DNA of 64,000 nucleotides from a virus: IMG/VR virus record IMGVR_UViG_3300045988_071280, one strand, 5' to 3'. The notes beneath the pieces were generated by a model. It had not been told where the DNA came from. It searched no databases and saw only the letters and a program-made list of their open reading frames with translations. Below, piece by piece: positions 1 through 64,000 of the stretch; positions within the stretch are counted from its first letter, which is position 1; the number at the start of each line of letters is the position of its first letter. Position numbers and translations under genes: made by a program.

Positions 1-3000
1 CCCATCTTTTTCTAATATCATCATTCCATCTCTACCAATCCAATTTTTTAGAGAAGGAATATCTTTTAAGAATTTAAATACTTTAGTATCTACTTCAATA
101 CCTTTAGATTTTAAATCTTTTTTAAATATTTCTCTTGATCTGTTTATAAAATCCTTGTAATAAGAATCATCTGTAGTAGATACTTGATAGATATTAGCCA
201 TATTTTCTATAAATGGATTTAATCTAAATACGCTATTACCTTTAGACATTTCCACTTTAGAATAATGAACTTCTTCTATAAATTTAAAATTAGGATCTTC
301 TAAACTTAATTCTCTAGCTATTTGAGAGACTTCCTTCCATCTAGTAGATAAGAGATTATTTATTGCGATAATATTATTATTTATAATCTCAGCTTTTTCT
401 TTCTTATTTTTAATTTTAGGTATAGAATCTAATAAAGAAACACCTAATCTTTCACCTATTTTATAATAAGATTTAAATAAATTTGATAATAGATTAGTAT
501 AATAAATCTGCTGACTATTAAAATTCTCTACTTCTATCTGAGTAGCAGATGCAGATTTAATATTCTTCCCATCAAATTTAATATCCTTAGATATTTTAAT
601 AAGAGATTGATTAGATTTATCTGCATATACAGTTGGAAGAAATTCTATATAATCAATTTGATCATCCATTAGATTTTTGAAATAATCTAATATTATAGAT
701 GATACTCCGTACTCAGAAACATTGAATTTATTCTTTTGTACTGTTGTTCCATTTGGAGATATAAATTCTGTTTTTAATCCAATTCCTTTTAAATATTCTG
801 GATTATTATAGAATATATTAGATTCGAATATATTAGATATATTAGAATGTTTTCTAACATTATTCTGATAATCTTTAGTAGTATATATAAACTCGTGTAT
901 GTTTTTAACTAAATTCATCAATCCTATAGATGGTACATTATCTCCGTCAGAGTTTTTATATGTACTTGGACTAGCTTCTCTATTTAATAAATTTATAGAA
1001 CTAACTGCGGCTTTAAATACACTTGATCTATCTCCTTTAGAATTTAAATTAACCTTTAATCTTGGTCTAGTTTTACTTGATGTAAAGAATTTATTAAAAG
1101 TAATATCCTTCATTGTTTTAAATTCTGGGAAGGATTTTTTTACTTTAGATTTAAATTCTCCTGGAGTAAGATTAACTTTATTAGAATCATATTCTTTATA
1201 TATAGAATCTAGAGTATCAATTGTTTTAAGTGTTCTATATAATAATCCCAAAAGATCTCCTTTTAGATTAGATTCGGATTCCGTTCTATATTGTGATTTT
1301 AATATAGAATATAATTGCCCAGAACTATTTATAAATGGAAGATCTGTGGATAACTGTAATAACTCTAACAACCTAAACCCATTCATAATAGATTCTGATA
1401 AAGTTTTGCCATTTATAATCGCACTAACTTGTTCTGGATTTGGGATTGTAATACTATCTAATAATTCTTTATTTAAATCTTTTCCAGTTATAGCATCTTC
1501 GTTAGCAATATTTAAATGATCATTAATAAATAATGTTCTAGATCCGATGGTAATAGAAATAGAATCATCTAAGACCTTAACTCTAAATTTATTTCGTAAT
1601 ACATTTAAAATAGTATTATCATAATCACCATTTCTAGCTATAGAATCAACGTATTCAGTTAAATTTCTTTCTTGTCTAAATAAAGAGGATTCATAAGTTA
1701 GATTTGAGAATGTATTTACTTCATACTCCCCACTCTCTGAATTATATTCATATGATATATATTCTGATCCATCCTGTTTATTCATATAGGCTAAGATATC
1801 CAAGAAATAGTTAAAACTTAAATCTCCTTGGTTATCTTTAATTATATTATATAAAGATTTAGCTTCTGGAGTAGAGTCGAAGATATATTTATATATAGAT
1901 AATAATGCCTTTTTGGTATCTAAATTAAAGTCTAAATTCTTCTTAAATTTATTTATTTTTGAGGGATCAGTTTTTCCATCCGTAACAAATAAGGAATTAA
2001 AAAATTCTATATAAGCTACTGTAGGATTTAATTTACCTAATTTTAATGAATTATATTTATTAGAAGATTTAATAACAGGATCTCCGATTCTAGATATGGC
2101 ATTATTAAATTCATTGACTGTCATATAAGATATTCCATCCCATTTCCCATCAGAATCTAATAAAGGAATATTTTGTATAATGGCTTTAGTTAAACTAGTA
2201 GTCTCTCTATTTATATCGGAATCCTCATTAACTCTAAAATGTTGTCTTAATGCATTTTTAGTAAATGGAAGATATTTAATTTCATTTCTATTAGTAGATT
2301 TAATTCCTAATTTAAATGGATCTATTGAAATTAATCCGTCTGTTAATAATACTATTAAATTATCAAAATTCTCTAAAGTTACTAAAGCGTTATATGCATT
2401 TAGATAATCTTGATTAGATTTAGATAAAGGAGTGTATAGAATATTATTGATTGAATTTAATTTTGATGTAGGATTATGTTGATCATAATATTCATTTAAT
2501 CTAGATATAATAGTAGTAAATTCTGTAATATTAAAAGATCCATCCTGATTATATAAAGGAATGATATCTTTTTCTCCTAAAAATTTTGTTATATGATTAA
2601 ATAATATTTGTTTATATTCTGCAATATTATTATTTAATTCTGAATAAGTTTGAACAATTTTTCCAGAATCCAGATTTAGAAAAGAATTTTTAAATATCTC
2701 CCTTTTAAATGTAGAAACAAATCTATTATATAAACTATTATTATTTTGAAATTTAGTAATTAAATCTCTATTAGTCTTTATTTCTTCGTTATAGGTAACG
2801 TTTTTCCTACTTCTATTTAATTGTTCTACATATTCCTTCGTAGCTAAATCTCTATCCTCCTCCGTCACAGATTCATCTTCTTCTACAGTCTTTACTTCAT
2901 TCTCTAATGTAGTTACTAGAGGATCTGGATTTTTATATTCTTCCGGAGGTAAAGTTTTTTCTATATTCTTAGTTAAAATTTTATCTAAGGAATTATTAAG

Positions 3001-3222
3001 TATTGTATTTAATTCCGTATTATAGGAAAATAATCTTATATATTCCTTTATTGCATCTACTAAATTTTCATCAGAATCAATGATAAAATCTTTTTGCAGA
3101 GAATTTTTAATATTCTGAAATTGTTGATCTGAAATAGTATCTCCCTGAAAATTAATCCAGGGAGATAGGTTTATTAAAAATTCTGGGCTTCTAGTGTTTG
3201 AATCAAAAAATTTACAAGCCAT
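1..3222 (-). CDS. giant virion-associated protein, N-terminal 1074 codons (ORF continues past the left edge)
   Basis: ATG at 3222-3220 (MACKFFDSNTRSPEF...), 2 nt after the stop of the 2935-aa ORF. No tta/cta/tca triplets in the minus-strand frame in the stretches I checked (1-360, 1501-1560, 3181-3222). It is missing from the track only because it has no in-window stop. Track ORFs 899-1519 and 2180-2407 are antisense shadows. Confidence 0.7.
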   Translation of the reverse strand, partial: MACKFFDSNTRSPEFLINLSPWINFQGDTISDQQFQNIKNSLQKDFIIDSDENLVDAIKEYIRLFSYNTELNTILNNSLDKILTKNIEKTLPPEEYKNPDPLVTTLENEVKTVEEDESVTEEDRDLATKEYVEQLNRSRKNVTYNEEIKTNRDLITKFQNNNSLYNRFVSTFKREIFKNSFLNLDSGKIVQTYSELNNNIAEYKQILFNHITKFLGEKDIIPLYNQDGSFNITEFTTIISRLNEYYDQHNPTSKLNSINNILYTPLSKSNQDYLNAYNALVTLENFDNLIVLLTDGLISIDPFKLGIKSTNRNEIKYLPFTKNALRQHFRVNEDSDINRETTSLTKAIIQNIPLLDSDGKWDGISYMTVNEFNNAISRIGDPVIKSSNKYNSLKLGKLNPTVAYIEFFNSLFVTDGKTDPSKINKFKKNLDFNLDTKKALLSIYKYIFDSTPEAKSLYNIIKDNQGDLSFNYFLDILAYMNKQDGSEYISYEYNSESGEYEVNTFSNLTYESSLFRQERNLTEYVDSIARNGDYDNTILNVLRNKFRVKVLDDSISITIGSRTLFINDHLNIANEDAITGKDLNKELLDSITIPNPEQVSAIINGKTLSESIMNGFRLLELLQLSTDLPFINSSGQLYSILKSQYRTESESNLKGDLLGLLYRTLKTIDTLDSIYKEYDSNKVNLTPGEFKSKVKKSFPEFKTMKDITFNKFFTSSKTRPRLKVNLNSKGDRSSVFKAAVSSINLLNREASPSTYKNSDGDNVPSIGLMNLVKNIHEFIYTTKDYQNNVRKHSNISNIFESNIFYNNPEYLKGIGLKTEFISPNGTTVQKNKFNVSEYGVSSIILDYFKNLMDDQIDYIEFLPTVYADKSNQSLIKISKDIKFDGKNIKSASATQIEVENFNSQQIYYTNLLSNLFKSYYKIGERLGVSLLDSIPKIKNKKEKAEIINNNIIAINNLLSTRWKEVSQIARELSLEDPNFKFIEEVHYSKVEMSKGNSVFRLNPFIENMANIYQVSTTDDSYYKDFINRSREIFKKDLKSKGIEVDTKVFKFLKDIPSLKNWIGRDGMMILEKDG

Positions 3223-3224
3223 AT

Positions 3225-6200
3225 TTAACAAATATTATATTTACTTCTTATCTTATTTATATCAGATAGTATTGTTTGTATATTTATATTAGATAAAATT
3301 AAATTTACTGTATCAGGGGTGATTTCAGATTTAGTTACATAGTTTATTAATAAATTATTATTATCATAAGTCAATAATACTTTTGTTATATTTTTTAACA
3401 TTTCTAAATCTTTAGGATCTGATACCACATCAAACATTTTCCCGAATGTCTGTGACAAAGATATATTATTTTCCTCAGAAATACTATCGTTTTGTTCTAT
3501 ATTTTCTATAGGTCTTGAATATATCTTTAATTCATTATTTTTATATTCTATATAATCTACTTCTGATATTTCGTCTACTTTTACAGGCTGAGTTTTTAAT
3601 ATAGTATTTACTACATCTATAGTGGAATTTATATTACTCTCCACATCTCTATCCATCGAACCTGTTATAGTTGCTAAGGAGATATTATTAACAAGTAGAT
3701 AATTTAAATCTATATTAGAAGTTGATAATTTATCTTTTATATTATTATATAATTCTGCTCTATAAACTTCTTTACTCTTTTGTTTTTCAACATCTTTATT
3801 AGATACCTCTCTATTATTATTCTCTACTCTTGCGATTCCGAAATCATTTGGAGAGGCTAAATCCTTAGATGGTTGAAATACAAATTGTGGAGTTTGAATA
3901 TCTCTATCTATATAATATTGTCCTTCTGGATTTCTTGCTTCATAAAAATATTCCCCTCCAGTATAATCAGTTTTCTTATCCGTTAATTCATAAACAGGAA
4001 ATGGGAAGATTCCGTTTTTAAATAAAGGATTATAATTAGGAGCTTCTACAGAACTAATGCTTCCGTCAGGTTGTTTATAATTTCTTCTTCCTAACATAGC
4101 AAATTCCATAAAATCAATTATATCTAAATCGGTAATTCCATCTTCTTTGTTCCAGTCTTGGAATATTCCCCCATTTTCCTCATTTATAATTGGAGAAGAT
4201 ACTAATAATTCAGGATGGAGTCTTTGATTTATTTTAAATTCTATAATCTTATTTATGAATTTAAGTACATCATTCCCATTAATAGAAGAAGAGTAATTCT
4301 CCATTTTCTTAATCTCTTCTGGAGTAGTTTCTATATGTAATCTCTCCATTATCCTCAGAACATGAGGTAGTCCAAATTTAACTTTGGCACTAGGAAGATC
4401 AAATGGGTTTTCCGCATTTCCTTCTTTAGTTGAAAGTGAGGATAGAGAATTAAATAATTTCTCAGCAATTTTGATATGTTTAGAGTCTGGCTTCCCATTA
4501 GCTTTTAAATAATTATAATAATTATATATAGATAACAATGTATCAAATCCTATAAAATCTCCAAAGTAAGATTTATAAAATTTACCATTATATTTAGCTA
4601 CTCCAGAATTCTTTTTATATGAATTTATAAATTCTCTATATTTAGATATAAAGGATTGAAATGTTTGTCCTTCCGGATTTAAAATGATCATTCTAATTTT
4701 ATCTCTTCTATCTGGATCATTATCATATTTTCCATTCATTTGGTCTATGTAATAATCTCCATACTGATCTTCTGAGATAATATTATCATCCTCATCAAAT
4801 ATATATTTACTATGTGTAGCAAATACTACTGCTTTGCCTTTGATATTATTCTTATTTATTTCAGCATTTAATCTCTCAGATTTAGATTTTAATATAGGTT
4901 CTAATCTAGATTTTTGAGTAGTATCTGCTTTATTATATTCTTCTAAAGTTTCATAATAATCATTATATAGAGTATTTAATCTCTCGTTACGTTGAATTAA
5001 TAACTCATTCCGATTAGATTTACCGTATCTAGTATTAGTTACTATATAAGGTTTGGAGAAGTAAATTCCTCTAAATTCGGATTCTTTAGATTCAAATGGA
5101 ACATGTGCAAATTTTTTCTTATCTGATCCTTTATATATAATACTATTAGTAATTCGTTCTAATTCGAAATCATCTCTAAGCTGGAAGTATTTATTAGATT
5201 TTCCACTTTCATCCAAAATGAAACTATTCATTACTTGTCCATAGAATTTTTGATATTCTACAAACCATGCTTTAGAAGCTCTTTGTTCTGGAGTATCAGA
5301 ATCTTTAATTCTAAAAGATTCATTATTAATATTTGGTAATTCTACTATATAAAGCTCTACAGTATTCTCTTCTGTAGAAGAATTTAATATAGGAATTTCA
5401 TATATAATTCTAATAACAGAATCTTCTTTTCCTATAGATTTATTAAAATATTTAGTTGCTTTTAATACAAACTTCCCGTTAGATAAATCTAATGTTCCAG
5501 TATTTCCAGATATGTCATTATATAAATTAGATAAATCTTGTTCAATATTATAATCTTTAAATAATTTATTTCTTCTGGATTTTGTGTAATTATATAATAT
5601 ACTCTTTACTTCTAATATCTTTTCATCAACTCTTTCGAATTGTGTAGGATTTAAGCCATCAATTTCTCCATTAAAGAATGCTCTATGTTCACTATTTGAA
5701 TCTAATCTTAGCATTATAGCGGAATCTTTAATGCTATAAGTAGTTATATCACCATTAATTTCTGCTTTAGGTTTAATTCTTGTTCTATAAGAATAACATA
5801 TAAAACTATCAGGAGAATGTTTCTCTGTTTTAGATTCTATTCTTTCTAATTGTTGAATTTCTCTATTAGCTTCTGGAGAATCACTAAATGCAGCGTCTAA
5901 AACTTTTCCTAATTCTACATTAGGCTGACGTGTTGAGATTGATGTAGTAGAAGATTCTTTCTTTTGAGGTTCTATAGTTTTATTCTCTAACGAAGAATTA
6001 AGAGCTTTCAATCTTAATTCTGAGAAAGATTTAGCAGCTTCATTATTTAATATAGAGGATTGTGTATAACTAATTCTTTCAGATCCTTTAGTAAGTTTAG
6101 TAGTTAACCCATTATTTATAATAATAGTACCTTCTTTAGATCTAGTTATAGCAGTATATAAATCTCTAGTAGCTTTTTCTACAAATTCTCCATGAGATCC

Positions 6201-9200
6201 GAAATTAAATTTCTTATCTACTATAAAGTATTTAGCTTCTGAACCTTGTACTTCTTCAAGTTTAAATTTCCTTATTTTTCCAGGATTCTTTTTTATATAA
6301 GTATCTATTAGCTTATATGTATCAGAATTTACATCATCATATATAAATCCTACTGGCTCTTCTGAGTCACGAACTAATTTATCTAAATCAAAGGTAGAAA
6401 TAGATCCAACAATTTTATCTCCGGAGAGTTTTACGTCATCTTCATAATATTTTAGACTAGGTATGTTCTCATAGTTAGATAACGCTATTTTTATTCCCTC
6501 TTCTAAATTAAATTCTCCTGTAGTATAGTAATTATCTACATTTCTAACTCTATCAGTTAATACTCTTAAAGAATCTAAGTTATCTTTTTTATGGATATTA
6601 GTAATTCTTAAAGATGTAGCTAAAGTAGGTGTGTATATTAAATTAGTATCTACATCTATCCCTAAATACGCTCCATCACTTCCAGCATAACCAGATTGTA
6701 ATAAATCACCGGAAGTAATTAATATCTTATCATTTTGTTGAGCCCATGAAGATAATAATTCTAATTCAAATTTAGATAATTGTGTAACTTCATCAATAAA
6801 TATCAATCTCTGATCTTGGAATATTCCAGATTTAAAATTAGAAGGAGTTAAATATTTAGGGTTTATTCTAACAACTAATTCCTTGTCTTGAGTTTCTAGT
6901 ATATCTATAACTCTCTCATTCTCTGGAATGGTTTTAGATTGAGAATCATTAAACTGTTTCTTGGCCTTTTCTATTATTTCTGGGGATACTAAAATAGAAT
7001 TTAATAACATATCAGCAGTAATTGCTGTTAGTTTTTTATTCTTAATAGCATCATTTATAGTATTTAATCCTTCCGTTTCAGAATAAGATTCTCCAGTAAT
7101 TGAATTTAATAAATTAACTGTTTGTTGTACCTTAGGTCCAGATATAACAGCACCTTGTTCTCCCAATAATTTATTAGCTAATTTAAATACTAAAGAATCA
7201 ACACCAGTAGTCTTACCTACTCCTGGAGCTCCATTTATAAATACTGTATTTTGTAGTCTAGATATATAATTCTTATATTTATCTCTAAGTGCTGGATTTG
7301 TAATACTATTCTCAAACTCCTTAGTTAACTCGGTAGAGTTGTTCATGAAGTTTATATCTATAATACAAGCTAACGCAATCCTTGCAGCATATTCTTGAGA
7401 AAATATAGGAATTATAAGTTGTTTATCTGATCCCAAGGATTCATTCACTATATCTCTTAATGCATTATTAAATGTAGATGCTTTTGTGGTTAATATAGTA
7501 TGATAATAGATAAATAAATCGGAGGGAGACATCTCAGTTATTTCAGAATTTAAAGAAGCCGGATTATTATAAGCTTCTTTCATTAATTTAGAATAATCAT
7601 AATTCTGAAATAATTTAGATATTAAATGTTCTTTAGATACTGTATTATTTTTAGATAACTTAGTAGCATTATCATAAATTCTATCTTCTACTTCTAGAAT
7701 AAGTTTCTCTAATGAAATATATTCTTCATCGGTTAAATCTGAATTATTTAAACTATCTAAATTATAATTAGATAATATATCATCCACTCCTTCAAATAAT
7801 TCAGGAGCTCTATTTTTAAATAATTTATCTTGATAATTCTTTATAAGAGCTTGTCTAGTTTTTATAGCTGTAAGCTTATGCTCTTTAAGTTTATTACCTT
7901 TATTTTGCTCAGATAATTTTTTATAAAATCCTAATTTATTCTTTATCCTCTCTAATTCTTGTATAACTTCAAACGCGGAATTAGATTCTATTTCTGGAAG
8001 TTTTTCTGATACTCCTAATTTTTCTCTTATATAATTTAAAGTAGAATTAAATCCATATCCCCCATTTTCAATAGTAGAAGATTGCATCGAAGATACTACT
8101 GATTGTAGTGCATTAATCACATTTATCGCAGTATCAAGTTGTTCTAATTTAACTTTTCCTTGCAAGACATAATCAGAAAGTGTATTAGTAGATTTTAATA
8201 AATCACTTTCATTTGATAATAATTCAAAGATATTAATATTTCCAGTAGATTCATCTATATTTAAATATATCTCAGATAATAAAGTATTTAAAGGATTCTC
8301 TACTAACTGAGAAGAATCTATCGAAGCTTCTGATAAAATATTTATTTCTGATAAAGATGATTTTGTTTTAGATTTATTTGAATCATTTATACTTTCTATA
8401 ATGATCCTTTTCTCTACATCATTTAAATTAGAATTTTTTAATAAATTCGCTACTTCAAACCAATCTTTTACGTTTTTTAACTCCTCCGATATTAGTAGTA
8501 TTTCCTCTAAATTATTAACTCCAATTTCTTCAAATCCCTCTTTTAAAGCAGCTTGAAAATCCGGAGATTGGGATTTTATATTTTGTAAATCATAATTAAC
8601 TAATTCCCCAAGACTCTCATCCACATAAGATAAAAGATTAGATACATAAGAAGAGTAATCTAATTCTACTTTATTATCAGATTTTAAATATGTTTTTATA
8701 TAAGAATATAAATCTTTAGTCAATTCTATTCCCTCATTTCTAGCACTTTCAATTAAATTCATCATTGATCTAGTTCTAAGTTGGGGAATTAGATTAAACT
8801 GTAATAATCCAGATAAATTAATAAGAATCTTTCTAATATTAGATATCGCTTCCTCTGGAGAATTTAAATTAGGAAGATTTAAATTATCTTGTATATAAGA
8901 TTTAACTACAGAATTAGAAACGTTCTCATTTAAAAATTCTTCTATAGATTCTCTTATTACGAAATTTTTATCTAAAGTAGGATTCGAGTTTAATTTATTG
9001 TTAATAGAATTAGATAAGGTATCTATTTTCTGATCTATATTAAATATTGTATCAAATATATTAGATATAAATTCTCCAGAATTCTTATATGTAGAGAAAA
9101 TACTACCTACATCAATTCCAGATCCATCCTGATTTATTGAATTAAAGAAGTTTTTAATTATATTCTGAGTATTTATATCAGATAAATCCGTATTTCTGTA

Positions 9201-12032
9201 TTCAAATATATAATCAATTCCTCTTTCTACCGGAACTCCTAATTCAAGTCCTAACTTTCTCGCTAAATCAAAATTACGTTTTGCATCTTCGTCAAGATTA
9301 AGCAAAGCCTCTTCATCTATTCCTGATAGATATCCTTTTATTTTATTTAATAATGGTAACTTAGATACTATATTTATAATATTATCACCATATTTCTGTG
9401 ATAATGACGTAAATATTTTATACGCTTTATCTAATTTCTCATTATTATCTTCTCTATAAGCTTTATATCTAGATTTAATTTCCTCTCTTTCAGATTCTGA
9501 TAAAGATCCATACGGTTTGCCGAGAATATTTTCTGTATATGTATATATATCAGAAGAATAAATTTTATTAGATATTTCGCTTATATTAAATAAAGCTCTT
9601 TTTAAATATTCTTCGGATTTTCCTCCTCGTAATAATATATCTTTCTCTGTTCTTTTTTGTTGAAGTTCTTCATTTATTATATTTAATCTATTCTCCAACT
9701 CTATTTTATTTGGAATTTCTTTATTAGGAGCATTTAATTGATTCTCTATATCTTTCTTTTCTAGAAGTAAGTTTCCTATTTCTTTTCCTAATTGATTATA
9801 ATCTCTAATAATATCTAATCTCCCATCAAATTTAATAAGATCTTCTACTCTCCTATCCCTTAATGCGGATAAAGATATTAATTCCTCGTCACTAAGGCGT
9901 AGATTTTCTTCATTAATAATAGCATCCCATTGATTTATTAATTGTAACGATAAGTCTATTACAGCATCATTTTGGGAAATATCTCCAGATTCTACAGGAG
10001 AGTAATTTATATTCTCTCCTTCTATTGTTCTATTAGTAGCAGAAAGATTTTTTGGAGCTACACCTTGTTGTCTTAATCTCTCTAATTCTGAGATTAATTT
10101 AGATTTACCTCCATTTCGTAATATGTAAAAGATATTATCAGTAGCTTGTTCCGGAACTCTTTTATTTATATCAGATAAATTATTAGCAGCTTTAAATATA
10201 GCCCCACCAATAGCACCTCCAAAACCAGCCATTAAGTATCTTTCTAATGGATTAGAGGATAAGAAATCAAAAGAAGCATCTTTTTGTGTACCAGAAATTC
10301 CTGTGAATATATCTGTAATAGCTTTAGACATATCCATAATAGCTTCTTCTGACATTTCCTCAATTCCCTCAGCTACAGCATTACTAGCTATTCCAGAACC
10401 TGAGATAATATTATTTATAGGTTCCTTTACTTTTTTAAATGTATTTATAGCTTTCTTTAATACAGAATTAAATGCAGCTTTATCTTTTGTATTATTTGCA
10501 GTATAATGTAATAATTCTCTATTTTCTTCGATAAACTTTTTTCCAGCATTTCTTATAGCAGCTCTTTCACTATCAAATCCCAATCCCTCTAAAGCTTTCT
10601 GTCCTATTTCTGTAGATTGTATCATCCAAGTAGTAGCACCCATAGCTAAGCCTGCAGTTAAGGCAGCTGTTCTTCTATCATATCCGGCATCTAAAGCATC
10701 ATTATAAACATCCATTGTAGAAGTTCCGGACATATAGAAATTAGCCATAAATCTACCTAAGAAATTATTTCTTATATTAGCTTTATTTATTGCATTTATA
10801 ACAGCAGGATCGTTACGAGTAATTGTATTATATAATCCTCTATTTTGAATTATACTACCATCAGAAATAGCTTGTATTATATCATCTCCATATTTAGCTT
10901 TTATAGCTTTTAGAGCAGCCCTTTCAGAATTTCCAATACCAAGCCAGTTTGGAATTTGAGCTAATAATCTTTGTTGGAATAATTGACTGCCAACGTCTGA
11001 GATTAATCTCCCAAAATTCTCAAAGGTTAATATTTTTTCTTGGGATTTATCAGATACACTAGTATTAAATTGATTGGCTTTGGCTTCTATAGTATTTAAT
11101 ATTCCATAATTAGGATTAGGATTATTATTAATAAACCCATCCATCATTTTATATAGAGTAATACCTAGCTTAGTACCTTCTCGAAGTACTAAAGCTCCAG
11201 CATAAGCCTGACCTACATATGGGATAAATAAAGGAGCGATACTAGCTATAGTTTGTGCTATAGTAGATCCGATACTAGATTCTTCTCCATCATTATCAAA
11301 AAAATCAAATTTATTCCACGTAGAATTTTCTCTAGTAATTACATCAAATGCACTTAATACTTGTTTACCGTGAACCTCTCGATTACCAAGAGTTTCATAA
11401 TAAGGCATTCCACTTTCATCTAATTTTATTTCTCCCTTTTTATGTTGTATTAATCTTCCTGTTTCTGGATCAGTTTCTTGTATATCTCTATCATATTGAG
11501 CTAAAACTATCGGAGTTTTAGTTACTGTTCCCCAAAATCCTAAATCCTCTGGAGTAATATCCATCCACCTATTATTCTCAGTATCAAAAATTTTATTTTG
11601 TTGAGCCATTTCTCTAGTAGACATACTAGTCATTTCTGTCCCTAGTATAGTATTTAATCCGGTGCTTTGAATAAAAGGATTTTTAGTCTTTATTATATCT
11701 AAAGAAATATCTTGTACAGGAGAAAGTTGAGATTTAAAAGGAGACATTATATCATATTGCACTTTGGGAAGATCCTCTTCTGTAAACTGTCCTATAGATA
11801 ATGTATTATATGAAGATAATGCTTTATTATAAAATGTATCAAATGCGTTATCATCAAATTTTCCATCGGGTGCAGTAAATGCCTGAACAATCTTTTCGTT
11901 TTGTTTATATTCATCCTTTGACTTCAATTCTATATCATTAGGAGTAACTCCGTTCTGTAAGAAGTCTATATAAGTTTTATCTTGGTTTGAGTAATATAAC
12001 CCAAACCAATCCTTTTTTTCTAAATTATCCAT
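3225..12032 (-). CDS. giant (2935 aa) putative virion/ejected protein with an embedded SF1 helicase core
   Basis: Uninterrupted 2935-aa ORF. Gly/Ala-rich hydrophobic segments in the N-terminal third (AGFGGAIGGAIF, LTAGLAMGATTWM). Central helicase motifs are listed in the separate domain feature. Lies in a block of giant ORFs downstream of the tail genes. Confidence 0.85.
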   Translation of the reverse strand: MDNLEKKDWFGLYYSNQDKTYIDFLQNGVTPNDIELKSKDEYKQNEKIVQAFTAPDGKFDDNAFDTFYNKALSSYNTLSIGQFTEEDLPKVQYDIMSPFKSQLSPVQDISLDIIKTKNPFIQSTGLNTILGTEMTSMSTREMAQQNKIFDTENNRWMDITPEDLGFWGTVTKTPIVLAQYDRDIQETDPETGRLIQHKKGEIKLDESGMPYYETLGNREVHGKQVLSAFDVITRENSTWNKFDFFDNDGEESSIGSTIAQTIASIAPLFIPYVGQAYAGALVLREGTKLGITLYKMMDGFINNNPNPNYGILNTIEAKANQFNTSVSDKSQEKILTFENFGRLISDVGSQLFQQRLLAQIPNWLGIGNSERAALKAIKAKYGDDIIQAISDGSIIQNRGLYNTITRNDPAVINAINKANIRNNFLGRFMANFYMSGTSTMDVYNDALDAGYDRRTAALTAGLAMGATTWMIQSTEIGQKALEGLGFDSERAAIRNAGKKFIEENRELLHYTANNTKDKAAFNSVLKKAINTFKKVKEPINNIISGSGIASNAVAEGIEEMSEEAIMDMSKAITDIFTGISGTQKDASFDFLSSNPLERYLMAGFGGAIGGAIFKAANNLSDINKRVPEQATDNIFYILRNGGKSKLISELERLRQQGVAPKNLSATNRTIEGENINYSPVESGDISQNDAVIDLSLQLINQWDAIINEENLRLSDEELISLSALRDRRVEDLIKFDGRLDIIRDYNQLGKEIGNLLLEKKDIENQLNAPNKEIPNKIELENRLNIINEELQQKRTEKDILLRGGKSEEYLKRALFNISEISNKIYSSDIYTYTENILGKPYGSLSESEREEIKSRYKAYREDNNEKLDKAYKIFTSLSQKYGDNIINIVSKLPLLNKIKGYLSGIDEEALLNLDEDAKRNFDLARKLGLELGVPVERGIDYIFEYRNTDLSDINTQNIIKNFFNSINQDGSGIDVGSIFSTYKNSGEFISNIFDTIFNIDQKIDTLSNSINNKLNSNPTLDKNFVIRESIEEFLNENVSNSVVKSYIQDNLNLPNLNSPEEAISNIRKILINLSGLLQFNLIPQLRTRSMMNLIESARNEGIELTKDLYSYIKTYLKSDNKVELDYSSYVSNLLSYVDESLGELVNYDLQNIKSQSPDFQAALKEGFEEIGVNNLEEILLISEELKNVKDWFEVANLLKNSNLNDVEKRIIIESINDSNKSKTKSSLSEINILSEASIDSSQLVENPLNTLLSEIYLNIDESTGNINIFELLSNESDLLKSTNTLSDYVLQGKVKLEQLDTAINVINALQSVVSSMQSSTIENGGYGFNSTLNYIREKLGVSEKLPEIESNSAFEVIQELERIKNKLGFYKKLSEQNKGNKLKEHKLTAIKTRQALIKNYQDKLFKNRAPELFEGVDDILSNYNLDSLNNSDLTDEEYISLEKLILEVEDRIYDNATKLSKNNTVSKEHLISKLFQNYDYSKLMKEAYNNPASLNSEITEMSPSDLFIYYHTILTTKASTFNNALRDIVNESLGSDKQLIIPIFSQEYAARIALACIIDINFMNNSTELTKEFENSITNPALRDKYKNYISRLQNTVFINGAPGVGKTTGVDSLVFKLANKLLGEQGAVISGPKVQQTVNLLNSITGESYSETEGLNTINDAIKNKKLTAITADMLLNSILVSPEIIEKAKKQFNDSQSKTIPENERVIDILETQDKELVVRINPKYLTPSNFKSGIFQDQRLIFIDEVTQLSKFELELLSSWAQQNDKILITSGDLLQSGYAGSDGAYLGIDVDTNLIYTPTLATSLRITNIHKKDNLDSLRVLTDRVRNVDNYYTTGEFNLEEGIKIALSNYENIPSLKYYEDDVKLSGDKIVGSISTFDLDKLVRDSEEPVGFIYDDVNSDTYKLIDTYIKKNPGKIRKFKLEEVQGSEAKYFIVDKKFNFGSHGEFVEKATRDLYTAITRSKEGTIIINNGLTTKLTKGSERISYTQSSILNNEAAKSFSELRLKALNSSLENKTIEPQKKESSTTSISTRQPNVELGKVLDAAFSDSPEANREIQQLERIESKTEKHSPDSFICYSYRTRIKPKAEINGDITTYSIKDSAIMLRLDSNSEHRAFFNGEIDGLNPTQFERVDEKILEVKSILYNYTKSRRNKLFKDYNIEQDLSNLYNDISGNTGTLDLSNGKFVLKATKYFNKSIGKEDSVIRIIYEIPILNSSTEENTVELYIVELPNINNESFRIKDSDTPEQRASKAWFVEYQKFYGQVMNSFILDESGKSNKYFQLRDDFELERITNSIIYKGSDKKKFAHVPFESKESEFRGIYFSKPYIVTNTRYGKSNRNELLIQRNERLNTLYNDYYETLEEYNKADTTQKSRLEPILKSKSERLNAEINKNNIKGKAVVFATHSKYIFDEDDNIISEDQYGDYYIDQMNGKYDNDPDRRDKIRMIILNPEGQTFQSFISKYREFINSYKKNSGVAKYNGKFYKSYFGDFIGFDTLLSIYNYYNYLKANGKPDSKHIKIAEKLFNSLSSLSTKEGNAENPFDLPSAKVKFGLPHVLRIMERLHIETTPEEIKKMENYSSSINGNDVLKFINKIIEFKINQRLHPELLVSSPIINEENGGIFQDWNKEDGITDLDIIDFMEFAMLGRRNYKQPDGSISSVEAPNYNPLFKNGIFPFPVYELTDKKTDYTGGEYFYEARNPEGQYYIDRDIQTPQFVFQPSKDLASPNDFGIARVENNNREVSNKDVEKQKSKEVYRAELYNNIKDKLSTSNIDLNYLLVNNISLATITGSMDRDVESNINSTIDVVNTILKTQPVKVDEISEVDYIEYKNNELKIYSRPIENIEQNDSISEENNISLSQTFGKMFDVVSDPKDLEMLKNITKVLLTYDNNNLLINYVTKSEITPDTVNLILSNINIQTILSDINKIRSKYNIC
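6110..7265 (-). other. RecD/Dda-like superfamily 1 helicase (P-loop NTPase) core within the 2935-aa ORF
   Basis: Motif I GAPGVGKT (7209-7232, aa 1601-1608). Motif II LIFIDEVTQ (DE at 6789-6794, aa 1747-1748). Motif III ILITSGDLLQSG. Motif V-like VQGSEAKYFIV. Motif VI YTAITRSKEGT (about 6128-6160). Confidence 0.75.
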
Positions 12033-12033
12033 A

Positions 12034-13908
12034 TTATTTAAATGCAGCTGGATTTAATCCTCCAGTTTGTTGTGTAATTTGATTAGTATTTCTTATTACA
12101 TTTTCATAATCTAAATTAGATTTAGCTGTTTGAGGAGCAGTTTTTCCAGTAAATAAGATTGACATTAACTCATCTTGTACAGGTAAGAATATAGAGGATT
12201 TATATATATCATCGTCGGATATGAGCCAATATTCTGGAGGTACGTAACCATTAGCTCTCAACATTTTATTTTCTAGATTAGATCTAACTCTAGCATACAT
12301 ATCTCTAGCCTTATCCTCTAAATCATTATTTAATCTCTTAGTAATACTATTTAATTGAGTTTCCTTTGCCACTTCTTCTGGAATTAGAGATGGGATAACC
12401 ATAAATTGATGCATATAAGATAATTGACTTTGTGCTGGTTCTCCGCCTCTAAGTATTAAATGATCTACATTATGTGCTCTGTATATATTTAATTTCTGAT
12501 CTTCTGTAACTGTAGGACCTATAGCAGAAATTTCTCTATCTGCATCTTCTAAACGCTTTAATGCTTTTAAATCTACTACTTTAGAACCTGTTTTAGGATC
12601 TGTTATATATGGTAACCATGTCATCGCTACTCTATCTCCTTCATATAATATCTTACTTAAATCATTCGGGTTTAAAGTAACTCCAGTTCCAACAGAAGCT
12701 CCTGAAATATCTACTAAAGAACCTAATCCTCCGTTAGTAATTATATCAGATAAATAATTCTCATTTAATACTTCTCCTTTAGCTCCTATTAATGGTCTAA
12801 TACTAGCTTTAGCATCAAAAGAATATTTATCTCCTACATTTACTACATATTTCTGATTTTTAGGATCTGATACATAGCTCATTAGAGGGTTAATATCAGT
12901 TAATCCTCCTTTACCTCCAGAACCACTTCCTGATTTACCTTCTATATTCTCATCTTTTAATGATTGAGAATAAGAATGATCAGTTCCGAAGATTAGGATA
13001 TTTTTAATACTTTCTATAGCATTTTCTCTAGGATCTCCAGTATTATTAATAGCAGCTCTTGCGATTAAAGTATTTTTAGATTGTTGGTCTAAATTATTCC
13101 ATATGTAATTTAAAGCAAGATTAGCATTTTTTCTTTGTGTAGCAACTTCCTCAGTTAATTTAAAAGTTCCATCAGGAGCGGTATTTAACTTCTCACTTAC
13201 AATAGCTTGTAATCCTTTTTCTAATTGATTAGCTCTAGCTTTATCAAAGTAATAATCAGAAGATTGTTTTTCTACTCCTATAGATTTAACAATCTCTTCT
13301 ATTCGTTTACTTATATCGTTTATATTTAAACTTCCAGCAACCGTTTGAGATAGGCTATTATCAAATATATAAGCTTTACTATTATTCCTTAGAGTTAAGA
13401 GATCATTATTAGTTAATACTCTATACTCTTCTCTACTTTCTGAGTATTGATCTGGAGTAATCATAACAAGTTCTCCATTAGAGTTTTGTGCGAATAAATT
13501 TCCAGAATAATCTATTGCTGCTTCTGAAAGTGTTCCTTTAGATAGTGCGTGTTCTTTTGCTTGATCAAATATCTGTTTATTATTCTGAATCTCGTTTAAT
13601 CTAGATACTAATCCTGTATATTGTCTAACGCTAATAGGTTGTCCTAAAAGATCTGTATCAGCAAAGATATTACCAACTTGTTCTGCGAAATAATTAACTT
13701 CATTAGTTAATCCTTTACCAACCATTTGACCTATAATATCTTTTAACTGTCTCTGAGAATTATCAATCTTAGTATCACCAGATTTAGCAGAAGAATTAGC
13801 TACAGCTGATGTCCCTTCTTCTCTTCCAATAGGTTGAAAGAAAGGAGAATACCCAACCCACGGGGCCAGTTGTCCTCCTTCTTGAAATTTTTTAATATTT
13901 AACTTCAT
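12034..13908 (-). CDS. virion-block protein, 624 aa, function unknown
   Basis: Long ORF starting 1 nt after the upstream stop. N-terminal KKFQEGG motif shared with neighbouring proteins. Internal GSGSGGKGG linker. Confidence 0.8.
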   Translation of the reverse strand: MKLNIKKFQEGGQLAPWVGYSPFFQPIGREEGTSAVANSSAKSGDTKIDNSQRQLKDIIGQMVGKGLTNEVNYFAEQVGNIFADTDLLGQPISVRQYTGLVSRLNEIQNNKQIFDQAKEHALSKGTLSEAAIDYSGNLFAQNSNGELVMITPDQYSESREEYRVLTNNDLLTLRNNSKAYIFDNSLSQTVAGSLNINDISKRIEEIVKSIGVEKQSSDYYFDKARANQLEKGLQAIVSEKLNTAPDGTFKLTEEVATQRKNANLALNYIWNNLDQQSKNTLIARAAINNTGDPRENAIESIKNILIFGTDHSYSQSLKDENIEGKSGSGSGGKGGLTDINPLMSYVSDPKNQKYVVNVGDKYSFDAKASIRPLIGAKGEVLNENYLSDIITNGGLGSLVDISGASVGTGVTLNPNDLSKILYEGDRVAMTWLPYITDPKTGSKVVDLKALKRLEDADREISAIGPTVTEDQKLNIYRAHNVDHLILRGGEPAQSQLSYMHQFMVIPSLIPEEVAKETQLNSITKRLNNDLEDKARDMYARVRSNLENKMLRANGYVPPEYWLISDDDIYKSSIFLPVQDELMSILFTGKTAPQTAKSNLDYENVIRNTNQITQQTGGLNPAAFK

Positions 13909-13909
13909 A

Positions 13910-16900
13910 TTATTTCTTAATTATTCCTCCGAATCTAAATACTTTAGGATATTGTCCAGATAATCCTAATTTTTGTAAATCTATATTCCTCTTTAATCCT
14001 TTAAGTTGTAACTCTTTTTGAGCGTTAATAATATTTTTATATTCTGGATCTAAGAATAATTTAGTAGGATCTTTCTTATATTCTTCTTTTTGATATAACG
14101 CATCTAATCTTCTCTGTAAATCTGATGCAGTAATAGAATCCTCTGTAGATAATCTAGCATTTTTATATTGAGAATCTAAAAGTTGTTCATTTACTTTTCT
14201 AGCATTATTTGTATTTATATACTGCTTAGTTTGTTCTGTTACATCATGTAAGAATGTATCCCAGATATTAGCATTTTGTCCTATCTTCTGAGCTTTTAAA
14301 TTCGCTAAAGTATTTAAATACTCCGTAGTAGCTAAACGATTTCTATTTGCAGCTTCCTCTCTTCTCATTAAATTATTAGCATTAACTTGGAATGCTTTTT
14401 CTCTAGACTGTTGTATAGCTTGTTCATTTGCTAAATCTCCTTGCAATCTTGCTTCTGCTGCATTTTTAGCTACTTCTAAATTATATGCTAATTGTCTGTC
14501 GGCATCTGAGGTTAGAGGTGTTCTAGTTAATCCTTCTAAATTTGCTGCTTGTTTATAATAAGCTTGTCTAACTCCTTCATTTCCTTGAATAGAATAATTT
14601 AAATCTGTAGGGAGATTTATTAAAGAAGGTCTTAGATTCTTTCTTAGTGTTTTATATATCTTATTATTAGCTGCTGTTTTTTGTATAGCAGAAGCTAAAG
14701 AAGATATAGTAGTTAGAGGAATACTTCCTAATGACGATTTAGTTGGAAGATAATTTTGAGATTCAACATTAGAACCAGTTGAAGATTTAGTGATAGGAGT
14801 ATTTAAAGAAGGTGTATTCATTGATTTTAAATTAAAATCAAAAGTATTATTATTTAAAACTTCGGAATCAATTCTTCTTATTCTAGAAGGCGATTTTCTA
14901 GTTACAACAACTTCTTCTAATATGTTAGTAGGTGTAACTCCTCCATCTTGATATTTAATAACTCCTCCATTTTTAAATTCTTTAACTTTTTTATTTGCTT
15001 CAATCCATTCTTTAGAGCCTAATTCATATTTATCTCTTTCTTTAAGAAGTTTATTTCGAATAAAAAAGTAATCTAAAGTACCTCCATCCTTATGTTTTTT
15101 AGGTAATCTATCTCCTACATCTTTACTTTTCTTCTTACTTACTGTTTTCTTTTTAGAGGAATGTTTAGATGCAGCTTGATATTCTTGAGCATTTATACGT
15201 TTTCTTAATGCTGCGTCCTCTTCTGCTTTAATTAAGAGATTTAATATTCTTTCATCGTTTTGATTACTAACACTTTCATTCGGAGTTGTAACTATTCTAG
15301 ATAAATTCTTATTTTCTTCTTTATATCCTAACTCGTTACGTCTTTTTGTTTCCTGACCTTTTAAATATGCTAATTGTCTACGTTTTTTAGCTTCTTCTAG
15401 TTTTTGCTTATTTTTGGCTATTTCTGCCTTTCCTTCATCGCTGTAAATATAAATTTTATCTTGTGCCTTTTTTACATCAGATTTAGTCATTCTACTAGCT
15501 CTCCCAGAAGGTTCTGCTAAACGACGCGTTGTTCCGAAAGGTGTAAATTGCATTTGTTCTAGTATAGAACTATTTAATTCCGCATCTGTAGGTCCTTTTG
15601 TTGGATTTACAACATTATGTATTAATTGCTCTTTTTGCTCAAGTATTTCAGATCTAGGAGCTCTTAAATTAATTTTTCCAGGAACTTTTTCAGTTAATTT
15701 TCCATAATATACTACAGTAGGAGCACCTAAAGTTTGTCCGAGATAAATATTATTATCCTCTAATTGTTTCTGGATATTGCCACGTCTATAATAAGCCTGT
15801 TCTGCTACTAATCCTTTCTGGAAGGATGAAAGTTTATTATTCTTAATCTTATCTAAAGTTTCTGGCGTTAATTCTCTTCCAGCTACTTTAGTTTCTTTTA
15901 CTTTTCCAACTCCACGTGTGAAAGGATTATACCATTTACCTTTAGGTATTTTTATATTACTTAAATCCTCATCAGTTAAATCCGTATATTGAGATTTTAA
16001 TTTAGTCTTGACAGTAGTTAATTTATCCTCTGTCGACATCTTATTAAATCCCTCTACCTCATTATTCTTAAATAAAACTTCTTTAGTTTTACCGTTAACA
16101 TTAACTTCTATAGGTTTAGATAATTCTCCTGCACCAGCTTTTTGAGTATATAACTTCTTCCCAGCAACATTTCTACCGATACCCGTTACAGCATTTAATC
16201 CATTAGCTAACAATCTCCAGTCATTTATAGTTAATTCTTCTCCTGACATTACTTTACCTAAAGCAGTAAGAGAAGTTCCTAATCCTAATGCAGTGAATGC
16301 TTTACGTAGTATTGGAGCTGCTGTTTTTATTGCTTTAGTTACTTTAGCTCCTTTAGCTATTGTTCCTAATCCGGGAATTAATGTTGCTGCATCCATTCCT
16401 AGATTTAGTATTAAATTTCCAGTATCACTCCATGACCAATCATCGTCACGTTTATAATCAGCAATAGCAGTAGAAATTGTAGATCCTAATCCCGTTGCAG
16501 CTCCCACAGCATTTCCTACTCCTAACGCAGCGGTAGAAGCTAAACCAGCTACATCTAATGCTAATGCAGTTAAATCTGCTTTATCTGCTGCACTTAATAA
16601 TTCTCCAGAGAATACGTCTGACATAGAAGCAGATTGTTTATCTTGTAGATCTGAGGAAATTGAATTTCTTAATATTCCACCTTCTTGATACATTCCTACT
16701 CCACTTGGTATATATCCGGTACCTGCATAGTTACTCATTGGAGTATATTTTAATCCTAAAAATGGTTTAATCTTGTTATCATATAAGCCATATTTAGAAT
16801 ATAAATCAGCCAAAAATTTACTTCCCAAGGTTAAATCTCTCCCTTCAACTGGATTTACATTAAGCTTATTTAAATTAATAGAAGAAATTCCTGGATAATT

Positions 16901-18370
16901 TGATGTCGGACTAAATTGTAAATAACCTTGATTATATTTAAATTCCCCAGGAATTATATCTCCAGTCTTTTTATTAATAGCATAAATCCCCGTCGATTTA
17001 TATGGTCTACCACTACTTAGATAACTCTCAACATTCTGAGGATTATTTATTCCAATAAATTCATAATCTTCAACAGCTTGATTATCTCCTATATAAGGAT
17101 TAAAATAATCAATACCATATTCTTCTCCTTCCGGAAGATTTAATAACTTAGCTAATTTATAGTAAGCATTATAACTCTGTTCTTTATCCCAATCTTTCTT
17201 ATATTTAATATTCTCAGCATTTTTTCTCCAACTATATACTTCTGGATTATATATATCATTTAAATATTTAACATTACTTCCTACATAATCCTTAATCTTT
17301 TCATAAGGTATATAATCAGTATCATACCATCCAGATTTTAACATATATGTAGCTGGGTTAGATTCAAACGGAAAATAGCCTCTTAATCCCACAAGATTCC
17401 CAGAAGAATCTTTTTCTCTTAATCCTTCTTTAGTGACTACTATATTTTTTCCGTTAAAATTATAACTTAGAGGAGCATTTTCTGGTAGATTATTTGTTTT
17501 CCTTATTTCATCCTCTTCTTTCTTAATCTGTTCTTCGGATTTAGTAGATCCTTGAGTAGAAGAATTTTGTTGGTTTGAATCTCCAAAAATATATTTCCAT
17601 ATATAATCACCAAAACGCTGATTATTCTTCTGTTCTTCCCAATCAAATTCTGAATTAGGATCCCCATTTCTACCTTGAGATAAATCTTCTATAAATTGAT
17701 CGTACTCCTGTATAGATTTAAAAGGAAGATTCTCATATCCCTTAAATGGAGTTTTATCTTCTGATGATAAATACTCATAAAATCTTCTTCTATTATTTTC
17801 TAAAGCCCTAATTACATCATCAATCCTTTCAGAAGTATTTTTCCTATTATATACTTCCTGATTAATCTTTCCTCCCCATACGGAATTAATTAATTCTCTA
17901 GGATTCCATGACACATCTATTTTATCAGGTTCTTGTAAAGTATTAGAATATTCAGTGAGATTTAAAAAGTTATTATCTATAGCTTTAGCTAAATAATCAC
18001 TACTATATTTATCACCTAAATTAAATCCTTCTGAGTTGTTATATTTAATATCAAATCCACTTGGAGTACTATTAATCTCTTGTATATCACCTTTACTTAG
18101 AGCATCTAAAAATCTATTATAAGAAGCATCTACTCCAGATCCTCTTCTTCTATAAGAGTTTTTTAAATTTCGGGAGTCATCAGAACTAACCCAATTCTGG
18201 AGTTTTTCTTTAGCTTCTTTTATATCGTATTTTTTACCGTTAATAGTAATTGTCTTTGTTTCCTGCTCTTTTTTATTATAAAGGTCTTGTAATTTTTGCT
18301 TCCTTTTATTATATTCTTCTATATTTGAAGGAGATTTACCTCCAGTTTCAAATTTAGGAACTTGTGCCAT
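13910..18370 (-). CDS. 1486-aa tape-measure/ejection-like protein
   Basis: N-terminal PKFETGG motif. Gly/Ala-rich hydrophobic stretches (LALDVAGLASTAALGVGNAVGAATGLGSTISTAIA; LGLGTSLTALG). K/E-rich helical segments. Further YQEGG, HKDGG, FKNGG, YQDGG and C-terminal FRFGG motifs. Confidence 0.8.
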   Translation of the reverse strand: MAQVPKFETGGKSPSNIEEYNKRKQKLQDLYNKKEQETKTITINGKKYDIKEAKEKLQNWVSSDDSRNLKNSYRRRGSGVDASYNRFLDALSKGDIQEINSTPSGFDIKYNNSEGFNLGDKYSSDYLAKAIDNNFLNLTEYSNTLQEPDKIDVSWNPRELINSVWGGKINQEVYNRKNTSERIDDVIRALENNRRRFYEYLSSEDKTPFKGYENLPFKSIQEYDQFIEDLSQGRNGDPNSEFDWEEQKNNQRFGDYIWKYIFGDSNQQNSSTQGSTKSEEQIKKEEDEIRKTNNLPENAPLSYNFNGKNIVVTKEGLREKDSSGNLVGLRGYFPFESNPATYMLKSGWYDTDYIPYEKIKDYVGSNVKYLNDIYNPEVYSWRKNAENIKYKKDWDKEQSYNAYYKLAKLLNLPEGEEYGIDYFNPYIGDNQAVEDYEFIGINNPQNVESYLSSGRPYKSTGIYAINKKTGDIIPGEFKYNQGYLQFSPTSNYPGISSINLNKLNVNPVEGRDLTLGSKFLADLYSKYGLYDNKIKPFLGLKYTPMSNYAGTGYIPSGVGMYQEGGILRNSISSDLQDKQSASMSDVFSGELLSAADKADLTALALDVAGLASTAALGVGNAVGAATGLGSTISTAIADYKRDDDWSWSDTGNLILNLGMDAATLIPGLGTIAKGAKVTKAIKTAAPILRKAFTALGLGTSLTALGKVMSGEELTINDWRLLANGLNAVTGIGRNVAGKKLYTQKAGAGELSKPIEVNVNGKTKEVLFKNNEVEGFNKMSTEDKLTTVKTKLKSQYTDLTDEDLSNIKIPKGKWYNPFTRGVGKVKETKVAGRELTPETLDKIKNNKLSSFQKGLVAEQAYYRRGNIQKQLEDNNIYLGQTLGAPTVVYYGKLTEKVPGKINLRAPRSEILEQKEQLIHNVVNPTKGPTDAELNSSILEQMQFTPFGTTRRLAEPSGRASRMTKSDVKKAQDKIYIYSDEGKAEIAKNKQKLEEAKKRRQLAYLKGQETKRRNELGYKEENKNLSRIVTTPNESVSNQNDERILNLLIKAEEDAALRKRINAQEYQAASKHSSKKKTVSKKKSKDVGDRLPKKHKDGGTLDYFFIRNKLLKERDKYELGSKEWIEANKKVKEFKNGGVIKYQDGGVTPTNILEEVVVTRKSPSRIRRIDSEVLNNNTFDFNLKSMNTPSLNTPITKSSTGSNVESQNYLPTKSSLGSIPLTTISSLASAIQKTAANNKIYKTLRKNLRPSLINLPTDLNYSIQGNEGVRQAYYKQAANLEGLTRTPLTSDADRQLAYNLEVAKNAAEARLQGDLANEQAIQQSREKAFQVNANNLMRREEAANRNRLATTEYLNTLANLKAQKIGQNANIWDTFLHDVTEQTKQYINTNNARKVNEQLLDSQYKNARLSTEDSITASDLQRRLDALYQKEEYKKDPTKLFLDPEYKNIINAQKELQLKGLKRNIDLQKLGLSGQYPKVFRFGGIIKK

Positions 18371-18386
18371 AGTTAATGATTAAAGT

Positions 18387-18421
18387 AAAAAAATGGAGTA
18401 TTATATTTAAATAATACCCCA
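18387..18421 (-). terminator. intrinsic terminator after the 92-aa gene
   Basis: Minus strand reads TGGGGTATTAT-TTAAAT-ATAATACTCCA (one mismatch) followed by T7. Lies between the stop at 18433 and the next ATG at 18370. Confidence 0.55.
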
Positions 18422-18432
18422 TCTAAGATAAT

Positions 18433-18711
18433 TTATTGTCTTTTCTTTACTACTAATTTTCCTCCTCGACGCGCCATTACAGGCTCAGTAGGAGCTTCTG
18501 CTTGAGCAGCTTGTCCCTGAGTCATTTCGACTAACGCTGAACATACCGCCAATGCAGCTTGACAATCCTGATTTTGAGTTGCCTGAGCAGCTAATTGAAG
18601 AATTTGTTGAAAGATTTGTTCTGGACTAGGTTGAGCCTGAGTAGCAGGTTCCGCGGGCATAGTTCCGCCCTCTTGTAAGATTTTTACTTTAAATTTTTCG
18701 TTTACTTTCAT
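18433..18711 (-). CDS. small A/Q-rich protein (92 aa), unknown function
   Basis: ORF with KILQEGG near the N-terminus and RRGGKLVVKKRQ at the C-terminus. Central part is visibly more GC-rich than its surroundings. Has its own promoter-like motif and hairpins on both sides. Confidence 0.7.
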   Translation of the reverse strand: MKVNEKFKVKILQEGGTMPAEPATQAQPSPEQIFQQILQLAAQATQNQDCQAALAVCSALVEMTQGQAAQAEAPTEPVMARRGGKLVVKKRQ

Positions 18712-18739
18712 TTCTTTAATATTTAACGTTAAACTTGTA

Positions 18740-18747
18740 CAAAGTTA
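18740..18747 (-). promoter_or_regulatory. Bacteroidota-type -7 promoter motif candidate (TAACTTTG)
   Basis: Matches TAnnTTTG on the minus strand, 29 nt upstream of the ATG at 18711 and directly after a hairpin. Confidence 0.35.
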
Positions 18748-18769
18748 GGATTTTGTATATAAAAATCCT
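18747..18769 (-). terminator. hairpin/terminator downstream of the lysozyme gene
   Basis: AGGATTTT / AAAATCCT 8-bp stem with a 7-nt loop in the 18712-18860 spacer. Confidence 0.4.
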
Positions 18770-18860
18770 ATTGTTTGGTAGTATTTAATAATTCTGAATT
18801 ATTTACCACCTTTTGAACCTTTACCTTTAGATTTGCTTTTAGATTTACAAGCCATAATGT

Positions 18861-19433
18861 TTAGGATTTAAATTTGTTAGATATATATGTATTTACCTCA
18901 TCTATTCTATTTAACCATCCTTTTAAAAATTTACTTTGAGAAGGTTTTCTATCTACTATTGATTGATAATATTCTTTTCTTTGGGAAATAAATTCTTGAA
19001 GCAGATTTTTAGAATTGCATAAATTCGCTAATCTAATTGTAGTTGGTCCAATTTTCCCATCTATATCTAAGGATTGTCCTAAATTTGAAATAGCTTTTTG
19101 AAGGCATTTAACACCATTAGAAACACCAGCATTAACGGAATGGTCTAATAGATGGGCTGAGATATAAATGTTGCTTATATCATCTATTTTACATTTATCA
19201 TAAAAATTATCTTTATAGAATTGTTCTACTAAATCTTCTAATTCTTTAACTGTTGTTATAATCTGTCCTCTTTTTAATGGTTTAAATTTATCAATAATCC
19301 TCCATCCTTCCCATTTAGGGAAATTAGCACGGGATATTCCACAATATGTCTCCTTCCCGGAGTCGTCGGGGTCAAATACATAACCTCCCTCGTTTTTTAG
19401 GATCATTGATATAAGAATGTGGGATTTATTCAT
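18861..19433 (-). CDS. GH108-family lysozyme with C-terminal peptidoglycan-binding (PG_binding_3-like) domain
   Basis: N-terminal ILKNEGGYVFDPDDSGKETYCGIS matches the GH108 EGGY..DP.D.GG.T..GI signature. C-terminal IDGKIGPTT is typical of the associated PG-binding domain. Confidence 0.75.
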   Translation of the reverse strand: MNKSHILISMILKNEGGYVFDPDDSGKETYCGISRANFPKWEGWRIIDKFKPLKRGQIITTVKELEDLVEQFYKDNFYDKCKIDDISNIYISAHLLDHSVNAGVSNGVKCLQKAISNLGQSLDIDGKIGPTTIRLANLCNSKNLLQEFISQRKEYYQSIVDRKPSQSKFLKGWLNRIDEVNTYISNKFKS

Positions 19434-19454
19434 TTAAATATATATTTATTAATA

Positions 19455-20126
19455 TTATTTAGTCTTTACATATTCCGGATCATTATTATCCTGAATTTTC
19501 ATGTATTTAAATACAGACTTACCTAATCTCTTATATGCGGAATCTGTTTTTAATTTCTCTGCTTTTTTAGCTTGGCGAATTAAGACTCTAGTATTCTTCC
19601 TAGAAAATATTCTCTCTCCACCTTTTATTTTATACTGTACTTTACCGTTAGTAGAAAGTATCTCCAATAAATCTTCTAAATCATCAATATCATTCTCTAT
19701 CTTGTCTTTAGGAGATTCATCCTCTAAATCTTCTAAATAATCTAATTTTTCTTCAAGTACTTCATCTAATCCCTCAAACTCTACACTTTCTCCAGATCGA
19801 ATTCCGGAATTATTAGATACCTCTAATACGAATAATACATTCTTTTCAGATATAATACTTGTATCATTAGGTTTCCCTTCTTTATTAGATATTACTTTAA
19901 ATTCTGGAGAGATGAAGATTATATCTAAATATAAAGGAGTATCTTTCATCCAATAATTTACTTCTTCTTGTACTTCTGGATATATAAATAGAAGCCCTTG
20001 ATTTTTAGATAAACTTTCTATATGCATAAATCCATGTTCTCTTTCCCAGTCATCTATAGCAGTATCACAGAGGTATTCTTTATTATGTACTTTAACTTTT
20101 ACAATTGATTTTTTTAATTCTGACAT
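19455..20126 (-). CDS. DUF192 (COG1430)-like domain protein with charged C-terminal tail
   Basis: EREHGFMHIESLSKNQGLLFIYP...NYWMKDTPLYLDIIFISPEFKVI...VLFVLEV...GIRSGESVEF follows the DUF192 pattern (G.M..L...GMLF...WMKNT..PLDI.F...VLE...G). Confidence 0.55.
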   Translation of the reverse strand: MSELKKSIVKVKVHNKEYLCDTAIDDWEREHGFMHIESLSKNQGLLFIYPEVQEEVNYWMKDTPLYLDIIFISPEFKVISNKEGKPNDTSIISEKNVLFVLEVSNNSGIRSGESVEFEGLDEVLEEKLDYLEDLEDESPKDKIENDIDDLEDLLEILSTNGKVQYKIKGGERIFSRKNTRVLIRQAKKAEKLKTDSAYKRLGKSVFKYMKIQDNNDPEYVKTK

Positions 20127-20135
20127 AATTATATA

Positions 20136-20948
20136 TTATTTAAAATAAGGATCCTCATCATCAGCATAATAATTCTTCATGTTATCTCTTAACAAATAAG
20201 ATCCTACTTTGGGATTAAATTTAATATCTTCTCTAATTTCCAAGGATTTTTCTCTTTTAGGAATAGTGTATTTTCCTGTAACTATAGAAGGAAAGTCGTA
20301 TGTATCATTTACTTTGATAGTATTATTATCCTTATCCCATTGAATGGTAAAATTCCCGAAAAGATCTAATCCTGTTGCAAAATGCTGATTCTTATCCGGA
20401 CGTTCTATATATTTAACAGTTAATCCTTCATTAACTACTTTCGGCTCTCCAGATTCTAGTACCTCTTTTCCAGTTCTATATATTTTTTCTAATCTAGATT
20501 TACTAGGTAATTCTGGAAATTTTTCTATATATTTATCATAATTACGTAGAATTTTACCTACATTTAAGGTATCTACCATAGATTGTACTCTACGGGCTAC
20601 AGGTTGTGGGATTCCTACATATTCAGTATTTTTAGGATCTTTATCTTTGTCAGCATTTATCCTAGCTTTGGAAGATTTTATTAATCTCGAATCCTTTCCT
20701 AAATTTAAATAATGTTTAAAGAAAGCCTCTTCAATAGGAGTTGCTAATTCCCTTTCTTCTCGGATTGGAACTGGAGTATTAGTATAATTTAAATATGGAA
20801 GACGTATGTAATAAGGAGCACTCCAATAACCATCAGCTGGATTGAGAAAATTATATACTCTCTCTGCTTGAGTTTGTTTTATATTACTTTTTCCTCCATT
20901 CTGATACTTTTGTATTAAATAAGAATTTACTCTATTTAAATTTAACAT
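20136..20948 (-). CDS. virion-block protein, 270 aa, unknown function
   Basis: ORF with the N-terminal QKYQNGGKS motif shared with neighbouring proteins. Confidence 0.75.
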   Translation of the reverse strand: MLNLNRVNSYLIQKYQNGGKSNIKQTQAERVYNFLNPADGYWSAPYYIRLPYLNYTNTPVPIREERELATPIEEAFFKHYLNLGKDSRLIKSSKARINADKDKDPKNTEYVGIPQPVARRVQSMVDTLNVGKILRNYDKYIEKFPELPSKSRLEKIYRTGKEVLESGEPKVVNEGLTVKYIERPDKNQHFATGLDLFGNFTIQWDKDNNTIKVNDTYDFPSIVTGKYTIPKREKSLEIREDIKFNPKVGSYLLRDNMKNYYADDEDPYFK

Positions 20949-20969
20949 AGCATTATATATAAAAGGCTA

Positions 20970-21005
20970 TATTTAAATAGAATATATTTCAATTCTATTT
21001 AAATA
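20970..21005 (-). repeat. perfect 14-bp inverted repeat (AT-only hairpin) between genes
   Basis: tatttaaatagaat (20970-20983) and attctatttaaata (20992-21005) with an 8-nt loop, between the stop at 21014 and the ATG at 20948. Confidence 0.6.
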
Positions 21006-21013
21006 TACCTACA

Positions 21014-22213
21014 TTATTCAGTTTCTTTAATTACTTTACCCTTATCGATAGTATTATGTAATATCTCCTTAACTAGTAACTTTCCTGCCTCAATAGCAGC
21101 TTCATCAGTATCTTCTTTATATAATTCCTCTAATTTCTCAGTGACTTCTAATCTAAGAATCAACTCTTCCCGTTCTATTTCCGCTACTTGAGATATCTTA
21201 TCCCCTTCCTTTAATATAACAGGAATACCTTTTCTAGATATATCTTCTGTATCTAAATGATGAAGTTCTTTATGTAATTTACCTTCTGGAATTATATTCT
21301 TTTCTCCAATCTTACCACCATCTTTATATTTAAGGATATTTTTCTGAGATTTAGCATATTTAATTCTAAAAGATTCTAGGAATTTAAATCCATCTCTTCC
21401 GAATCGGATATTATTTAATCCTCCCGATTGTTCTAGTTGTAATTTATTTGCGAACATATCAGAAGAACTTGCTGCTCTTGCTGATTTATCTGATGCATCT
21501 GTTAAGATATCATCTATAGTATCTTGATATCCCTGAGCTTTATCCATTTTTCTATTAGCTTTTTTTCTAGCTTTACTAGAATATAAACCATATTTTTTTC
21601 CACTTAATGTTCCAGCATCCGAAATAAATTTACCAGTTCCGGTATAAGAAGAGTTGTTCGCTATATTTTGATCTACAGTAAATGTTCTAGATTTTTTTCC
21701 GCCGAAATTATTAATCATTGCTGCTGGAGTAAGAGAAAGTAATTTACTCCCAAGAATAGCATCTGATTTAGTCATAGCATCATTATAATTACCAAATTTA
21801 CTTATAATATCAGATACAAGACCACCAACTTTCATAATTCCTCCTACTAAAGGATTTATCATCATTACTATATTAGAAGCAGAATCAAATGCTTTATCTC
21901 CAGCTTTTTTTAAATCCGCATATTTTCCTGTAGGTTCTTTTCTTCCTATAAGAGTAGAAGTAATATCTGCTGCTTGTCCTATAATATTCCCAGTAGATGC
22001 CGATTTACTTATTCCAGAATTATTATTTAAATTAGCACTAGCTACTGTACCTTTAAACTTATTCCATCCTCTACCTAAAGCTCCGGATCCGGTTTTTCCT
22101 AAAGTAGCATTTTGTAATGCCATTGTATTTAATTTAAGAGGTTCGCTAGCACTAACTGCACCAATTAATGGTTCGCTTGATGTGAGTACTCCTCCAATAT
22201 TAAATTTTTTCAT
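21014..22213 (-). CDS. virion-block protein, 399 aa, unknown function
   Basis: ORF with N-terminal MKKFNIGG motif and an internal LKYKDGGK. Gly/Ser/Ala-rich first half. Confidence 0.8.
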   Translation of the reverse strand: MKKFNIGGVLTSSEPLIGAVSASEPLKLNTMALQNATLGKTGSGALGRGWNKFKGTVASANLNNNSGISKSASTGNIIGQAADITSTLIGRKEPTGKYADLKKAGDKAFDSASNIVMMINPLVGGIMKVGGLVSDIISKFGNYNDAMTKSDAILGSKLLSLTPAAMINNFGGKKSRTFTVDQNIANNSSYTGTGKFISDAGTLSGKKYGLYSSKARKKANRKMDKAQGYQDTIDDILTDASDKSARAASSSDMFANKLQLEQSGGLNNIRFGRDGFKFLESFRIKYAKSQKNILKYKDGGKIGEKNIIPEGKLHKELHHLDTEDISRKGIPVILKEGDKISQVAEIEREELILRLEVTEKLEELYKEDTDEAAIEAGKLLVKEILHNTIDKGKVIKETE

Positions 22214-22223
22214 TTTAATTTAT

Positions 22224-25200
22224 TTAACAAAAACTTATTTCAAACATTGTTTGTAATGCGGTAATAATAACTCTCTTATCTCCACTATATTTAACTCTAA
22301 TCTTTATATACTTATCTCTAGGTCTAGTTTCTTCAATTTTTAATTTAATATTCCCTTTACTCCCTCTTTGATATTTAAAAGGTTCTAAAGTTACATTAAC
22401 AAAATCTTCTTGATATCTAGTATTACCTTTAATAATACCACAAGTAGACATATCCTTAATAGGTTGAATTCTTCTTAAACTATACTCAGATAATCTATCG
22501 TCATAAAATATAATAGCAGAACTTCCGATGTTATTATTATTACAATCTTTATTATCAATGAATTTTATATAATTATCTACTTCATTTTCTTCTTTCTCTC
22601 CCTTTTGTACTAAATATGAACCTTCTTTTAAATCTGGGACGTTAGAGAAATCATAAGCATCACCAATTACTTCAAATGAGACTAATTCTGGGAGGACATT
22701 ATTTGAGATGATAAAGAGATTTGTGAAAACTTTATGGTATCCAACATTTTTATTTACAACAAATTCGAATTCAAATGGGTCATATGATAGAGGTACTCCT
22801 TTTGAATCTCGCTCTTTATACCATGAAGTTGGGTAGATTTTTTCTTTGTTGTCAAATATTCCAGCTACTCCGTGTCTCCAGAAATAAGTAGGATTTTCCC
22901 AATATTCCTCAGATGTTCTTAAATATACAATATCATTATATCTATTACTAACATCTACTCCAATTTCTTCTATATTATCAGTTATTGATTCATTTCTTCC
23001 TCTAACTAATTCTGCCTGTATATTTAAAGAATAGTATATGGAAGATATATCAATATCTTCTCCTTTACTATATTTATTTCTTATATTAGAGTCTGATGAT
23101 TTTAAAACTAGATAAGTTGTAATATTCTTAATATTATCAGATGTACCTTCTTCATATGTAACTAATTTAAAATCATCATTATCTGGATAATCTTCCGAAT
23201 TATTAAAACTGTATTTAGAATATTTAATTCTGAATTTATCAGAGTCTAAATTTAATTTAATATGTAACTTCCCTATAATAATATCTTTAGTTATTCCAGA
23301 ATTTATTAAATTAGGAATCTCTACTCCGGAATAATTAACCCTTAATTTAGAATTATTTGGATCTTCTAAATTATATTTAGATAATATATTAGTATATTTA
23401 TTATCTTCAAAAACACTTCCTAAAACTATTCCGTAAGAACTCTTAGAATTTTTCCAAGAAGAGGCTACTCTAGAAGTAGATTTAGAATCTTCCTTATTAC
23501 TAGAAAAGTATACGTTAGAAATATTTTCTGACATTAATGGAATCCACGAATATCTTGTTGTCCATAATTGTAACTTCTCATTATAACATAGATTCCACTC
23601 TTTAGATGTTATCAGTTCTCCTACATTGTTGCTTTCTTTAACATCATCATAGAATGTAAACATTACATCAAATTTAAATTTGTTATAATGAGTTTTTACA
23701 TTTCTAACTCCAACAAGAGGTTCTCTTTCTCTTTCTAGTAAAGAAATATTATCATTTAAATATTTTTGTATCTTAAAGTCCGAAATTACTTCAAAAGTTC
23801 TTCCATTAGTTCTCCATATTTTCTTAGCTATAGTATCTACCCCATAAACAAAATTATCCGTTCTCAATATAGAATCTTTCCACTGAGAACCATACATTTT
23901 AGATAATAAAATTGGACGTTCTGGAAGAACATTGTTAGAATTTAAATATACAGGATTATTTAATTCTCCAGCTGTTTGAATTCTTTCGTTTACAGGAATT
24001 AATCCAGTTCCTCTTTCGAATACAACAATTAAATTTCCGAACCATTCTACAATTGAGGTTATATTACCATATTCATGATTATAATCTTTATAATTATTTA
24101 ACTGAAATACTCTATATGAATTTTTATATGCATCTGATATAAATATATCTGAATACATTATTCTATTTGAAAACTCATTTTTTATATAAGGAACATCTGG
24201 AACGACAAAATGATATTTATCAGAAGTAGAACTATTTAATCCTGAATTATATAAAGTACTTTCTGGAATTTTATATTCTCCAGAAGTATTAAATCTAGAT
24301 ATAGGATAGAATGTTCTAGGATGTCCATTGAGTGCAACTTCTGATACATTTGTTTCATCTTCACATCGTAATGCAAAATTTATATTAGACGCACAATTAA
24401 ATGTAACCCAATGTCCAATTCCCACTGCATTAACATCTCCTCTATTTATTAATTCCGCTTTTTCTAAATCAAGAGCTCCAGTATCAGATCCGGAATAATT
24501 ATTTTCCCATGTATTAGGATCTACTATAGTATCATTAGTTGGACTTTCAGGATCTTGAAAATTTCTACACATTCTATGAGTAAAGCTCCCATAATAACAA
24601 TCTCCTCTATAACATATCATAGAATCGTTAGTATATTCCCAAGCTTGTCGATCTGAAATAGAGTAATATGAAGATAAATCACTAAATCTAGATTTAAAAT
24701 AATCCTTCATTAAGGATTCATTATATCCAGGAATCATTACCTCAAATATCCTACAATTTCCAATAATTCCCTCAGTTCCTACATAAGGACCCCAAGACCC
24801 TCGTAAAAGATTTTTAGCTGTTCTACTAGTATCTTCTTTATAAAAATATTTAAATTTATAAGCAACTTCTGCTTCTCCAGCTCTAGATGAGAAATCAGTA
24901 GTTCCAGATGTTTTTAATTGTATATTATCATCTATATATGTAAGACTTACATCTTTTATAGTAGATATATCTGAAGTAGTATTATCTTTATATCCATCTA
25001 TATAATAATGTCTTTCATTATTTCCTTGAATAAAATATTTTTTGTTTGACTGTATAGAAGATTCCCTACATACAAATTTAGATCCATTAAATATTTGAGA
25101 GTAAAATTCTGAGTTTAATTCTGCTTCTGGAATTATAGAAGCATAAGATGTAGCAAAAGTTGTTGTTAATACTCTATCAGGATAATCGCTAGTTAGAATA

Positions 25201-27110
25201 CTTTTTCCATTATTATTTGCAATAAAAGATTCTGTAAAATATATAGTATCCTCAATTGGAAGTACCGGAAGATGAGAAAAGGATTCTAAACCAATTGTGA
25301 TTCCTTGACAATATACAGTTGGCACTCGCTTTTGTCTAACAAAGAAAAATCCTTTAGTATATTTTTTTAATTCTTCTATAACTTTTGGTTGAAATTTAAA
25401 TTTAATTCCTAAAGGAAGATAATTATTTCCTTCGTCAAGAGCACTACTTTCAGAAGATCTTTTCAATCTAACTACTCCTCTAGCATTTGAAAGTACGACA
25501 CTATCTCCAGAAATAAACCCTTCTTCATTTACTTCTATGTAAGATCTTATCTTCTCTCCAAAAGTATTTTCTTTATATATTTCAAATTCTTCAAATTCAG
25601 AATTATTTCTTAAGTCTCCCCCTCTTATATTAAATACTGGAGAAAGAGTATAATCATTTAATATATAAACAATTCCAAATCTATAAATATCTTCCCAATA
25701 TCCTAATCTATAATATATATTATATGGGTTGTAATATCCTCCTTGATTAAGAGAGTTTGTAGAAGTACCATACATTTTATATTCAGCATCTACTCTACCA
25801 ATAGAGTCTTCTGAATATATTTCGGGACAAATTCGTAAAGATAAATCAGCTAATTCTTTATATGGAACAGTTACTTTATCAATATTACCTAAAAATAATC
25901 TATTCTGAACTTGAGCTTGGGTTTTAGCTTTATCTATTATATTATAAGAAATATTTATATCATTAAGACTAATTTCAGAAACTGGCTCTAAACCAACTAT
26001 AGTTATATCACAAATAGTATTTATTACTACATATTTATCCTCTATTTTATATGCTTTAGTAATCTCTGTTCCATTTTCAGTTCCAGTACATCTTGTATAA
26101 TAAATACTTATATAATTATAAGAGGTGTCTATATTAGATAGTAAGAATTTAATTAATTTATGAGAATTTGTATCATATAATCCACCTTTTATAGTTTTAG
26201 CATCATCTAAATCTCCTAAGAATACTGAAACAATTCCACTTTCAGAAACAAAATCTGTTTCATTTCCATCAGAATCTACATATTTAAAATAAAATACATA
26301 ATTACCAACTTTCAACTCTCCTCCACTTTGTACTCCTTTAAATTCGAGAATTGGAATTTGATTTATAGACTTATATAAATTAACTTCCCCGTTTAAAGAA
26401 TCTTCATCATAGATATTTGTGTCATTATTTCCTTCTCTATCTACTACTTTATACATTCCGTTTTCTAAAGGAGTAAATCTAGAATTTATTAGTCTAGGAG
26501 TATTTAAATCATCATTTAATATTAGATTAACTGAACCATCATAAGATTCTTGTATCTCTATATCTATAGGGTGATTTAAATCAAAATTAAGATCTTTTGT
26601 AGTAAAATCTACTAACTCTCCTTTATAATTAGATATAATAAATTTTTCATCTCCATTATTTATACTTACTTCTTCATTATCAAAGTTTAAAGGATTTAAT
26701 CCAAATACTTCTCTGGGAGTATATTTTTTTAATGGGGAAGATAAAGTAGATGTTGTATAATTATACTTATTATCAATATCACCTGGTTGAGTTTCACTTA
26801 TTACATATTGAGTATCTATATTTTCTTCTGTAATATATATTGTAATAGGTTTAGAGAATTCTACAGTATAGTTGGTATCTGAATTTTTTTTATACTTTAA
26901 AACTTCTAAAATATCTAAAGTTGCTTCTATATTTTGATTGGAAGATTTTAATAAATATCTTCCACTAACATCATTTTTTAAATATCTATTACCAGAAATC
27001 CTTAAATTACGAAAAGGATTATATTCATAAGCTAAAAATCCTTCTGTTTGAATTACTTTATAATAAATATTAAACTTAATATCAAATGGTACTGATATAA
27101 AACTCTTCAT
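22224..27110 (-). CDS. large tail/virion structural protein, 1628 aa
   Basis: Uninterrupted 1628-aa ORF, N/Y/S-rich and beta-type in composition, adjacent to a second large structural ORF. No catalytic motif recognised. Confidence 0.8.
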   Translation of the reverse strand: MKSFISVPFDIKFNIYYKVIQTEGFLAYEYNPFRNLRISGNRYLKNDVSGRYLLKSSNQNIEATLDILEVLKYKKNSDTNYTVEFSKPITIYITEENIDTQYVISETQPGDIDNKYNYTTSTLSSPLKKYTPREVFGLNPLNFDNEEVSINNGDEKFIISNYKGELVDFTTKDLNFDLNHPIDIEIQESYDGSVNLILNDDLNTPRLINSRFTPLENGMYKVVDREGNNDTNIYDEDSLNGEVNLYKSINQIPILEFKGVQSGGELKVGNYVFYFKYVDSDGNETDFVSESGIVSVFLGDLDDAKTIKGGLYDTNSHKLIKFLLSNIDTSYNYISIYYTRCTGTENGTEITKAYKIEDKYVVINTICDITIVGLEPVSEISLNDINISYNIIDKAKTQAQVQNRLFLGNIDKVTVPYKELADLSLRICPEIYSEDSIGRVDAEYKMYGTSTNSLNQGGYYNPYNIYYRLGYWEDIYRFGIVYILNDYTLSPVFNIRGGDLRNNSEFEEFEIYKENTFGEKIRSYIEVNEEGFISGDSVVLSNARGVVRLKRSSESSALDEGNNYLPLGIKFKFQPKVIEELKKYTKGFFFVRQKRVPTVYCQGITIGLESFSHLPVLPIEDTIYFTESFIANNNGKSILTSDYPDRVLTTTFATSYASIIPEAELNSEFYSQIFNGSKFVCRESSIQSNKKYFIQGNNERHYYIDGYKDNTTSDISTIKDVSLTYIDDNIQLKTSGTTDFSSRAGEAEVAYKFKYFYKEDTSRTAKNLLRGSWGPYVGTEGIIGNCRIFEVMIPGYNESLMKDYFKSRFSDLSSYYSISDRQAWEYTNDSMICYRGDCYYGSFTHRMCRNFQDPESPTNDTIVDPNTWENNYSGSDTGALDLEKAELINRGDVNAVGIGHWVTFNCASNINFALRCEDETNVSEVALNGHPRTFYPISRFNTSGEYKIPESTLYNSGLNSSTSDKYHFVVPDVPYIKNEFSNRIMYSDIFISDAYKNSYRVFQLNNYKDYNHEYGNITSIVEWFGNLIVVFERGTGLIPVNERIQTAGELNNPVYLNSNNVLPERPILLSKMYGSQWKDSILRTDNFVYGVDTIAKKIWRTNGRTFEVISDFKIQKYLNDNISLLEREREPLVGVRNVKTHYNKFKFDVMFTFYDDVKESNNVGELITSKEWNLCYNEKLQLWTTRYSWIPLMSENISNVYFSSNKEDSKSTSRVASSWKNSKSSYGIVLGSVFEDNKYTNILSKYNLEDPNNSKLRVNYSGVEIPNLINSGITKDIIIGKLHIKLNLDSDKFRIKYSKYSFNNSEDYPDNDDFKLVTYEEGTSDNIKNITTYLVLKSSDSNIRNKYSKGEDIDISSIYYSLNIQAELVRGRNESITDNIEEIGVDVSNRYNDIVYLRTSEEYWENPTYFWRHGVAGIFDNKEKIYPTSWYKERDSKGVPLSYDPFEFEFVVNKNVGYHKVFTNLFIISNNVLPELVSFEVIGDAYDFSNVPDLKEGSYLVQKGEKEENEVDNYIKFIDNKDCNNNNIGSSAIIFYDDRLSEYSLRRIQPIKDMSTCGIIKGNTRYQEDFVNVTLEPFKYQRGSKGNIKLKIEETRPRDKYIKIRVKYSGDKRVIITALQTMFEISFC

Positions 27111-27111
27111 C

Positions 27112-30100
27112 TTAAGAACATTTTGAAGTACTAAATAGATTTGTTACATTCCCTATATCTCCTAGAATCTCTCCGTTTCCAAACGCTTGATCCCATCCAA
27201 GATAAAGATTACAATCAGAAAATAATTTAGAAGTGTCTGGATTACAACAGAGGTTAAAAGTATCTTCGGCATTTGCATAAGTAGTTAATAAAACTGTCGC
27301 AGAATTTGTATGTGGACCATTAATTGCAGTATTCTCATTTTTTTCTGATTGAGGAAAATAAAATCCTTTATCTTTAATACTTAATCTACTTATTGGAATA
27401 AATTCATTACCTCTCTTATAACTTAAATAATTATTTGGAGTAATACTTATATAAGATGTATATGAAGCAGAGGTATTATATAATTTAGAATATGTTGATA
27501 GATCTGAACTAAATATATTAGATTTAAATATATATGAAATAGGTATATTAAAAGATCTAGTTATCTCCATTTGTGAATAGTCATTGTTTGTTACTGGAGT
27601 ATTTATAATCTTACCATTGGATTTAAGTGACTTTTTATAATTAGATACTAAATCATTTATAGAAGTTGAGAGGGGAGAATTATTAACATTTATATTAGAA
27701 TTATATACTGTATCTAAAGAAATTTCCCCTTCTATAATACTATCGAAATTAGAATGATATTCTACATTACTTGGTATATATTTATTATATGTAAGTTCAC
27801 CCGCTTCTACTTCTTCTTTATATAAATTATTAAAGAATTTAGCAATAGAACTATTTGTACTACTTGGAGATAAATTATTTTGAAATACTAAAGGAAGTAC
27901 TCCTATAGGATAATTAGAATTTGCTGTATTTTTGTATAGAATTAAATAAGAATAAGGTCTATTCATTCCTATTTCATCTCTTAACAATTTAATACAACTT
28001 GTGACACTTCCACCTTCATTTTCTCTTAATAAAGTTGGAGAATATTCTCCATTTTTTGGAGATTTAGTACCTCCAGCAAATCCTATAATAGCTATTTTAT
28101 AATCTTGATTATTATATTTAAATAAACTTTGTATTCTATTAAGTATTTTTGATGTTGCGGCAGATACATTATGTAGTCCACTTATTATTCCAGAGTCTGG
28201 AGCACTCATCCATGAATCTCTAACTGAGGTATCAACAAATATATTAATAGGATTAGCAATACATACCCAATCATCACCATTAAGATCATCAAAGTAAGGT
28301 ATTCCAAAAGAAATATTATTCCCATTAAAACCCATAATATTTAAGGAATCTACAGCTTTAACGTACTTTATTTTATCTCCTTTAATCTCTTTTTGAGATA
28401 CTAAGGAGTGTACTTCCCTATTTAAATCAACAACTATTGTAAGTTTTCTATTATCCTTATTTCCATTTATAGAAATATCTGTAGTTTTTTGTAAATTAAT
28501 TTCACTATTTGTGGGTAAAGTAGGAATATTATTATTTTCTTCTAGAGTAACTTTAGTAAATTTTGGAGTTGTAGATTTAATAGATATATCAATATCTCCA
28601 TACTGAAAAAGATTTATAGTATTTAAAAAATATTCTCCAGTAATTGTTTTTTCTGTACTAAGTACCGTTGAATATTCATCTCCGGGATTAGTATCTCTAA
28701 TTAGCTCTGATTCTGTTTTTGGTCCAGTTATATTTAATTGCTTATTTATAGATTCCTGAGTTTCAGATAAAGATAACTCTCCAGATAACCTTTTAGTTTC
28801 ATAATTTTCTATTGGAAGAGTACTAAAATCTCTATTATAATCTGTTATCGGTTTTGAATATTCATTATTGAACCATCCATTAGTTACTAATGTATAAATA
28901 GCATTATACTCCTTAAAACGATAATTAGTAGATAGATATCCATCCTGATATTTACCAGTAGTTCCATATATAGAATCAAAAGTTAACTGTTGTTCAGATT
29001 TTTCTTTATATATATCTAATCCACATAGTCTACATATATAAAAATTATTAAATCTTAGTTTATTATATATAGAACTATTTATATATTGTTCTTGTGTAAA
29101 ACAATTATTATAAAAATAAGATTTATTTTCTCCTAACTGTGGTTTAATAAATATACATTTAGGCATTCCGTTAGATTCTTCCAAACATAAATTTTTTAAT
29201 TCAGTAAGTCCTTCGGAATCATTATTTCTAACTTTAACAATCGCATCCAAATATTCACTTTGTTTAGTTCTATCTAATAATAGGAAATATCCAGAATAAC
29301 CTATATCAGTGTAATTAGATTTAGATATAAATATTTTATTAAATTCATTTATATTATCTCCACACAAATTATTAAAATATTGTTCTGGATTATCTAATTT
29401 ATTTCCATCTTGATTAAAATATGGTTCTGCCTTAAATTCCTTTGAGAAGCAATCTACTGTGAAATTATATGATCCAGAAATGATTTTAGATAATGGATAT
29501 ATAAAAGAAGTTTTTGCGTGTATATCATAAAATTCTATATACATCACATTACATCTATTTAATCCATTTTTAGTTCCTCTTACAAGAAAATCTGTACTAA
29601 TCTCTACTTGTTTAAATTCATTATTATTATAATCTTTTATACTATTAGTAGAATATCTCCAAGTAGTAGATTCTTGATCTCCTGTAAGTTTTGAATAAGA
29701 TAATTCTAAATTATAAGTTAAATCTTCAAAATATTGAAATCTAGAATATGGTTTTATAGTAATTGTTTTAATATTACTCGGATCTAAGTTTAAGAATTTT
29801 CCATTTATTGTTATATTCGAGTTTGGAATGTCTTCTTTCACATTAGATGATACATTTTTAGATGTATATTGTGATTCACTTATTTCTAAACAGTTTCCAT
29901 CAATTTCCGTATCCGATCCATTAGATATTGTTATATTCTCTAATCCCTCAAATTCTACTCCATATGTATTATTATAACTATTGGATATACTAGAAACAGA
30001 AAACTCTAGATCATAAGAATCATTATCATTTTCTATCACATTTCCAAGATCAACAGAAAAAGAATCTATATCCTCTATTTCAAGTACTATAGCTAAATAT

Positions 30101-30834
30101 CCGTTTAATTTATCATTATAGATGCTAAATAATCCAGGATTTTTTACAGTATTTAAATCGGGATTTCCGTTAAATGCTTCATCTTTAGTATAGAAAAATT
30201 TTTGATGATTAATATTAAATGCAGAAGTTTGTTCTTCTATATATGTAACCATTCCATTCTCACCTATTTTAGCTAGGTGCATATGATATAAACGTCTCTC
30301 TCCACTATTTTCTGTTATATAATAATTTAAATGTTCATAAGAATCTTTAAAGTTCTTATAATCATCGTTATTATTTAATCCTTCTATATAAATAAGAAAT
30401 TTATCTCCCGGACGAAGAATATTTTTTTCTAAATCTCCAAAATCTACTTTTAAATAATTTATACGTAATCCTCCGTTTGAATTTGATACATCTGAGGTTT
30501 TTATAGATACATCTAAATTATCAGGAAGCTCATCAGATGTAATATTTCTTTCTGGAGAAGGAAATGATCCAATCTCACACTCATTAGTAAAAGGATTAAC
30601 AGATGCTATATATATAATCCCTCCATACTGCTTTATCCCAAGAGGAATAAAATCTTTCTTTAACGCACAAGATTCAACTCTCCCATTTCCAGAATCATTC
30701 TGTAATATAAACTCATTACCATCGAAAGTAATCAATGTCCCATTTAAACAATCTGTTAATACTGTATTCGGAACTACAGTATCATTCATATCCATTAATA
30801 ATCCTCCATTAAAGGAGTTTTGAGCTATTTCCAT
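27112..30834 (-). CDS. large tail/virion structural protein, 1240 aa
   Basis: Uninterrupted 1240-aa ORF. Its stop is 1 nt from the next start. Composition is like the neighbouring 1628-aa ORF. Confidence 0.8.
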   Translation of the reverse strand: MEIAQNSFNGGLLMDMNDTVVPNTVLTDCLNGTLITFDGNEFILQNDSGNGRVESCALKKDFIPLGIKQYGGIIYIASVNPFTNECEIGSFPSPERNITSDELPDNLDVSIKTSDVSNSNGGLRINYLKVDFGDLEKNILRPGDKFLIYIEGLNNNDDYKNFKDSYEHLNYYITENSGERRLYHMHLAKIGENGMVTYIEEQTSAFNINHQKFFYTKDEAFNGNPDLNTVKNPGLFSIYNDKLNGYLAIVLEIEDIDSFSVDLGNVIENDNDSYDLEFSVSSISNSYNNTYGVEFEGLENITISNGSDTEIDGNCLEISESQYTSKNVSSNVKEDIPNSNITINGKFLNLDPSNIKTITIKPYSRFQYFEDLTYNLELSYSKLTGDQESTTWRYSTNSIKDYNNNEFKQVEISTDFLVRGTKNGLNRCNVMYIEFYDIHAKTSFIYPLSKIISGSYNFTVDCFSKEFKAEPYFNQDGNKLDNPEQYFNNLCGDNINEFNKIFISKSNYTDIGYSGYFLLLDRTKQSEYLDAIVKVRNNDSEGLTELKNLCLEESNGMPKCIFIKPQLGENKSYFYNNCFTQEQYINSSIYNKLRFNNFYICRLCGLDIYKEKSEQQLTFDSIYGTTGKYQDGYLSTNYRFKEYNAIYTLVTNGWFNNEYSKPITDYNRDFSTLPIENYETKRLSGELSLSETQESINKQLNITGPKTESELIRDTNPGDEYSTVLSTEKTITGEYFLNTINLFQYGDIDISIKSTTPKFTKVTLEENNNIPTLPTNSEINLQKTTDISINGNKDNRKLTIVVDLNREVHSLVSQKEIKGDKIKYVKAVDSLNIMGFNGNNISFGIPYFDDLNGDDWVCIANPINIFVDTSVRDSWMSAPDSGIISGLHNVSAATSKILNRIQSLFKYNNQDYKIAIIGFAGGTKSPKNGEYSPTLLRENEGGSVTSCIKLLRDEIGMNRPYSYLILYKNTANSNYPIGVLPLVFQNNLSPSSTNSSIAKFFNNLYKEEVEAGELTYNKYIPSNVEYHSNFDSIIEGEISLDTVYNSNINVNNSPLSTSINDLVSNYKKSLKSNGKIINTPVTNNDYSQMEITRSFNIPISYIFKSNIFSSDLSTYSKLYNTSASYTSYISITPNNYLSYKRGNEFIPISRLSIKDKGFYFPQSEKNENTAINGPHTNSATVLLTTYANAEDTFNLCCNPDTSKLFSDCNLYLGWDQAFGNGEILGDIGNVTNLFSTSKCS

Positions 30835-30835
30835 A

Positions 30836-31435
30836 TTAAAATTCCGTTAAATCTTCTCTAGTTATATTATCAATTTTAGTAAACTCATATCCATCAAAAG
30901 ATCTTTTCAAGAAATATTCCGCATCTTTAGTAGAATAATTCTCAAAAAATACCTTATATCCAGGAATTCCGTATAATTTAACTCTAAAGAAATGGTCATA
31001 ATTTAAATTAAGCAAGCACTCATCGAGCACTCTATATAAGCATACATCCCCAAAATTAAACGTAATATTTCTTTTATTTAAATAAATAGATTTAAACTTC
31101 TCCTCAGTTAATCCAAAATAACAATACCCCCACCATTTAGTTCTACGCTGTCTATATAAAAACCTCATCTTAGTAATCATCTTACTAATAGCATATCTAA
31201 TTTTATGAGCAATACTTTGAAATGTAACTCTTCCAATGAGAAATTTAAACATCTTACCATCTATTTTACTAGATAAATAAACATCACTATTATTAGATAT
31301 TACATAATATAAATATCTATTCCCATATTTAATAATAGTAGTTAAATCTTCTATACTAAATTCCGGAAATCTTTCTTGTAATATCGGGAGATAATCCTTT
31401 AAATACTTAATCTTATTAGCCATACTTATTACCAC
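30836..31435 (-). CDS. hypothetical protein, 199 aa
   Basis: ORF overlapping the upstream gene by 20 nt and ending 1 nt before the next ATG. Confidence 0.65.
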   Translation of the reverse strand: MVISMANKIKYLKDYLPILQERFPEFSIEDLTTIIKYGNRYLYYVISNNSDVYLSSKIDGKMFKFLIGRVTFQSIAHKIRYAISKMITKMRFLYRQRRTKWWGYCYFGLTEEKFKSIYLNKRNITFNFGDVCLYRVLDECLLNLNYDHFFRVKLYGIPGYKVFFENYSTKDAEYFLKRSFDGYEFTKIDNITREDLTEF

Positions 31436-31877
31436 TATTTACATTATCAAAAAATTCTTTAGTTAAGGAGTAATTTAACATTACTCCTCTAGTTAAAGTT
31501 CCTTTCTTACCTTTCTCATAGAATAATTTAATTTGTGGGTATTTATACTCAGAATCAAAATAATTATACATTGTATTTGTAGAAGTCTTTAGATGATTTA
31601 AAAGTTCTTCTCCTTTAAGTATTTCAATCCCTAAAATCATTCTTTTTCTGGTTGTAAATACGAAAGTAGTACTATTTCTGATAATATCCAATATTACTAA
31701 ATATAAAAAGTAAATATAAATCCTACAACACCATAATCGGAGTTCTGCACCATTTTTATAATTCTTTTTAAGCATTTTTCTAGATACCTCTAACTTCTTT
31801 AAATCGAATTTTTCAAATAATTCAGGTGCGGAGAATGTATAACTAAGAGAAGATATTGTTGTATTATTATATTTCAT
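31416..31877 (-). CDS. hypothetical protein, 153 aa
   Basis: ORF whose ATG overlaps the upstream stop by 1 nt (31877). Confidence 0.65.
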   Translation of the reverse strand: MKYNNTTISSLSYTFSAPELFEKFDLKKLEVSRKMLKKNYKNGAELRLWCCRIYIYFLYLVILDIIRNSTTFVFTTRKRMILGIEILKGEELLNHLKTSTNTMYNYFDSEYKYPQIKLFYEKGKKGTLTRGVMLNYSLTKEFFDNVNSGNKYG

Positions 31878-32566
31878 TACTTCTCTGGTTTAAATGATTT
31901 TCCGTAAGATTTTCTATCAAAGCTAGTCATTACATCTAAAATCCTATTCATATCGTTTTGAGATACTTTTTCCGGAACTCTAGCTCTTTCACATAACCTA
32001 GCCCATTCTAATTTTATATTCTGAGCCATTTGATATGTATTAGGATCTCTAGTTCTAATAGCTTGTTTATATAAATCTGTATAAGCACAATATGCTGCAA
32101 TTGCTTCGGCCTCTTTAGAATTTATATAAGGAAACCCTTCCTCGTCTAGAATTTGTTTCCTATATAAAACCAATACATTCTTATAATCCTTATCAAATAA
32201 TAAAGTATTTTCCCTCATTTGGTAATTTAATAATACTCCATAATCATATAATAAGGATTTATTATATTTCCAGTATTCTATATACCGTTCTATGTAATTA
32301 GTAATAACTTGAGGCCAACGTTGTTTGTTAGATGTTTTTTGAGAGTCTATAAAATTCCCAAACACTGCTTCGATACTAGTAACATCACATGGGAGTTCTA
32401 ATTCCCCGTTTACAACGTCTCCAACAAATTCCTTTATCTCAGTTTGTTTATTTCCTATCTTATCATATGCAATCATTCCTGAGGATTCAAATTCTAATTG
32501 GTCTATATTTAAACCATAATTAGTTTGAATATATGTATATGCTGTGTGGAAGTTTAAATTCTTCAT
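31877..32566 (-). CDS. hypothetical head/neck-module protein, 229 aa
   Basis: ORF in the head-to-tail part of the module. No motif recognised. Confidence 0.65.
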   Translation of the reverse strand: MKNLNFHTAYTYIQTNYGLNIDQLEFESSGMIAYDKIGNKQTEIKEFVGDVVNGELELPCDVTSIEAVFGNFIDSQKTSNKQRWPQVITNYIERYIEYWKYNKSLLYDYGVLLNYQMRENTLLFDKDYKNVLVLYRKQILDEEGFPYINSKEAEAIAAYCAYTDLYKQAIRTRDPNTYQMAQNIKLEWARLCERARVPEKVSQNDMNRILDVMTSFDRKSYGKSFKPEK

Positions 32567-32571
32567 ATATA

Positions 32572-33255
32572 TTAAGCTTTAGCTACTTGATCATTTGGTA
32601 GGTTAGGTGCACTAAGGCTACGGTACCATCGTACCTTCTTTTCTGTAATCCTTCTCTTAATATCATTAGTCAAGAAGTTCATATTAGATACTTCTTCCGC
32701 ATTACAGCAAGTAAATTGTTCTAATTGTCTAGGATCTTTAAATACGGCTATTATAGATAGTGTTTTAATCAACGGAGCATTAAATATATAACAATCATAC
32801 ATCCCATTTCCATTAGGTGCTGTATCTATATAAATATAAGGCTTTCTTCCTAACCACCTATTATATTTATGATACTGATAAGATATATCTGTATAAATTT
32901 TAAACGGAGTATTTCTATCAACAGTTCCAAAATACTGAATTGCATCAACTCCTAAATCTGTAACAATTTGAGGTATTTCTACATGAGGAATATTAGTCTC
33001 TCTAACATTTAAATTAGAATTACATAAATTACAATTCTCTATAGGTTTACAATCTACCTCTAAACAATTAATAGATGTAACTAAATCCTTAACTGGGAGA
33101 AGTCCTTTTAAAGCATATTCTTTTATTATAGTTAACCTCTCATCTATTATATCATCCTCTAACTGTTCAACGGATAAGGATATATTAGATGTAATACCTC
33201 TTAATCCTGATAAAATATCGTTTAAAATCGCAGAGGCTAATTTATTTAATTCCAT
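32572..33255 (-). CDS. hypothetical head/neck-module protein, 227 aa
   Basis: ORF following a strong hairpin. No motif recognised. Confidence 0.65.
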   Translation of the reverse strand: MELNKLASAILNDILSGLRGITSNISLSVEQLEDDIIDERLTIIKEYALKGLLPVKDLVTSINCLEVDCKPIENCNLCNSNLNVRETNIPHVEIPQIVTDLGVDAIQYFGTVDRNTPFKIYTDISYQYHKYNRWLGRKPYIYIDTAPNGNGMYDCYIFNAPLIKTLSIIAVFKDPRQLEQFTCCNAEEVSNMNFLTNDIKRRITEKKVRWYRSLSAPNLPNDQVAKA

Positions 33256-33270
33256 ATAGTATAATATTTA

Positions 33271-33309
33271 AAAAGGCAGATAAGAATATTATTATCTTAC
33301 CTGCCTTTT
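33271..33309 (-). terminator. intrinsic terminator after the 380-aa Ig-domain protein gene
   Basis: AAAAGGCAG / CTGCCTTTT outer stem with an inner TAAGA/TCTTA stem; the T run is part of the 3' arm on the minus strand. Confidence 0.6.
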
Positions 33310-33332
33310 ATTAAATAATATATTTTCTTATA

Positions 33333-34475
33333 TTAAGCGGTTACAGTTACATTAACAGTTAATACTGTATCTGATCCTTTTTTATAAGTTACAGCTACAG
33401 CAGAATCTGTAGTAGCTTTACCTGTAATTTCTATTCCTTTAACAGTTACTTTATTAGTATCAGCAGAAGCTACAGTATTATATTCAGAAAGCTTAATATC
33501 TACATATTTCGTCTCTCCTACTTTTAATGTCATAGTTTGAGTAGCTGACCCTCCAGCTTCATTATCAGAAGCAACTTCGATATCATCCACAACTACTCCA
33601 GCAGCTTTTACAGCAGTTTCAAAATTGTCTGAGATAGTAGTATTAATCCAGAAAACAGCTTTAGTAATAGATACTAATTTTTCACCTACAGCACCCATAC
33701 CAGTATGATCTCTTTCACATTCATAATCAAATACATATTGATTATAAGAAGCTCCCGGTACAATCTTAGAATCATCATTATCCTGATTAAAGATACCAGT
33801 TCTGAGACTAGTCTGGATCTGTACATTTTTCAACATAGTCCAGTAAGTACCAACACCTTCTTTAGCAATTTGAGTATGGCTACCAGTTAAGATAGTTCTG
33901 TATACTGGTTCTTTAGGATAATAATTACCTAAAGCAGCAGTACTAAAATCTTCTAATTTCTGTACTTCTAGTACATTAAATAACTGGAACTCATTAGCAG
34001 AAGTTACAGTAATTTTAGCACCATCAAGATCAGCTTTAAACCGAAGATTGTTATAGAAATTACCTTGTTTATTTATAATTTCAGCTAATTTTAAAGCAAT
34101 ATTAGCAGCAGTATCGGTATTAACTACATCTAAATTAGCATAAAACATTCTCCGACGCCTATCATCCATAGTTTCAGCAAAATATGAATCAGCAGATCCG
34201 GAAAGCTGCATACCAATAGCTAATCTAATATGATTTATTACACCAGCAGTTGTGGGTTTAACAGCATCAGTAATAGTAATTTCAGATACAGATACCTGAG
34301 GATTTGAAGCTGATGTCTTATATATCTTCCCACCTTTAATATTTGCAGTTTTATAATCTCCTACACGAAGAACCCTAAAACCTTGTTCACCACTTATCTG
34401 ATTATCGAACTTATTAAGTCCACTAAGCGAATCTTTCGCACTATTAATAATTACTTCATTTACAAATTCAAACAT
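33333..34475 (-). CDS. virion surface protein with C-terminal Ig-like (Big_2-like) domain; possible capsid decoration/auxiliary protein
   Basis: The C-terminal 70 aa (TMTLKVGETKYVDIKLSEYNTVASADTNKVTVKGIEITGKATTDSAVAVTYKKGSDTVLTVNVTV) look like a bacterial Ig-like domain. The gene is followed by a strong terminator, as expected for an abundant product. Confidence 0.45.
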   Translation of the reverse strand: MFEFVNEVIINSAKDSLSGLNKFDNQISGEQGFRVLRVGDYKTANIKGGKIYKTSASNPQVSVSEITITDAVKPTTAGVINHIRLAIGMQLSGSADSYFAETMDDRRRRMFYANLDVVNTDTAANIALKLAEIINKQGNFYNNLRFKADLDGAKITVTSANEFQLFNVLEVQKLEDFSTAALGNYYPKEPVYRTILTGSHTQIAKEGVGTYWTMLKNVQIQTSLRTGIFNQDNDDSKIVPGASYNQYVFDYECERDHTGMGAVGEKLVSITKAVFWINTTISDNFETAVKAAGVVVDDIEVASDNEAGGSATQTMTLKVGETKYVDIKLSEYNTVASADTNKVTVKGIEITGKATTDSAVAVTYKKGSDTVLTVNVTVTA

Positions 34476-34486
34476 GTTTTTAAATT

Positions 34487-35221
34487 TTATTTGTTAGGGG
34501 AAATTGGTGGAGCTATTGTTTGATTAACTATAGGATTAGTATTTAATCTAGGATCTCTATGTCTCTCTAAAAATAATTTCACCATAATATTTATTATCTC
34601 ATAACATACATATTTAGGAAACTCTAAATCCTCCAGAATATCATCTTCGCTCTCTAAATCATTTGGAGTTAGGATTAATTCATTTGGATATTTAATATAA
34701 TCTATAGATATATCTGAAATACTTATATCTTTATTATCTCCATAAAACAATTTCATAACAACAGGAGTTCCGGTTTTAATTTGTCCGGAATCATCGTTAT
34801 ATATATAATAATAAGGTGTTTTATATGAAGGTTTAAAATAATAATTATTTAATATTCCAGGATATTTATCAGATGTTAATCTTCTCGCTCCCTTTTTAAT
34901 TACTGAATTAGAATCACATTTAGAATTAGGATTATTAAATGTAATTACACAATTTTTAAGATGAAAATAATCGCTAGGTAGAGTAAATAATATCTTATCT
35001 CCTTTATCTATTATACTTCCTCCAGATAAAGTTGCTGTCATATTTAATACTCTAAGATCATCATCCTCTTGTTGATTCATATCACAAAAGTTATATTTAG
35101 TATTTATATACTGAATAACACTTTTATAATAATAATAATTAAACTCGTCTAAGAGCATACTGGGAGCTTTTTGTTTTTCTAATTCTATAAGTACTGCTTG
35201 ATAGACTTGTTTTAAATTCAT
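34487..35221 (-). CDS. hypothetical head-module protein, 244 aa
   Basis: ORF tightly spaced between the flanking structural genes. Confidence 0.65.
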   Translation of the reverse strand: MNLKQVYQAVLIELEKQKAPSMLLDEFNYYYYKSVIQYINTKYNFCDMNQQEDDDLRVLNMTATLSGGSIIDKGDKILFTLPSDYFHLKNCVITFNNPNSKCDSNSVIKKGARRLTSDKYPGILNNYYFKPSYKTPYYYIYNDDSGQIKTGTPVVMKLFYGDNKDISISDISIDYIKYPNELILTPNDLESEDDILEDLEFPKYVCYEIINIMVKLFLERHRDPRLNTNPIVNQTIAPPISPNK

Positions 35222-35229
35222 ATTATGTA

Positions 35230-36240
35230 TTATTTACTAGCTTTACTAGTAGGTTTACTTTTATTTTCTAATGAAGTTTTTTCAGCATCTTCTAAATCTT
35301 TTAATATTTCAGAATCGGATTTAGAATCATCCAAAAAACTTTGTGTTGAAGATACTTCATTCCGCGCTTTTAAATCCTCAATTCTTTTATTATCCTCAGA
35401 AATAGCTTCTATAATTACATCTTTATCTTTTACAGAGATTTCTTGAATCTCTCTTAAAATCCTATCAGTAATAAGTTTGTTCTTAGGATTCTTCATAAAA
35501 TCAATACAAGAATCTGCATCTCTACCTATAATATCGTTATCATTATAAGTATATAATCCAGCTTTCTGTCTCAAAATACCTTTTTGCTTAGCATATGTAA
35601 ATGCAATTAGATATTTAGTATCATTACTTTCAAATAAAGAAATAATCTTATCAGCATCTTTCTTAGCAATTTCTGTTAAGAATTCTTCTATTTCCTCATC
35701 ATAAGCATCTTTTATATATTTACCTAAAAGCATTGCTCTAATTCTTAAAGCATCTCTTGAGGCGTTGTAGATATAATTTAATGCTTTATTTAATTTCCTT
35801 GAGGCCGTATTACGTTTCTTAGTATCCTCAATAATGCGTTCTACATAATAAACTGCTTGAGGTCCGATTTTCTCCTCTGGTCCTACTAACATTTTACCAC
35901 TTTCATCAAATTTCCCTCTATTATCAAAAATAAGATCAGAGAATTTAATAGCTTCCCATTGTTTTGCTTTTATAGGATTACTCAAATCAAATTCATCTCC
36001 ATCTTTAATAAAGAATCTATCAGTAGTACGAACGAAGTAATCCAAAGGATTATCATCCTTACCTAAGATAATATTTCCGGATGAATCTACATTTCTAACA
36101 CAAGAAGGATATTCTCTTGTTAATGGATTTTTAACTGGGGAAATTGACATCCCAGCATGATTAGGACCAAAACGGCTACGTAAATGTATTACCGTATCTA
36201 ATTCTTCTTTTAAAGCAGTTACACTTATACTCATATTCAT
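35230..36240 (-). CDS. hypothetical head-module protein, 336 aa, acidic/basic C-terminal tail
   Basis: ORF immediately downstream of the capsid-gene terminator. Confidence 0.7.
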   Translation of the reverse strand: MNMSISVTALKEELDTVIHLRSRFGPNHAGMSISPVKNPLTREYPSCVRNVDSSGNIILGKDDNPLDYFVRTTDRFFIKDGDEFDLSNPIKAKQWEAIKFSDLIFDNRGKFDESGKMLVGPEEKIGPQAVYYVERIIEDTKKRNTASRKLNKALNYIYNASRDALRIRAMLLGKYIKDAYDEEIEEFLTEIAKKDADKIISLFESNDTKYLIAFTYAKQKGILRQKAGLYTYNDNDIIGRDADSCIDFMKNPKNKLITDRILREIQEISVKDKDVIIEAISEDNKRIEDLKARNEVSSTQSFLDDSKSDSEILKDLEDAEKTSLENKSKPTSKASK

Positions 36241-36267
36241 TGATCATTAAATGTTTAAATTTAAAAT

Positions 36268-36290
36268 AAAGAGGGTTGTTAGCCCTCTTT
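36268..36290 (-). terminator. intrinsic terminator after the capsid gene
   Basis: Minus strand reads AAAGAGGG-CTAACAA-CCCTCTTT followed by ATTTTAAATTT, starting 8 nt after the TAA at 36298-36300. Confidence 0.7.
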
Positions 36291-36297
36291 ATATTTA

Positions 36298-36433
36298 TTA
36301 TAGCGGATTCTGTCTAAAGATAACAGAACGATAGGGTGCGTATACTGATACCCCACTATAACCCCAGTAAATCATACGACTGCCAGCTACAGGAGTACTT
36401 GCAGTTCCGCCTGAGATACCATCTAATCCCCCA
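36298..36433 (-). CDS. capsid gene exon 5
   Basis: Not in the ORF track (no ATG). It reads (V)GGLDGISGGTASTPVAGSRMIYWGYSGVSVYAPYRSVIFRQNPL* and starts right after the intron-terminal G at 36434. Confidence 0.7.
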
Positions 36434-39400
36434 CGTATTTTTCTTATATTTTCATATAAGCCAGACTATATCATTAACTTATATTCTATTACCGTCTATA
36501 AGTTACCTCCCGTTTCCATATTTAACAATATGTACTCTACTCATTTATTCTCTAATATATTTCTTATTAGATATATTTTCGATAGTCGTTGAACTTTGAA
36601 TAAATATTTAAATAATATTTAAGCCTTAGCTGCTGATTAACATGTAGTAATTAATATGGACAATACTATTTAGCCTTCCAGCAATTAGAGAGGTTTAATT
36701 TTTCTACATATCACTATGTAGCGGCGCTAGAGGAGTAGTTAACGCCAATTACATCAGTTTTTATCATATCACAGCCTTTGAATGTCCAAGATTCAATAGC
36801 TGGTTTTCCGTTAGCTAAATCCGGAGTAAGATCTAGAATAAATCCAAATGCTTGATCAGGATATTCTATATTTAAAGCCTTATCCGGCATAAAGGTTATC
36901 GTATTACCTTGATATTCATAGCTAACAAAAGTATTACCTACTTTAATACCATCAACCGTTTCACCTACTTTCTTCTTAACACCAGAAGATTTACTATACA
37001 TCAAAGTAGCAGTAGGAGTCCATTTTCCAATTTCATCCATTAAGTTATCACCAACCTGATTCCAAAGTAAAGAGTTACAGATTAATACATAATCATTGCC
37101 AGTTAAATTCTTTGCCTTAGAGGTTAAGAAACTTAATGCTTCTTTGAAGTGTGAAGTAAGTAATTGATCGAAAGAGATTAAGTATGCGTATCTTTCTATT
37201 TGAGGAATAATTCCATCGCCTATATACACTATTTATACTTTATATTACTATAAAGATTAGACTATATCTTTAACTTATCATTAATTTAAATACTTAAATA
37301 AATATCCTTTACAAGTTTTTCCTCTTCCTTTTAAAACTCTTCCACAACCTGGATATTGCTTACTACATTCTCCTACAGTTTTAAAAGTTTCTAATAATTC
37401 TCCATCTAAAGAATATCTTCCGACCATTCTTCCGGTATGAAGATACTTAGAAGATTCTTTATTTGGCATGGCTGGAATTTTTTCTATACTCCATTGATAA
37501 CCTTGCCAAGTTCTATTTAATTTAATTGCACTACTAATACCCTTTTTTCCTAAAGCTCTTTCAGCTTCTGCAAAAGAACTATATTCATTTAAATATTCCC
37601 CAGAAAGGGAATATTGATATACAGGAGTATTTTTTAATTGCTTACATTTAGCTCTAGAATAATTACCTTCTAATTCGTAAGATACATATTTATTATTTAT
37701 CAAATATCCAGCTTTTATTGCTCTAATAACATTTCCTGTTGCAGAATTTAATTCTTTAGCAGCATCAGTTATAGATTGATAAAATTTTTCATAATTTCCA
37801 TCTTTATCATATTGATAAACAGGAATTTTATGTTGATCAATAATAAAGTCTTTTGGATTTACTGATTTAAATTTTTCAGTTGTCCATAGATATTTAGCAC
37901 AAGGATGTTTTGTCATTATAGCAATACTTAATGTTGTATAATATCTATCTACAGCTCTTGAAGCATCTGCAATAGATTTATATTCATTTATATATTCTCC
38001 TTCTAAAGAATATTGATATACAGCTTTAGCATTTACTCCTCTATCTCCCCCATTTCCTCCTAAAGCAGTGTTATACACATCCTTTCTTTTTAAAAATTCT
38101 TCATTAACAATAATTGATTCTAAATAATAAGCATCTTCTTCATTATCAAAAACTTGGATAGTTTTTCTAATAAAGGCTTTTACTCCATATTTATTAACAG
38201 CAGCTTGAAATACTGTTTTACTGAATTTATATGTAGAAGGTTGATTTATAACAACCCCACATCCTAAATACCCATCAAAAATATCTGGATTTTCGGTTTG
38301 ATGTACTCCCACATATATTTTTTTATTAATTGTGTTAGTAGTTAGATATACTATATATTTCATATTTAAATTTTTATAAGTTAATTCCCATTTCCAGATA
38401 AAATCTGTACTCCTTGCGGATAGTCGTTGAACGTTCCTTTTGCGTTACTCAAAGAGCCTACTTATCAAAAGGCTTCGCTGCTGATTGTCTTTAAGTAGCA
38501 GATTAAAGATATTCCAGCAATTAAAGAATTTAATTTATCATACTGTTTCCAGTATGCGACCCATGTTTAACATAGACGTTTGTTAAAAGTCCCAGGTCTC
38601 TGCGTTTGCGGGTCCACGATTGTAGCTTTCCCGTTGGCATCCACGTTACTGCGTGCCCAAAGATCGTGTTTAGCTTTAACTTCTAAGAAATTCTCAATAA
38701 GAGTCTTTTCCATTGAAGTCATAGTAAACAATTTTTCACTTCCTTTAGTTTCCGTATCACTAATTTTCAAGAATACATCTTCATTAGCTAAATAAGCTTG
38801 AGATGCATCAATATCATTTCTATGTAAAGTCAAGTAATTACGATGAACCTCCATATTAGATTGATATTTTGTAGCGTTAGTACTTTATATCACTATAAAG
38901 ATTAGACTATATCTTAATCTTATTATATAAGATCTTCTCTGCTTCGGAATTAAATATTCCTACTCCATATTGGATAGTCGTTGAACGTTCTATATTGTAT
39001 TTAAATACTCATATAGCTTCGCTGCTGATTGTCTTTAAATAAGATGTTCCAGCAATTCAGAGAATGTTTCAATATTTATTACTAAATAAAGGGGCCTACA
39101 ATTTAACCCAAAGTCGTGATAATCAAACGGATGAGCATTTGATAAGAAGTGAGTAGTCATACCCGGCTGACATGCGGAAGTATCCAAATATGACTGATAA
39201 TCATTATCAATCAATCGAACAGTATATTCATAGAATTTATTACTCCTCCAAATTGGACGAGAAGTAACATAACACTGTTGATGTGATTTATCTATTACAA
39301 AAATATCATGTTTATCATAGTATTTTTCCTTAAACAGCATCTTAATTTCTGTCCCTCCAATTCCATCACCTTCGGGAACAGCGTAAAAAGGAATACGTTT

Positions 39401-40907
39401 AATGAACTATTCTATTTAAAGAATTTAGACTATATCATTTACTTATTTATGATATTTAAAGATATAATCCTTATAATATTTATCACCCATCTGAATATTT
39501 TTTAATTTACTAGATGGGATATTGTATTTTTCTCTTACATCTTTTATACTATCTAAAGTCTCTATATAATTTCCAAATGTATCATATATATCAATCGTTA
39601 TTCCTTTAGAATAATATTTATCCGGAATATTTATTACTTCTGTGGTTGATATATAATAATCCTTATACCATCCATTATTATATAATATCACATTCTTAAT
39701 TTTATTCCAAGAATGGAGCTTTATAACCTTCATCACCATCTTACCCTTAAATTGTCCTATATAAACTCCATCTTTATTATATACATGATATATTAAATTC
39801 TTATAATTTGCTCTAGTTTTTGGAATAAATTCATCAACCAATTTATTAGATATATAATACTTATCTAATACCAAAGATTGATTTTTAATAGCTTTATTTA
39901 TATCTAAATCTCCAAGATATTTAATACATTCATCCTTATCTAAGAACTCATTTAATAATTTCCCTTTTTTAGTATATAAATAAATAGTATTATTTAATTT
40001 ATTTAAAGAATATTTAATAACATCTATCTCCGGTTCTAATGACCAATAGGAATTAAGAAATTTAGATTTATTACTTATCGCGAATTGAAATTTTTTAGGA
40101 GATTCTCCATAAAAATCATATGCTTCTAAGGAATAATTCCATTTCTTCTCTAATTCTCCAGTTGTATTAAATTGATATAAAGGAGATATGTTATTTACAC
40201 TAGAACAATAATTATACGTATGATCGGAATTTAAAAAAGTATCATTAACTAATTCTAATTCCTTTTCATATGCCTCTTCTGGAGTATTAAATATATATAA
40301 TATAGTCCTCTCAAAAGCCTTCGTCCCATATTTTTTAACAGCATATTGGAACGGAGTTTTTGGATACATAAAAGTACTTGGTTGATTTATATAAACTCCA
40401 GATCCTAAATACCCATCAAAAATATCCGGATTTTCGGTTTGATGTATTCCGATATAAATTTTATTTAATTCTCCAACTTTAGATTTTAAATTTTTAGTAA
40501 GATATACAATATATTTCATAAGTAATTCAGTTTTTCAATCTTATTTATAAGATTTACAGGTTTCCCTTAGTCGTTGAACACTACTTTCATCAAAGTCATG
40601 CTGCTGATTGTCTCTAGTAGCAGTAAAGATTCCCAGCAATTTAAAGAATTTATTGTGAACCTCATTGATTCACATCCACGTCCCACTCAATAGCAAAAGC
40701 ATCAATACTCTTACGTCCGGGCTTAGGAATATCTTGATAAACCATATTTTCAATTCTCTCAGTTAAAGCTGATACAGTATGTCCGGGACATAAAGATGCA
40801 GCTAAACCTACTCTATGAGTAATTCGTCCCAAGAATTGGGAGAAATCATGAAAAGTTCTTGAGCCATTCATATTGGCTCGATTTGAAATGTATTCTGCTA
40901 CAAACAT
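36298..40907 (-). CDS. major capsid protein-like gene, split into 5 exons by 4 group I introns (joined CDS 1452 nt, 483 aa)
   Basis: Colinear ORF fragments are separated by spacers carrying group I P/Q/R/S cores. The exon sum 240+301+288+487+136 = 1452 nt gives one open frame. The capsid identity is inferred from size, from the position after portal and an acidic scaffold-like gene, and from the strong terminator; I did not confirm it from motifs. Confidence 0.6.
36434..36741 (-). mobile_element. group I intron 4 (ORF-less, 308 nt)
   Basis: P 36678-36686, Q 36629-36638, R 36583-36594, S 36464-36472 (plus-strand coordinates). P1 is GGCGT|TAAC...GCGCC with a U-G pair. P2 hairpin is CTACATA-GTGA-TATGTAG and P9 hairpin is CTTATAT-GAAA-ATATAAG. 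The intron ends ...ATACG. Confidence 0.75.
36742..37228 (-). CDS. capsid gene exon 4
   Basis: Corresponds to track ORF 36714-37229 minus its intron-encoded tail (NYSSSAAT*). The split codon GT|T joins it to exon 5. Confidence 0.7.
37229..38586 (-). mobile_element. group I intron 3 carrying a GIY-YIG homing endonuclease ORF
   Basis: P 38514-38522, Q 38477-38486, R 38421-38432, S 37260-37268. The HEG lies between R and S (P8 position). P2-like hairpin is CATACTG-GAAA-CAGTATG and P9 is CTTTATA-GTAA-TATAAAG. The intron ends AAATAG. The 5' junction is uncertain by about 3 nt. Confidence 0.7.
37281..38363 (-). CDS. intron-encoded GIY-YIG homing endonuclease with four NUMOD1/IENR1-like repeats
   Basis: KYIVYLTTNTINKKIYVGVHQT is the GIY...YIG motif. 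Four repeats of the type VYQYSLEGEYINEYKSIADASRA follow. The ORF lies inside the intron core. Confidence 0.85.
   Translation of the reverse strand: MKYIVYLTTNTINKKIYVGVHQTENPDIFDGYLGCGVVINQPSTYKFSKTVFQAAVNKYGVKAFIRKTIQVFDNEEDAYYLESIIVNEEFLKRKDVYNTALGGNGGDRGVNAKAVYQYSLEGEYINEYKSIADASRAVDRYYTTLSIAIMTKHPCAKYLWTTEKFKSVNPKDFIIDQHKIPVYQYDKDGNYEKFYQSITDAAKELNSATGNVIRAIKAGYLINNKYVSYELEGNYSRAKCKQLKNTPVYQYSLSGEYLNEYSSFAEAERALGKKGISSAIKLNRTWQGYQWSIEKIPAMPNKESSKYLHTGRMVGRYSLDGELLETFKTVGECSKQYPGCGRVLKGRGKTCKGYLFKYLN
38587..38874 (-). CDS. capsid gene exon 3
   Basis: Track ORF 38567-38854 extended upstream to the 3' splice site (ACG|CT) and trimmed at ...RPGT. Phase is 2+285+1. Confidence 0.65.
38875..39105 (-). 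mobile_element. group I intron 2 (ORF-less, 231 nt)
   Basis: P 39049-39057, Q 39021-39030, R 38975-38986, S 38905-38913. P1 is GGGT|TAAATTGTAG-GCCC with a U-G pair. P9 is CTTTATA-GTGA-TATAAAG. The intron ends CTAACG. The split codon T|CT keeps the frame. Confidence 0.75.
39106..39406 (-). CDS. capsid gene exon 2
   Basis: Track ORF 39035-39340 extended upstream to FIKRIPFYAVPEGDGIGGTEIK and trimmed at ...YHDFG. 301 nt, phase 0 in and phase 1 out. Confidence 0.65.
39407..40667 (-). mobile_element. group I intron 1 carrying a GIY-YIG homing endonuclease ORF
   Basis: P 40633-40641, Q 40600-40609, R 40568-40579, S 39428-39436. P1 is GTGAAT|C-AATGA-GGTTCAC with a U-G pair. The HEG lies between R and S. 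The 3' end is placed after G39407 because it is the only in-frame G after the TAG at 39407-39409. Confidence 0.7.
39443..40519 (-). CDS. intron-encoded GIY-YIG homing endonuclease with NUMOD1/IENR1-like repeats
   Basis: KYIVYLTKN...KIYIGIHQTENPDIFDGYLG. Four degenerate repeats follow (LYQFNTTGELEKKW..., IYLYTKKGKLLNEF...). The stop is 6 nt from the S element. Confidence 0.85.
   Translation of the reverse strand: MKYIVYLTKNLKSKVGELNKIYIGIHQTENPDIFDGYLGSGVYINQPSTFMYPKTPFQYAVKKYGTKAFERTILYIFNTPEEAYEKELELVNDTFLNSDHTYNYCSSVNNISPLYQFNTTGELEKKWNYSLEAYDFYGESPKKFQFAISNKSKFLNSYWSLEPEIDVIKYSLNKLNNTIYLYTKKGKLLNEFLDKDECIKYLGDLDINKAIKNQSLVLDKYYISNKLVDEFIPKTRANYKNLIYHVYNKDGVYIGQFKGKMVMKVIKLHSWNKIKNVILYNNGWYKDYYISTTEVINIPDKYYSKGITIDIYDTFGNYIETLDSIKDVREKYNIPSSKLKNIQMGDKYYKDYIFKYHK
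40668..40907 (-). CDS. capsid gene exon 1
   Basis: Track ORF 40662-40907 trimmed by two codons (Q, stop), which belong to the intron P1 loop. Confidence 0.65.
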
Positions 40908-40925
40908 TTTAAATTAAATTTAGAT

Positions 40926-41993
40926 CTAATCCTTTAGGTTAAGAAAACTTTTTAAATCTGAATTTTCTGTTTTATTATCTTTACCTGTTGATAGATTAGA
41001 TGTGTTATTACTACGTTTTTTATTTTTAAGTTTATTTAATTTCTCTAGTCTATTCTTTAGGTACTCTTCATCGTTAAGTACATTATTATAATGTTCATGG
41101 ATAGCTTCAATTAGTTCATCTCCATGAGTAGCATAAAATGCTAATTTAAATAATGTATCTGGATTATCTAAATCACTTGCAAGTTTTGTCCTTCCCGTAA
41201 TCTGGGGTTTAGTTATATAATCCATTGTACTATCTATATCTGATTCTTCAAGGTCAAAACCTCCAATAGTCTTAATATTTTTTCCAGCCTCTCTAAGAGT
41301 ACCTATTATCTTATTTAATTCTTCCTCAGATAACTGAGAATCTTGTTCTTCTTTCTGTTTAGCTTCGGCAGCTAATCTTTCTTCTTCTGCTTTATATATC
41401 TCACGTAATTTATTAACCTTTTTCTCAAAAGATTCAGAATTTTCTTTAGCTTTATTTACTTCATCAACTAATTCATCTTCTGTTAAAATATCTCCGTAAT
41501 TATTTTTCATATATAAAGCATATATATCCTCATCTGATAATTCATCTACCTTATAAACGGCTCCTTCATTTGCTAAATATTCCTCAATTCCTTTCTGTTT
41601 GTAATAATTTACTAAAGATTCAGAGTTAAGGTTATTTTCACGCATAAATGTAAGAAGATTTATCTCATCGTCGTCTAGGTTATAATCATCTTCTTCTAAA
41701 TTAAGAAGTTCTATTTGTTCTTCTCTACTTAACTCAGTAAATGGGACACTGTGAATTACTCCAGTTTCAGTATCCTCTATTTTTATATTATTAAAATCTA
41801 TTCCTCTAGATTTAAGAACAGACTCTAATAAAGATTGTTCGTCTATAACAAGAGAAGTATTCTCCTTTGTATTAACTTCCTCTTGGGAAGTATCTTTTTT
41901 ATCATCCACATTCTCCTCAGATGATTTTTGAGGAGTAGATTCTTCGTCTAATGAGTTGAAGATATCTAAATCATTTTCATATTCCATATACAA
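40926..41993 (-). CDS. acidic coiled-coil protein, possible scaffolding/head-assembly protein
   Basis: 355 aa, strongly D/E-rich with helical K/E repeats, ending 18 nt upstream of the capsid gene start. The function is inferred from position and composition only. Confidence 0.35.
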   Translation of the reverse strand: MYMEYENDLDIFNSLDEESTPQKSSEENVDDKKDTSQEEVNTKENTSLVIDEQSLLESVLKSRGIDFNNIKIEDTETGVIHSVPFTELSREEQIELLNLEEDDYNLDDDEINLLTFMRENNLNSESLVNYYKQKGIEEYLANEGAVYKVDELSDEDIYALYMKNNYGDILTEDELVDEVNKAKENSESFEKKVNKLREIYKAEEERLAAEAKQKEEQDSQLSEEELNKIIGTLREAGKNIKTIGGFDLEESDIDSTMDYITKPQITGRTKLASDLDNPDTLFKLAFYATHGDELIEAIHEHYNNVLNDEEYLKNRLEKLNKLKNKKRSNNTSNLSTGKDNKTENSDLKSFLNLKD

Positions 41994-41999
41994 TATTTA

Positions 42000-42290
42000 T
42001 TACAGAAGTTCTATATATTCCCCAAACTCTGCTAAAGACTTCTTTCTAATATTAAAAGGAGTAGAGGAAATAGTTTCTTTAAGAGAATTTTTATATTTAT
42101 CATCTAATTCAAATGATTCTGATTCTACATTCTCTTCTAAAATTTTCATAATCTCTAAATCTCTTTTAATTGTAGATAAAGTTAAAGCTTTTTGGCTCGG
42201 AACTTCATAACAAAATAACATCAAACTTACATAATTAGCTGGACGTTGTGCATCCACTTTAATGTCAATAGGCTTATTTTCAATAATCAT
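42000..42290 (-). CDS. hypothetical protein, 96 aa
   Basis: ORF preceded by a TAnnTTTG motif 29 nt upstream. Confidence 0.6.
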   Translation of the reverse strand: MIIENKPIDIKVDAQRPANYVSLMLFCYEVPSQKALTLSTIKRDLEIMKILEENVESESFELDDKYKNSLKETISSTPFNIRKKSLAEFGEYIELL

Positions 42291-42318
42291 AGTTCATTAA
42301 TTTTTAGTTATTCATCCA

Positions 42319-42326
42319 CAAAAGTA
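42319..42326 (-). promoter_or_regulatory. Bacteroidota-type -7 promoter motif candidate (TACTTTTG)
   Basis: Matches TAnnTTTG on the minus strand, 29 nt upstream of the ATG at 42290. The spacing is the same as at 18740-18747. Confidence 0.35.
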
Positions 42327-42365
42327 GATAATATTTGTATGTAATACAATAAATAAATAAAAATT

Positions 42366-42983
42366 TTATTTTTTAATTTTATACGATTGTATCTTTATCT
42401 TATCTTTAAAACAATCAGATGTTGCAGTAATTTTACTAATATAATGATTCCGGAATCCTATTATATTATATCCAAATTCTTTTCTTTTCTTAAAATTATA
42501 CCAATATATAATATCTCTATAGTCTATTATAGTTATATTTATATCAAAATCTAAAGAATCTATAGTAAGATACAATTTCTCATTATTAATTTCTAGAGTT
42601 TCATGTAATGTAATACAATCAATAGATTTAATTATCGGAATACAAGTGTCTTTTATTATTTCAATATTATTTAATATAGTATCTCTAATTACTTTAGTTG
42701 TGTTTATATTAGCTTTAATTACATTGTCTAATTGTTTAATTTTTAAATCTTTTTTCTCTAATTCCGATTTAAGTAAAGAATCCTTTGATAAAATTATTCT
42801 TTTAAATTGTTTCTCTGTTACGATATGTACTTGTTGAAGAGAATCTATTGTACATAATTCTGAGGTATGAATATCTTTTAAATCTCTAATTTCTCTAGAT
42901 TGTTTATCTACCAGTTTTATTAAATATATTAAGGATATGATAAAGATTCCTAATGTAATATATTTAATTAGTATTGTTTTCAT
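42366..42983 (-). CDS. N-terminally membrane-anchored coiled-coil protein (i-spanin-like)
   Basis: N-terminal TM segment ILIKYITLGIFIISLIYLIKLV followed by charged helical sequence. Overlaps the upstream membrane-protein gene by 20 nt. Confidence 0.3.
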   Translation of the reverse strand: MKTILIKYITLGIFIISLIYLIKLVDKQSREIRDLKDIHTSELCTIDSLQQVHIVTEKQFKRIILSKDSLLKSELEKKDLKIKQLDNVIKANINTTKVIRDTILNNIEIIKDTCIPIIKSIDCITLHETLEINNEKLYLTIDSLDFDINITIIDYRDIIYWYNFKKRKEFGYNIIGFRNHYISKITATSDCFKDKIKIQSYKIKK

Positions 42984-43218
42984 TATTATTAGATTTATTT
43001 ATATTCTTTCTCCATATAGATGTAATAGTGTCAGCTCCTAATAGAGTAGTACTACATATGAAGAGCATATCTACTATTTCTGGGGATTCTATCACTTTTA
43101 TTGTGCACCATACACATATAAATAAACAAACTACCCACCCAAAAAATCCACATACTCTCTTAGAACTTAATCCAGAATGAGCTGTGAACATCTTAATAAA
43201 GAAATTATTACAGTTCAT
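42964..43218 (-). CDS. small two-TM membrane protein (holin-like)
   Basis: 84 aa with two hydrophobic segments (VCGFFGWVVCLFICVWCTI; IVDMLFICSTTLLGADTITSIW) and a polar N/K-rich C-terminus. Confidence 0.35.
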   Translation of the reverse strand: MNCNNFFIKMFTAHSGLSSKRVCGFFGWVVCLFICVWCTIKVIESPEIVDMLFICSTTLLGADTITSIWRKNINKSNNNENNTN

Positions 43219-43219
43219 C

Positions 43220-43363
43220 TTATTTATTTAATAAAGTATTTAATTTAGATAGTATAAGAGTTAATAATTCATTATTCTCTTTTACATAATCTAATATACA
43301 TAGTATTTGTTGGGATTGAGGACATTTATCACATCCTTTACATTCCCTTAAAGAATCTTCCAT
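43220..43363 (-). CDS. small Cys-containing protein, 47 aa (not in the ORF track)
   Basis: MEDSLRECKGCDKCPQSQQILCILDYVKENNELLTLILSKLNTLLNK*. The ATG is 4 nt after the upstream stop and the stop is 1 nt before the next ATG. Confidence 0.35.
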   Translation of the reverse strand: MEDSLRECKGCDKCPQSQQILCILDYVKENNELLTLILSKLNTLLNK

Positions 43364-43367
43364 ATTA

Positions 43368-44138
43368 TTAAGCGTCTATTGTTAAATATTCTATAACCAT
43401 TCTAGGATTATTATAATCTATATTAACTTGTATACCTCCAATTTGTAGTCCAGTAGAATCTAATGGAATAGCATTAACATTTCCAAAATCCCATAAAAGT
43501 ACTCTTATACTATTTGATTCATTGATATGATATAACTTATTATTTATATATTCTATTGTGAAAATATTAGCTTCTCCCATATTTCCTCCATATATTATAG
43601 GATGATTAATTGGATCAGCATTTCCATTAACGTCTTGTACTACTATTTTAATTGTTGAGTTAGTAGTATCTGTACTTCTTAATATACTTAAATACTTTTT
43701 ATCATTAGTATCTGATACTAAAAGAGTTAATAAACAATTATAAGAATTTTCAGAACTTCCAATAGCAGTAATAGTATATCTAAAAGAAACTCTCCAATTA
43801 TTTTTTCGATTCTCGAATAGATTAGCTATTAATATAGATGAATAATCTTTCATAAACATAGCTCCATAACTATTATGCTGAATTAATCCTAATTCTTGAA
43901 TAAATGAAGTAACAGAAGATGTAGTTGTATTAGATACTCCATCATATAAAAAAATCTGAGATAATATTTTAATTATATCATTATCTGCTGGAAAATCATA
44001 TAAACTATAACTACTAAGTGGAGTAGGATCGGCTCCAGAAAGAATAGCTCCATCTTTATGTATAAAATTCATATTTGTACTACTAGGAGATCCTAATCTA
44101 TTAGCAGCATCTTTAAGAGTTAAAAAATCCTTACTCAT
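43368..44138 (-). CDS. fibre-tip/receptor-binding candidate, 256 aa, with shared N-terminal motif
   Basis: The N-terminal 55 aa (MSKDFLTLKDAANRLG...ADPTPLSSYSLYDF) are homologous to the N-terminus of the 351-aa ORF at 45591-46646. Confidence 0.55.
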   Translation of the reverse strand: MSKDFLTLKDAANRLGSPSSTNMNFIHKDGAILSGADPTPLSSYSLYDFPADNDIIKILSQIFLYDGVSNTTTSSVTSFIQELGLIQHNSYGAMFMKDYSSILIANLFENRKNNWRVSFRYTITAIGSSENSYNCLLTLLVSDTNDKKYLSILRSTDTTNSTIKIVVQDVNGNADPINHPIIYGGNMGEANIFTIEYINNKLYHINESNSIRVLLWDFGNVNAIPLDSTGLQIGGIQVNIDYNNPRMVIEYLTIDA

Positions 44139-44142
44139 ATTT

Positions 44143-44457
44143 CTAAGTTTTAGTTCCGAATACTATCCAATCTATAGTTTTTGGATCTTTTCCTCCACTA
44201 TACAATTCTATATATGTCTTTGTTACACCCATAACATTACAAGAATATCCAGCTTCGTTATTTCCCCGAAATGAACATACAGCAGTTCTTGGTATATAAT
44301 CTCCTTGTAACGATACTCTAGTTTCAGTATGTCCCTCACATAAAGTACTTCCCATCTCGAATACTAAAGGACCTAATGTCATAACTACATGACCTGGTCT
44401 AGTTATATCATGTTGAGTCTCTAATATATTATCTAATTCCGTTATAAACTCCGCCAT
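44143..44457 (-). CDS. small lectin-like paralogue 3 (104 aa)
   Basis: Starts MAEFITELD. Shares ...NNEAGY...GGKDPKT..W.VFG with the two neighbouring paralogues. Confidence 0.6.
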   Translation of the reverse strand: MAEFITELDNILETQHDITRPGHVVMTLGPLVFEMGSTLCEGHTETRVSLQGDYIPRTAVCSFRGNNEAGYSCNVMGVTKTYIELYSGGKDPKTIDWIVFGTKT

Positions 44458-44774
44458 AATTGATTATTTACTGATAATCCTATTATTAAAAATGTTACAG
44501 TTTTATCATCTTTCCCTCCAAGAGAAAATGTTACTCCTGTAGTATTTAAACTAGATATACTTATAGCATATCCTTGTTCATCATTATTTTTTAATGAAGC
44601 CATTCCGGTAATTATCCCACTAAATCCTTTTAATGGTACAGAAACAACATCATACCCAGGACAAGTAGTAGTTCCATAAGCGATTCGTAGTCCTTTATAA
44701 TTTATATATGTAACAGGATCTACCATTTCCACGGAATAGTCCTCTAAATTATCTTCTGTTAAAAATTCAGCCAT
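44442..44774 (-). CDS. small lectin-like paralogue 2 (110 aa)
   Basis: Starts MAEFLTEDN. Contains ...NNDEQGY...GGKDDKT..FLIIG. Overlaps the next paralogue by 16 nt. Confidence 0.6.
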   Translation of the reverse strand: MAEFLTEDNLEDYSVEMVDPVTYINYKGLRIAYGTTTCPGYDVVSVPLKGFSGIITGMASLKNNDEQGYAISISSLNTTGVTFSLGGKDDKTVTFLIIGLSVNNQLWRSL

Positions 44775-44776
44775 AT

Positions 44777-45070
44777 TTAATCACTTTCTCCTATTATTAA
44801 ATAATAAAATTCTTTAGGATCTTTCCCTCCGAGTATGAAAGTAGCCGAGGTATTAGTATAAGAGGATAAATTTACTGTATAACCTGCTTCATTATTATTT
44901 TTTAAACAACAGAATACTCCATATACTGATTTAAATCCGGAATAAGTAATTGTTATACCTCTACTAGTTATAGAAGAATATCCTCCAACCATTCTGAGTC
45001 CTAAACCTTCAATCCCTCCAGATCCAGTAGAATCTAAAGCTCTATCGTCTACAGTTAGATATTCTGCCAT
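44777..45070 (-). CDS. small lectin-like paralogue 1 (97 aa)
   Basis: Starts MAEYLTVDD. Contains ...NNNEAGY...GGKDPKE.YYLIIG. Confidence 0.6.
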   Translation of the reverse strand: MAEYLTVDDRALDSTGSGGIEGLGLRMVGGYSSITSRGITITYSGFKSVYGVFCCLKNNNEAGYTVNLSSYTNTSATFILGGKDPKEFYYLIIGESD

Positions 45071-45071
45071 A

Positions 45072-45212
45072 TTATATTATTTTAGCTCTTTGTTTTAATC
45101 GATGTATATCATCTTCTAAAGATTGGATTTTGTCTTTTATTATATTTAATTCTAAGGAATCTTTTTTGATAAAGATTCTATGTAAAAATGTTTTAATTTT
45201 ATTTAATAACAT
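45072..45212 (-). CDS. small helical protein, 46 aa (not in the ORF track)
   Basis: MLLNKIKTFLHRIFIKKDSLELNIIKDKIQSLEDDIHRLKQRAKII*. The stop is 1 nt before the next ATG (45070). Confidence 0.35.
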   Translation of the reverse strand: MLLNKIKTFLHRIFIKKDSLELNIIKDKIQSLEDDIHRLKQRAKII

Positions 45213-45222
45213 ATTAATTAAA

Positions 45223-45560
45223 TTAATATCCTATAGCTAACCAAAAAAATTCACTTCTGGTATTTACTGGAGCAGTTCCTACTAATTCCACTGTTAACGA
45301 GGAATTTGTGAAGGATTTAATAGTTAAAACATCTCCTTTAGACCAATAACCATAATAGTTATTAGGAGTGAGTTGCACCATACAGCATTTAGTAGGAAAT
45401 GTTTTTGGATATGATACTGTTGCAGTCATACTTCCAGTATTAAAGTTACTAAGTCCTGACTGTATCAATATCCCCCCCCCTGTAAGGTATCTGCTTTTGT
45501 AGGAGCTGTTTTAGAGAATAAGGTATTTAAATTATCTTTGGTTATAAATTCCTTTGCCAT
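45223..45560 (-). CDS. H-type-lectin-like paralogue 4, interrupted by a G9 tract (in frame only with G10 or a -1 shift)
   Basis: The ATG at 45560 gives MAKEFITKDNLNTLFSKTAPTKADTLQGGGY* (stop 45465-45467). The body (track ORF 45223-45468) lies in the -1 frame and ends ...SEFFWLAIGY. With one extra G the two parts form a 112-aa protein the same size as its paralogues. Confidence 0.65.
45472..45480 (-). repeat. homopolymeric G9 tract (C9 on the plus strand) inside a coding region
   Basis: Counted directly as tat-ccccccccc-tgt. Very unexpected in such AT-rich DNA. Confidence 0.9.
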
Positions 45561-45590
45561 TTATTAATATTTTATTTAATTATTATATAT

Positions 45591-46646
45591 TTATGTTAAT
45601 TTTTTATATGTATTTCCACTTGTATTTAATTCTGTCCACCATATATCTCCTTTATAATTAATTAGTTCTGGCTGTATTCCAACATTTCCAAAATTCTTTA
45701 CTATAGTACCGCTATATATCTCACATAAACAAGGATATTTAAGAGTAGCAGATTGAGATACATTTATACACTTATTGCCTCCGTATATTAAGCATCTAAC
45801 AAAAAATTCAGTCATCGGAGTGTATGATAAAGAAAGACTTGATGTTTGAGAAGAATGATAATCCCATGTACTACTAGTCCTTATATAGCTATTATTAGTC
45901 TCTGCGTTAGCAAATGTAGCATAATTACCATTAGATTCTTTAGTAAGAACTTGAGAATACATAGTAGGACTAACATCCGCTCCTTTAGTATAAGAATATG
46001 AATCATTAGTCTCATTTACATATAACCTAGCTACACATCTATACGTTCCTCCAACATCAAAATACGCATAATGATAAGTGCCAACCTTCTCTACAAAAGA
46101 AAAAGTTCTCGGATATTTAAAATTACTACCAGTATAAGCAGCTATAGTAGTAAGAGTATTATTAGATGTATTTAATTTATATATTCTAAATTGCGTATTA
46201 GCATTTGAAGAAGATCCACTACAACAAAATAGATAATTACCTGATAAAGCCGAAGTAGCTATATTATACCAATATCCAGTAGAACCACTTAGAGATATAG
46301 ATGTGGTAACCATTGTACCATTAACCACAACTCCGAAAGTGATATTTTTAAAATCAGAAGCTGCATAAACAAATGGAATTCTTTCATCATCAGGATCTGC
46401 TACAACACCTATACGACAATAGACACTTCTGGAAGAAAGAAAATCGTTTAGAACCTGCATATTATCTACTTTCCTATTTACATCGTCATACGCAACGAAA
46501 TCAGTATTAGCATAGCTAGTAAGTAAATCAGGATCCGCCTTTAATAAAAGAATATTTTGCTTTGATATATATTCAGTACCTCCAGTTACTGGTATACCTT
46601 GTAATTTCTCTATTGCCTGGTCAATTGTTATAAATTCCTTACTCAT
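45591..46646 (-). CDS. fibre-tip/receptor-binding candidate, 351 aa, with shared N-terminal motif
   Basis: Starts MSKEFITIDQAIEKLQG...ADPDLLTSYANTDF, homologous to the N-terminus of the 256-aa ORF. The remainder is S/T/N/Y-rich and beta-type. Confidence 0.6.
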   Translation of the reverse strand: MSKEFITIDQAIEKLQGIPVTGGTEYISKQNILLLKADPDLLTSYANTDFVAYDDVNRKVDNMQVLNDFLSSRSVYCRIGVVADPDDERIPFVYAASDFKNITFGVVVNGTMVTTSISLSGSTGYWYNIATSALSGNYLFCCSGSSSNANTQFRIYKLNTSNNTLTTIAAYTGSNFKYPRTFSFVEKVGTYHYAYFDVGGTYRCVARLYVNETNDSYSYTKGADVSPTMYSQVLTKESNGNYATFANAETNNSYIRTSSTWDYHSSQTSSLSLSYTPMTEFFVRCLIYGGNKCINVSQSATLKYPCLCEIYSGTIVKNFGNVGIQPELINYKGDIWWTELNTSGNTYKKLT

Positions 46647-46701
46647 AACAATTCCAATAACGAGATTTTATTTTTTAATAATCTATTTAGATTCTTTTCA
46701 T

Positions 46702-46710
46702 CCCCCCCCC
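46702..46710 (-). repeat. homopolymeric G9 tract (C9 on the plus strand), intergenic
   Basis: Counted directly as cat-ccccccccc-tat. Lies 34 nt after the fibre stop (46744) and 56 nt upstream of the ATG at 46646. Confidence 0.9.
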
Positions 46711-46743
46711 TATTTATAGAGGATTTTAAAGATATTTTATATA

Positions 46744-49119
46744 TCATATTTTCCATACTTTCTTTAAATTACTTATTTCTTGTTCTAAATATTTTATTTT
46801 TTCCTCAAATTCTTTCTGAGATTTAATTCTTAAATTATATTCCTCTTTTAAAGCCTCTTGAAGAAGGATTGTATATCTCTCATATGAAAATGTTAAAATA
46901 GAATTATTTATTTCTCTTACAAGCTCTGGATAATATTTATTCCAGTATTGAGCTGAGGTTCCTATACATAAATCATTCTCGTCCATCCAATTATATTTAA
47001 ATCCGGGAGAATTTAGTACTAGAGGTAATATATTAGATAAATTCTCTATATTATGTTTATATCTAATATCAGATACAGAAGTTGTCCCAGCTCCGTTTGT
47101 ATGAACAGTATGTTTTGTGAAAGTGATTTCATCAAGACTGTTAATTTTAGCCATTATTGATTCAGGTGTTTCTCCTGAAGAATTCATTAATGTATCTACA
47201 TCGGCTCTTAAACTAAGAATATCTTGTTGTAATGGAACTAAATCAGATAGATAAGATATTTCATTATCTCCCCATGTAATCCTTCTATTAAAAGTGCTAG
47301 GTATATTAAATACATTATTAGTTCCCTCCCCATTTGGAATCCATACTCGAAGATCGGTATCCATACCTAATATTGACCAGTTTATTTCTTTTGTAGAAGA
47401 TGCAGATAATTTAAGCATTCCATTTATCTCACAATCTCCTTTTAATCTTATGTACCTACAATATACTTTTTCAGAATAGACTCCGTATATATCAGAACTT
47501 AATAAAGTATCAAAATATATAGGATCTCTAATACCTTCTAAACATCCCAATCTTAATCTCGGAGATAAGGGTGCGACTTCATCATTTATACCTAAATAAG
47601 ATTTATCTAAACATTCTCCAGTTTCGGGGTTTGTTTCTCTAATACTATGTAAATACAAAGAATCCCAATTTCTAAAATATAAAACATCTCCAACTTCCGG
47701 AAGTTTTTCTAACTCTCTCTTCCTTTCCTCATCAGTAGTTTCATCTAAATACTCTTCTAAATCCTTATCTAAAACATTTTTATCAATAGTAGCAACTATA
47801 TTACATCCAGAAATTGTAAAAGTATCCTCATCATAAATCCATTCTAATTCTTCAATCTTAATCCTACCTTTAGATATTATTTTAGTAGTAGGAATTAAAG
47901 TGCTTACATCAATCTCTTCCTCAGAATCTTCTGGTATTTCTACATTATATCCATAAGAATACTTCTCAAAATATAAATAATCTCCTATTTTTATATTATA
48001 AATCCCATTTATAGATATCTCGTATTTAATAGGAATAACTTCCTCTGTTTCTCCTCCAGATTCTTCTTCATTAGGAACTATTTCAGATATACTAGATACA
48101 ATTCCTTGTGGTTCAAAGAAATAATTAGTATTTAATCCTTTAGTAATAAAATCCTTCTCTTTAGATGAACCATCCCCAAACGGGCCTTTAGCAGAATTTC
48201 TCACTATTAAATTATCTACTTCTAAAGTCCATTCGGAATTTATATTCGCTAATCTATATCCAGCCATTCCTTCTATGAAATAATCTGATATTATCCCAGA
48301 ATTAAGAACAGCTTCATCTTTTACATACATATTCCCATCTACTTCAAAATTATAGTTATAAGTTGGAGGATATCCTATAGATATATAATTCCCATTTATA
48401 TATGTAATACCTTCTTTAGAATTAAATTTAATACCAGAAGTATTAGTATCTAAAGTTACTCCACTATTATTAACTATTATATCTAAATAATCATTCTGAT
48501 TTTTTATCTGCATCCCATTTGATCCTATTACATTAAAATCTCTAGGTCCATGAAGATTATTTTCTAAATTAATAGTTACTTTATCCTTAACTATTCCTCC
48601 GGAATTAAGACTTAAATATAATTCTACTAAAGTCCCATTATCATTATAATAATGAACTTTATCATCTGAATTAAAATAAACAAAATCAATAGGTAAAATT
48701 GCAGTATTATCTTGATTATTAATAATAACTTTTAAATTTCTTTGAGCAGTTCTAATCTGTTCTAGAGTAAGATCTTGATTATAATTAATAGCTAAATAAT
48801 CCTCAGAATTCTCTACATCATCTCTTTTAGATAGTACTGGATATAATATTCCATTTATTTGAAAATAAATAGCATCTTCCGATTCCACAAAATACCATCC
48901 ATCCGCAGTTCCTATATCATTTTTATTCTGAACAATATTTATACTCTTATCATTACCATCAGTCTTAGATATCTTTCCGTTAGAAATAAGATCCAAGAAA
49001 GCATTTCCGAATCTAACTTTTACATTACCTTTTCCATTAAGAATTATATCAGTATCAGCAGATCCAACCATTAAATATGGCTTTCCTAGAATCTTTTCTA
49101 CTTTAATAAGTTCTCCCAT
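46744..49119 (-). CDS. tail fibre (791 aa) with C-terminal S74-type intramolecular chaperone domain
   Basis: The C-terminus SDIRYKHNIENL...FKYNWMDENDLCIGTSAQYW...FSYERYTILLQEALKE matches the auto-cleaving chaperone (endosialidase CIMCD) pattern S-D-x-R-x-K...G..AQ. Confidence 0.75.
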   Translation of the reverse strand: MGELIKVEKILGKPYLMVGSADTDIILNGKGNVKVRFGNAFLDLISNGKISKTDGNDKSINIVQNKNDIGTADGWYFVESEDAIYFQINGILYPVLSKRDDVENSEDYLAINYNQDLTLEQIRTAQRNLKVIINNQDNTAILPIDFVYFNSDDKVHYYNDNGTLVELYLSLNSGGIVKDKVTINLENNLHGPRDFNVIGSNGMQIKNQNDYLDIIVNNSGVTLDTNTSGIKFNSKEGITYINGNYISIGYPPTYNYNFEVDGNMYVKDEAVLNSGIISDYFIEGMAGYRLANINSEWTLEVDNLIVRNSAKGPFGDGSSKEKDFITKGLNTNYFFEPQGIVSSISEIVPNEEESGGETEEVIPIKYEISINGIYNIKIGDYLYFEKYSYGYNVEIPEDSEEEIDVSTLIPTTKIISKGRIKIEELEWIYDEDTFTISGCNIVATIDKNVLDKDLEEYLDETTDEERKRELEKLPEVGDVLYFRNWDSLYLHSIRETNPETGECLDKSYLGINDEVAPLSPRLRLGCLEGIRDPIYFDTLLSSDIYGVYSEKVYCRYIRLKGDCEINGMLKLSASSTKEINWSILGMDTDLRVWIPNGEGTNNVFNIPSTFNRRITWGDNEISYLSDLVPLQQDILSLRADVDTLMNSSGETPESIMAKINSLDEITFTKHTVHTNGAGTTSVSDIRYKHNIENLSNILPLVLNSPGFKYNWMDENDLCIGTSAQYWNKYYPELVREINNSILTFSYERYTILLQEALKEEYNLRIKSQKEFEEKIKYLEQEISNLKKVWKI

Positions 49120-49141
49120 AAAAGTACTTTATTATATTTTA

Positions 49142-49149
49142 CAAATATA
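49142..49149 (-). promoter_or_regulatory. Bacteroidota-type -7 promoter motif candidate (TATATTTG)
   Basis: Matches TAnnTTTG on the minus strand, 23 nt upstream of the fibre ATG at 49119 and just downstream of a terminator. Confidence 0.3.
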
Positions 49150-49187
49150 ATAATTCTAGGCAAAGAATCCAATAATTAGTATATAAT

Positions 49188-49210
49188 AAAAAAAAGAAGA
49201 GAATCTCTTC
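49188..49210 (-). terminator. intrinsic terminator
   Basis: Minus strand reads GAAGAG-ATT-CTCTTC followed by T8, between the stop at 49231 and the fibre start. Confidence 0.5.
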
Positions 49211-49230
49211 TCTTCTTTCATTTTTGATAG

Positions 49231-49926
49231 TTAATCTCTATCTTCCTTATGTTTATGTTTTAAATGCTTCATATAATGATAGAAAGCTTTTCCCTCTGGG
49301 ATAGCTTTATCACGTAACCATAAATATGTAAGCTTAGCACACATTTGAATATCGTCTTTACATAAATCCTTAAATAAATGATAACAGATATTTAATGCAT
49401 AATGCCAATCGTGTTCATTAAAATCCTCAAACTCAACTCCGAATTTTTTAGCGACTTGTTTTGATTCCTCATATTCAAATTCAGCTTCTTTTACTTTATA
49501 ATCTTCTATAACACACTCAAGAGCTTCTTCACATAAATCTTTTGTGAAATGAGGACCATTAATCATTTCATAGAGTTTAAATTTAATTATATGATACATT
49601 TCAGGACATTCTTCTTTTAAAGATTCCATCGCATCAATAAATTTATCCTCTAAATCTTCGAATAATTCAGAATCGTCATCTTCATCATCTTCGAATAATC
49701 TAGATCTTTTATGTTTATATTTATATTCTTCCTCGTCCTTCTTAAACTTTTTATTAGTTCCTACATATTCCTCATCACTTCCCTCATTTTCATCATCTTC
49801 TCTAAATCCTCTATACTTCTTAGATTCTTTAGCTTCGTATGGATAATGTTTCTTATGGGATTTCTTTTTACTTCCCATCTCCGACATCTCCCGCAGTAAT
49901 TTCTTCATTCCTTCTATTGATTCCAT
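49231..49926 (-). CDS. highly charged protein, 231 aa, unknown function
   Basis: K/E/D-rich N-terminal half and a Cys/His/aromatic-containing C-terminal half. The first listed ATG overlaps the upstream ORF by 59 nt, so the real start may be an internal Met (M14 or M17). Confidence 0.6.
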   Translation of the reverse strand: MESIEGMKKLLREMSEMGSKKKSHKKHYPYEAKESKKYRGFREDDENEGSDEEYVGTNKKFKKDEEEYKYKHKRSRLFEDDEDDDSELFEDLEDKFIDAMESLKEECPEMYHIIKFKLYEMINGPHFTKDLCEEALECVIEDYKVKEAEFEYEESKQVAKKFGVEFEDFNEHDWHYALNICYHLFKDLCKDDIQMCAKLTYLWLRDKAIPEGKAFYHYMKHLKHKHKEDRD

Positions 49927-50428
49927 TGCTTATAATTTTAGTAAGTTCTTCAATTTTCTTTTCTAAAGCTAATATCCTATTATCATCAGAAGAAATTCGT
50001 CCAAGTGAGGGATCGTCTCCTAATAATTCTTGTTCTACTTTTTCACATTCTTCTACTATTTTATTATATCTATCTAAAGATTTAAGTTGATTAGTAGCGT
50101 CAGTTTTCCTTACTCTAATTTCCTGTAATACATCCTCTTTAGTGATACATACAGTACGTGTATCAGCTCTAGCTATAGACATATCCCTAGTTACAGTAAA
50201 TGGGAATTGAACACCATTAAATAATGCGGTAATAGTTAAACTTTGAACCGGTTGATTAATTCCGGTCTTCTGCATAAGAGTTTGGTATACATTATTTAAA
50301 TTCTCCTTAGGAGGTTCATTAACAATAACTGTTTGAACTAATCCTTTTATATAAGTTAAATCCTTTTTAAATTGATTATAATCAATTAAATATAAAATAT
50401 CACCTGGTTTTAATTCTCCGAAATTCAT
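49868..50428 (-). CDS. hypothetical protein, 186 aa
   Basis: ORF with a coiled-coil-like C-terminal half. Confidence 0.6.
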   Translation of the reverse strand: MNFGELKPGDILYLIDYNQFKKDLTYIKGLVQTVIVNEPPKENLNNVYQTLMQKTGINQPVQSLTITALFNGVQFPFTVTRDMSIARADTRTVCITKEDVLQEIRVRKTDATNQLKSLDRYNKIVEECEKVEQELLGDDPSLGRISSDDNRILALEKKIEELTKIISNGINRRNEEITAGDVGDGK

Positions 50429-50457
50429 AAGATATTATTTTATTTAAATATTAAACA

Positions 50458-50886
50458 TTACGCACTAGGAGTAGCTGCTACAGCAAACTCTAATGCTACA
50501 TTTCTTGAAAATTTATTAAATGCTCCATCTGGACATCCACCACAAGTATTAGTAAACGTTTCAGCATCATTTAAAGTAGTTGTGGTAGTTATAGTAGGAA
50601 GAGTACCTACAGGAGGAGGAGTAGTTAATTCTAGAGGAATAGTTATAGTATACTTCTTCACAGTAGTTTTAAGAACTGAACAAGAAACAGGTCTATAAGT
50701 TATCGTGTGCACTAGCGAATAATTTAATAGAAACACATTAGAAGTACCTACTCTAGTTATAACAGGATCTTCGATAGTAATTGTACTGGAAAATCCTTCT
50801 CTACATATCAAAGATGGGAATCTTTCTACTACTTGGAGATAAGTAACTCCTTCATTAACGAATCCTTTATTATTTATTACACTCAT
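50458..50886 (-). CDS. hypothetical protein, 142 aa, T/P-rich linker, C-terminal AATPSA
   Basis: ORF preceded by a terminator hairpin. Its C-terminal ending resembles that of the upstream 316-aa ORF (TTVTPA). Confidence 0.6.
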   Translation of the reverse strand: MSVINNKGFVNEGVTYLQVVERFPSLICREGFSSTITIEDPVITRVGTSNVFLLNYSLVHTITYRPVSCSVLKTTVKKYTITIPLELTTPPPVGTLPTITTTTTLNDAETFTNTCGGCPDGAFNKFSRNVALEFAVAATPSA

Positions 50887-50903
50887 AACAGTATTATATT
50901 AAA

Positions 50904-50925
50904 TAAGGGAGATTTCTCTCCCTTA
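50904..50925 (-). terminator. hairpin/terminator
   Basis: TAAGGGAGA / TCTCCCTTA 9-bp stem with a 4-nt loop, between the stop at 50943 and the ATG at 50886. Confidence 0.5.
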
Positions 50926-50942
50926 CGATGTTAATATTTAAA

Positions 50943-51893
50943 TTAAGCAGGAGTTACAGTTGTTGAAGCTGCACATCCGCAACCATTATTGCATCCGCAT
51001 CCGTTATTATATCCATAAGGATAAGCTTGGTAAGCAGGAATTGGTCTCGGAGGAATTATACATTCGAGATAGTCCAATTTAGCGGTAATAGGACTAATTA
51101 AAGCCTGTAAAGCATTATATTGCTGTAAAGTCTGAACACTGTTATTCAATTCAGCATTTCTAGTTTGAAGAGCTTCAATCTTGTAATCACACATCATGTC
51201 TTTAATAGACTGGAATCCTTGGTTAATAGCTATAGTCTGAGCATCTATTTTAGATCCTACATTAGCGAAACCTTGATTCATGTTATTGTTTATATTACAA
51301 GTTTGTTCCTGACAACGTAATTGTTCCTGATAACCTAAACTAGTTAAATTTAAATTAACAGCATCTATTGATCTCTGAGTAGAGCAGCAGCATTGATTAA
51401 TAGCTTGTTCAATAGAACATCCAGTAGATTGAATAGTACTTAAAATAGCACTATTAGATGCACAAATCTGATTGATTATATCTTTTTGACCAAGACCTAC
51501 AGTCTGACTAACTTGATTAATAGCATTCTGTATTGCGTTAGTATCACAATTCAACTGATTAGCTAAATTCTGTACAAAGTTTACATTATCTCTAGATGCA
51601 GAGTTGATAGCGGTTAATAGATACTCATTAGACAATGCTGATTGTACTTCCGGAGTTCCTAAACCTGCACCAAATCCGTTACGTCCGAATCCACCAAAGC
51701 CACCATTACAGAAAGCTAAGATAAAGATAAGCCAAACAGCCCATTGACCTCCCCAACCATCGTTATTATTTCCGTCTTTAGATAAAGCTAAAAGACCTGC
51801 TAAATCATTTATTCCATTAGTACTTCTTCCAGCTTCTGGAATAAAATTAAAAATATTAGGCATTCCACTGCCCATTTCGGTAAAATTTGCCAT
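50943..51893 (-). CDS. Cys- and Q/N-rich membrane-associated protein, 316 aa, unknown function
   Basis: One hydrophobic Gly-rich segment (WAVWLIFILAFCNGGFGGFGRNGFGAGLG), a long Q/N-rich helical region with 12+ Cys, and a C-terminal GCGCNNGCGC. Confidence 0.65.
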   Translation of the reverse strand: MANFTEMGSGMPNIFNFIPEAGRSTNGINDLAGLLALSKDGNNNDGWGGQWAVWLIFILAFCNGGFGGFGRNGFGAGLGTPEVQSALSNEYLLTAINSASRDNVNFVQNLANQLNCDTNAIQNAINQVSQTVGLGQKDIINQICASNSAILSTIQSTGCSIEQAINQCCCSTQRSIDAVNLNLTSLGYQEQLRCQEQTCNINNNMNQGFANVGSKIDAQTIAINQGFQSIKDMMCDYKIEALQTRNAELNNSVQTLQQYNALQALISPITAKLDYLECIIPPRPIPAYQAYPYGYNNGCGCNNGCGCAASTTVTPA

Positions 51894-51919
51894 AGATTAA
51901 ATAAGTTTAAATTAGACAT

Positions 51920-51968
51920 AAAAAAACTATCTTTGCGCTCCGATTGTTTTCATAGCACAAAGATAGTT
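51920..51968 (-). terminator. long-stem hairpin followed by a T run
   Basis: AACTATCTTTG / CAAAGATAGTT 11-bp stem with a 22-nt loop, then TTTTT on the minus strand. The 5' arm also contains TATCTTTG (TAnnTTTG). Confidence 0.45.
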
Positions 51969-52036
51969 AGTATATGATTCATTTAAACGTATTTTCTATC
52001 TGTAGCTCACACATGTGATATTTTAATTTAAATTCT

Positions 52037-52297
52037 TTATCGTAATTCTTTATCGTAATTCTTTAGATATTCACATTTATTTACAGCTCTTATTATAGTA
52101 GAATGATGTTTATTATAAATTTTAGATAAACGATAGAAGGAAATACCGTATTTAACGTGTAAGAAATAGAATAAGATACTTCTAGCATCTGTATGAGATC
52201 TAAGCTTTCTATTATCTCTTAATTCTTCTATCGTGATATTAAATATATTAGATATTATACTTTCTAATTTGTTTATTATTTCTTCCATAGATATCAT
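52037..52297 (-). CDS. DnaA domain IV-like helix-turn-helix protein, 86 aa
   Basis: ITIEELRDNRKLRSHTDARSILFYFLHVKYGISFYRLSKIYNKHHSTIIRAVNKCEYL aligns by eye with the DnaA C-terminal DNA-binding domain (R..R....AR.IAMYL......S...IG..FG.RDHSTV.HA..KIE). Confidence 0.6.
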   Translation of the reverse strand: MISMEEIINKLESIISNIFNITIEELRDNRKLRSHTDARSILFYFLHVKYGISFYRLSKIYNKHHSTIIRAVNKCEYLKNYDKELR

Positions 52298-52395
52298 GTT
52301 TAAGATTTTTATATATTCCTTAGTATCAATAAGTATATATAAGCTGTCATGTCTATGGAATGATACTTATTTAGTAAATATAATATATAAGGTTA

Positions 52396-55300
52396 TTATA
52401 TCAATTTCTGTATTAATGAGGTCAAATCGTTTAATCTAGTATTTAAAGAATCAATTTCTTCTTTAAATCTCTTCTTTTCCTCTTCTCTTAATCTATGTTC
52501 TTCTTTTAAGGCCTTTTGTAATACTACTGTATAACGTTCGTAAGAGAAGGTTTTTGTTCCATCTTCCATCTCATGTACTAATGTTGGGATTTTATCTTCC
52601 CAATATTGTGCTGAGGTACCGATAGAAGTAGTTTTTTCATCTTTCCAGTTATATGTAAATTCTGGAGCATTGAGGACTTTATTTAAAGTATCATCTGGTA
52701 GAGATTTAAGATTAGATTTAAATCTTATATCTGATGTAGACTGTAACCCTGCTCCGGCTGAACATACTACGTGTTTACTGAAAGTAATTTCAGACTGGGA
52801 GTTAATTTTTGACATAATAGTAGCAGCTGTCTCAGCACTTGGAATAGAAGGCTTACCTGAGATTTCCGACCATGAATATGATGGTTTTGTAGAGGCTTTT
52901 GCCCACGCATACACATCAGATGCTGGCATAGATGAGGGGAAATCAGTAATCTGAGATTTAGTATGTGTGTGAGATGATGGAGTGAATGTTGAAGGCTTAC
53001 CACCGATAGCATCCCAAGTTAATTCGTCAGCAAATGCAACACGTTTCCAAGAGTTCCAGGTAGAAAGTATACCAGTTCTAAAATAAAGGCCCTTTGTAGG
53101 TACACCCCCATTCCCATTATATCCTACAAGTTCCCAGGAAGAATAGTTCGAACTCCATCCATGTACATGAATACCTCCCCAATAATCAGAGGTAGGCATT
53201 ATGTTATTAGTAAATATAGCTTTCAATATATTACTCCCTACATTATTCGGGTACAGTGCAGTATTTCTGGTATCCTCTATTAGTAATGAGGAATGAGTAT
53301 GAAAACTAGTAGCTGCCCCAATAGCAGCAGGAGTGATATTCACAGTTTTAGCTGCATTAGGAGCATAGGTAGTATTAGTAGATCCGTTGAATTGGATAGT
53401 CAATGATGCTATATTATATGTATCTAAAATAGTATAGTCTGTACCACTCCTTCTATGGATCAGATTATTAGCCCCTGACTCCAATCTAGTAAATCCTTGA
53501 GCAGTTCCAATAATTACATTTCTAGATCCATATGCATTTAAATACATATCTTCTGAATTACTAGCACTAGCTCCTATATATCCACATCTTACATCTCCTT
53601 TATAAAAGTCCATGTAAGCTTCTTTATTAGATGAGGTATTCTTTAAAGATAATACAGGACCAGGTGTTGTTCTGGTAAGAGTCCCTCCTGATAATGGAAG
53701 ATATTTATCTAAATCAGATTTATAAGGTATTTCACCAATTAAAGTTCCTGAATTAGTTCTAATTTCTGGTCCATTTTTTAAACAAAATACTTTATCGTTT
53801 ACTCCATCTGATAAAAAAGTACCAAGTGAGCCTGATTCAAATCCAACACCACCCTTAATACTGTTACCAATAGAAAAAATAAGATCGACCGCAGGTGCAG
53901 AACTTGGTGAATTAATTCTTAATACAATTCTATCACTACCACTTAGTACCCCTCCACTTAAAGGTAAAAAATCAGATGTAGAAGGAATTTGAGATACTTT
54001 AGCTAATTCCTCGTCATTAATAAAAACATGACCTCCAGGGGAAATTTTTAACATACTGGTAGCTGATGTATTATTAGGATTACTAAGAGATAGTATTCCG
54101 TTATCTCCTGATACTGTAGTTTCAAGAGTATAATTATTTCTATATATCCTTATATAATTATAGACATCCTGAGAAGAGCTTCCTATATTCAAACTTCCTG
54201 TTAATGTGCCTCCACTCAAAGGTAAATAATTACTTAAATGGGTTGTAGTAGCTAACTCTTTCCAAGATGTATGTGCTGTAGGATCTTCCAAAGAATTAGA
54301 TCCTCCTCTCACAAACCACCTATTAGTACTATATGTACCATAAATTTGACTAGATCCATGATATGCTCCCGGAATAACAACGAGAGATCCTGCCTCTTGT
54401 ATAGGATATCCTCTATCAGTAGTAGCATCACCACTTTTTATTTGAGCTGCCATCATCGGAAGATGGTTAAATGAACTATTTATGCTTATAGTATCAAGAT
54501 TCCTGGAAAAATTATATCCGTCAAATACTGTATATAACGTACCTCCCCTATCATGTACTAAATTAAACAGTCCTGATCTTATTCTAGTAGTTCCGTGTTC
54601 AGCTCCTATATGAGTGTATTGTGAATCCTCAGTACCTCCGTTACTGAATACAAGAAGAGAGTAATTAGTAGCTCTGTCAAGAATTCTGGCTATACTCAGG
54701 TCATTATAAATATCTACAGGAATATTATTAAATTTAGAACCTCCAATAATCAAATGGGCATTAGTAGTTACGTATATTCCTTCAACAGCACCAGATGTCG
54801 TATTAAACAGTATTCCTTGGTTATTAGCTAATATAGGTCTCCCATCTTCTCCTATAGTCATATAACCTCTACCACTATAAGGATAGTATACAGTACTCAG
54901 CTTATTTATATCTGATTTAAATGCAACTTGTTCAAACCAGTTTATTTTTCCATTATTTCCTCCACCTATAATTACACTACGATTATTACTAACAGGACTT
55001 ATACTAATATACGCATGAGTATCTCCTGCTGCAAATCCTATAGAAGAAGAAGTAGCGGGACCTAAACCACTATCTCCACTATTAGATCTAAATGGGACTA
55101 TCCATGAAGTAGAATCATTTACTCCCCATATAGATTCTCTGAAATTATTTAAAAATAAAGTTCCAAAACTATCAGAAAGAGTATATTTTATTCTAGTAGC
55201 TTTAGGAGTCCCTATAATATTCCCCTCTAAAGTGTAATTTAATAAAAGTTCTTCTACATTTAAGTTACTAGTATCATAGACTATGTACTCAGCACCATTC

Positions 55301-58300
55301 TTATAATGTTTTATATCATTGTCTCCTATAGTATGAATCGTAGTCTGTGAATTCTGATCATTTCCAGAAGTAATTATTCCCGATTTAATATTTCCATTAG
55401 CATCAGTATACCCTAATCTAGTAACATAATTATTCCCGGAATTATCTATATTTAATAACGCAGTATTACCTAAATCACCTCCTATTAAAGTTTCATAATC
55501 CCCGAAGCTTCCTAGATATAAAGAAGTACCATTAGTACTATCTCCCATAAATAAAGCCCATGCATTTTCTCCAGTATCAGTCTTATTTACTAACGCAGAA
55601 ATTGGAGAAAAATATAAAGGACCAGTTAAAGCATTTATAGATCCAGCACTTAGAGGTAAATAATGACCAACTAAAGACTCTACGGTAGCAAAGGGTTTTC
55701 CATCTTCATCACAGAAATTTCCCCACATTGGAAAATCAACATGTAGTGGAGTATATGTTGAATTAAGATTATATATAACACTTCCGTTAGATTCTACAGT
55801 CTCACTAAGTTCTAATGTATTCTGTGGAACTCCAGATACATCACTACTTGAAGTGATAATAAATCCTCCTTTTGTATAAACTAATGTCACTTTCTTATTA
55901 GGATCGTCTGGATTAACGGCTACAAGACTATCGTATCCATCTATAGAAGTAATAGTATTAGTATTACTATCCCAAGTTAAATAGTTCTTATTTAATTTAG
56001 AATAATCCGCAAATAGTATTTGAGAACGATCTGAGGTTCTAAATCCTGTAGGAATTATTATATTAGAGCTAAATGCTAATTCCGGAGATGATGTATTAAT
56101 TATAGCACGTTCAGGAGATGGGATAAGTGTTATAGTATCATCATCCATAGTAAATACAAAACCGACACCTTGATTGGAAATTCTAACCCCTTCCCTTTGG
56201 AATCCTATATAATACTGTGAGTTACCTATAATAATAGGATTGCCAAAGGTAAAAGCTTTGTGAGTATCAGTATATATAAGTAATTCAGAATTTTCATCAG
56301 GTGTCAGATTATCAGAAGATATAATAAAGCTAAAGTATGTCTGTATATCTTGCTCAGTTGTATAATTTTTTATTCCGACAATACCTAAATCACCACCACT
56401 GTTTATTATTCTAATAAAATTAGTGTCGCCTTCTAACTCAGCAAAATTTAAACTACCCCTATCAGCATAAATCATATTAGAAGAATAAATCAATTTCTTA
56501 TCAGGATTATACTGCAAGAATTTCCTATCTTCTATATTTGTATCTAAATAAGCTGATTCATATCCATCATCTCTTTTAAAAGCTGGAGCCCAAATCTCTT
56601 TATCAAATACATATTTAGTAGCAGAAGGGCTTGATTTAAATAAAATATCATCTAAAACCCTCAAACTTAAATATTTATCATTAGTATCTCCATATTGTAG
56701 ATATAAATCATTATCAACTCTTTTAAATATAAGATCGGTATCTTTCTCAGATAAATTCTGTAATGCAAATCTTAATGCTAATTGAATTGGAACCGTGCTC
56801 GTAGTTTGTGCTCTTTTAAATGTAGAATTCCAGGTTAAGAAAGCACCATCTACCATATCAGGTTCATTGTCCCGAAGCATTAAAGGGAATTGATTTCCCT
56901 CAGTTCCGCATTTAAACCTATCATCGGATTCATCAAAAATAATAAAATAATTTGGAAGTTTTCCTCTATCAATCTCCAATCCAGAGATTCCTTTAGTAAC
57001 GCCTTCACCTTGTTCCCCACTATTTAAAGTAAGGATGTTATCAGTTACTTTTACTTCTTCCGTATCTATAATAAAAGCATCTCCACCAAATACTATATCT
57101 TCTTTAATAGTTAAATTCCTAACTATTAAATCCCCATATTCTGTATCATCCTCATTTCTAACACTAAATCCTTCTTTTTCATTCTTTAATATCTGATCTC
57201 CTATTTTCCATGTTTTGGAAGGAGTACCTTCGTATGTAAGAGGATTACCATTAATATCTTTTAACCCTTGTATTATATTGAAATCAGTTGAGGTAATAGA
57301 TCCTGCAATAGTTGATGTAGCCATTGGGAGAGAATAATACTTATCCTCGTAACTATTTAAAAAAGGATTATATGATTGGTAATGTATAATTGCTTGTGTT
57401 GCGGATGTAGTTTCAGTATCAGTTAATTCTGTTAAATATTTAACTATATTATCTAATTTCCCTTTATCGGATGATGACATTACTCCAGCCTTTTCTGGAG
57501 TTGCGGATTTAAATACTATCTGTACCAGTTCTTCTGTTCCTGTTTGAGGATTATTGGATGTTAGATTTAATACAACAGAATTAGAATTATATGTATTATC
57601 AGATATAGCTTGAATAATAGAAGAGATATTTCCTAATTTATTCTTCTCCATTGCTGTAATTAATCCAGCAGTTGATGAAGTGGCAGCATCTAATACTAAA
57701 TATTTAGATGTTAATTGTTTAGATATAGGATCGTATATAGGAAATATTATCTGTAATTCTTGTCCTGTATATTCTTTAGTAGTATCTCCAGTATAATAAC
57801 TTTTTAAAGAGTCTATGTAATCCTTATACTTAGGAGACATTAGTCCTGATATAGCCGAAGAAGTATCTGGAAAACTAAGTATCTTAGAACTAGATTGTCC
57901 AATTGTAGGATCTTTAGTAGTTACTTTAATAGAAGCTCTATTGTTACTATCTAAATATTCTACATCCTCAACATAATTATAAATCTGATTTATTTTAAAT
58001 ATTTGAGATGTATCTAATAAATCCTTTCCAGGAGCTACATCTACTTTTGATTCTAATAACTTCTGTACTTCTTCTTTTGTATATATCTCATTATTAACAG
58101 TATTTAATAATCTAGAGAGATTTAAACAAGCCTCTTTAGACATTAAACCATTCTGATTTATATTCGCTTCTCGAATTGGTAAAGATTCAGTTCCATCACT
58201 ACTAACTATATCTAATACTAAAGTATCAGCTCCGGAAAAAGATATCTCTTTTACATATTTAGTAATTGAATCTAATTTAGTCTTATCTTCTTTACTAAAT

Positions 58301-58830
58301 AATCCAGGAGTAGTTTGTGTAGCAACTGGAAGTGTAACACCATCTCCGGAAGAATTTAATATCTGAATATTATCAGAATTTATTCTCATACTTAAATGGA
58401 TAGTAGAAATATCTACCAAAGCTCCATCATTATATCTATATTCTGTAGAGTCTTTTTTATTAAAAAACTCATATCCATCTTTTAATTGTACTCTATCCCA
58501 ATATTTAAGAGTATCCCTCCAAGTACAGTGATAATATTTATCCTCTACTCTTAGTATATAAGATATCCCATTCTTCGCGTTACCTGGGATATTATCTACT
58601 ATATCCTCTACTGGACTTAAATGAGTAGGTTCTGTTACATCATTTAATTGAAGAATGTCTGTAGATATAATAACATCCGGAGATTGTTTAATAACAAGTT
58701 TTTTGGTAATAGGATTAAATTCTATTTCCTTAATTCTAAAATCCTCTACCCTTTTATCAAAACAAGATTCAGGCGTTATATTATATACTTTACTTTCACA
58801 TCCACTGGAATTTTGTGCTTTGGTAATCAT
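52396..58830 (-). CDS. long tail fibre (2144 aa) with C-terminal S74-type intramolecular chaperone domain
   Basis: Six copies of A.....G[LVS][FMI][ST]..[DE]K.KL[DG] near the N-terminus. Four [YF]LPLS[GA]G motifs. The C-terminus SDIRFKSNL...FTYNWKDEKTTSIGTSAQYW...FSYERYTVVLQKALKE is paralogous to that of the 791-aa fibre. Confidence 0.8.
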   Translation of the reverse strand: MITKAQNSSGCESKVYNITPESCFDKRVEDFRIKEIEFNPITKKLVIKQSPDVIISTDILQLNDVTEPTHLSPVEDIVDNIPGNAKNGISYILRVEDKYYHCTWRDTLKYWDRVQLKDGYEFFNKKDSTEYRYNDGALVDISTIHLSMRINSDNIQILNSSGDGVTLPVATQTTPGLFSKEDKTKLDSITKYVKEISFSGADTLVLDIVSSDGTESLPIREANINQNGLMSKEACLNLSRLLNTVNNEIYTKEEVQKLLESKVDVAPGKDLLDTSQIFKINQIYNYVEDVEYLDSNNRASIKVTTKDPTIGQSSSKILSFPDTSSAISGLMSPKYKDYIDSLKSYYTGDTTKEYTGQELQIIFPIYDPISKQLTSKYLVLDAATSSTAGLITAMEKNKLGNISSIIQAISDNTYNSNSVVLNLTSNNPQTGTEELVQIVFKSATPEKAGVMSSSDKGKLDNIVKYLTELTDTETTSATQAIIHYQSYNPFLNSYEDKYYSLPMATSTIAGSITSTDFNIIQGLKDINGNPLTYEGTPSKTWKIGDQILKNEKEGFSVRNEDDTEYGDLIVRNLTIKEDIVFGGDAFIIDTEEVKVTDNILTLNSGEQGEGVTKGISGLEIDRGKLPNYFIIFDESDDRFKCGTEGNQFPLMLRDNEPDMVDGAFLTWNSTFKRAQTTSTVPIQLALRFALQNLSEKDTDLIFKRVDNDLYLQYGDTNDKYLSLRVLDDILFKSSPSATKYVFDKEIWAPAFKRDDGYESAYLDTNIEDRKFLQYNPDKKLIYSSNMIYADRGSLNFAELEGDTNFIRIINSGGDLGIVGIKNYTTEQDIQTYFSFIISSDNLTPDENSELLIYTDTHKAFTFGNPIIIGNSQYYIGFQREGVRISNQGVGFVFTMDDDTITLIPSPERAIINTSSPELAFSSNIIIPTGFRTSDRSQILFADYSKLNKNYLTWDSNTNTITSIDGYDSLVAVNPDDPNKKVTLVYTKGGFIITSSSDVSGVPQNTLELSETVESNGSVIYNLNSTYTPLHVDFPMWGNFCDEDGKPFATVESLVGHYLPLSAGSINALTGPLYFSPISALVNKTDTGENAWALFMGDSTNGTSLYLGSFGDYETLIGGDLGNTALLNIDNSGNNYVTRLGYTDANGNIKSGIITSGNDQNSQTTIHTIGDNDIKHYKNGAEYIVYDTSNLNVEELLLNYTLEGNIIGTPKATRIKYTLSDSFGTLFLNNFRESIWGVNDSTSWIVPFRSNSGDSGLGPATSSSIGFAAGDTHAYISISPVSNNRSVIIGGGNNGKINWFEQVAFKSDINKLSTVYYPYSGRGYMTIGEDGRPILANNQGILFNTTSGAVEGIYVTTNAHLIIGGSKFNNIPVDIYNDLSIARILDRATNYSLLVFSNGGTEDSQYTHIGAEHGTTRIRSGLFNLVHDRGGTLYTVFDGYNFSRNLDTISINSSFNHLPMMAAQIKSGDATTDRGYPIQEAGSLVVIPGAYHGSSQIYGTYSTNRWFVRGGSNSLEDPTAHTSWKELATTTHLSNYLPLSGGTLTGSLNIGSSSQDVYNYIRIYRNNYTLETTVSGDNGILSLSNPNNTSATSMLKISPGGHVFINDEELAKVSQIPSTSDFLPLSGGVLSGSDRIVLRINSPSSAPAVDLIFSIGNSIKGGVGFESGSLGTFLSDGVNDKVFCLKNGPEIRTNSGTLIGEIPYKSDLDKYLPLSGGTLTRTTPGPVLSLKNTSSNKEAYMDFYKGDVRCGYIGASASNSEDMYLNAYGSRNVIIGTAQGFTRLESGANNLIHRRSGTDYTILDTYNIASLTIQFNGSTNTTYAPNAAKTVNITPAAIGAATSFHTHSSLLIEDTRNTALYPNNVGSNILKAIFTNNIMPTSDYWGGIHVHGWSSNYSSWELVGYNGNGGVPTKGLYFRTGILSTWNSWKRVAFADELTWDAIGGKPSTFTPSSHTHTKSQITDFPSSMPASDVYAWAKASTKPSYSWSEISGKPSIPSAETAATIMSKINSQSEITFSKHVVCSAGAGLQSTSDIRFKSNLKSLPDDTLNKVLNAPEFTYNWKDEKTTSIGTSAQYWEDKIPTLVHEMEDGTKTFSYERYTVVLQKALKEEHRLREEEKKRFKEEIDSLNTRLNDLTSLIQKLI

Positions 58831-59017
58831 TATTTAAAAAATATTCAATGATAGAATTAAATAGTGAATCTTTTACGCAATCTATTTCATTATATTTAAG
58901 GAATAAAACTTCTTCAACTATAAAACTTTCATCTATATAATTACCATACTGATATTCTTCTATTAAGGAGTGATAGTCCTTAATTGCTTTTTCTAGTAAT
59001 TGGTCTATTTTATTCAT
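58796..59017 (-). CDS. hypothetical protein, 73 aa
   Basis: ORF overlapping the fibre start by 35 nt. No motif recognised. Confidence 0.45.
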   Translation of the reverse strand: MNKIDQLLEKAIKDYHSLIEEYQYGNYIDESFIVEEVLFLKYNEIDCVKDSLFNSIIEYFLNNDYQSTKFQWM

Positions 59018-59058
59018 ATATTATATATTAAATTTATTATTCTATTTAATTCTAAATT

Positions 59059-59637
59059 TTATTTCCACTCTTCTGGAATATCTAATATACCAGAACAATC
59101 TTTAAAACAATCAGTAAAAAATTTAGCATCTGGACAGTATGTAAATAAATCCTCTGGTATAAAAGATAGTTTCCTACATCGTTCAAAACAACTCTCAAAA
59201 CTAGTAGCTTTTGTACAATTATATAAAAGTCTATTAGGAATAAAATTTAGAGAATGGCATCCAAAGAAGCAATAAGAAAAGATTCTAACATTATAACAAT
59301 TTCTAAATAAATCTTCTGGTATAGATTGTAGATTTTCACATTCGTAAAAGCAATATTCAAAAGAATTTAATTCGTTATTAATCTTTACTGCTATTTTATG
59401 TTCCCCTACATCTTTAAAAGTAGTATATACTTTCTCTGTTTGATTATGTAACAAATCTTTTCCTTTAGAATCTGTTATATATTTAAAATACCAACCTCTA
59501 CTAGTCAATAATACTTTCTGATTTGGACGTTCTGTTATATAAATTAAAATAGTAGCATCTTCCGGAATAGAAGTATAAGAATCTTCGCATTTACAACTTT
59601 GTGATCCTAATATAGTAACTACCTCTGATTTCTTCAT
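59059..59637 (-). CDS. BspA-type leucine-rich-repeat-like protein, 192 aa
   Basis: The C-terminal half has about four 24-aa repeats of the form F..CF..C..L..IPE.LF..C. Confidence 0.45.
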   Translation of the reverse strand: MKKSEVVTILGSQSCKCEDSYTSIPEDATILIYITERPNQKVLLTSRGWYFKYITDSKGKDLLHNQTEKVYTTFKDVGEHKIAVKINNELNSFEYCFYECENLQSIPEDLFRNCYNVRIFSYCFFGCHSLNFIPNRLLYNCTKATSFESCFERCRKLSFIPEDLFTYCPDAKFFTDCFKDCSGILDIPEEWK

Positions 59638-60437
59638 TACTTTCTACAATTACAAGAACTAAATCCAGTAGAGTATTTAAGGTAATCATTATTACAAAAT
59701 CCTCCACAAACCTGAATCTCTTCTATAATTCTCTCGGCTTCATAATAACTACATTTATCTATTAATCTATGGATTAATTCTAAAGCTATAAATACCATAT
59801 TCCTATCTCTAAATACTTGAGAAATATTATTATCATTTTTTATATTACATCTAGTATATAATTTATTATAATAGATATATTTTAATTTATTCTCGTAACA
59901 ATATTCTAAATTCCCTAAAAGAAATGTCTCTTCCTCAATCCCTATTATATTAGAATTAGACTGATTATTATATAAATCCATTATAGATATCTTCTTTTCA
60001 GTATAACTTCCGGATATAATAGTTATTTCATAAATCTCTACTTCTCCATTTGAAAGTTCTTTCGCGGAATAGAATATTTCTCCTTCCATATTTAAACTAG
60101 ATGGAGATACTCCATGAACCCATTCGTAATTAGGTAACGCTAAATGATCTATTATATGCCATCCGTCTATTTTAGTAGAATAGTTTAATTTATAATCAGT
60201 ATATTCCTGATCTGAATGACATACATAATAAAAATCTGATACTTTAGGATCATCTATAGTATTTAGAGTAATTAAATCAATAAATACAATATCTTTTGTT
60301 CTTAAATAATTAGCGGATATCTGAGATACTTCTGGATAGATACTACTAGTACTTATACCAGTAGTATCCTTTAATGTAAATCCAGATATTCCGTATTCAG
60401 TTAATGAAATACTTAAATTTAATGAAATATTTTTCAT
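59637..60437 (-). CDS. hypothetical protein, 266 aa, Cys-rich C-terminus
   Basis: ORF overlapping the portal stop by 4 nt and the next ATG by 1 nt (TAATG). Confidence 0.65.
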   Translation of the reverse strand: MKNISLNLSISLTEYGISGFTLKDTTGISTSSIYPEVSQISANYLRTKDIVFIDLITLNTIDDPKVSDFYYVCHSDQEYTDYKLNYSTKIDGWHIIDHLALPNYEWVHGVSPSSLNMEGEIFYSAKELSNGEVEIYEITIISGSYTEKKISIMDLYNNQSNSNIIGIEEETFLLGNLEYCYENKLKYIYYNKLYTRCNIKNDNNISQVFRDRNMVFIALELIHRLIDKCSYYEAERIIEEIQVCGGFCNNDYLKYSTGFSSCNCRK

Positions 60438-61465
60438 TTTCCAAAATTTACTTCGTTATTTCTAGGATTATTATCAAATAATTGTGCCCATTCAATATTA
60501 GCTTTCTTTTCTTCGATCTTATTCCTCTCTTTATCATTCTCATCTTTAGATTTAGCAGTAAACCATTTAATAGAGGAATCTTGTTCTTTTTGTTTTAGAT
60601 TTTCTACTTCTTTAATAGATTTTTGCAATTCCTCTTGAAGTTGCTGTATCTGTTGTTGAGCTTCTTTAAGAGCTTGATCATATTGCTGTATTTGTTGTTG
60701 AGCTTGTTGTATTTGATTATTCTCCTCTTTTTGACGTTTAATTGCATCTAATGTTATTTGTTTATATTCTGTGATACTCTTACATCCAATAGCTTGTACT
60801 AATACATCAGCTGTTAATTGTCCTGATTTAATTAACTCAAGATTATATGCTTTTATAGTTTCTAAGTCTTGTAGAGCGGATTGAGTATCAGCAATATTTA
60901 TATCAAAGTCTGTTACTGTATAATGTTCTGGAAGTGCTGTGAAAATAGCTTTTTGTTTCTCTCCAAGAATTATAGTTCCTTGAAATCCATCTTTATATAC
61001 TACTTTAGCTATATTTAAACTATCTAAGAATAATTCTCTTAAAGCTAATGCCATGTTAGAGAAGTATATTTTTGTGACAATTAGTGATTGATTAATTCCG
61101 GTTCTAACATTAGTAACAGCATCTCTGGTTTCAACTCCTCCAATAGCTTCTCTAAATGCTCCTGTTATATTAGATGCAAGTTGCTCTATTTTTTCTATAG
61201 CTAGATCTAGAGCTTGCATGGATTGGTAGGATAAACTCATATCATATGTATTAAATACAGCATTTGGCATAGATTGTCCAGCCTCACTTTGGGAAGTATC
61301 TAATGCTGCGAATCCTTGTTTTACATACGCCATGAATTTAAGTAATCTGTTTGTTTCATCTTCCTCGTCTAAGAATGTGGGGATTTTAGAGAAATCTACT
61401 GCAATACCTTTTGTTCCACTTACTGCAATGGCATTATTTCGAAGGAAAAATAGTATATTATACAT
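60434..61465 (-). CDS. portal gene exon 2
   Basis: An in-frame TAA at 61469-61471 forces the 3' splice site to lie after G61466 (or G61463). The exon then begins (M)YNILFFLRNNAIAVSG. Confidence 0.65.
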   Translation of the reverse strand: MYNILFFLRNNAIAVSGTKGIAVDFSKIPTFLDEEDETNRLLKFMAYVKQGFAALDTSQSEAGQSMPNAVFNTYDMSLSYQSMQALDLAIEKIEQLASNITGAFREAIGGVETRDAVTNVRTGINQSLIVTKIYFSNMALALRELFLDSLNIAKVVYKDGFQGTIILGEKQKAIFTALPEHYTVTDFDINIADTQSALQDLETIKAYNLELIKSGQLTADVLVQAIGCKSITEYKQITLDAIKRQKEENNQIQQAQQQIQQYDQALKEAQQQIQQLQEELQKSIKEVENLKQKEQDSSIKWFTAKSKDENDKERNKIEEKKANIEWAQLFDNNPRNNEVNFGK

Positions 61466-63788
61466 CATTTATGTTCAATGTGGTTCGTTACTCCACATCC
61501 GGGAATTTACCCAGCTATATGTTTCCATATAGATCAGACTATATCATACATAATTGATCTAGTATAAGGTCTAAAAGATTTTTAGAAAAACATTCAGTTG
61601 ATGTTTCATGTTCCCAATGTTTAGGCAAATATAAATTATTTTTAATTAGTCTTTTTAATTTAGTTTCTAATGTTTTACAATCTATAGGATTTTCAAAAGA
61701 AATAGTTTTAATTACTTCTATTTCATAGCCAAGATTTTTATACTCTTTAAATCTTCTAATTTGTCCGTTTTCTAAAGTATAAGATATTCCCAATTTATAA
61801 AAACTTTCTTCTTCATTATATAATCGTATAAGATAAAATGTATCACTACATTTCCAGTTTTTACATTTTGGACATCCCCTACCCATAAATATATAATCAT
61901 TATCTATAGATACTTCTCCATGTTCTGGACATATTAAAATAGATTTACCTCCGTGTCTACTAGTTTCAGTAATTTTAAAATCATACTTGTCTCCATAAAT
62001 AAATTTAAGTTGATTGTAAAAATACTGTTTTCTATCAACCGCTGCCTCAATCGTAGGCATAAATCCTTTAGATATCAAATTTCCAGGAGTTACAGAAACT
62101 AAGCCAAATTGTGTTTCAAACAGCATTTTTGAGTTCATTCCACTATATTCAGATGCAGGCTTTATATTATTATATATATGCTCTTGTTTTTCTTTCAATA
62201 GATTCATGAAATATTCAGTTTTGTTTATGGCTGCCTTTATTCCAGGAGTATAAAGTAAAACTTGTTTTGCTGTATTAAACGACATTACTCCATATTTGTC
62301 CTTTACTAAAATTGGTTTAGAAAGTCCTTTAAACCTACTTACCACTTCGATATCTTTATTATATAAAGACTCTACTTCCTTTTTAAATTGTTCTTCTGTG
62401 TACTTCATTCTTTTTCAAATTACTTATTAAATTATGTTTCCGTGCTTCGAACTCACTTGAGTCCTATAATTAGTCGTTGAACCTTCCTTTAAAATATTTA
62501 AAGGCTTGGCTGCTGATTAGCATAGATAAATTATCTTTAGCTTCCCAGCAATTCTCGGAATTTACCCAGGACCTGTATATTAATCCTGTAAATCTGCTGT
62601 AGCTAATACTAAACTAAACGGGATATTTTGTCTCGTTGTCATAAATAACCCATTAACAGATAATGTACATTCCTTAGGATTATCCATAGATCTAACTACA
62701 TTTAAATCTACATCCCTAACAATATAAATATCACTAGCAATTTTAACTACAGAGTATCTATGCATTACACCATCTTTTCCTGTCTCTATATATTCTACCT
62801 CATATACAGTAATTAATCTATTATTATATCCATACATTCCAGTATTCCCATCCCAAACAGGAGTTACCTCTAGTCCCCCTAATATTCCGGTAGCAAATTC
62901 CGAATCCTCTGTAGTAGCAGCATTTATTGGTCCGGTAGATCTTATTATATACTTCTGATTATCAGTATAATATGCCTTCTCTAATTCATCTCTTAACTTA
63001 GTTTTATCAGCTTCTGTTAATTCTGAATTATATTTAGATAGGATCTGATCTACTGTCATGTAATATCTACAAACAGCTCTAGGAGATTTATTTAAATAAT
63101 AACTATTAGGATTTTTCTCCACAAAAGTATTAATAGGATTTAATCCTTCTATATCCACATTATTCCCACTTCTAGAAGGTTGTGTTTTAAAATAAAGTGT
63201 TCCGGAGATTAATAAATCCGTCATTAATAATCTAGCTTTTATATCTAAATCAATACTTTTAGATTGAGATAAATATGTTATAATATTCTGTGCTGCTATT
63301 TCATATTCAGAAATAAAATTTTTATCTATATCTTCTTTTAATAACTGTAGAGACTTTTCAGTTAGAGGATCTTTTGTTATAGGAGTATTCTGATCTCCGA
63401 ATTTAGAGAGAATAGTATTATATAAATTACTCATATATAATTCCCTAACTCCATCTAATACTTTAAGCTGTCTCTCTCTATTTATTAAAGATAATGTCTT
63501 TTGATCTTTACATGTAATTTGCATATTTAATGGAGCATCTAGAAACTTCCCAACTAAATAATCTATGTGCTTTTTTATAAGTGGTATAAATTGTATTTGT
63601 GTCGGAGTTCCTATTCCATAATTTTCTTCGAAATGCTTATATTGATCTAAATCCATCTTCCCGTGATAGTAGTTATAAGCTTTTCTTATTGCTACTTTAT
63701 CATATACGAGATCAGAAATAGCTTGGTTGGCCTTCTGAATTTGATAGTCTTTTGATCCTCGTTTGTACTCGACGCTCATCCAAATCAA
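60434..63788 (-). CDS. portal-like protein gene, split by one group I intron (about 745 aa when joined)
   Basis: Two colinear ORFs (402 and 344 aa) are separated by a 1.1-kb spacer with a group I core. The size, the AIRKAYNYYHG-type N-terminal region and the Q-rich coiled-coil C-terminus fit a portal. The identity is inferred, not confirmed. Confidence 0.6.
61466..62582 (-). mobile_element. group I intron carrying a homing-endonuclease-like ORF
   Basis: P 62544-62553, Q 62509-62518, R 62471-62482, S 61537-61545. P1 is CAGGAT|TAATATACAG-GTCCTG with a U-G pair, extendable by ATTTA/TAAAT. P9 is CTATATG-GAAA-CATATAG, followed by an extra hairpin ATGTGG/CCACAT. The intron starts with TAA, which is the track ORF stop. 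Confidence 0.75.
61539..62408 (-). CDS. intron-encoded putative homing endonuclease: zinc ribbon plus GIY-YIG-superfamily (T5orf172-like) C-terminal domain
   Basis: CPEHG...GCPKC zinc-ribbon-like motif, then TFYLIRLYNEEESFYKLGISYT...RRFKEY...E.KLKRLI...TECF. Located between R and S. The TAG stop lies inside the S element. Confidence 0.55.
   Translation of the reverse strand: MKYTEEQFKKEVESLYNKDIEVVSRFKGLSKPILVKDKYGVMSFNTAKQVLLYTPGIKAAINKTEYFMNLLKEKQEHIYNNIKPASEYSGMNSKMLFETQFGLVSVTPGNLISKGFMPTIEAAVDRKQYFYNQLKFIYGDKYDFKITETSRHGGKSILICPEHGEVSIDNDYIFMGRGCPKCKNWKCSDTFYLIRLYNEEESFYKLGISYTLENGQIRRFKEYKNLGYEIEVIKTISFENPIDCKTLETKLKRLIKNNLYLPKHWEHETSTECFSKNLLDLILDQLCMI
62583..63788 (-). CDS. portal gene exon 1
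   Basis: Track ORF 62580-63788 without its stop codon. The last codons ...ADLQD end at the U of the P1 U-G pair. Confidence 0.65.
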
Positions 63789-63966
63789 TTTTTTGTCCTA
63801 CGAAGTATCTAGTTAGATTTAAACCTCGAAGGTGTAGTTCTTTCTTTATTTTTTCTAAAAACTTCTCTTTACTATCACATTGGATATATATACATAAAGG
63901 AGTTAAGTAATCTTCTGTTATATACATTTTAAGTATATAACCGTCCTCTGTTTTAATTATATCCAT
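63712..63966 (-). CDS. hypothetical protein, 84 aa
   Basis: ORF overlapping the listed portal start by 77 nt. The portal may really start at an internal Met. Confidence 0.45.
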   Translation of the reverse strand: MDIIKTEDGYILKMYITEDYLTPLCIYIQCDSKEKFLEKIKKELHLRGLNLTRYFVGQKIDLDERRVQTRIKRLSNSEGQPSYF

Positions 63967-64000
63967 TGGTTTATTATATATCGCTCCATATAATTCTAAT

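What the first reader, a model, noticed from the sequence alone, without database searches (positions are those of the whole stretch)
45223..45560. G9 homopolymer splits a lectin-like fibre-tip gene; G10 or a -1 slip restores a full-length paralogue
From the ATG at 45560 the frame reads MAKEFITKDNLNTLFSKTAPTKADTLQGGGY and stops at 45465-45467. The body of the gene (SGLSNFNTGSMTATVSYPKTFPTKCCMVQLTPNN...SEFFWLAIGY) continues in the -1 frame with no ATG of its own; the track had to use TTG. One extra G gives a 112-aa product with the family N-terminal motif and the same size as its 97-110-aa paralogues. A run of nine G/C in DNA this AT-rich is not expected by chance. This is the classic architecture of a slipped-strand phase-variable (contingency) gene, here in a phage receptor-binding module. 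Alternatively it is a -1 frameshift or transcriptional-slippage site on G GGG GGA.
Basis: partly seen in the sequence, partly recalled or inferred. Interest (0 to 1): 0.75.

Follow-up and report, generated by a model that had tools for sequence, protein, structure and literature searches.

The report
PolyG on/off switch in phage fibre-tip gene
A run of nine G's splits a small tail-fibre tip gene of an uncultivated gut phage, and in about 40 related phage genomes the run is 5 to 14 G's long and puts the gene in or out of frame, so it looks like a hypermutable on/off switch of a kind already shown in Campylobacter phages.

Summary
On the minus strand, ATG 45560 opens a 31-codon ORF that stops at 45467-45465. 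G9 lies at 45480-45472. The 81-codon body (45468-45223) follows in the -1 frame, and one extra G gives a 112-aa protein.

The body is a tail-fibre tip domain. It matches Pfam Gp53-like_C (E 8e-13), and its predicted fold matches the R-pyocin fibre foot and phage AP22 gp53.

- Among 33 relatives with a readable frame, the run is 5-14 G long. Eleven are in frame, 13 and 9 are in the other two frames.
- Contigs with identical flanks carry G10 and G12.
- A/T runs of 6-8 in the same module keep their length in all but a few relatives.
- Both halves are under purifying selection (dN/dS about 0.1-0.25).
- A homologue at 45% identity keeps a G10 at the same junction, although GGG is only 10% of Gly codons here.

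A fixed programmed frameshift is not supported, because all three frames occur and no stimulatory structure was found. Leaky slippage in the G9 state is not excluded. A one-off assembly error is unlikely, because the same off-state peptide is encoded on 9 other contigs.

Not noted in this finding: a second G9 (46702-46710) lies 1.2 kb upstream. Relatives join that tract's left flank directly to the tip body, so the runs are also cassette junctions.

Verdict: a new member of a known kind. Switching within one population is untested.

The parts
45223..45560 (-). The whole tip-protein gene. It is 112 codons when the run is in frame; in this window it is off (G9, one G short).
   Evidence: In-frame homologues of 110-113 aa: and loci L005, L007, L020, L021, L025-L031.
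45465..45560 (-). 5' piece: a 31-codon ORF with the N-terminal MA(K)EF[IL]T segment shared with the neighbouring genes. It ends GGGY-stop because of the frame shift.
   Evidence: dN/dS 0.14-0.26 against divergent alleles. This exact peptide is encoded on 9 other contigs.
45472..45480 (-). PolyG tract A (G9). It encodes the Gly-Gly-Gly at the start of the tip domain and is the proposed hypermutable switch.
   Evidence: Length 5-14 in relatives. A G10 at the same junction in a homologue of 45% identity.
45223..45468 (-). 3' piece: the 81-codon body, a Gp53-like_C tail-fibre tip domain in the -1 frame with no ATG of its own.
   Evidence: Pfam PF21882, E 8.4e-13, 49.1 bits against a cut-off of 24.9. 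PHROG tail-fibre families. AF2 model pLDDT 81. Foldseek top hits are the R1/R2 pyocin fibre foot and AP22 gp53. dN/dS 0.08-0.10.
46702..46710 (-). PolyG tract B (G9), between the 791-aa fibre gene and the 351-aa gene. It is variable in relatives and forms the left junction of the deletion-type arrangement.
   Evidence: L022, L045 and L023 join this tract's left flank directly to the tip body.
46643..46756 (-). A 37-codon ORF that contains tract B. It is not conserved as an ORF in relatives. Its 5' half serves as the leader of the tip gene in the deletion-type relatives.
   Evidence: (P0063, P0069).
45591..46646 (-). A 351-aa gene with an MSKEFIT N-terminus and no family match. It fills a variable cassette slot bounded by the two G9 runs.
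   Evidence: In window-like relatives the homologue is 89-98%, 63-71% or about 40-45% identical, or absent.
46744..49119 (-). A 791-aa tail fibre with a C-terminal Peptidase_S74 intramolecular chaperone domain.
44143..45070 (-). Three small paralogues of the tip gene (97, 110 and 104 aa), each starting MAEF/Y[IL]T.
44514..44519 (-). The Gly-Gly site (GGAGGG) in the 110-aa paralogue. It is interrupted and stable here. It is G6 in most relatives and has expanded to G8-G10 in three, shifting the frame in two of them.
43368..44138 (-). A 256-aa gene whose MSKDFLT N-terminal region resembles that of the 351-aa gene.

Best explanation
The locus is one gene for a small accessory tail-fibre tip protein. 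The protein has about 27 N-terminal residues carrying the EF[IL]T segment shared by six neighbouring genes, then a Gly-Gly-Gly junction, then an 83-residue receptor-binding domain like that of the R-pyocin fibre foot and AP22 gp53.

The glycine junction is encoded by a G homopolymer. Replication slippage adds or removes G's far more often than bases are substituted, so the gene moves among three frames. One frame (a run of 7, 10 or 13 G counting the G of CAG, or 9 G after CAA) gives the full protein. The other two stop after about 31-38 codons and leave the tip domain untranslated.

In this window the run is G9, so the gene is off and needs one more G. The inferred consequence is that phage populations are mixtures of virions with and without this tip protein, which hedges against hosts whose surface receptors vary.

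Shown here: the tract, its length polymorphism, the three frame states, selection on both halves, and the fold of the body. Inferred: slippage as the cause, reversibility, attachment through the N-terminal segment, and any effect on host range.
For: - Anatomy.
- Run length among unique relatives: G5 x4, G7 x1, G8 x6, G9 x15, G10 x6, G11 x4, G12 x3, G14 x1. Frames: 11 on, 13 and 9 off.
- L001 (G12) and L005 (G10) have 0 differences in 323 flanking nt. L017, L018 and L021 (G8, G9, G10) differ by 1-3 nt. L007 (G10) and L011 (G5) differ by 1 nt. Of 13 pairs with 0-1 substitutions, 8 differ in run length.
- Control: 13 A/T runs of 6-8 nt in the module keep their length in all but a few relatives.
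- dN/dS is 0.08-0.10 for the body and 0.14-0.26 for the N-terminal piece between divergent alleles that are both off. The wrong frames give about 1.
- About 65 protein clusters are full length with QGG, QGGG or QGGGG at the junction.
- In alleles with CAA before the run, no ATG, GTG or TTG follows the tract (it reads ATA TTA ATT CAG; the next ATG seen in the sequences is the MTATV methionine), so the whole body cannot be made on its own.
- The one lineage locked at G5 (L006/L013) carries a further frame disruption in the body.
- The homopolymer is kept at 45% protein identity (G10 in L048), and a tandem paralogue there also follows a polyG. GGG is only 10% of Gly codons.
- Three contigs end exactly inside the tract. 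This is the assembly break expected from mixed lengths, though poor sequencing through G runs would give the same result.
- Tip-domain identity.
- Precedent: hypermutable polyG tracts in Campylobacter phages that create phenotypic diversity (Sorensen et al. 2021, Cell Rep 35:109214, title as cited in PMC10877375 and PMC12823448; that they lie in receptor-binding-protein genes is from my own knowledge of the abstract), and contingency loci in T2/T4 (PMC12633550).
Against: - No reads were available, so co-existing lengths within one population, the defining behaviour of phase variation, are not shown. All the evidence is between samples.
- In the window's own allele group the state is almost uniform: G9 in the window, L002, L014, L016, L049, L050 and on 9 contigs carrying the exact off peptide, and G8 in L015. 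No in-frame copy of this exact allele was found. This could mean that off is selected, or that G9 is expressed by slippage.
- Only a third of relatives are in frame, which is what neutral drift among frames would also give.
- The function of the N-terminal segment and the host are unknown.
- Illumina consensus at G9-G12 has some error.
Confidence: 0.72

Rival explanations
1. Recoding. In the G9 (and G12) state the full protein is made from the out-of-frame gene. Either ribosomes slip -1 on G GGG GGG, or the RNA polymerase adds a G on the run. The split arrangement would then be the working form of the gene, giving a short and a long product in a set ratio.
For: The run is a possible slippery sequence, and the zero-frame stop lies two codons after it. 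The window's allele group is consistently G9 in at least 6 assemblies, and the same off peptide is on 9 contigs. Dulem virus 41 has G12, the same frame offset. Long homopolymers are known to slip during transcription (general knowledge).
Against: Relatives fall in all three frames: 11 in frame, 13 needing -1 nt, 9 needing +1 nt. No single frameshift direction is therefore conserved. Many in-frame alleles exist. The 92 nt downstream do not fold better than shuffles (z -0.77). G5 and G7-G8 off alleles are too short for efficient slippage.
Confidence: 0.13
2. Sequencing or assembly error. The true run in this genome is in frame (G10 or G7), and G9 is a homopolymer miscall.
For: Homopolymers of 9 or more G are error-prone on several platforms. 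Three contigs break inside the tract.
Against: The same allele with G9 was assembled independently in L002, L014, L016, L049 and L050, and the exact 31-aa off product is called on 9 contigs. Short runs that are not error-prone (G5, G7, G8) are also out of frame. Lengths span 5-14. A/T runs of 6-8 keep their length in all but a few relatives.
Confidence: 0.07
3. Decaying pseudogene. The tip gene was inactivated by a frameshift and is being lost.
For: Two thirds of relatives are out of frame. The G5 lineage L006/L013 has a second disruption. Relatives show deletions in the module.
Against: dN/dS is 0.08-0.10 in the body between two off alleles with dS about 0.7, and the wrong frames give about 1. 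The body ORF is intact in nearly all off alleles. In-frame alleles are scattered among near-identical off alleles. The homopolymer itself is kept against codon bias.
Confidence: 0.05

Closest known systems
Hypermutable polyG tracts in receptor-binding-protein genes of Campylobacter Fletchervirus phages (Sorensen et al. 2021, Cell Rep 35:109214; cited in PMC10877375 and PMC12823448; paper not held, details from my own knowledge of the abstract)
   Same: A G homopolymer of about 7-11 inside the coding sequence of a phage receptor-binding protein. Length changes switch the protein on and off. More than one tract lies in the receptor-binding module. The phage genome is AT-rich.
   Different: The proteins are unrelated (here a 112-aa gp53/pyocin-foot-like tip protein). 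The phage is uncultivated and from the gut, and its host is unknown. Evidence here is between metagenome assemblies only, not from sequenced stocks and plaque phenotypes. Here the tract sits exactly at the junction between the N-terminal segment and the tip domain, and it also marks cassette boundaries.
Bacterial contingency loci (polyG/C tracts in surface-structure genes of Campylobacter, Haemophilus, Neisseria) and putative contingency loci of T2/T4 and other phages (Gomez, Barrick and Waters 2025, PMC12633550)
   Same: A simple-sequence repeat early in an ORF, frameshifts by polymerase slippage that are expected to be reversible, and a bet-hedging rationale.
   Different: The T-even loci are mostly short A/T runs spread over all gene classes. 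Here only two long G runs occur in 64 kb, both in the receptor-binding module, and both run against a strong AT and codon bias.
Foot domain of R1/R2-type pyocin fibres (PDB 6CXB, 6CL5, 6CT8, 6CL6) and tail fibre gp53 of Acinetobacter phage AP22 (PDB 4MTM; Pfam PF21882 Gp53-like_C)
   Same: The predicted fold of the body (Foldseek E 1e-5 to 2e-4, TM about 0.6) and a Pfam match above the cut-off. In those proteins this is the distal, receptor-binding end of a fibre.
   Different: In those proteins the domain ends a long fibre. Here it is a free-standing 112-aa protein with a short N-terminal segment, in an array of paralogues. No ligand is known.
Programmed -1 frameshift of tail assembly chaperones (lambda G/GT type)
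   Same: Two overlapping ORFs in a tail module joined at a slippery run. The long product needs a -1 shift.
   Different: In that system the frame relation and the slippery heptamer are conserved among relatives. Here the frame relation varies freely and a third of relatives are simply in frame.
Other switches of phage tail-fibre specificity: invertible segments (Mu G, P1 C) and diversity-generating retroelements (mentioned for gut phages in PMC12823448 and PMC12386605)
   Same: They produce mixed receptor specificities within one phage population.
   Different: Those systems need a dedicated recombinase or reverse transcriptase. Here no enzyme is needed, only a homopolymer.

Membership tests
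Contingency locus (phase variation by slipped-strand mispairing) | A simple-sequence repeat long enough to slip (homopolymer of about 7 or more) inside the ORF or its promoter | tested here: met
   G9 at 45480-45472 inside the ORF, 27 codons from the ATG.
Contingency locus (phase variation by slipped-strand mispairing) | Repeat length is polymorphic among otherwise near-identical genomes, so it changes much faster than point mutation | tested here: met
   Lengths 5-14. Of 13 pairs with 0-1 flanking substitutions, 8 differ in length. G12 and G10 occur with identical flanks. Control A/T runs keep their length in all but a few relatives.
Contingency locus (phase variation by slipped-strand mispairing) | Length changes move an otherwise intact, selected ORF in and out of frame | tested here: met
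   11 on and 22 off. The body is intact in nearly all off alleles. dN/dS is 0.08-0.26.
Contingency locus (phase variation by slipped-strand mispairing) | Several lengths co-exist within one clonal population, and switching is reversible | not testable with these tools
   No reads are available. The only indirect hints are three contigs that end inside the tract and on and off alleles interleaved among near-identical sequences.
Contingency locus (phase variation by slipped-strand mispairing) | The on and off states differ in phenotype (virion composition, host range) | not testable with these tools
   The phage is uncultivated. No host was found in 185,579 species genomes.
Programmed -1 ribosomal frameshift or transcriptional-slippage recoding site | The out-of-frame arrangement and the direction of the shift are conserved among relatives | tested here: not met
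   Frames 0, +1 and +2 occur in 11, 13 and 9 relatives.
Programmed -1 ribosomal frameshift or transcriptional-slippage recoding site | A stimulatory RNA structure lies downstream of the slippery site | tested here: not met
   The 92 nt downstream fold at -15.3 kcal/mol, z -0.77 against shuffles.
Programmed -1 ribosomal frameshift or transcriptional-slippage recoding site | The fused product is detectable from an out-of-frame template | not testable with these tools
   This needs proteomics or a reporter.
Gp53-like_C tail-fibre tip domain (Pfam PF21882) | A score above Pfam's gathering threshold over the whole domain | tested here: met
   49.1 bits against 24.9. Residues 29-112 match profile positions 4-84 of 84.
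Gp53-like_C tail-fibre tip domain (Pfam PF21882) | A fold like the solved members | tested here: met
   AF2 model pLDDT 81. 4MTM at E 1.7e-4 and the R-pyocin fibre foot at E 1e-5. Sequence-only searches of the PDB found nothing.
Crassvirales (crAss-like phages) | crAss-type capsid or other hallmark proteins | tested here: inconclusive
   The only signal is a weak precomputed Crass_capsid hit in relative L023. No such Pfam hit was found in the window. The portal fragment matches only unannotated faecal phage records at 41-43%.

The most novel reading that the evidence does not exclude
The G runs may be built-in junctions of a two-level diversification system as well as on/off switches. Each tip or receptor-binding body follows a short N-terminal leader and a polyG. 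Recombination or misalignment between polyG runs would then insert, delete or swap whole cassettes, such as the 1.23-kb segment between the two G9 runs that carries the 351-aa gene. The same polyG-bounded cassette has moved between two otherwise unrelated gut phage lineages (about 93 kb and about 160 kb). In the off state, the 31-aa N-terminal peptide could still occupy the docking site.
Probability: 0.25. Interest if true: 0.72.

Novelty: new member of a known kind. Interest (0 to 1): 0.55.

Why it matters
Gut bacteria vary their surfaces by phase variation, and it is an open question how lytic gut phages persist alongside them. A phage-side contingency switch in a receptor-binding tip protein is a concrete candidate answer that can be tested. 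This one is kept in two phage lineages and against codon bias.

The locus comes with a ready natural experiment. Dozens of public metagenomes carry the same allele with different run lengths, so read-level counts could measure switching rates and selection in vivo.

It also matters for annotation. In the genome records and gene calls examined here, the gene is listed as two hypothetical ORFs or as a truncated one.

Tried and rejected
- The first AF2 model, built from close homologues only, was unusable (pLDDT 50). A second alignment with distant homologues and paralogues gave pLDDT 81.
- Sequence-only searches of the PDB with the protein and with a profile gave only chance hits to subtilisin and antibodies.
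- The search for a host or prophage copy in one genome per species found nothing. There are no tRNAs in the window.
- The test for crAss-like affiliation was inconclusive.
- The sigma-70 promoter scan found fewer sites than shuffles and says nothing about tract B.
- The 37-codon ORF around tract B was considered as a real gene or a coupling ORF. This was rejected because its frame and end are not conserved in L002, L014 and L015.
- Independent translation of the body from the ATG that follows the tract in Dulem-type alleles was considered. It was rejected as a general mechanism because the window-type alleles have ATA there, and the CAA alleles have no start codon directly after the tract.
- The sequence to the right of tract B resembles the 3' end of the Dulem-type fibre gene only over about the last 25 nt, so an insertion scar is plausible but not shown.
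- The Sorensen 2021 paper could not be read, as it is not held.

Full report
**1. The observation**

Read on the minus strand, the ATG at 45560 opens MAKEFITKDNLNTLFSKTAPTKADTLQGGGY and stops at TGA 45467-45465. Nine G's occupy 45480-45472. The next ORF (45468-45223; first start codon TTG; 81 codons, LIQSGLSNFNTG...EFFWLAIGY) lies in the -1 frame. One extra G joins the two into a 112-codon gene.

The window is 28.5% G+C and has only two G/C runs longer than five bases. Both are G9 on the minus strand: this one and another at 46702-46710. Dinucleotide-preserving shuffles give 0.08 such runs per window. GGG is 10% of the glycine codons in the long ORFs, and none of their 75 Gly-Gly runs is all GGG.

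**2. What the gene encodes**

- The fused protein matches Pfam Gp53-like_C, the C-terminal domain of a tail fibre, over residues 29-112 (E 8.4e-13, 49.1 bits against a cut-off of 24.9). It also matches PHROG tail-fibre families.
- An AlphaFold model built with distant homologues and paralogues reached pLDDT 81.
- The model's best matches among solved structures are the distal foot of R1/R2-type pyocin fibres (E 1e-5 to 6e-5) and fibre gp53 of Acinetobacter phage AP22 (E 1.7e-4). Snail and coral lectins appear further down the list. 'Lectin-like fibre tip' is therefore a fair description.
- The three small genes downstream (97, 110 and 104 aa) are paralogues over their full length (hhalign probability 91%, E 9e-7; alignment).
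- Six consecutive genes start with M-(A/S)-(K)-(E/D)-(F/Y)-(I/L)-T.
- Upstream lie a 791-aa and a 2144-aa fibre protein, each with a Peptidase_S74 chaperone domain. This is a receptor-binding module.

**3. Relatives**

Only one GenBank phage matches at the DNA level. It is Dulem virus 41 from lemur faeces (92.9 kb, circular), at 88% identity over 1.3 kb. There the gene is also annotated as two CDSs, and the run is G12, the same frame offset as G9.

Four searches together gave about 40 distinct contigs, nearly all from human gut metagenomes:
- exact-flank pattern scans of IMG/VR and of metagenome contigs;
- a tblastn-confirmed scan;
- look-ups of database proteins.

Run lengths are G5 x4, G7 x1, G8 x6, G9 x15, G10 x6, G11 x4, G12 x3 and G14 x1. 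Of 33 contigs with a readable frame, 11 are in frame, 13 are in one wrong frame and 9 are in the other. When the preceding Gln codon is CAA instead of CAG, G9 is the in-frame length.

**4. The run changes faster than anything around it**

- L001 (G12) and L005 (G10) are identical at all 323 flanking positions compared.
- L017, L018 and L021 (G8, G9, G10) differ from them by 1-3 bases.
- L007 (G10) and L011 (G5) differ by one base.
- Of 13 pairs with at most one flanking substitution, 8 differ in run length.
- As a control, 13 A/T runs of 6-8 bases in the same module keep their length in all but a few relatives. The variation is therefore not generic homopolymer noise.
- Short runs that are not error-prone (G5, G7, G8) are also out of frame.
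- The exact 31-aa off-state product of the window is called on nine other contigs. One of them (L049, 163.6 kb) has G9 at both tracts, like the window.

A one-off assembly error is therefore unlikely.

**5. The gene is alive**

Between divergent alleles that are both off in their assemblies (dS about 0.6-0.7), dN/dS is 0.08-0.10 for the body and 0.14-0.26 for the N-terminal piece. The same DNA read in the wrong frames gives about 1.

The protein database holds about 65 clusters of full-length 110-113-aa proteins with QGG, QGGG or QGGGG at the junction. It also holds about 35 clusters of split or truncated calls.

In the CAA alleles no ATG, GTG or TTG follows the run, which reads ATA TTA ATT CAG. 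The next ATG seen in the sequences is the MTATV methionine, where gene callers start 68-aa products. The whole body therefore cannot be made alone.

The one lineage whose run has shrunk to G5 and also carries a second disruption in the body (L006/L013) looks like what happens when the switch is lost. That is a single event.

**6. The homopolymer itself is conserved**

A homologue of only 45% identity (P0103, locus L048) has a G10 at the same junction. The paralogue just upstream of it also begins after a polyG, at the contig end. More distant homologues show that the two glycines belong to the conserved start of the domain (...PGG-V/L-I-I-Q-W/S-G). The tract therefore grew out of obligatory glycine codons. 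Three contigs end exactly inside the tract.

**7. Mechanism**

The best explanation is a contingency locus. Slippage at the run during replication toggles the tip protein on and off, so a population carries virions with and without it.

A fixed programmed frameshift does not fit, because the direction of the required shift is not conserved and nothing downstream folds unusually well.

Low-level transcriptional or ribosomal slippage on a G9-G12 run cannot be excluded. It deserves attention because the window's own allele group is nearly always G9.

Co-existence of lengths within one population, reversibility and phenotype are inferred, not shown.

**8. Beyond the finding**

*Tract B (46702-46710).* It lies between the 791-aa fibre gene and the 351-aa gene, in a 37-codon ORF that is not conserved. 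Its sequence varies: G9 here, G7AGAGGGAG in L002 and L015, and G10AGGGAG in L014.

*Deletion-type arrangement.* Three relatives join the left flank of tract B directly to the right flank of tract A. This removes the 351-aa gene and the N-terminal piece.
- L022 is 98% identical to the window on both sides and has a merged G14.
- L045 has G9 at the junction.
- L023 and L024 have GGT-G12 and a different leader.

*The cassette slot.* The slot filled by the 351-aa gene holds proteins that are 89-98%, 63-71% or about 40-45% identical, or nothing, in window-like genomes. The cassette of the 351-aa gene plus the tip gene is shared with the otherwise unrelated Dulem-like lineage of about 93 kb.

*Other polyG sites in relatives.* The Gly-Gly site of the 110-aa paralogue is G6 in most relatives and has expanded to G8-G10 in three, shifting the frame in two of them. 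In the window it is the interrupted GGAGGG. Another EF[IL]T gene in L006/L013 has an N-terminal G8 that is out of frame.

PolyG after a short N-terminal leader is thus a recurring design in this module, and the runs coincide with cassette boundaries.

**9. Comparison and novelty**

The closest known system is the set of hypermutable polyG tracts in Campylobacter Fletchervirus phages (Sorensen et al. 2021). That paper is cited in PMC10877375 and PMC12823448 but was not readable here. That the tracts lie in receptor-binding-protein genes is from my own knowledge of the abstract. A 2025 preprint extends contingency loci to T2/T4 and other phages (PMC12633550).

The present case works the same way, with an unrelated protein in uncultivated gut phages. 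The literature searches found no description of it.

It is a new member of a known kind. The role of the runs as cassette junctions is a possible new variant that needs long-read evidence.

Noticed in passing
window 46702-46710 (minus strand), within the 37-codon ORF 46756-46643: A second G9 run lies 1.2 kb upstream, between the 791-aa fibre gene and the 351-aa gene. It is the only other G/C run longer than 5 in the 64 kb. Relatives have G7AGAGGGAG, G10AGGGAG or GGGAG7AGAG there. The ORF around it is not conserved.
   Followed up: partly
L022 6030-6075; L045 about 2984-3010; L023 6060-6100 (compare window 46710 and 45472): Relatives 98% identical to the window join the left flank of tract B directly to the right flank of tract A (merged G14, G9, or GGT-G12). 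They lack the 351-aa gene and the N-terminal piece. The tip body then follows a different short leader (MENMIYKISLKSSINRGGGG... or MAGNKEIEVEDF...).
   Followed up: yes
window 44514-44519 (GGAGGG in the 110-aa paralogue); L014, L017, L046: The Gly-Gly site of the 110-aa paralogue is G6 in 24 loci. It has expanded to G8 in L014 (preceded by T; in frame, one extra Gly), to G8 in L017 and to G10 in L046 (both frameshifted and truncated). A second paralogue is therefore acquiring the same kind of switch.
   Followed up: yes
L013 (reverse strand) about 6870-7000; also L006 and L012: Another small gene starts MSYEFLTRSQAASKLSTSIT, then has a G8, then continues out of frame as EGSEFITKTEAINLG.... It is a further EF[IL]T gene with an N-terminal polyG and is off at G8. 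It is absent from the window.
   Followed up: partly
window 43368-46646 (six consecutive genes): Six neighbouring genes (351, 112, 97, 110, 104 and 256 aa) all begin M-(A/S)-(K)-(E/D)-(F/Y)-(I/L)-T. This may be a shared docking segment for alternative tip proteins. Its function is unknown.
   Followed up: partly
window 45591-46646 and loci L001-L047: The cassette of the 351-aa gene plus the tip gene is shared between window-like phages (contigs of 108-166 kb) and Dulem-like phages of about 93 kb, which otherwise share almost nothing in this region. Within window-like genomes the 351-aa slot holds very different proteins, and four relatives lack the 97/110/104/256-aa array.
   Followed up: partly
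window 60434-63788 (minus strand): The portal gene appears to be in two pieces. ORF 62580-63788 matches portal profile positions 22-293, and ORF 60434-61468 matches positions 440-769. An HNH/endonuclease ORF (61539-62408) lies between them, which suggests an intron or a homing-endonuclease insertion.
   Followed up: no
window 37281-38363 and 39443-40519 (minus strand): Two homing-endonuclease ORFs (PHROG 314), only about 33% identical to each other, sit among short ORFs of 81-108 aa. This may be another structural gene broken up by mobile introns.
   Followed up: no
L039 position 1, L042 position 1, L048 position 1 (contig ends): Three independent contigs end exactly inside the polyG tract that precedes a tip-domain body. 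This is the assembly break expected from mixed run lengths or from poor reads through the run.
   Followed up: partly
window 49192-49219: A near-perfect 12-bp inverted repeat followed by a T run (terminator-like on both strands) lies just upstream of the 791-aa fibre gene.
   Followed up: no
window 45072-45212 (minus strand): A 46-codon ORF directly after the tip gene is conserved at the same position in relatives (L013, L022, L023, L049).
   Followed up: no
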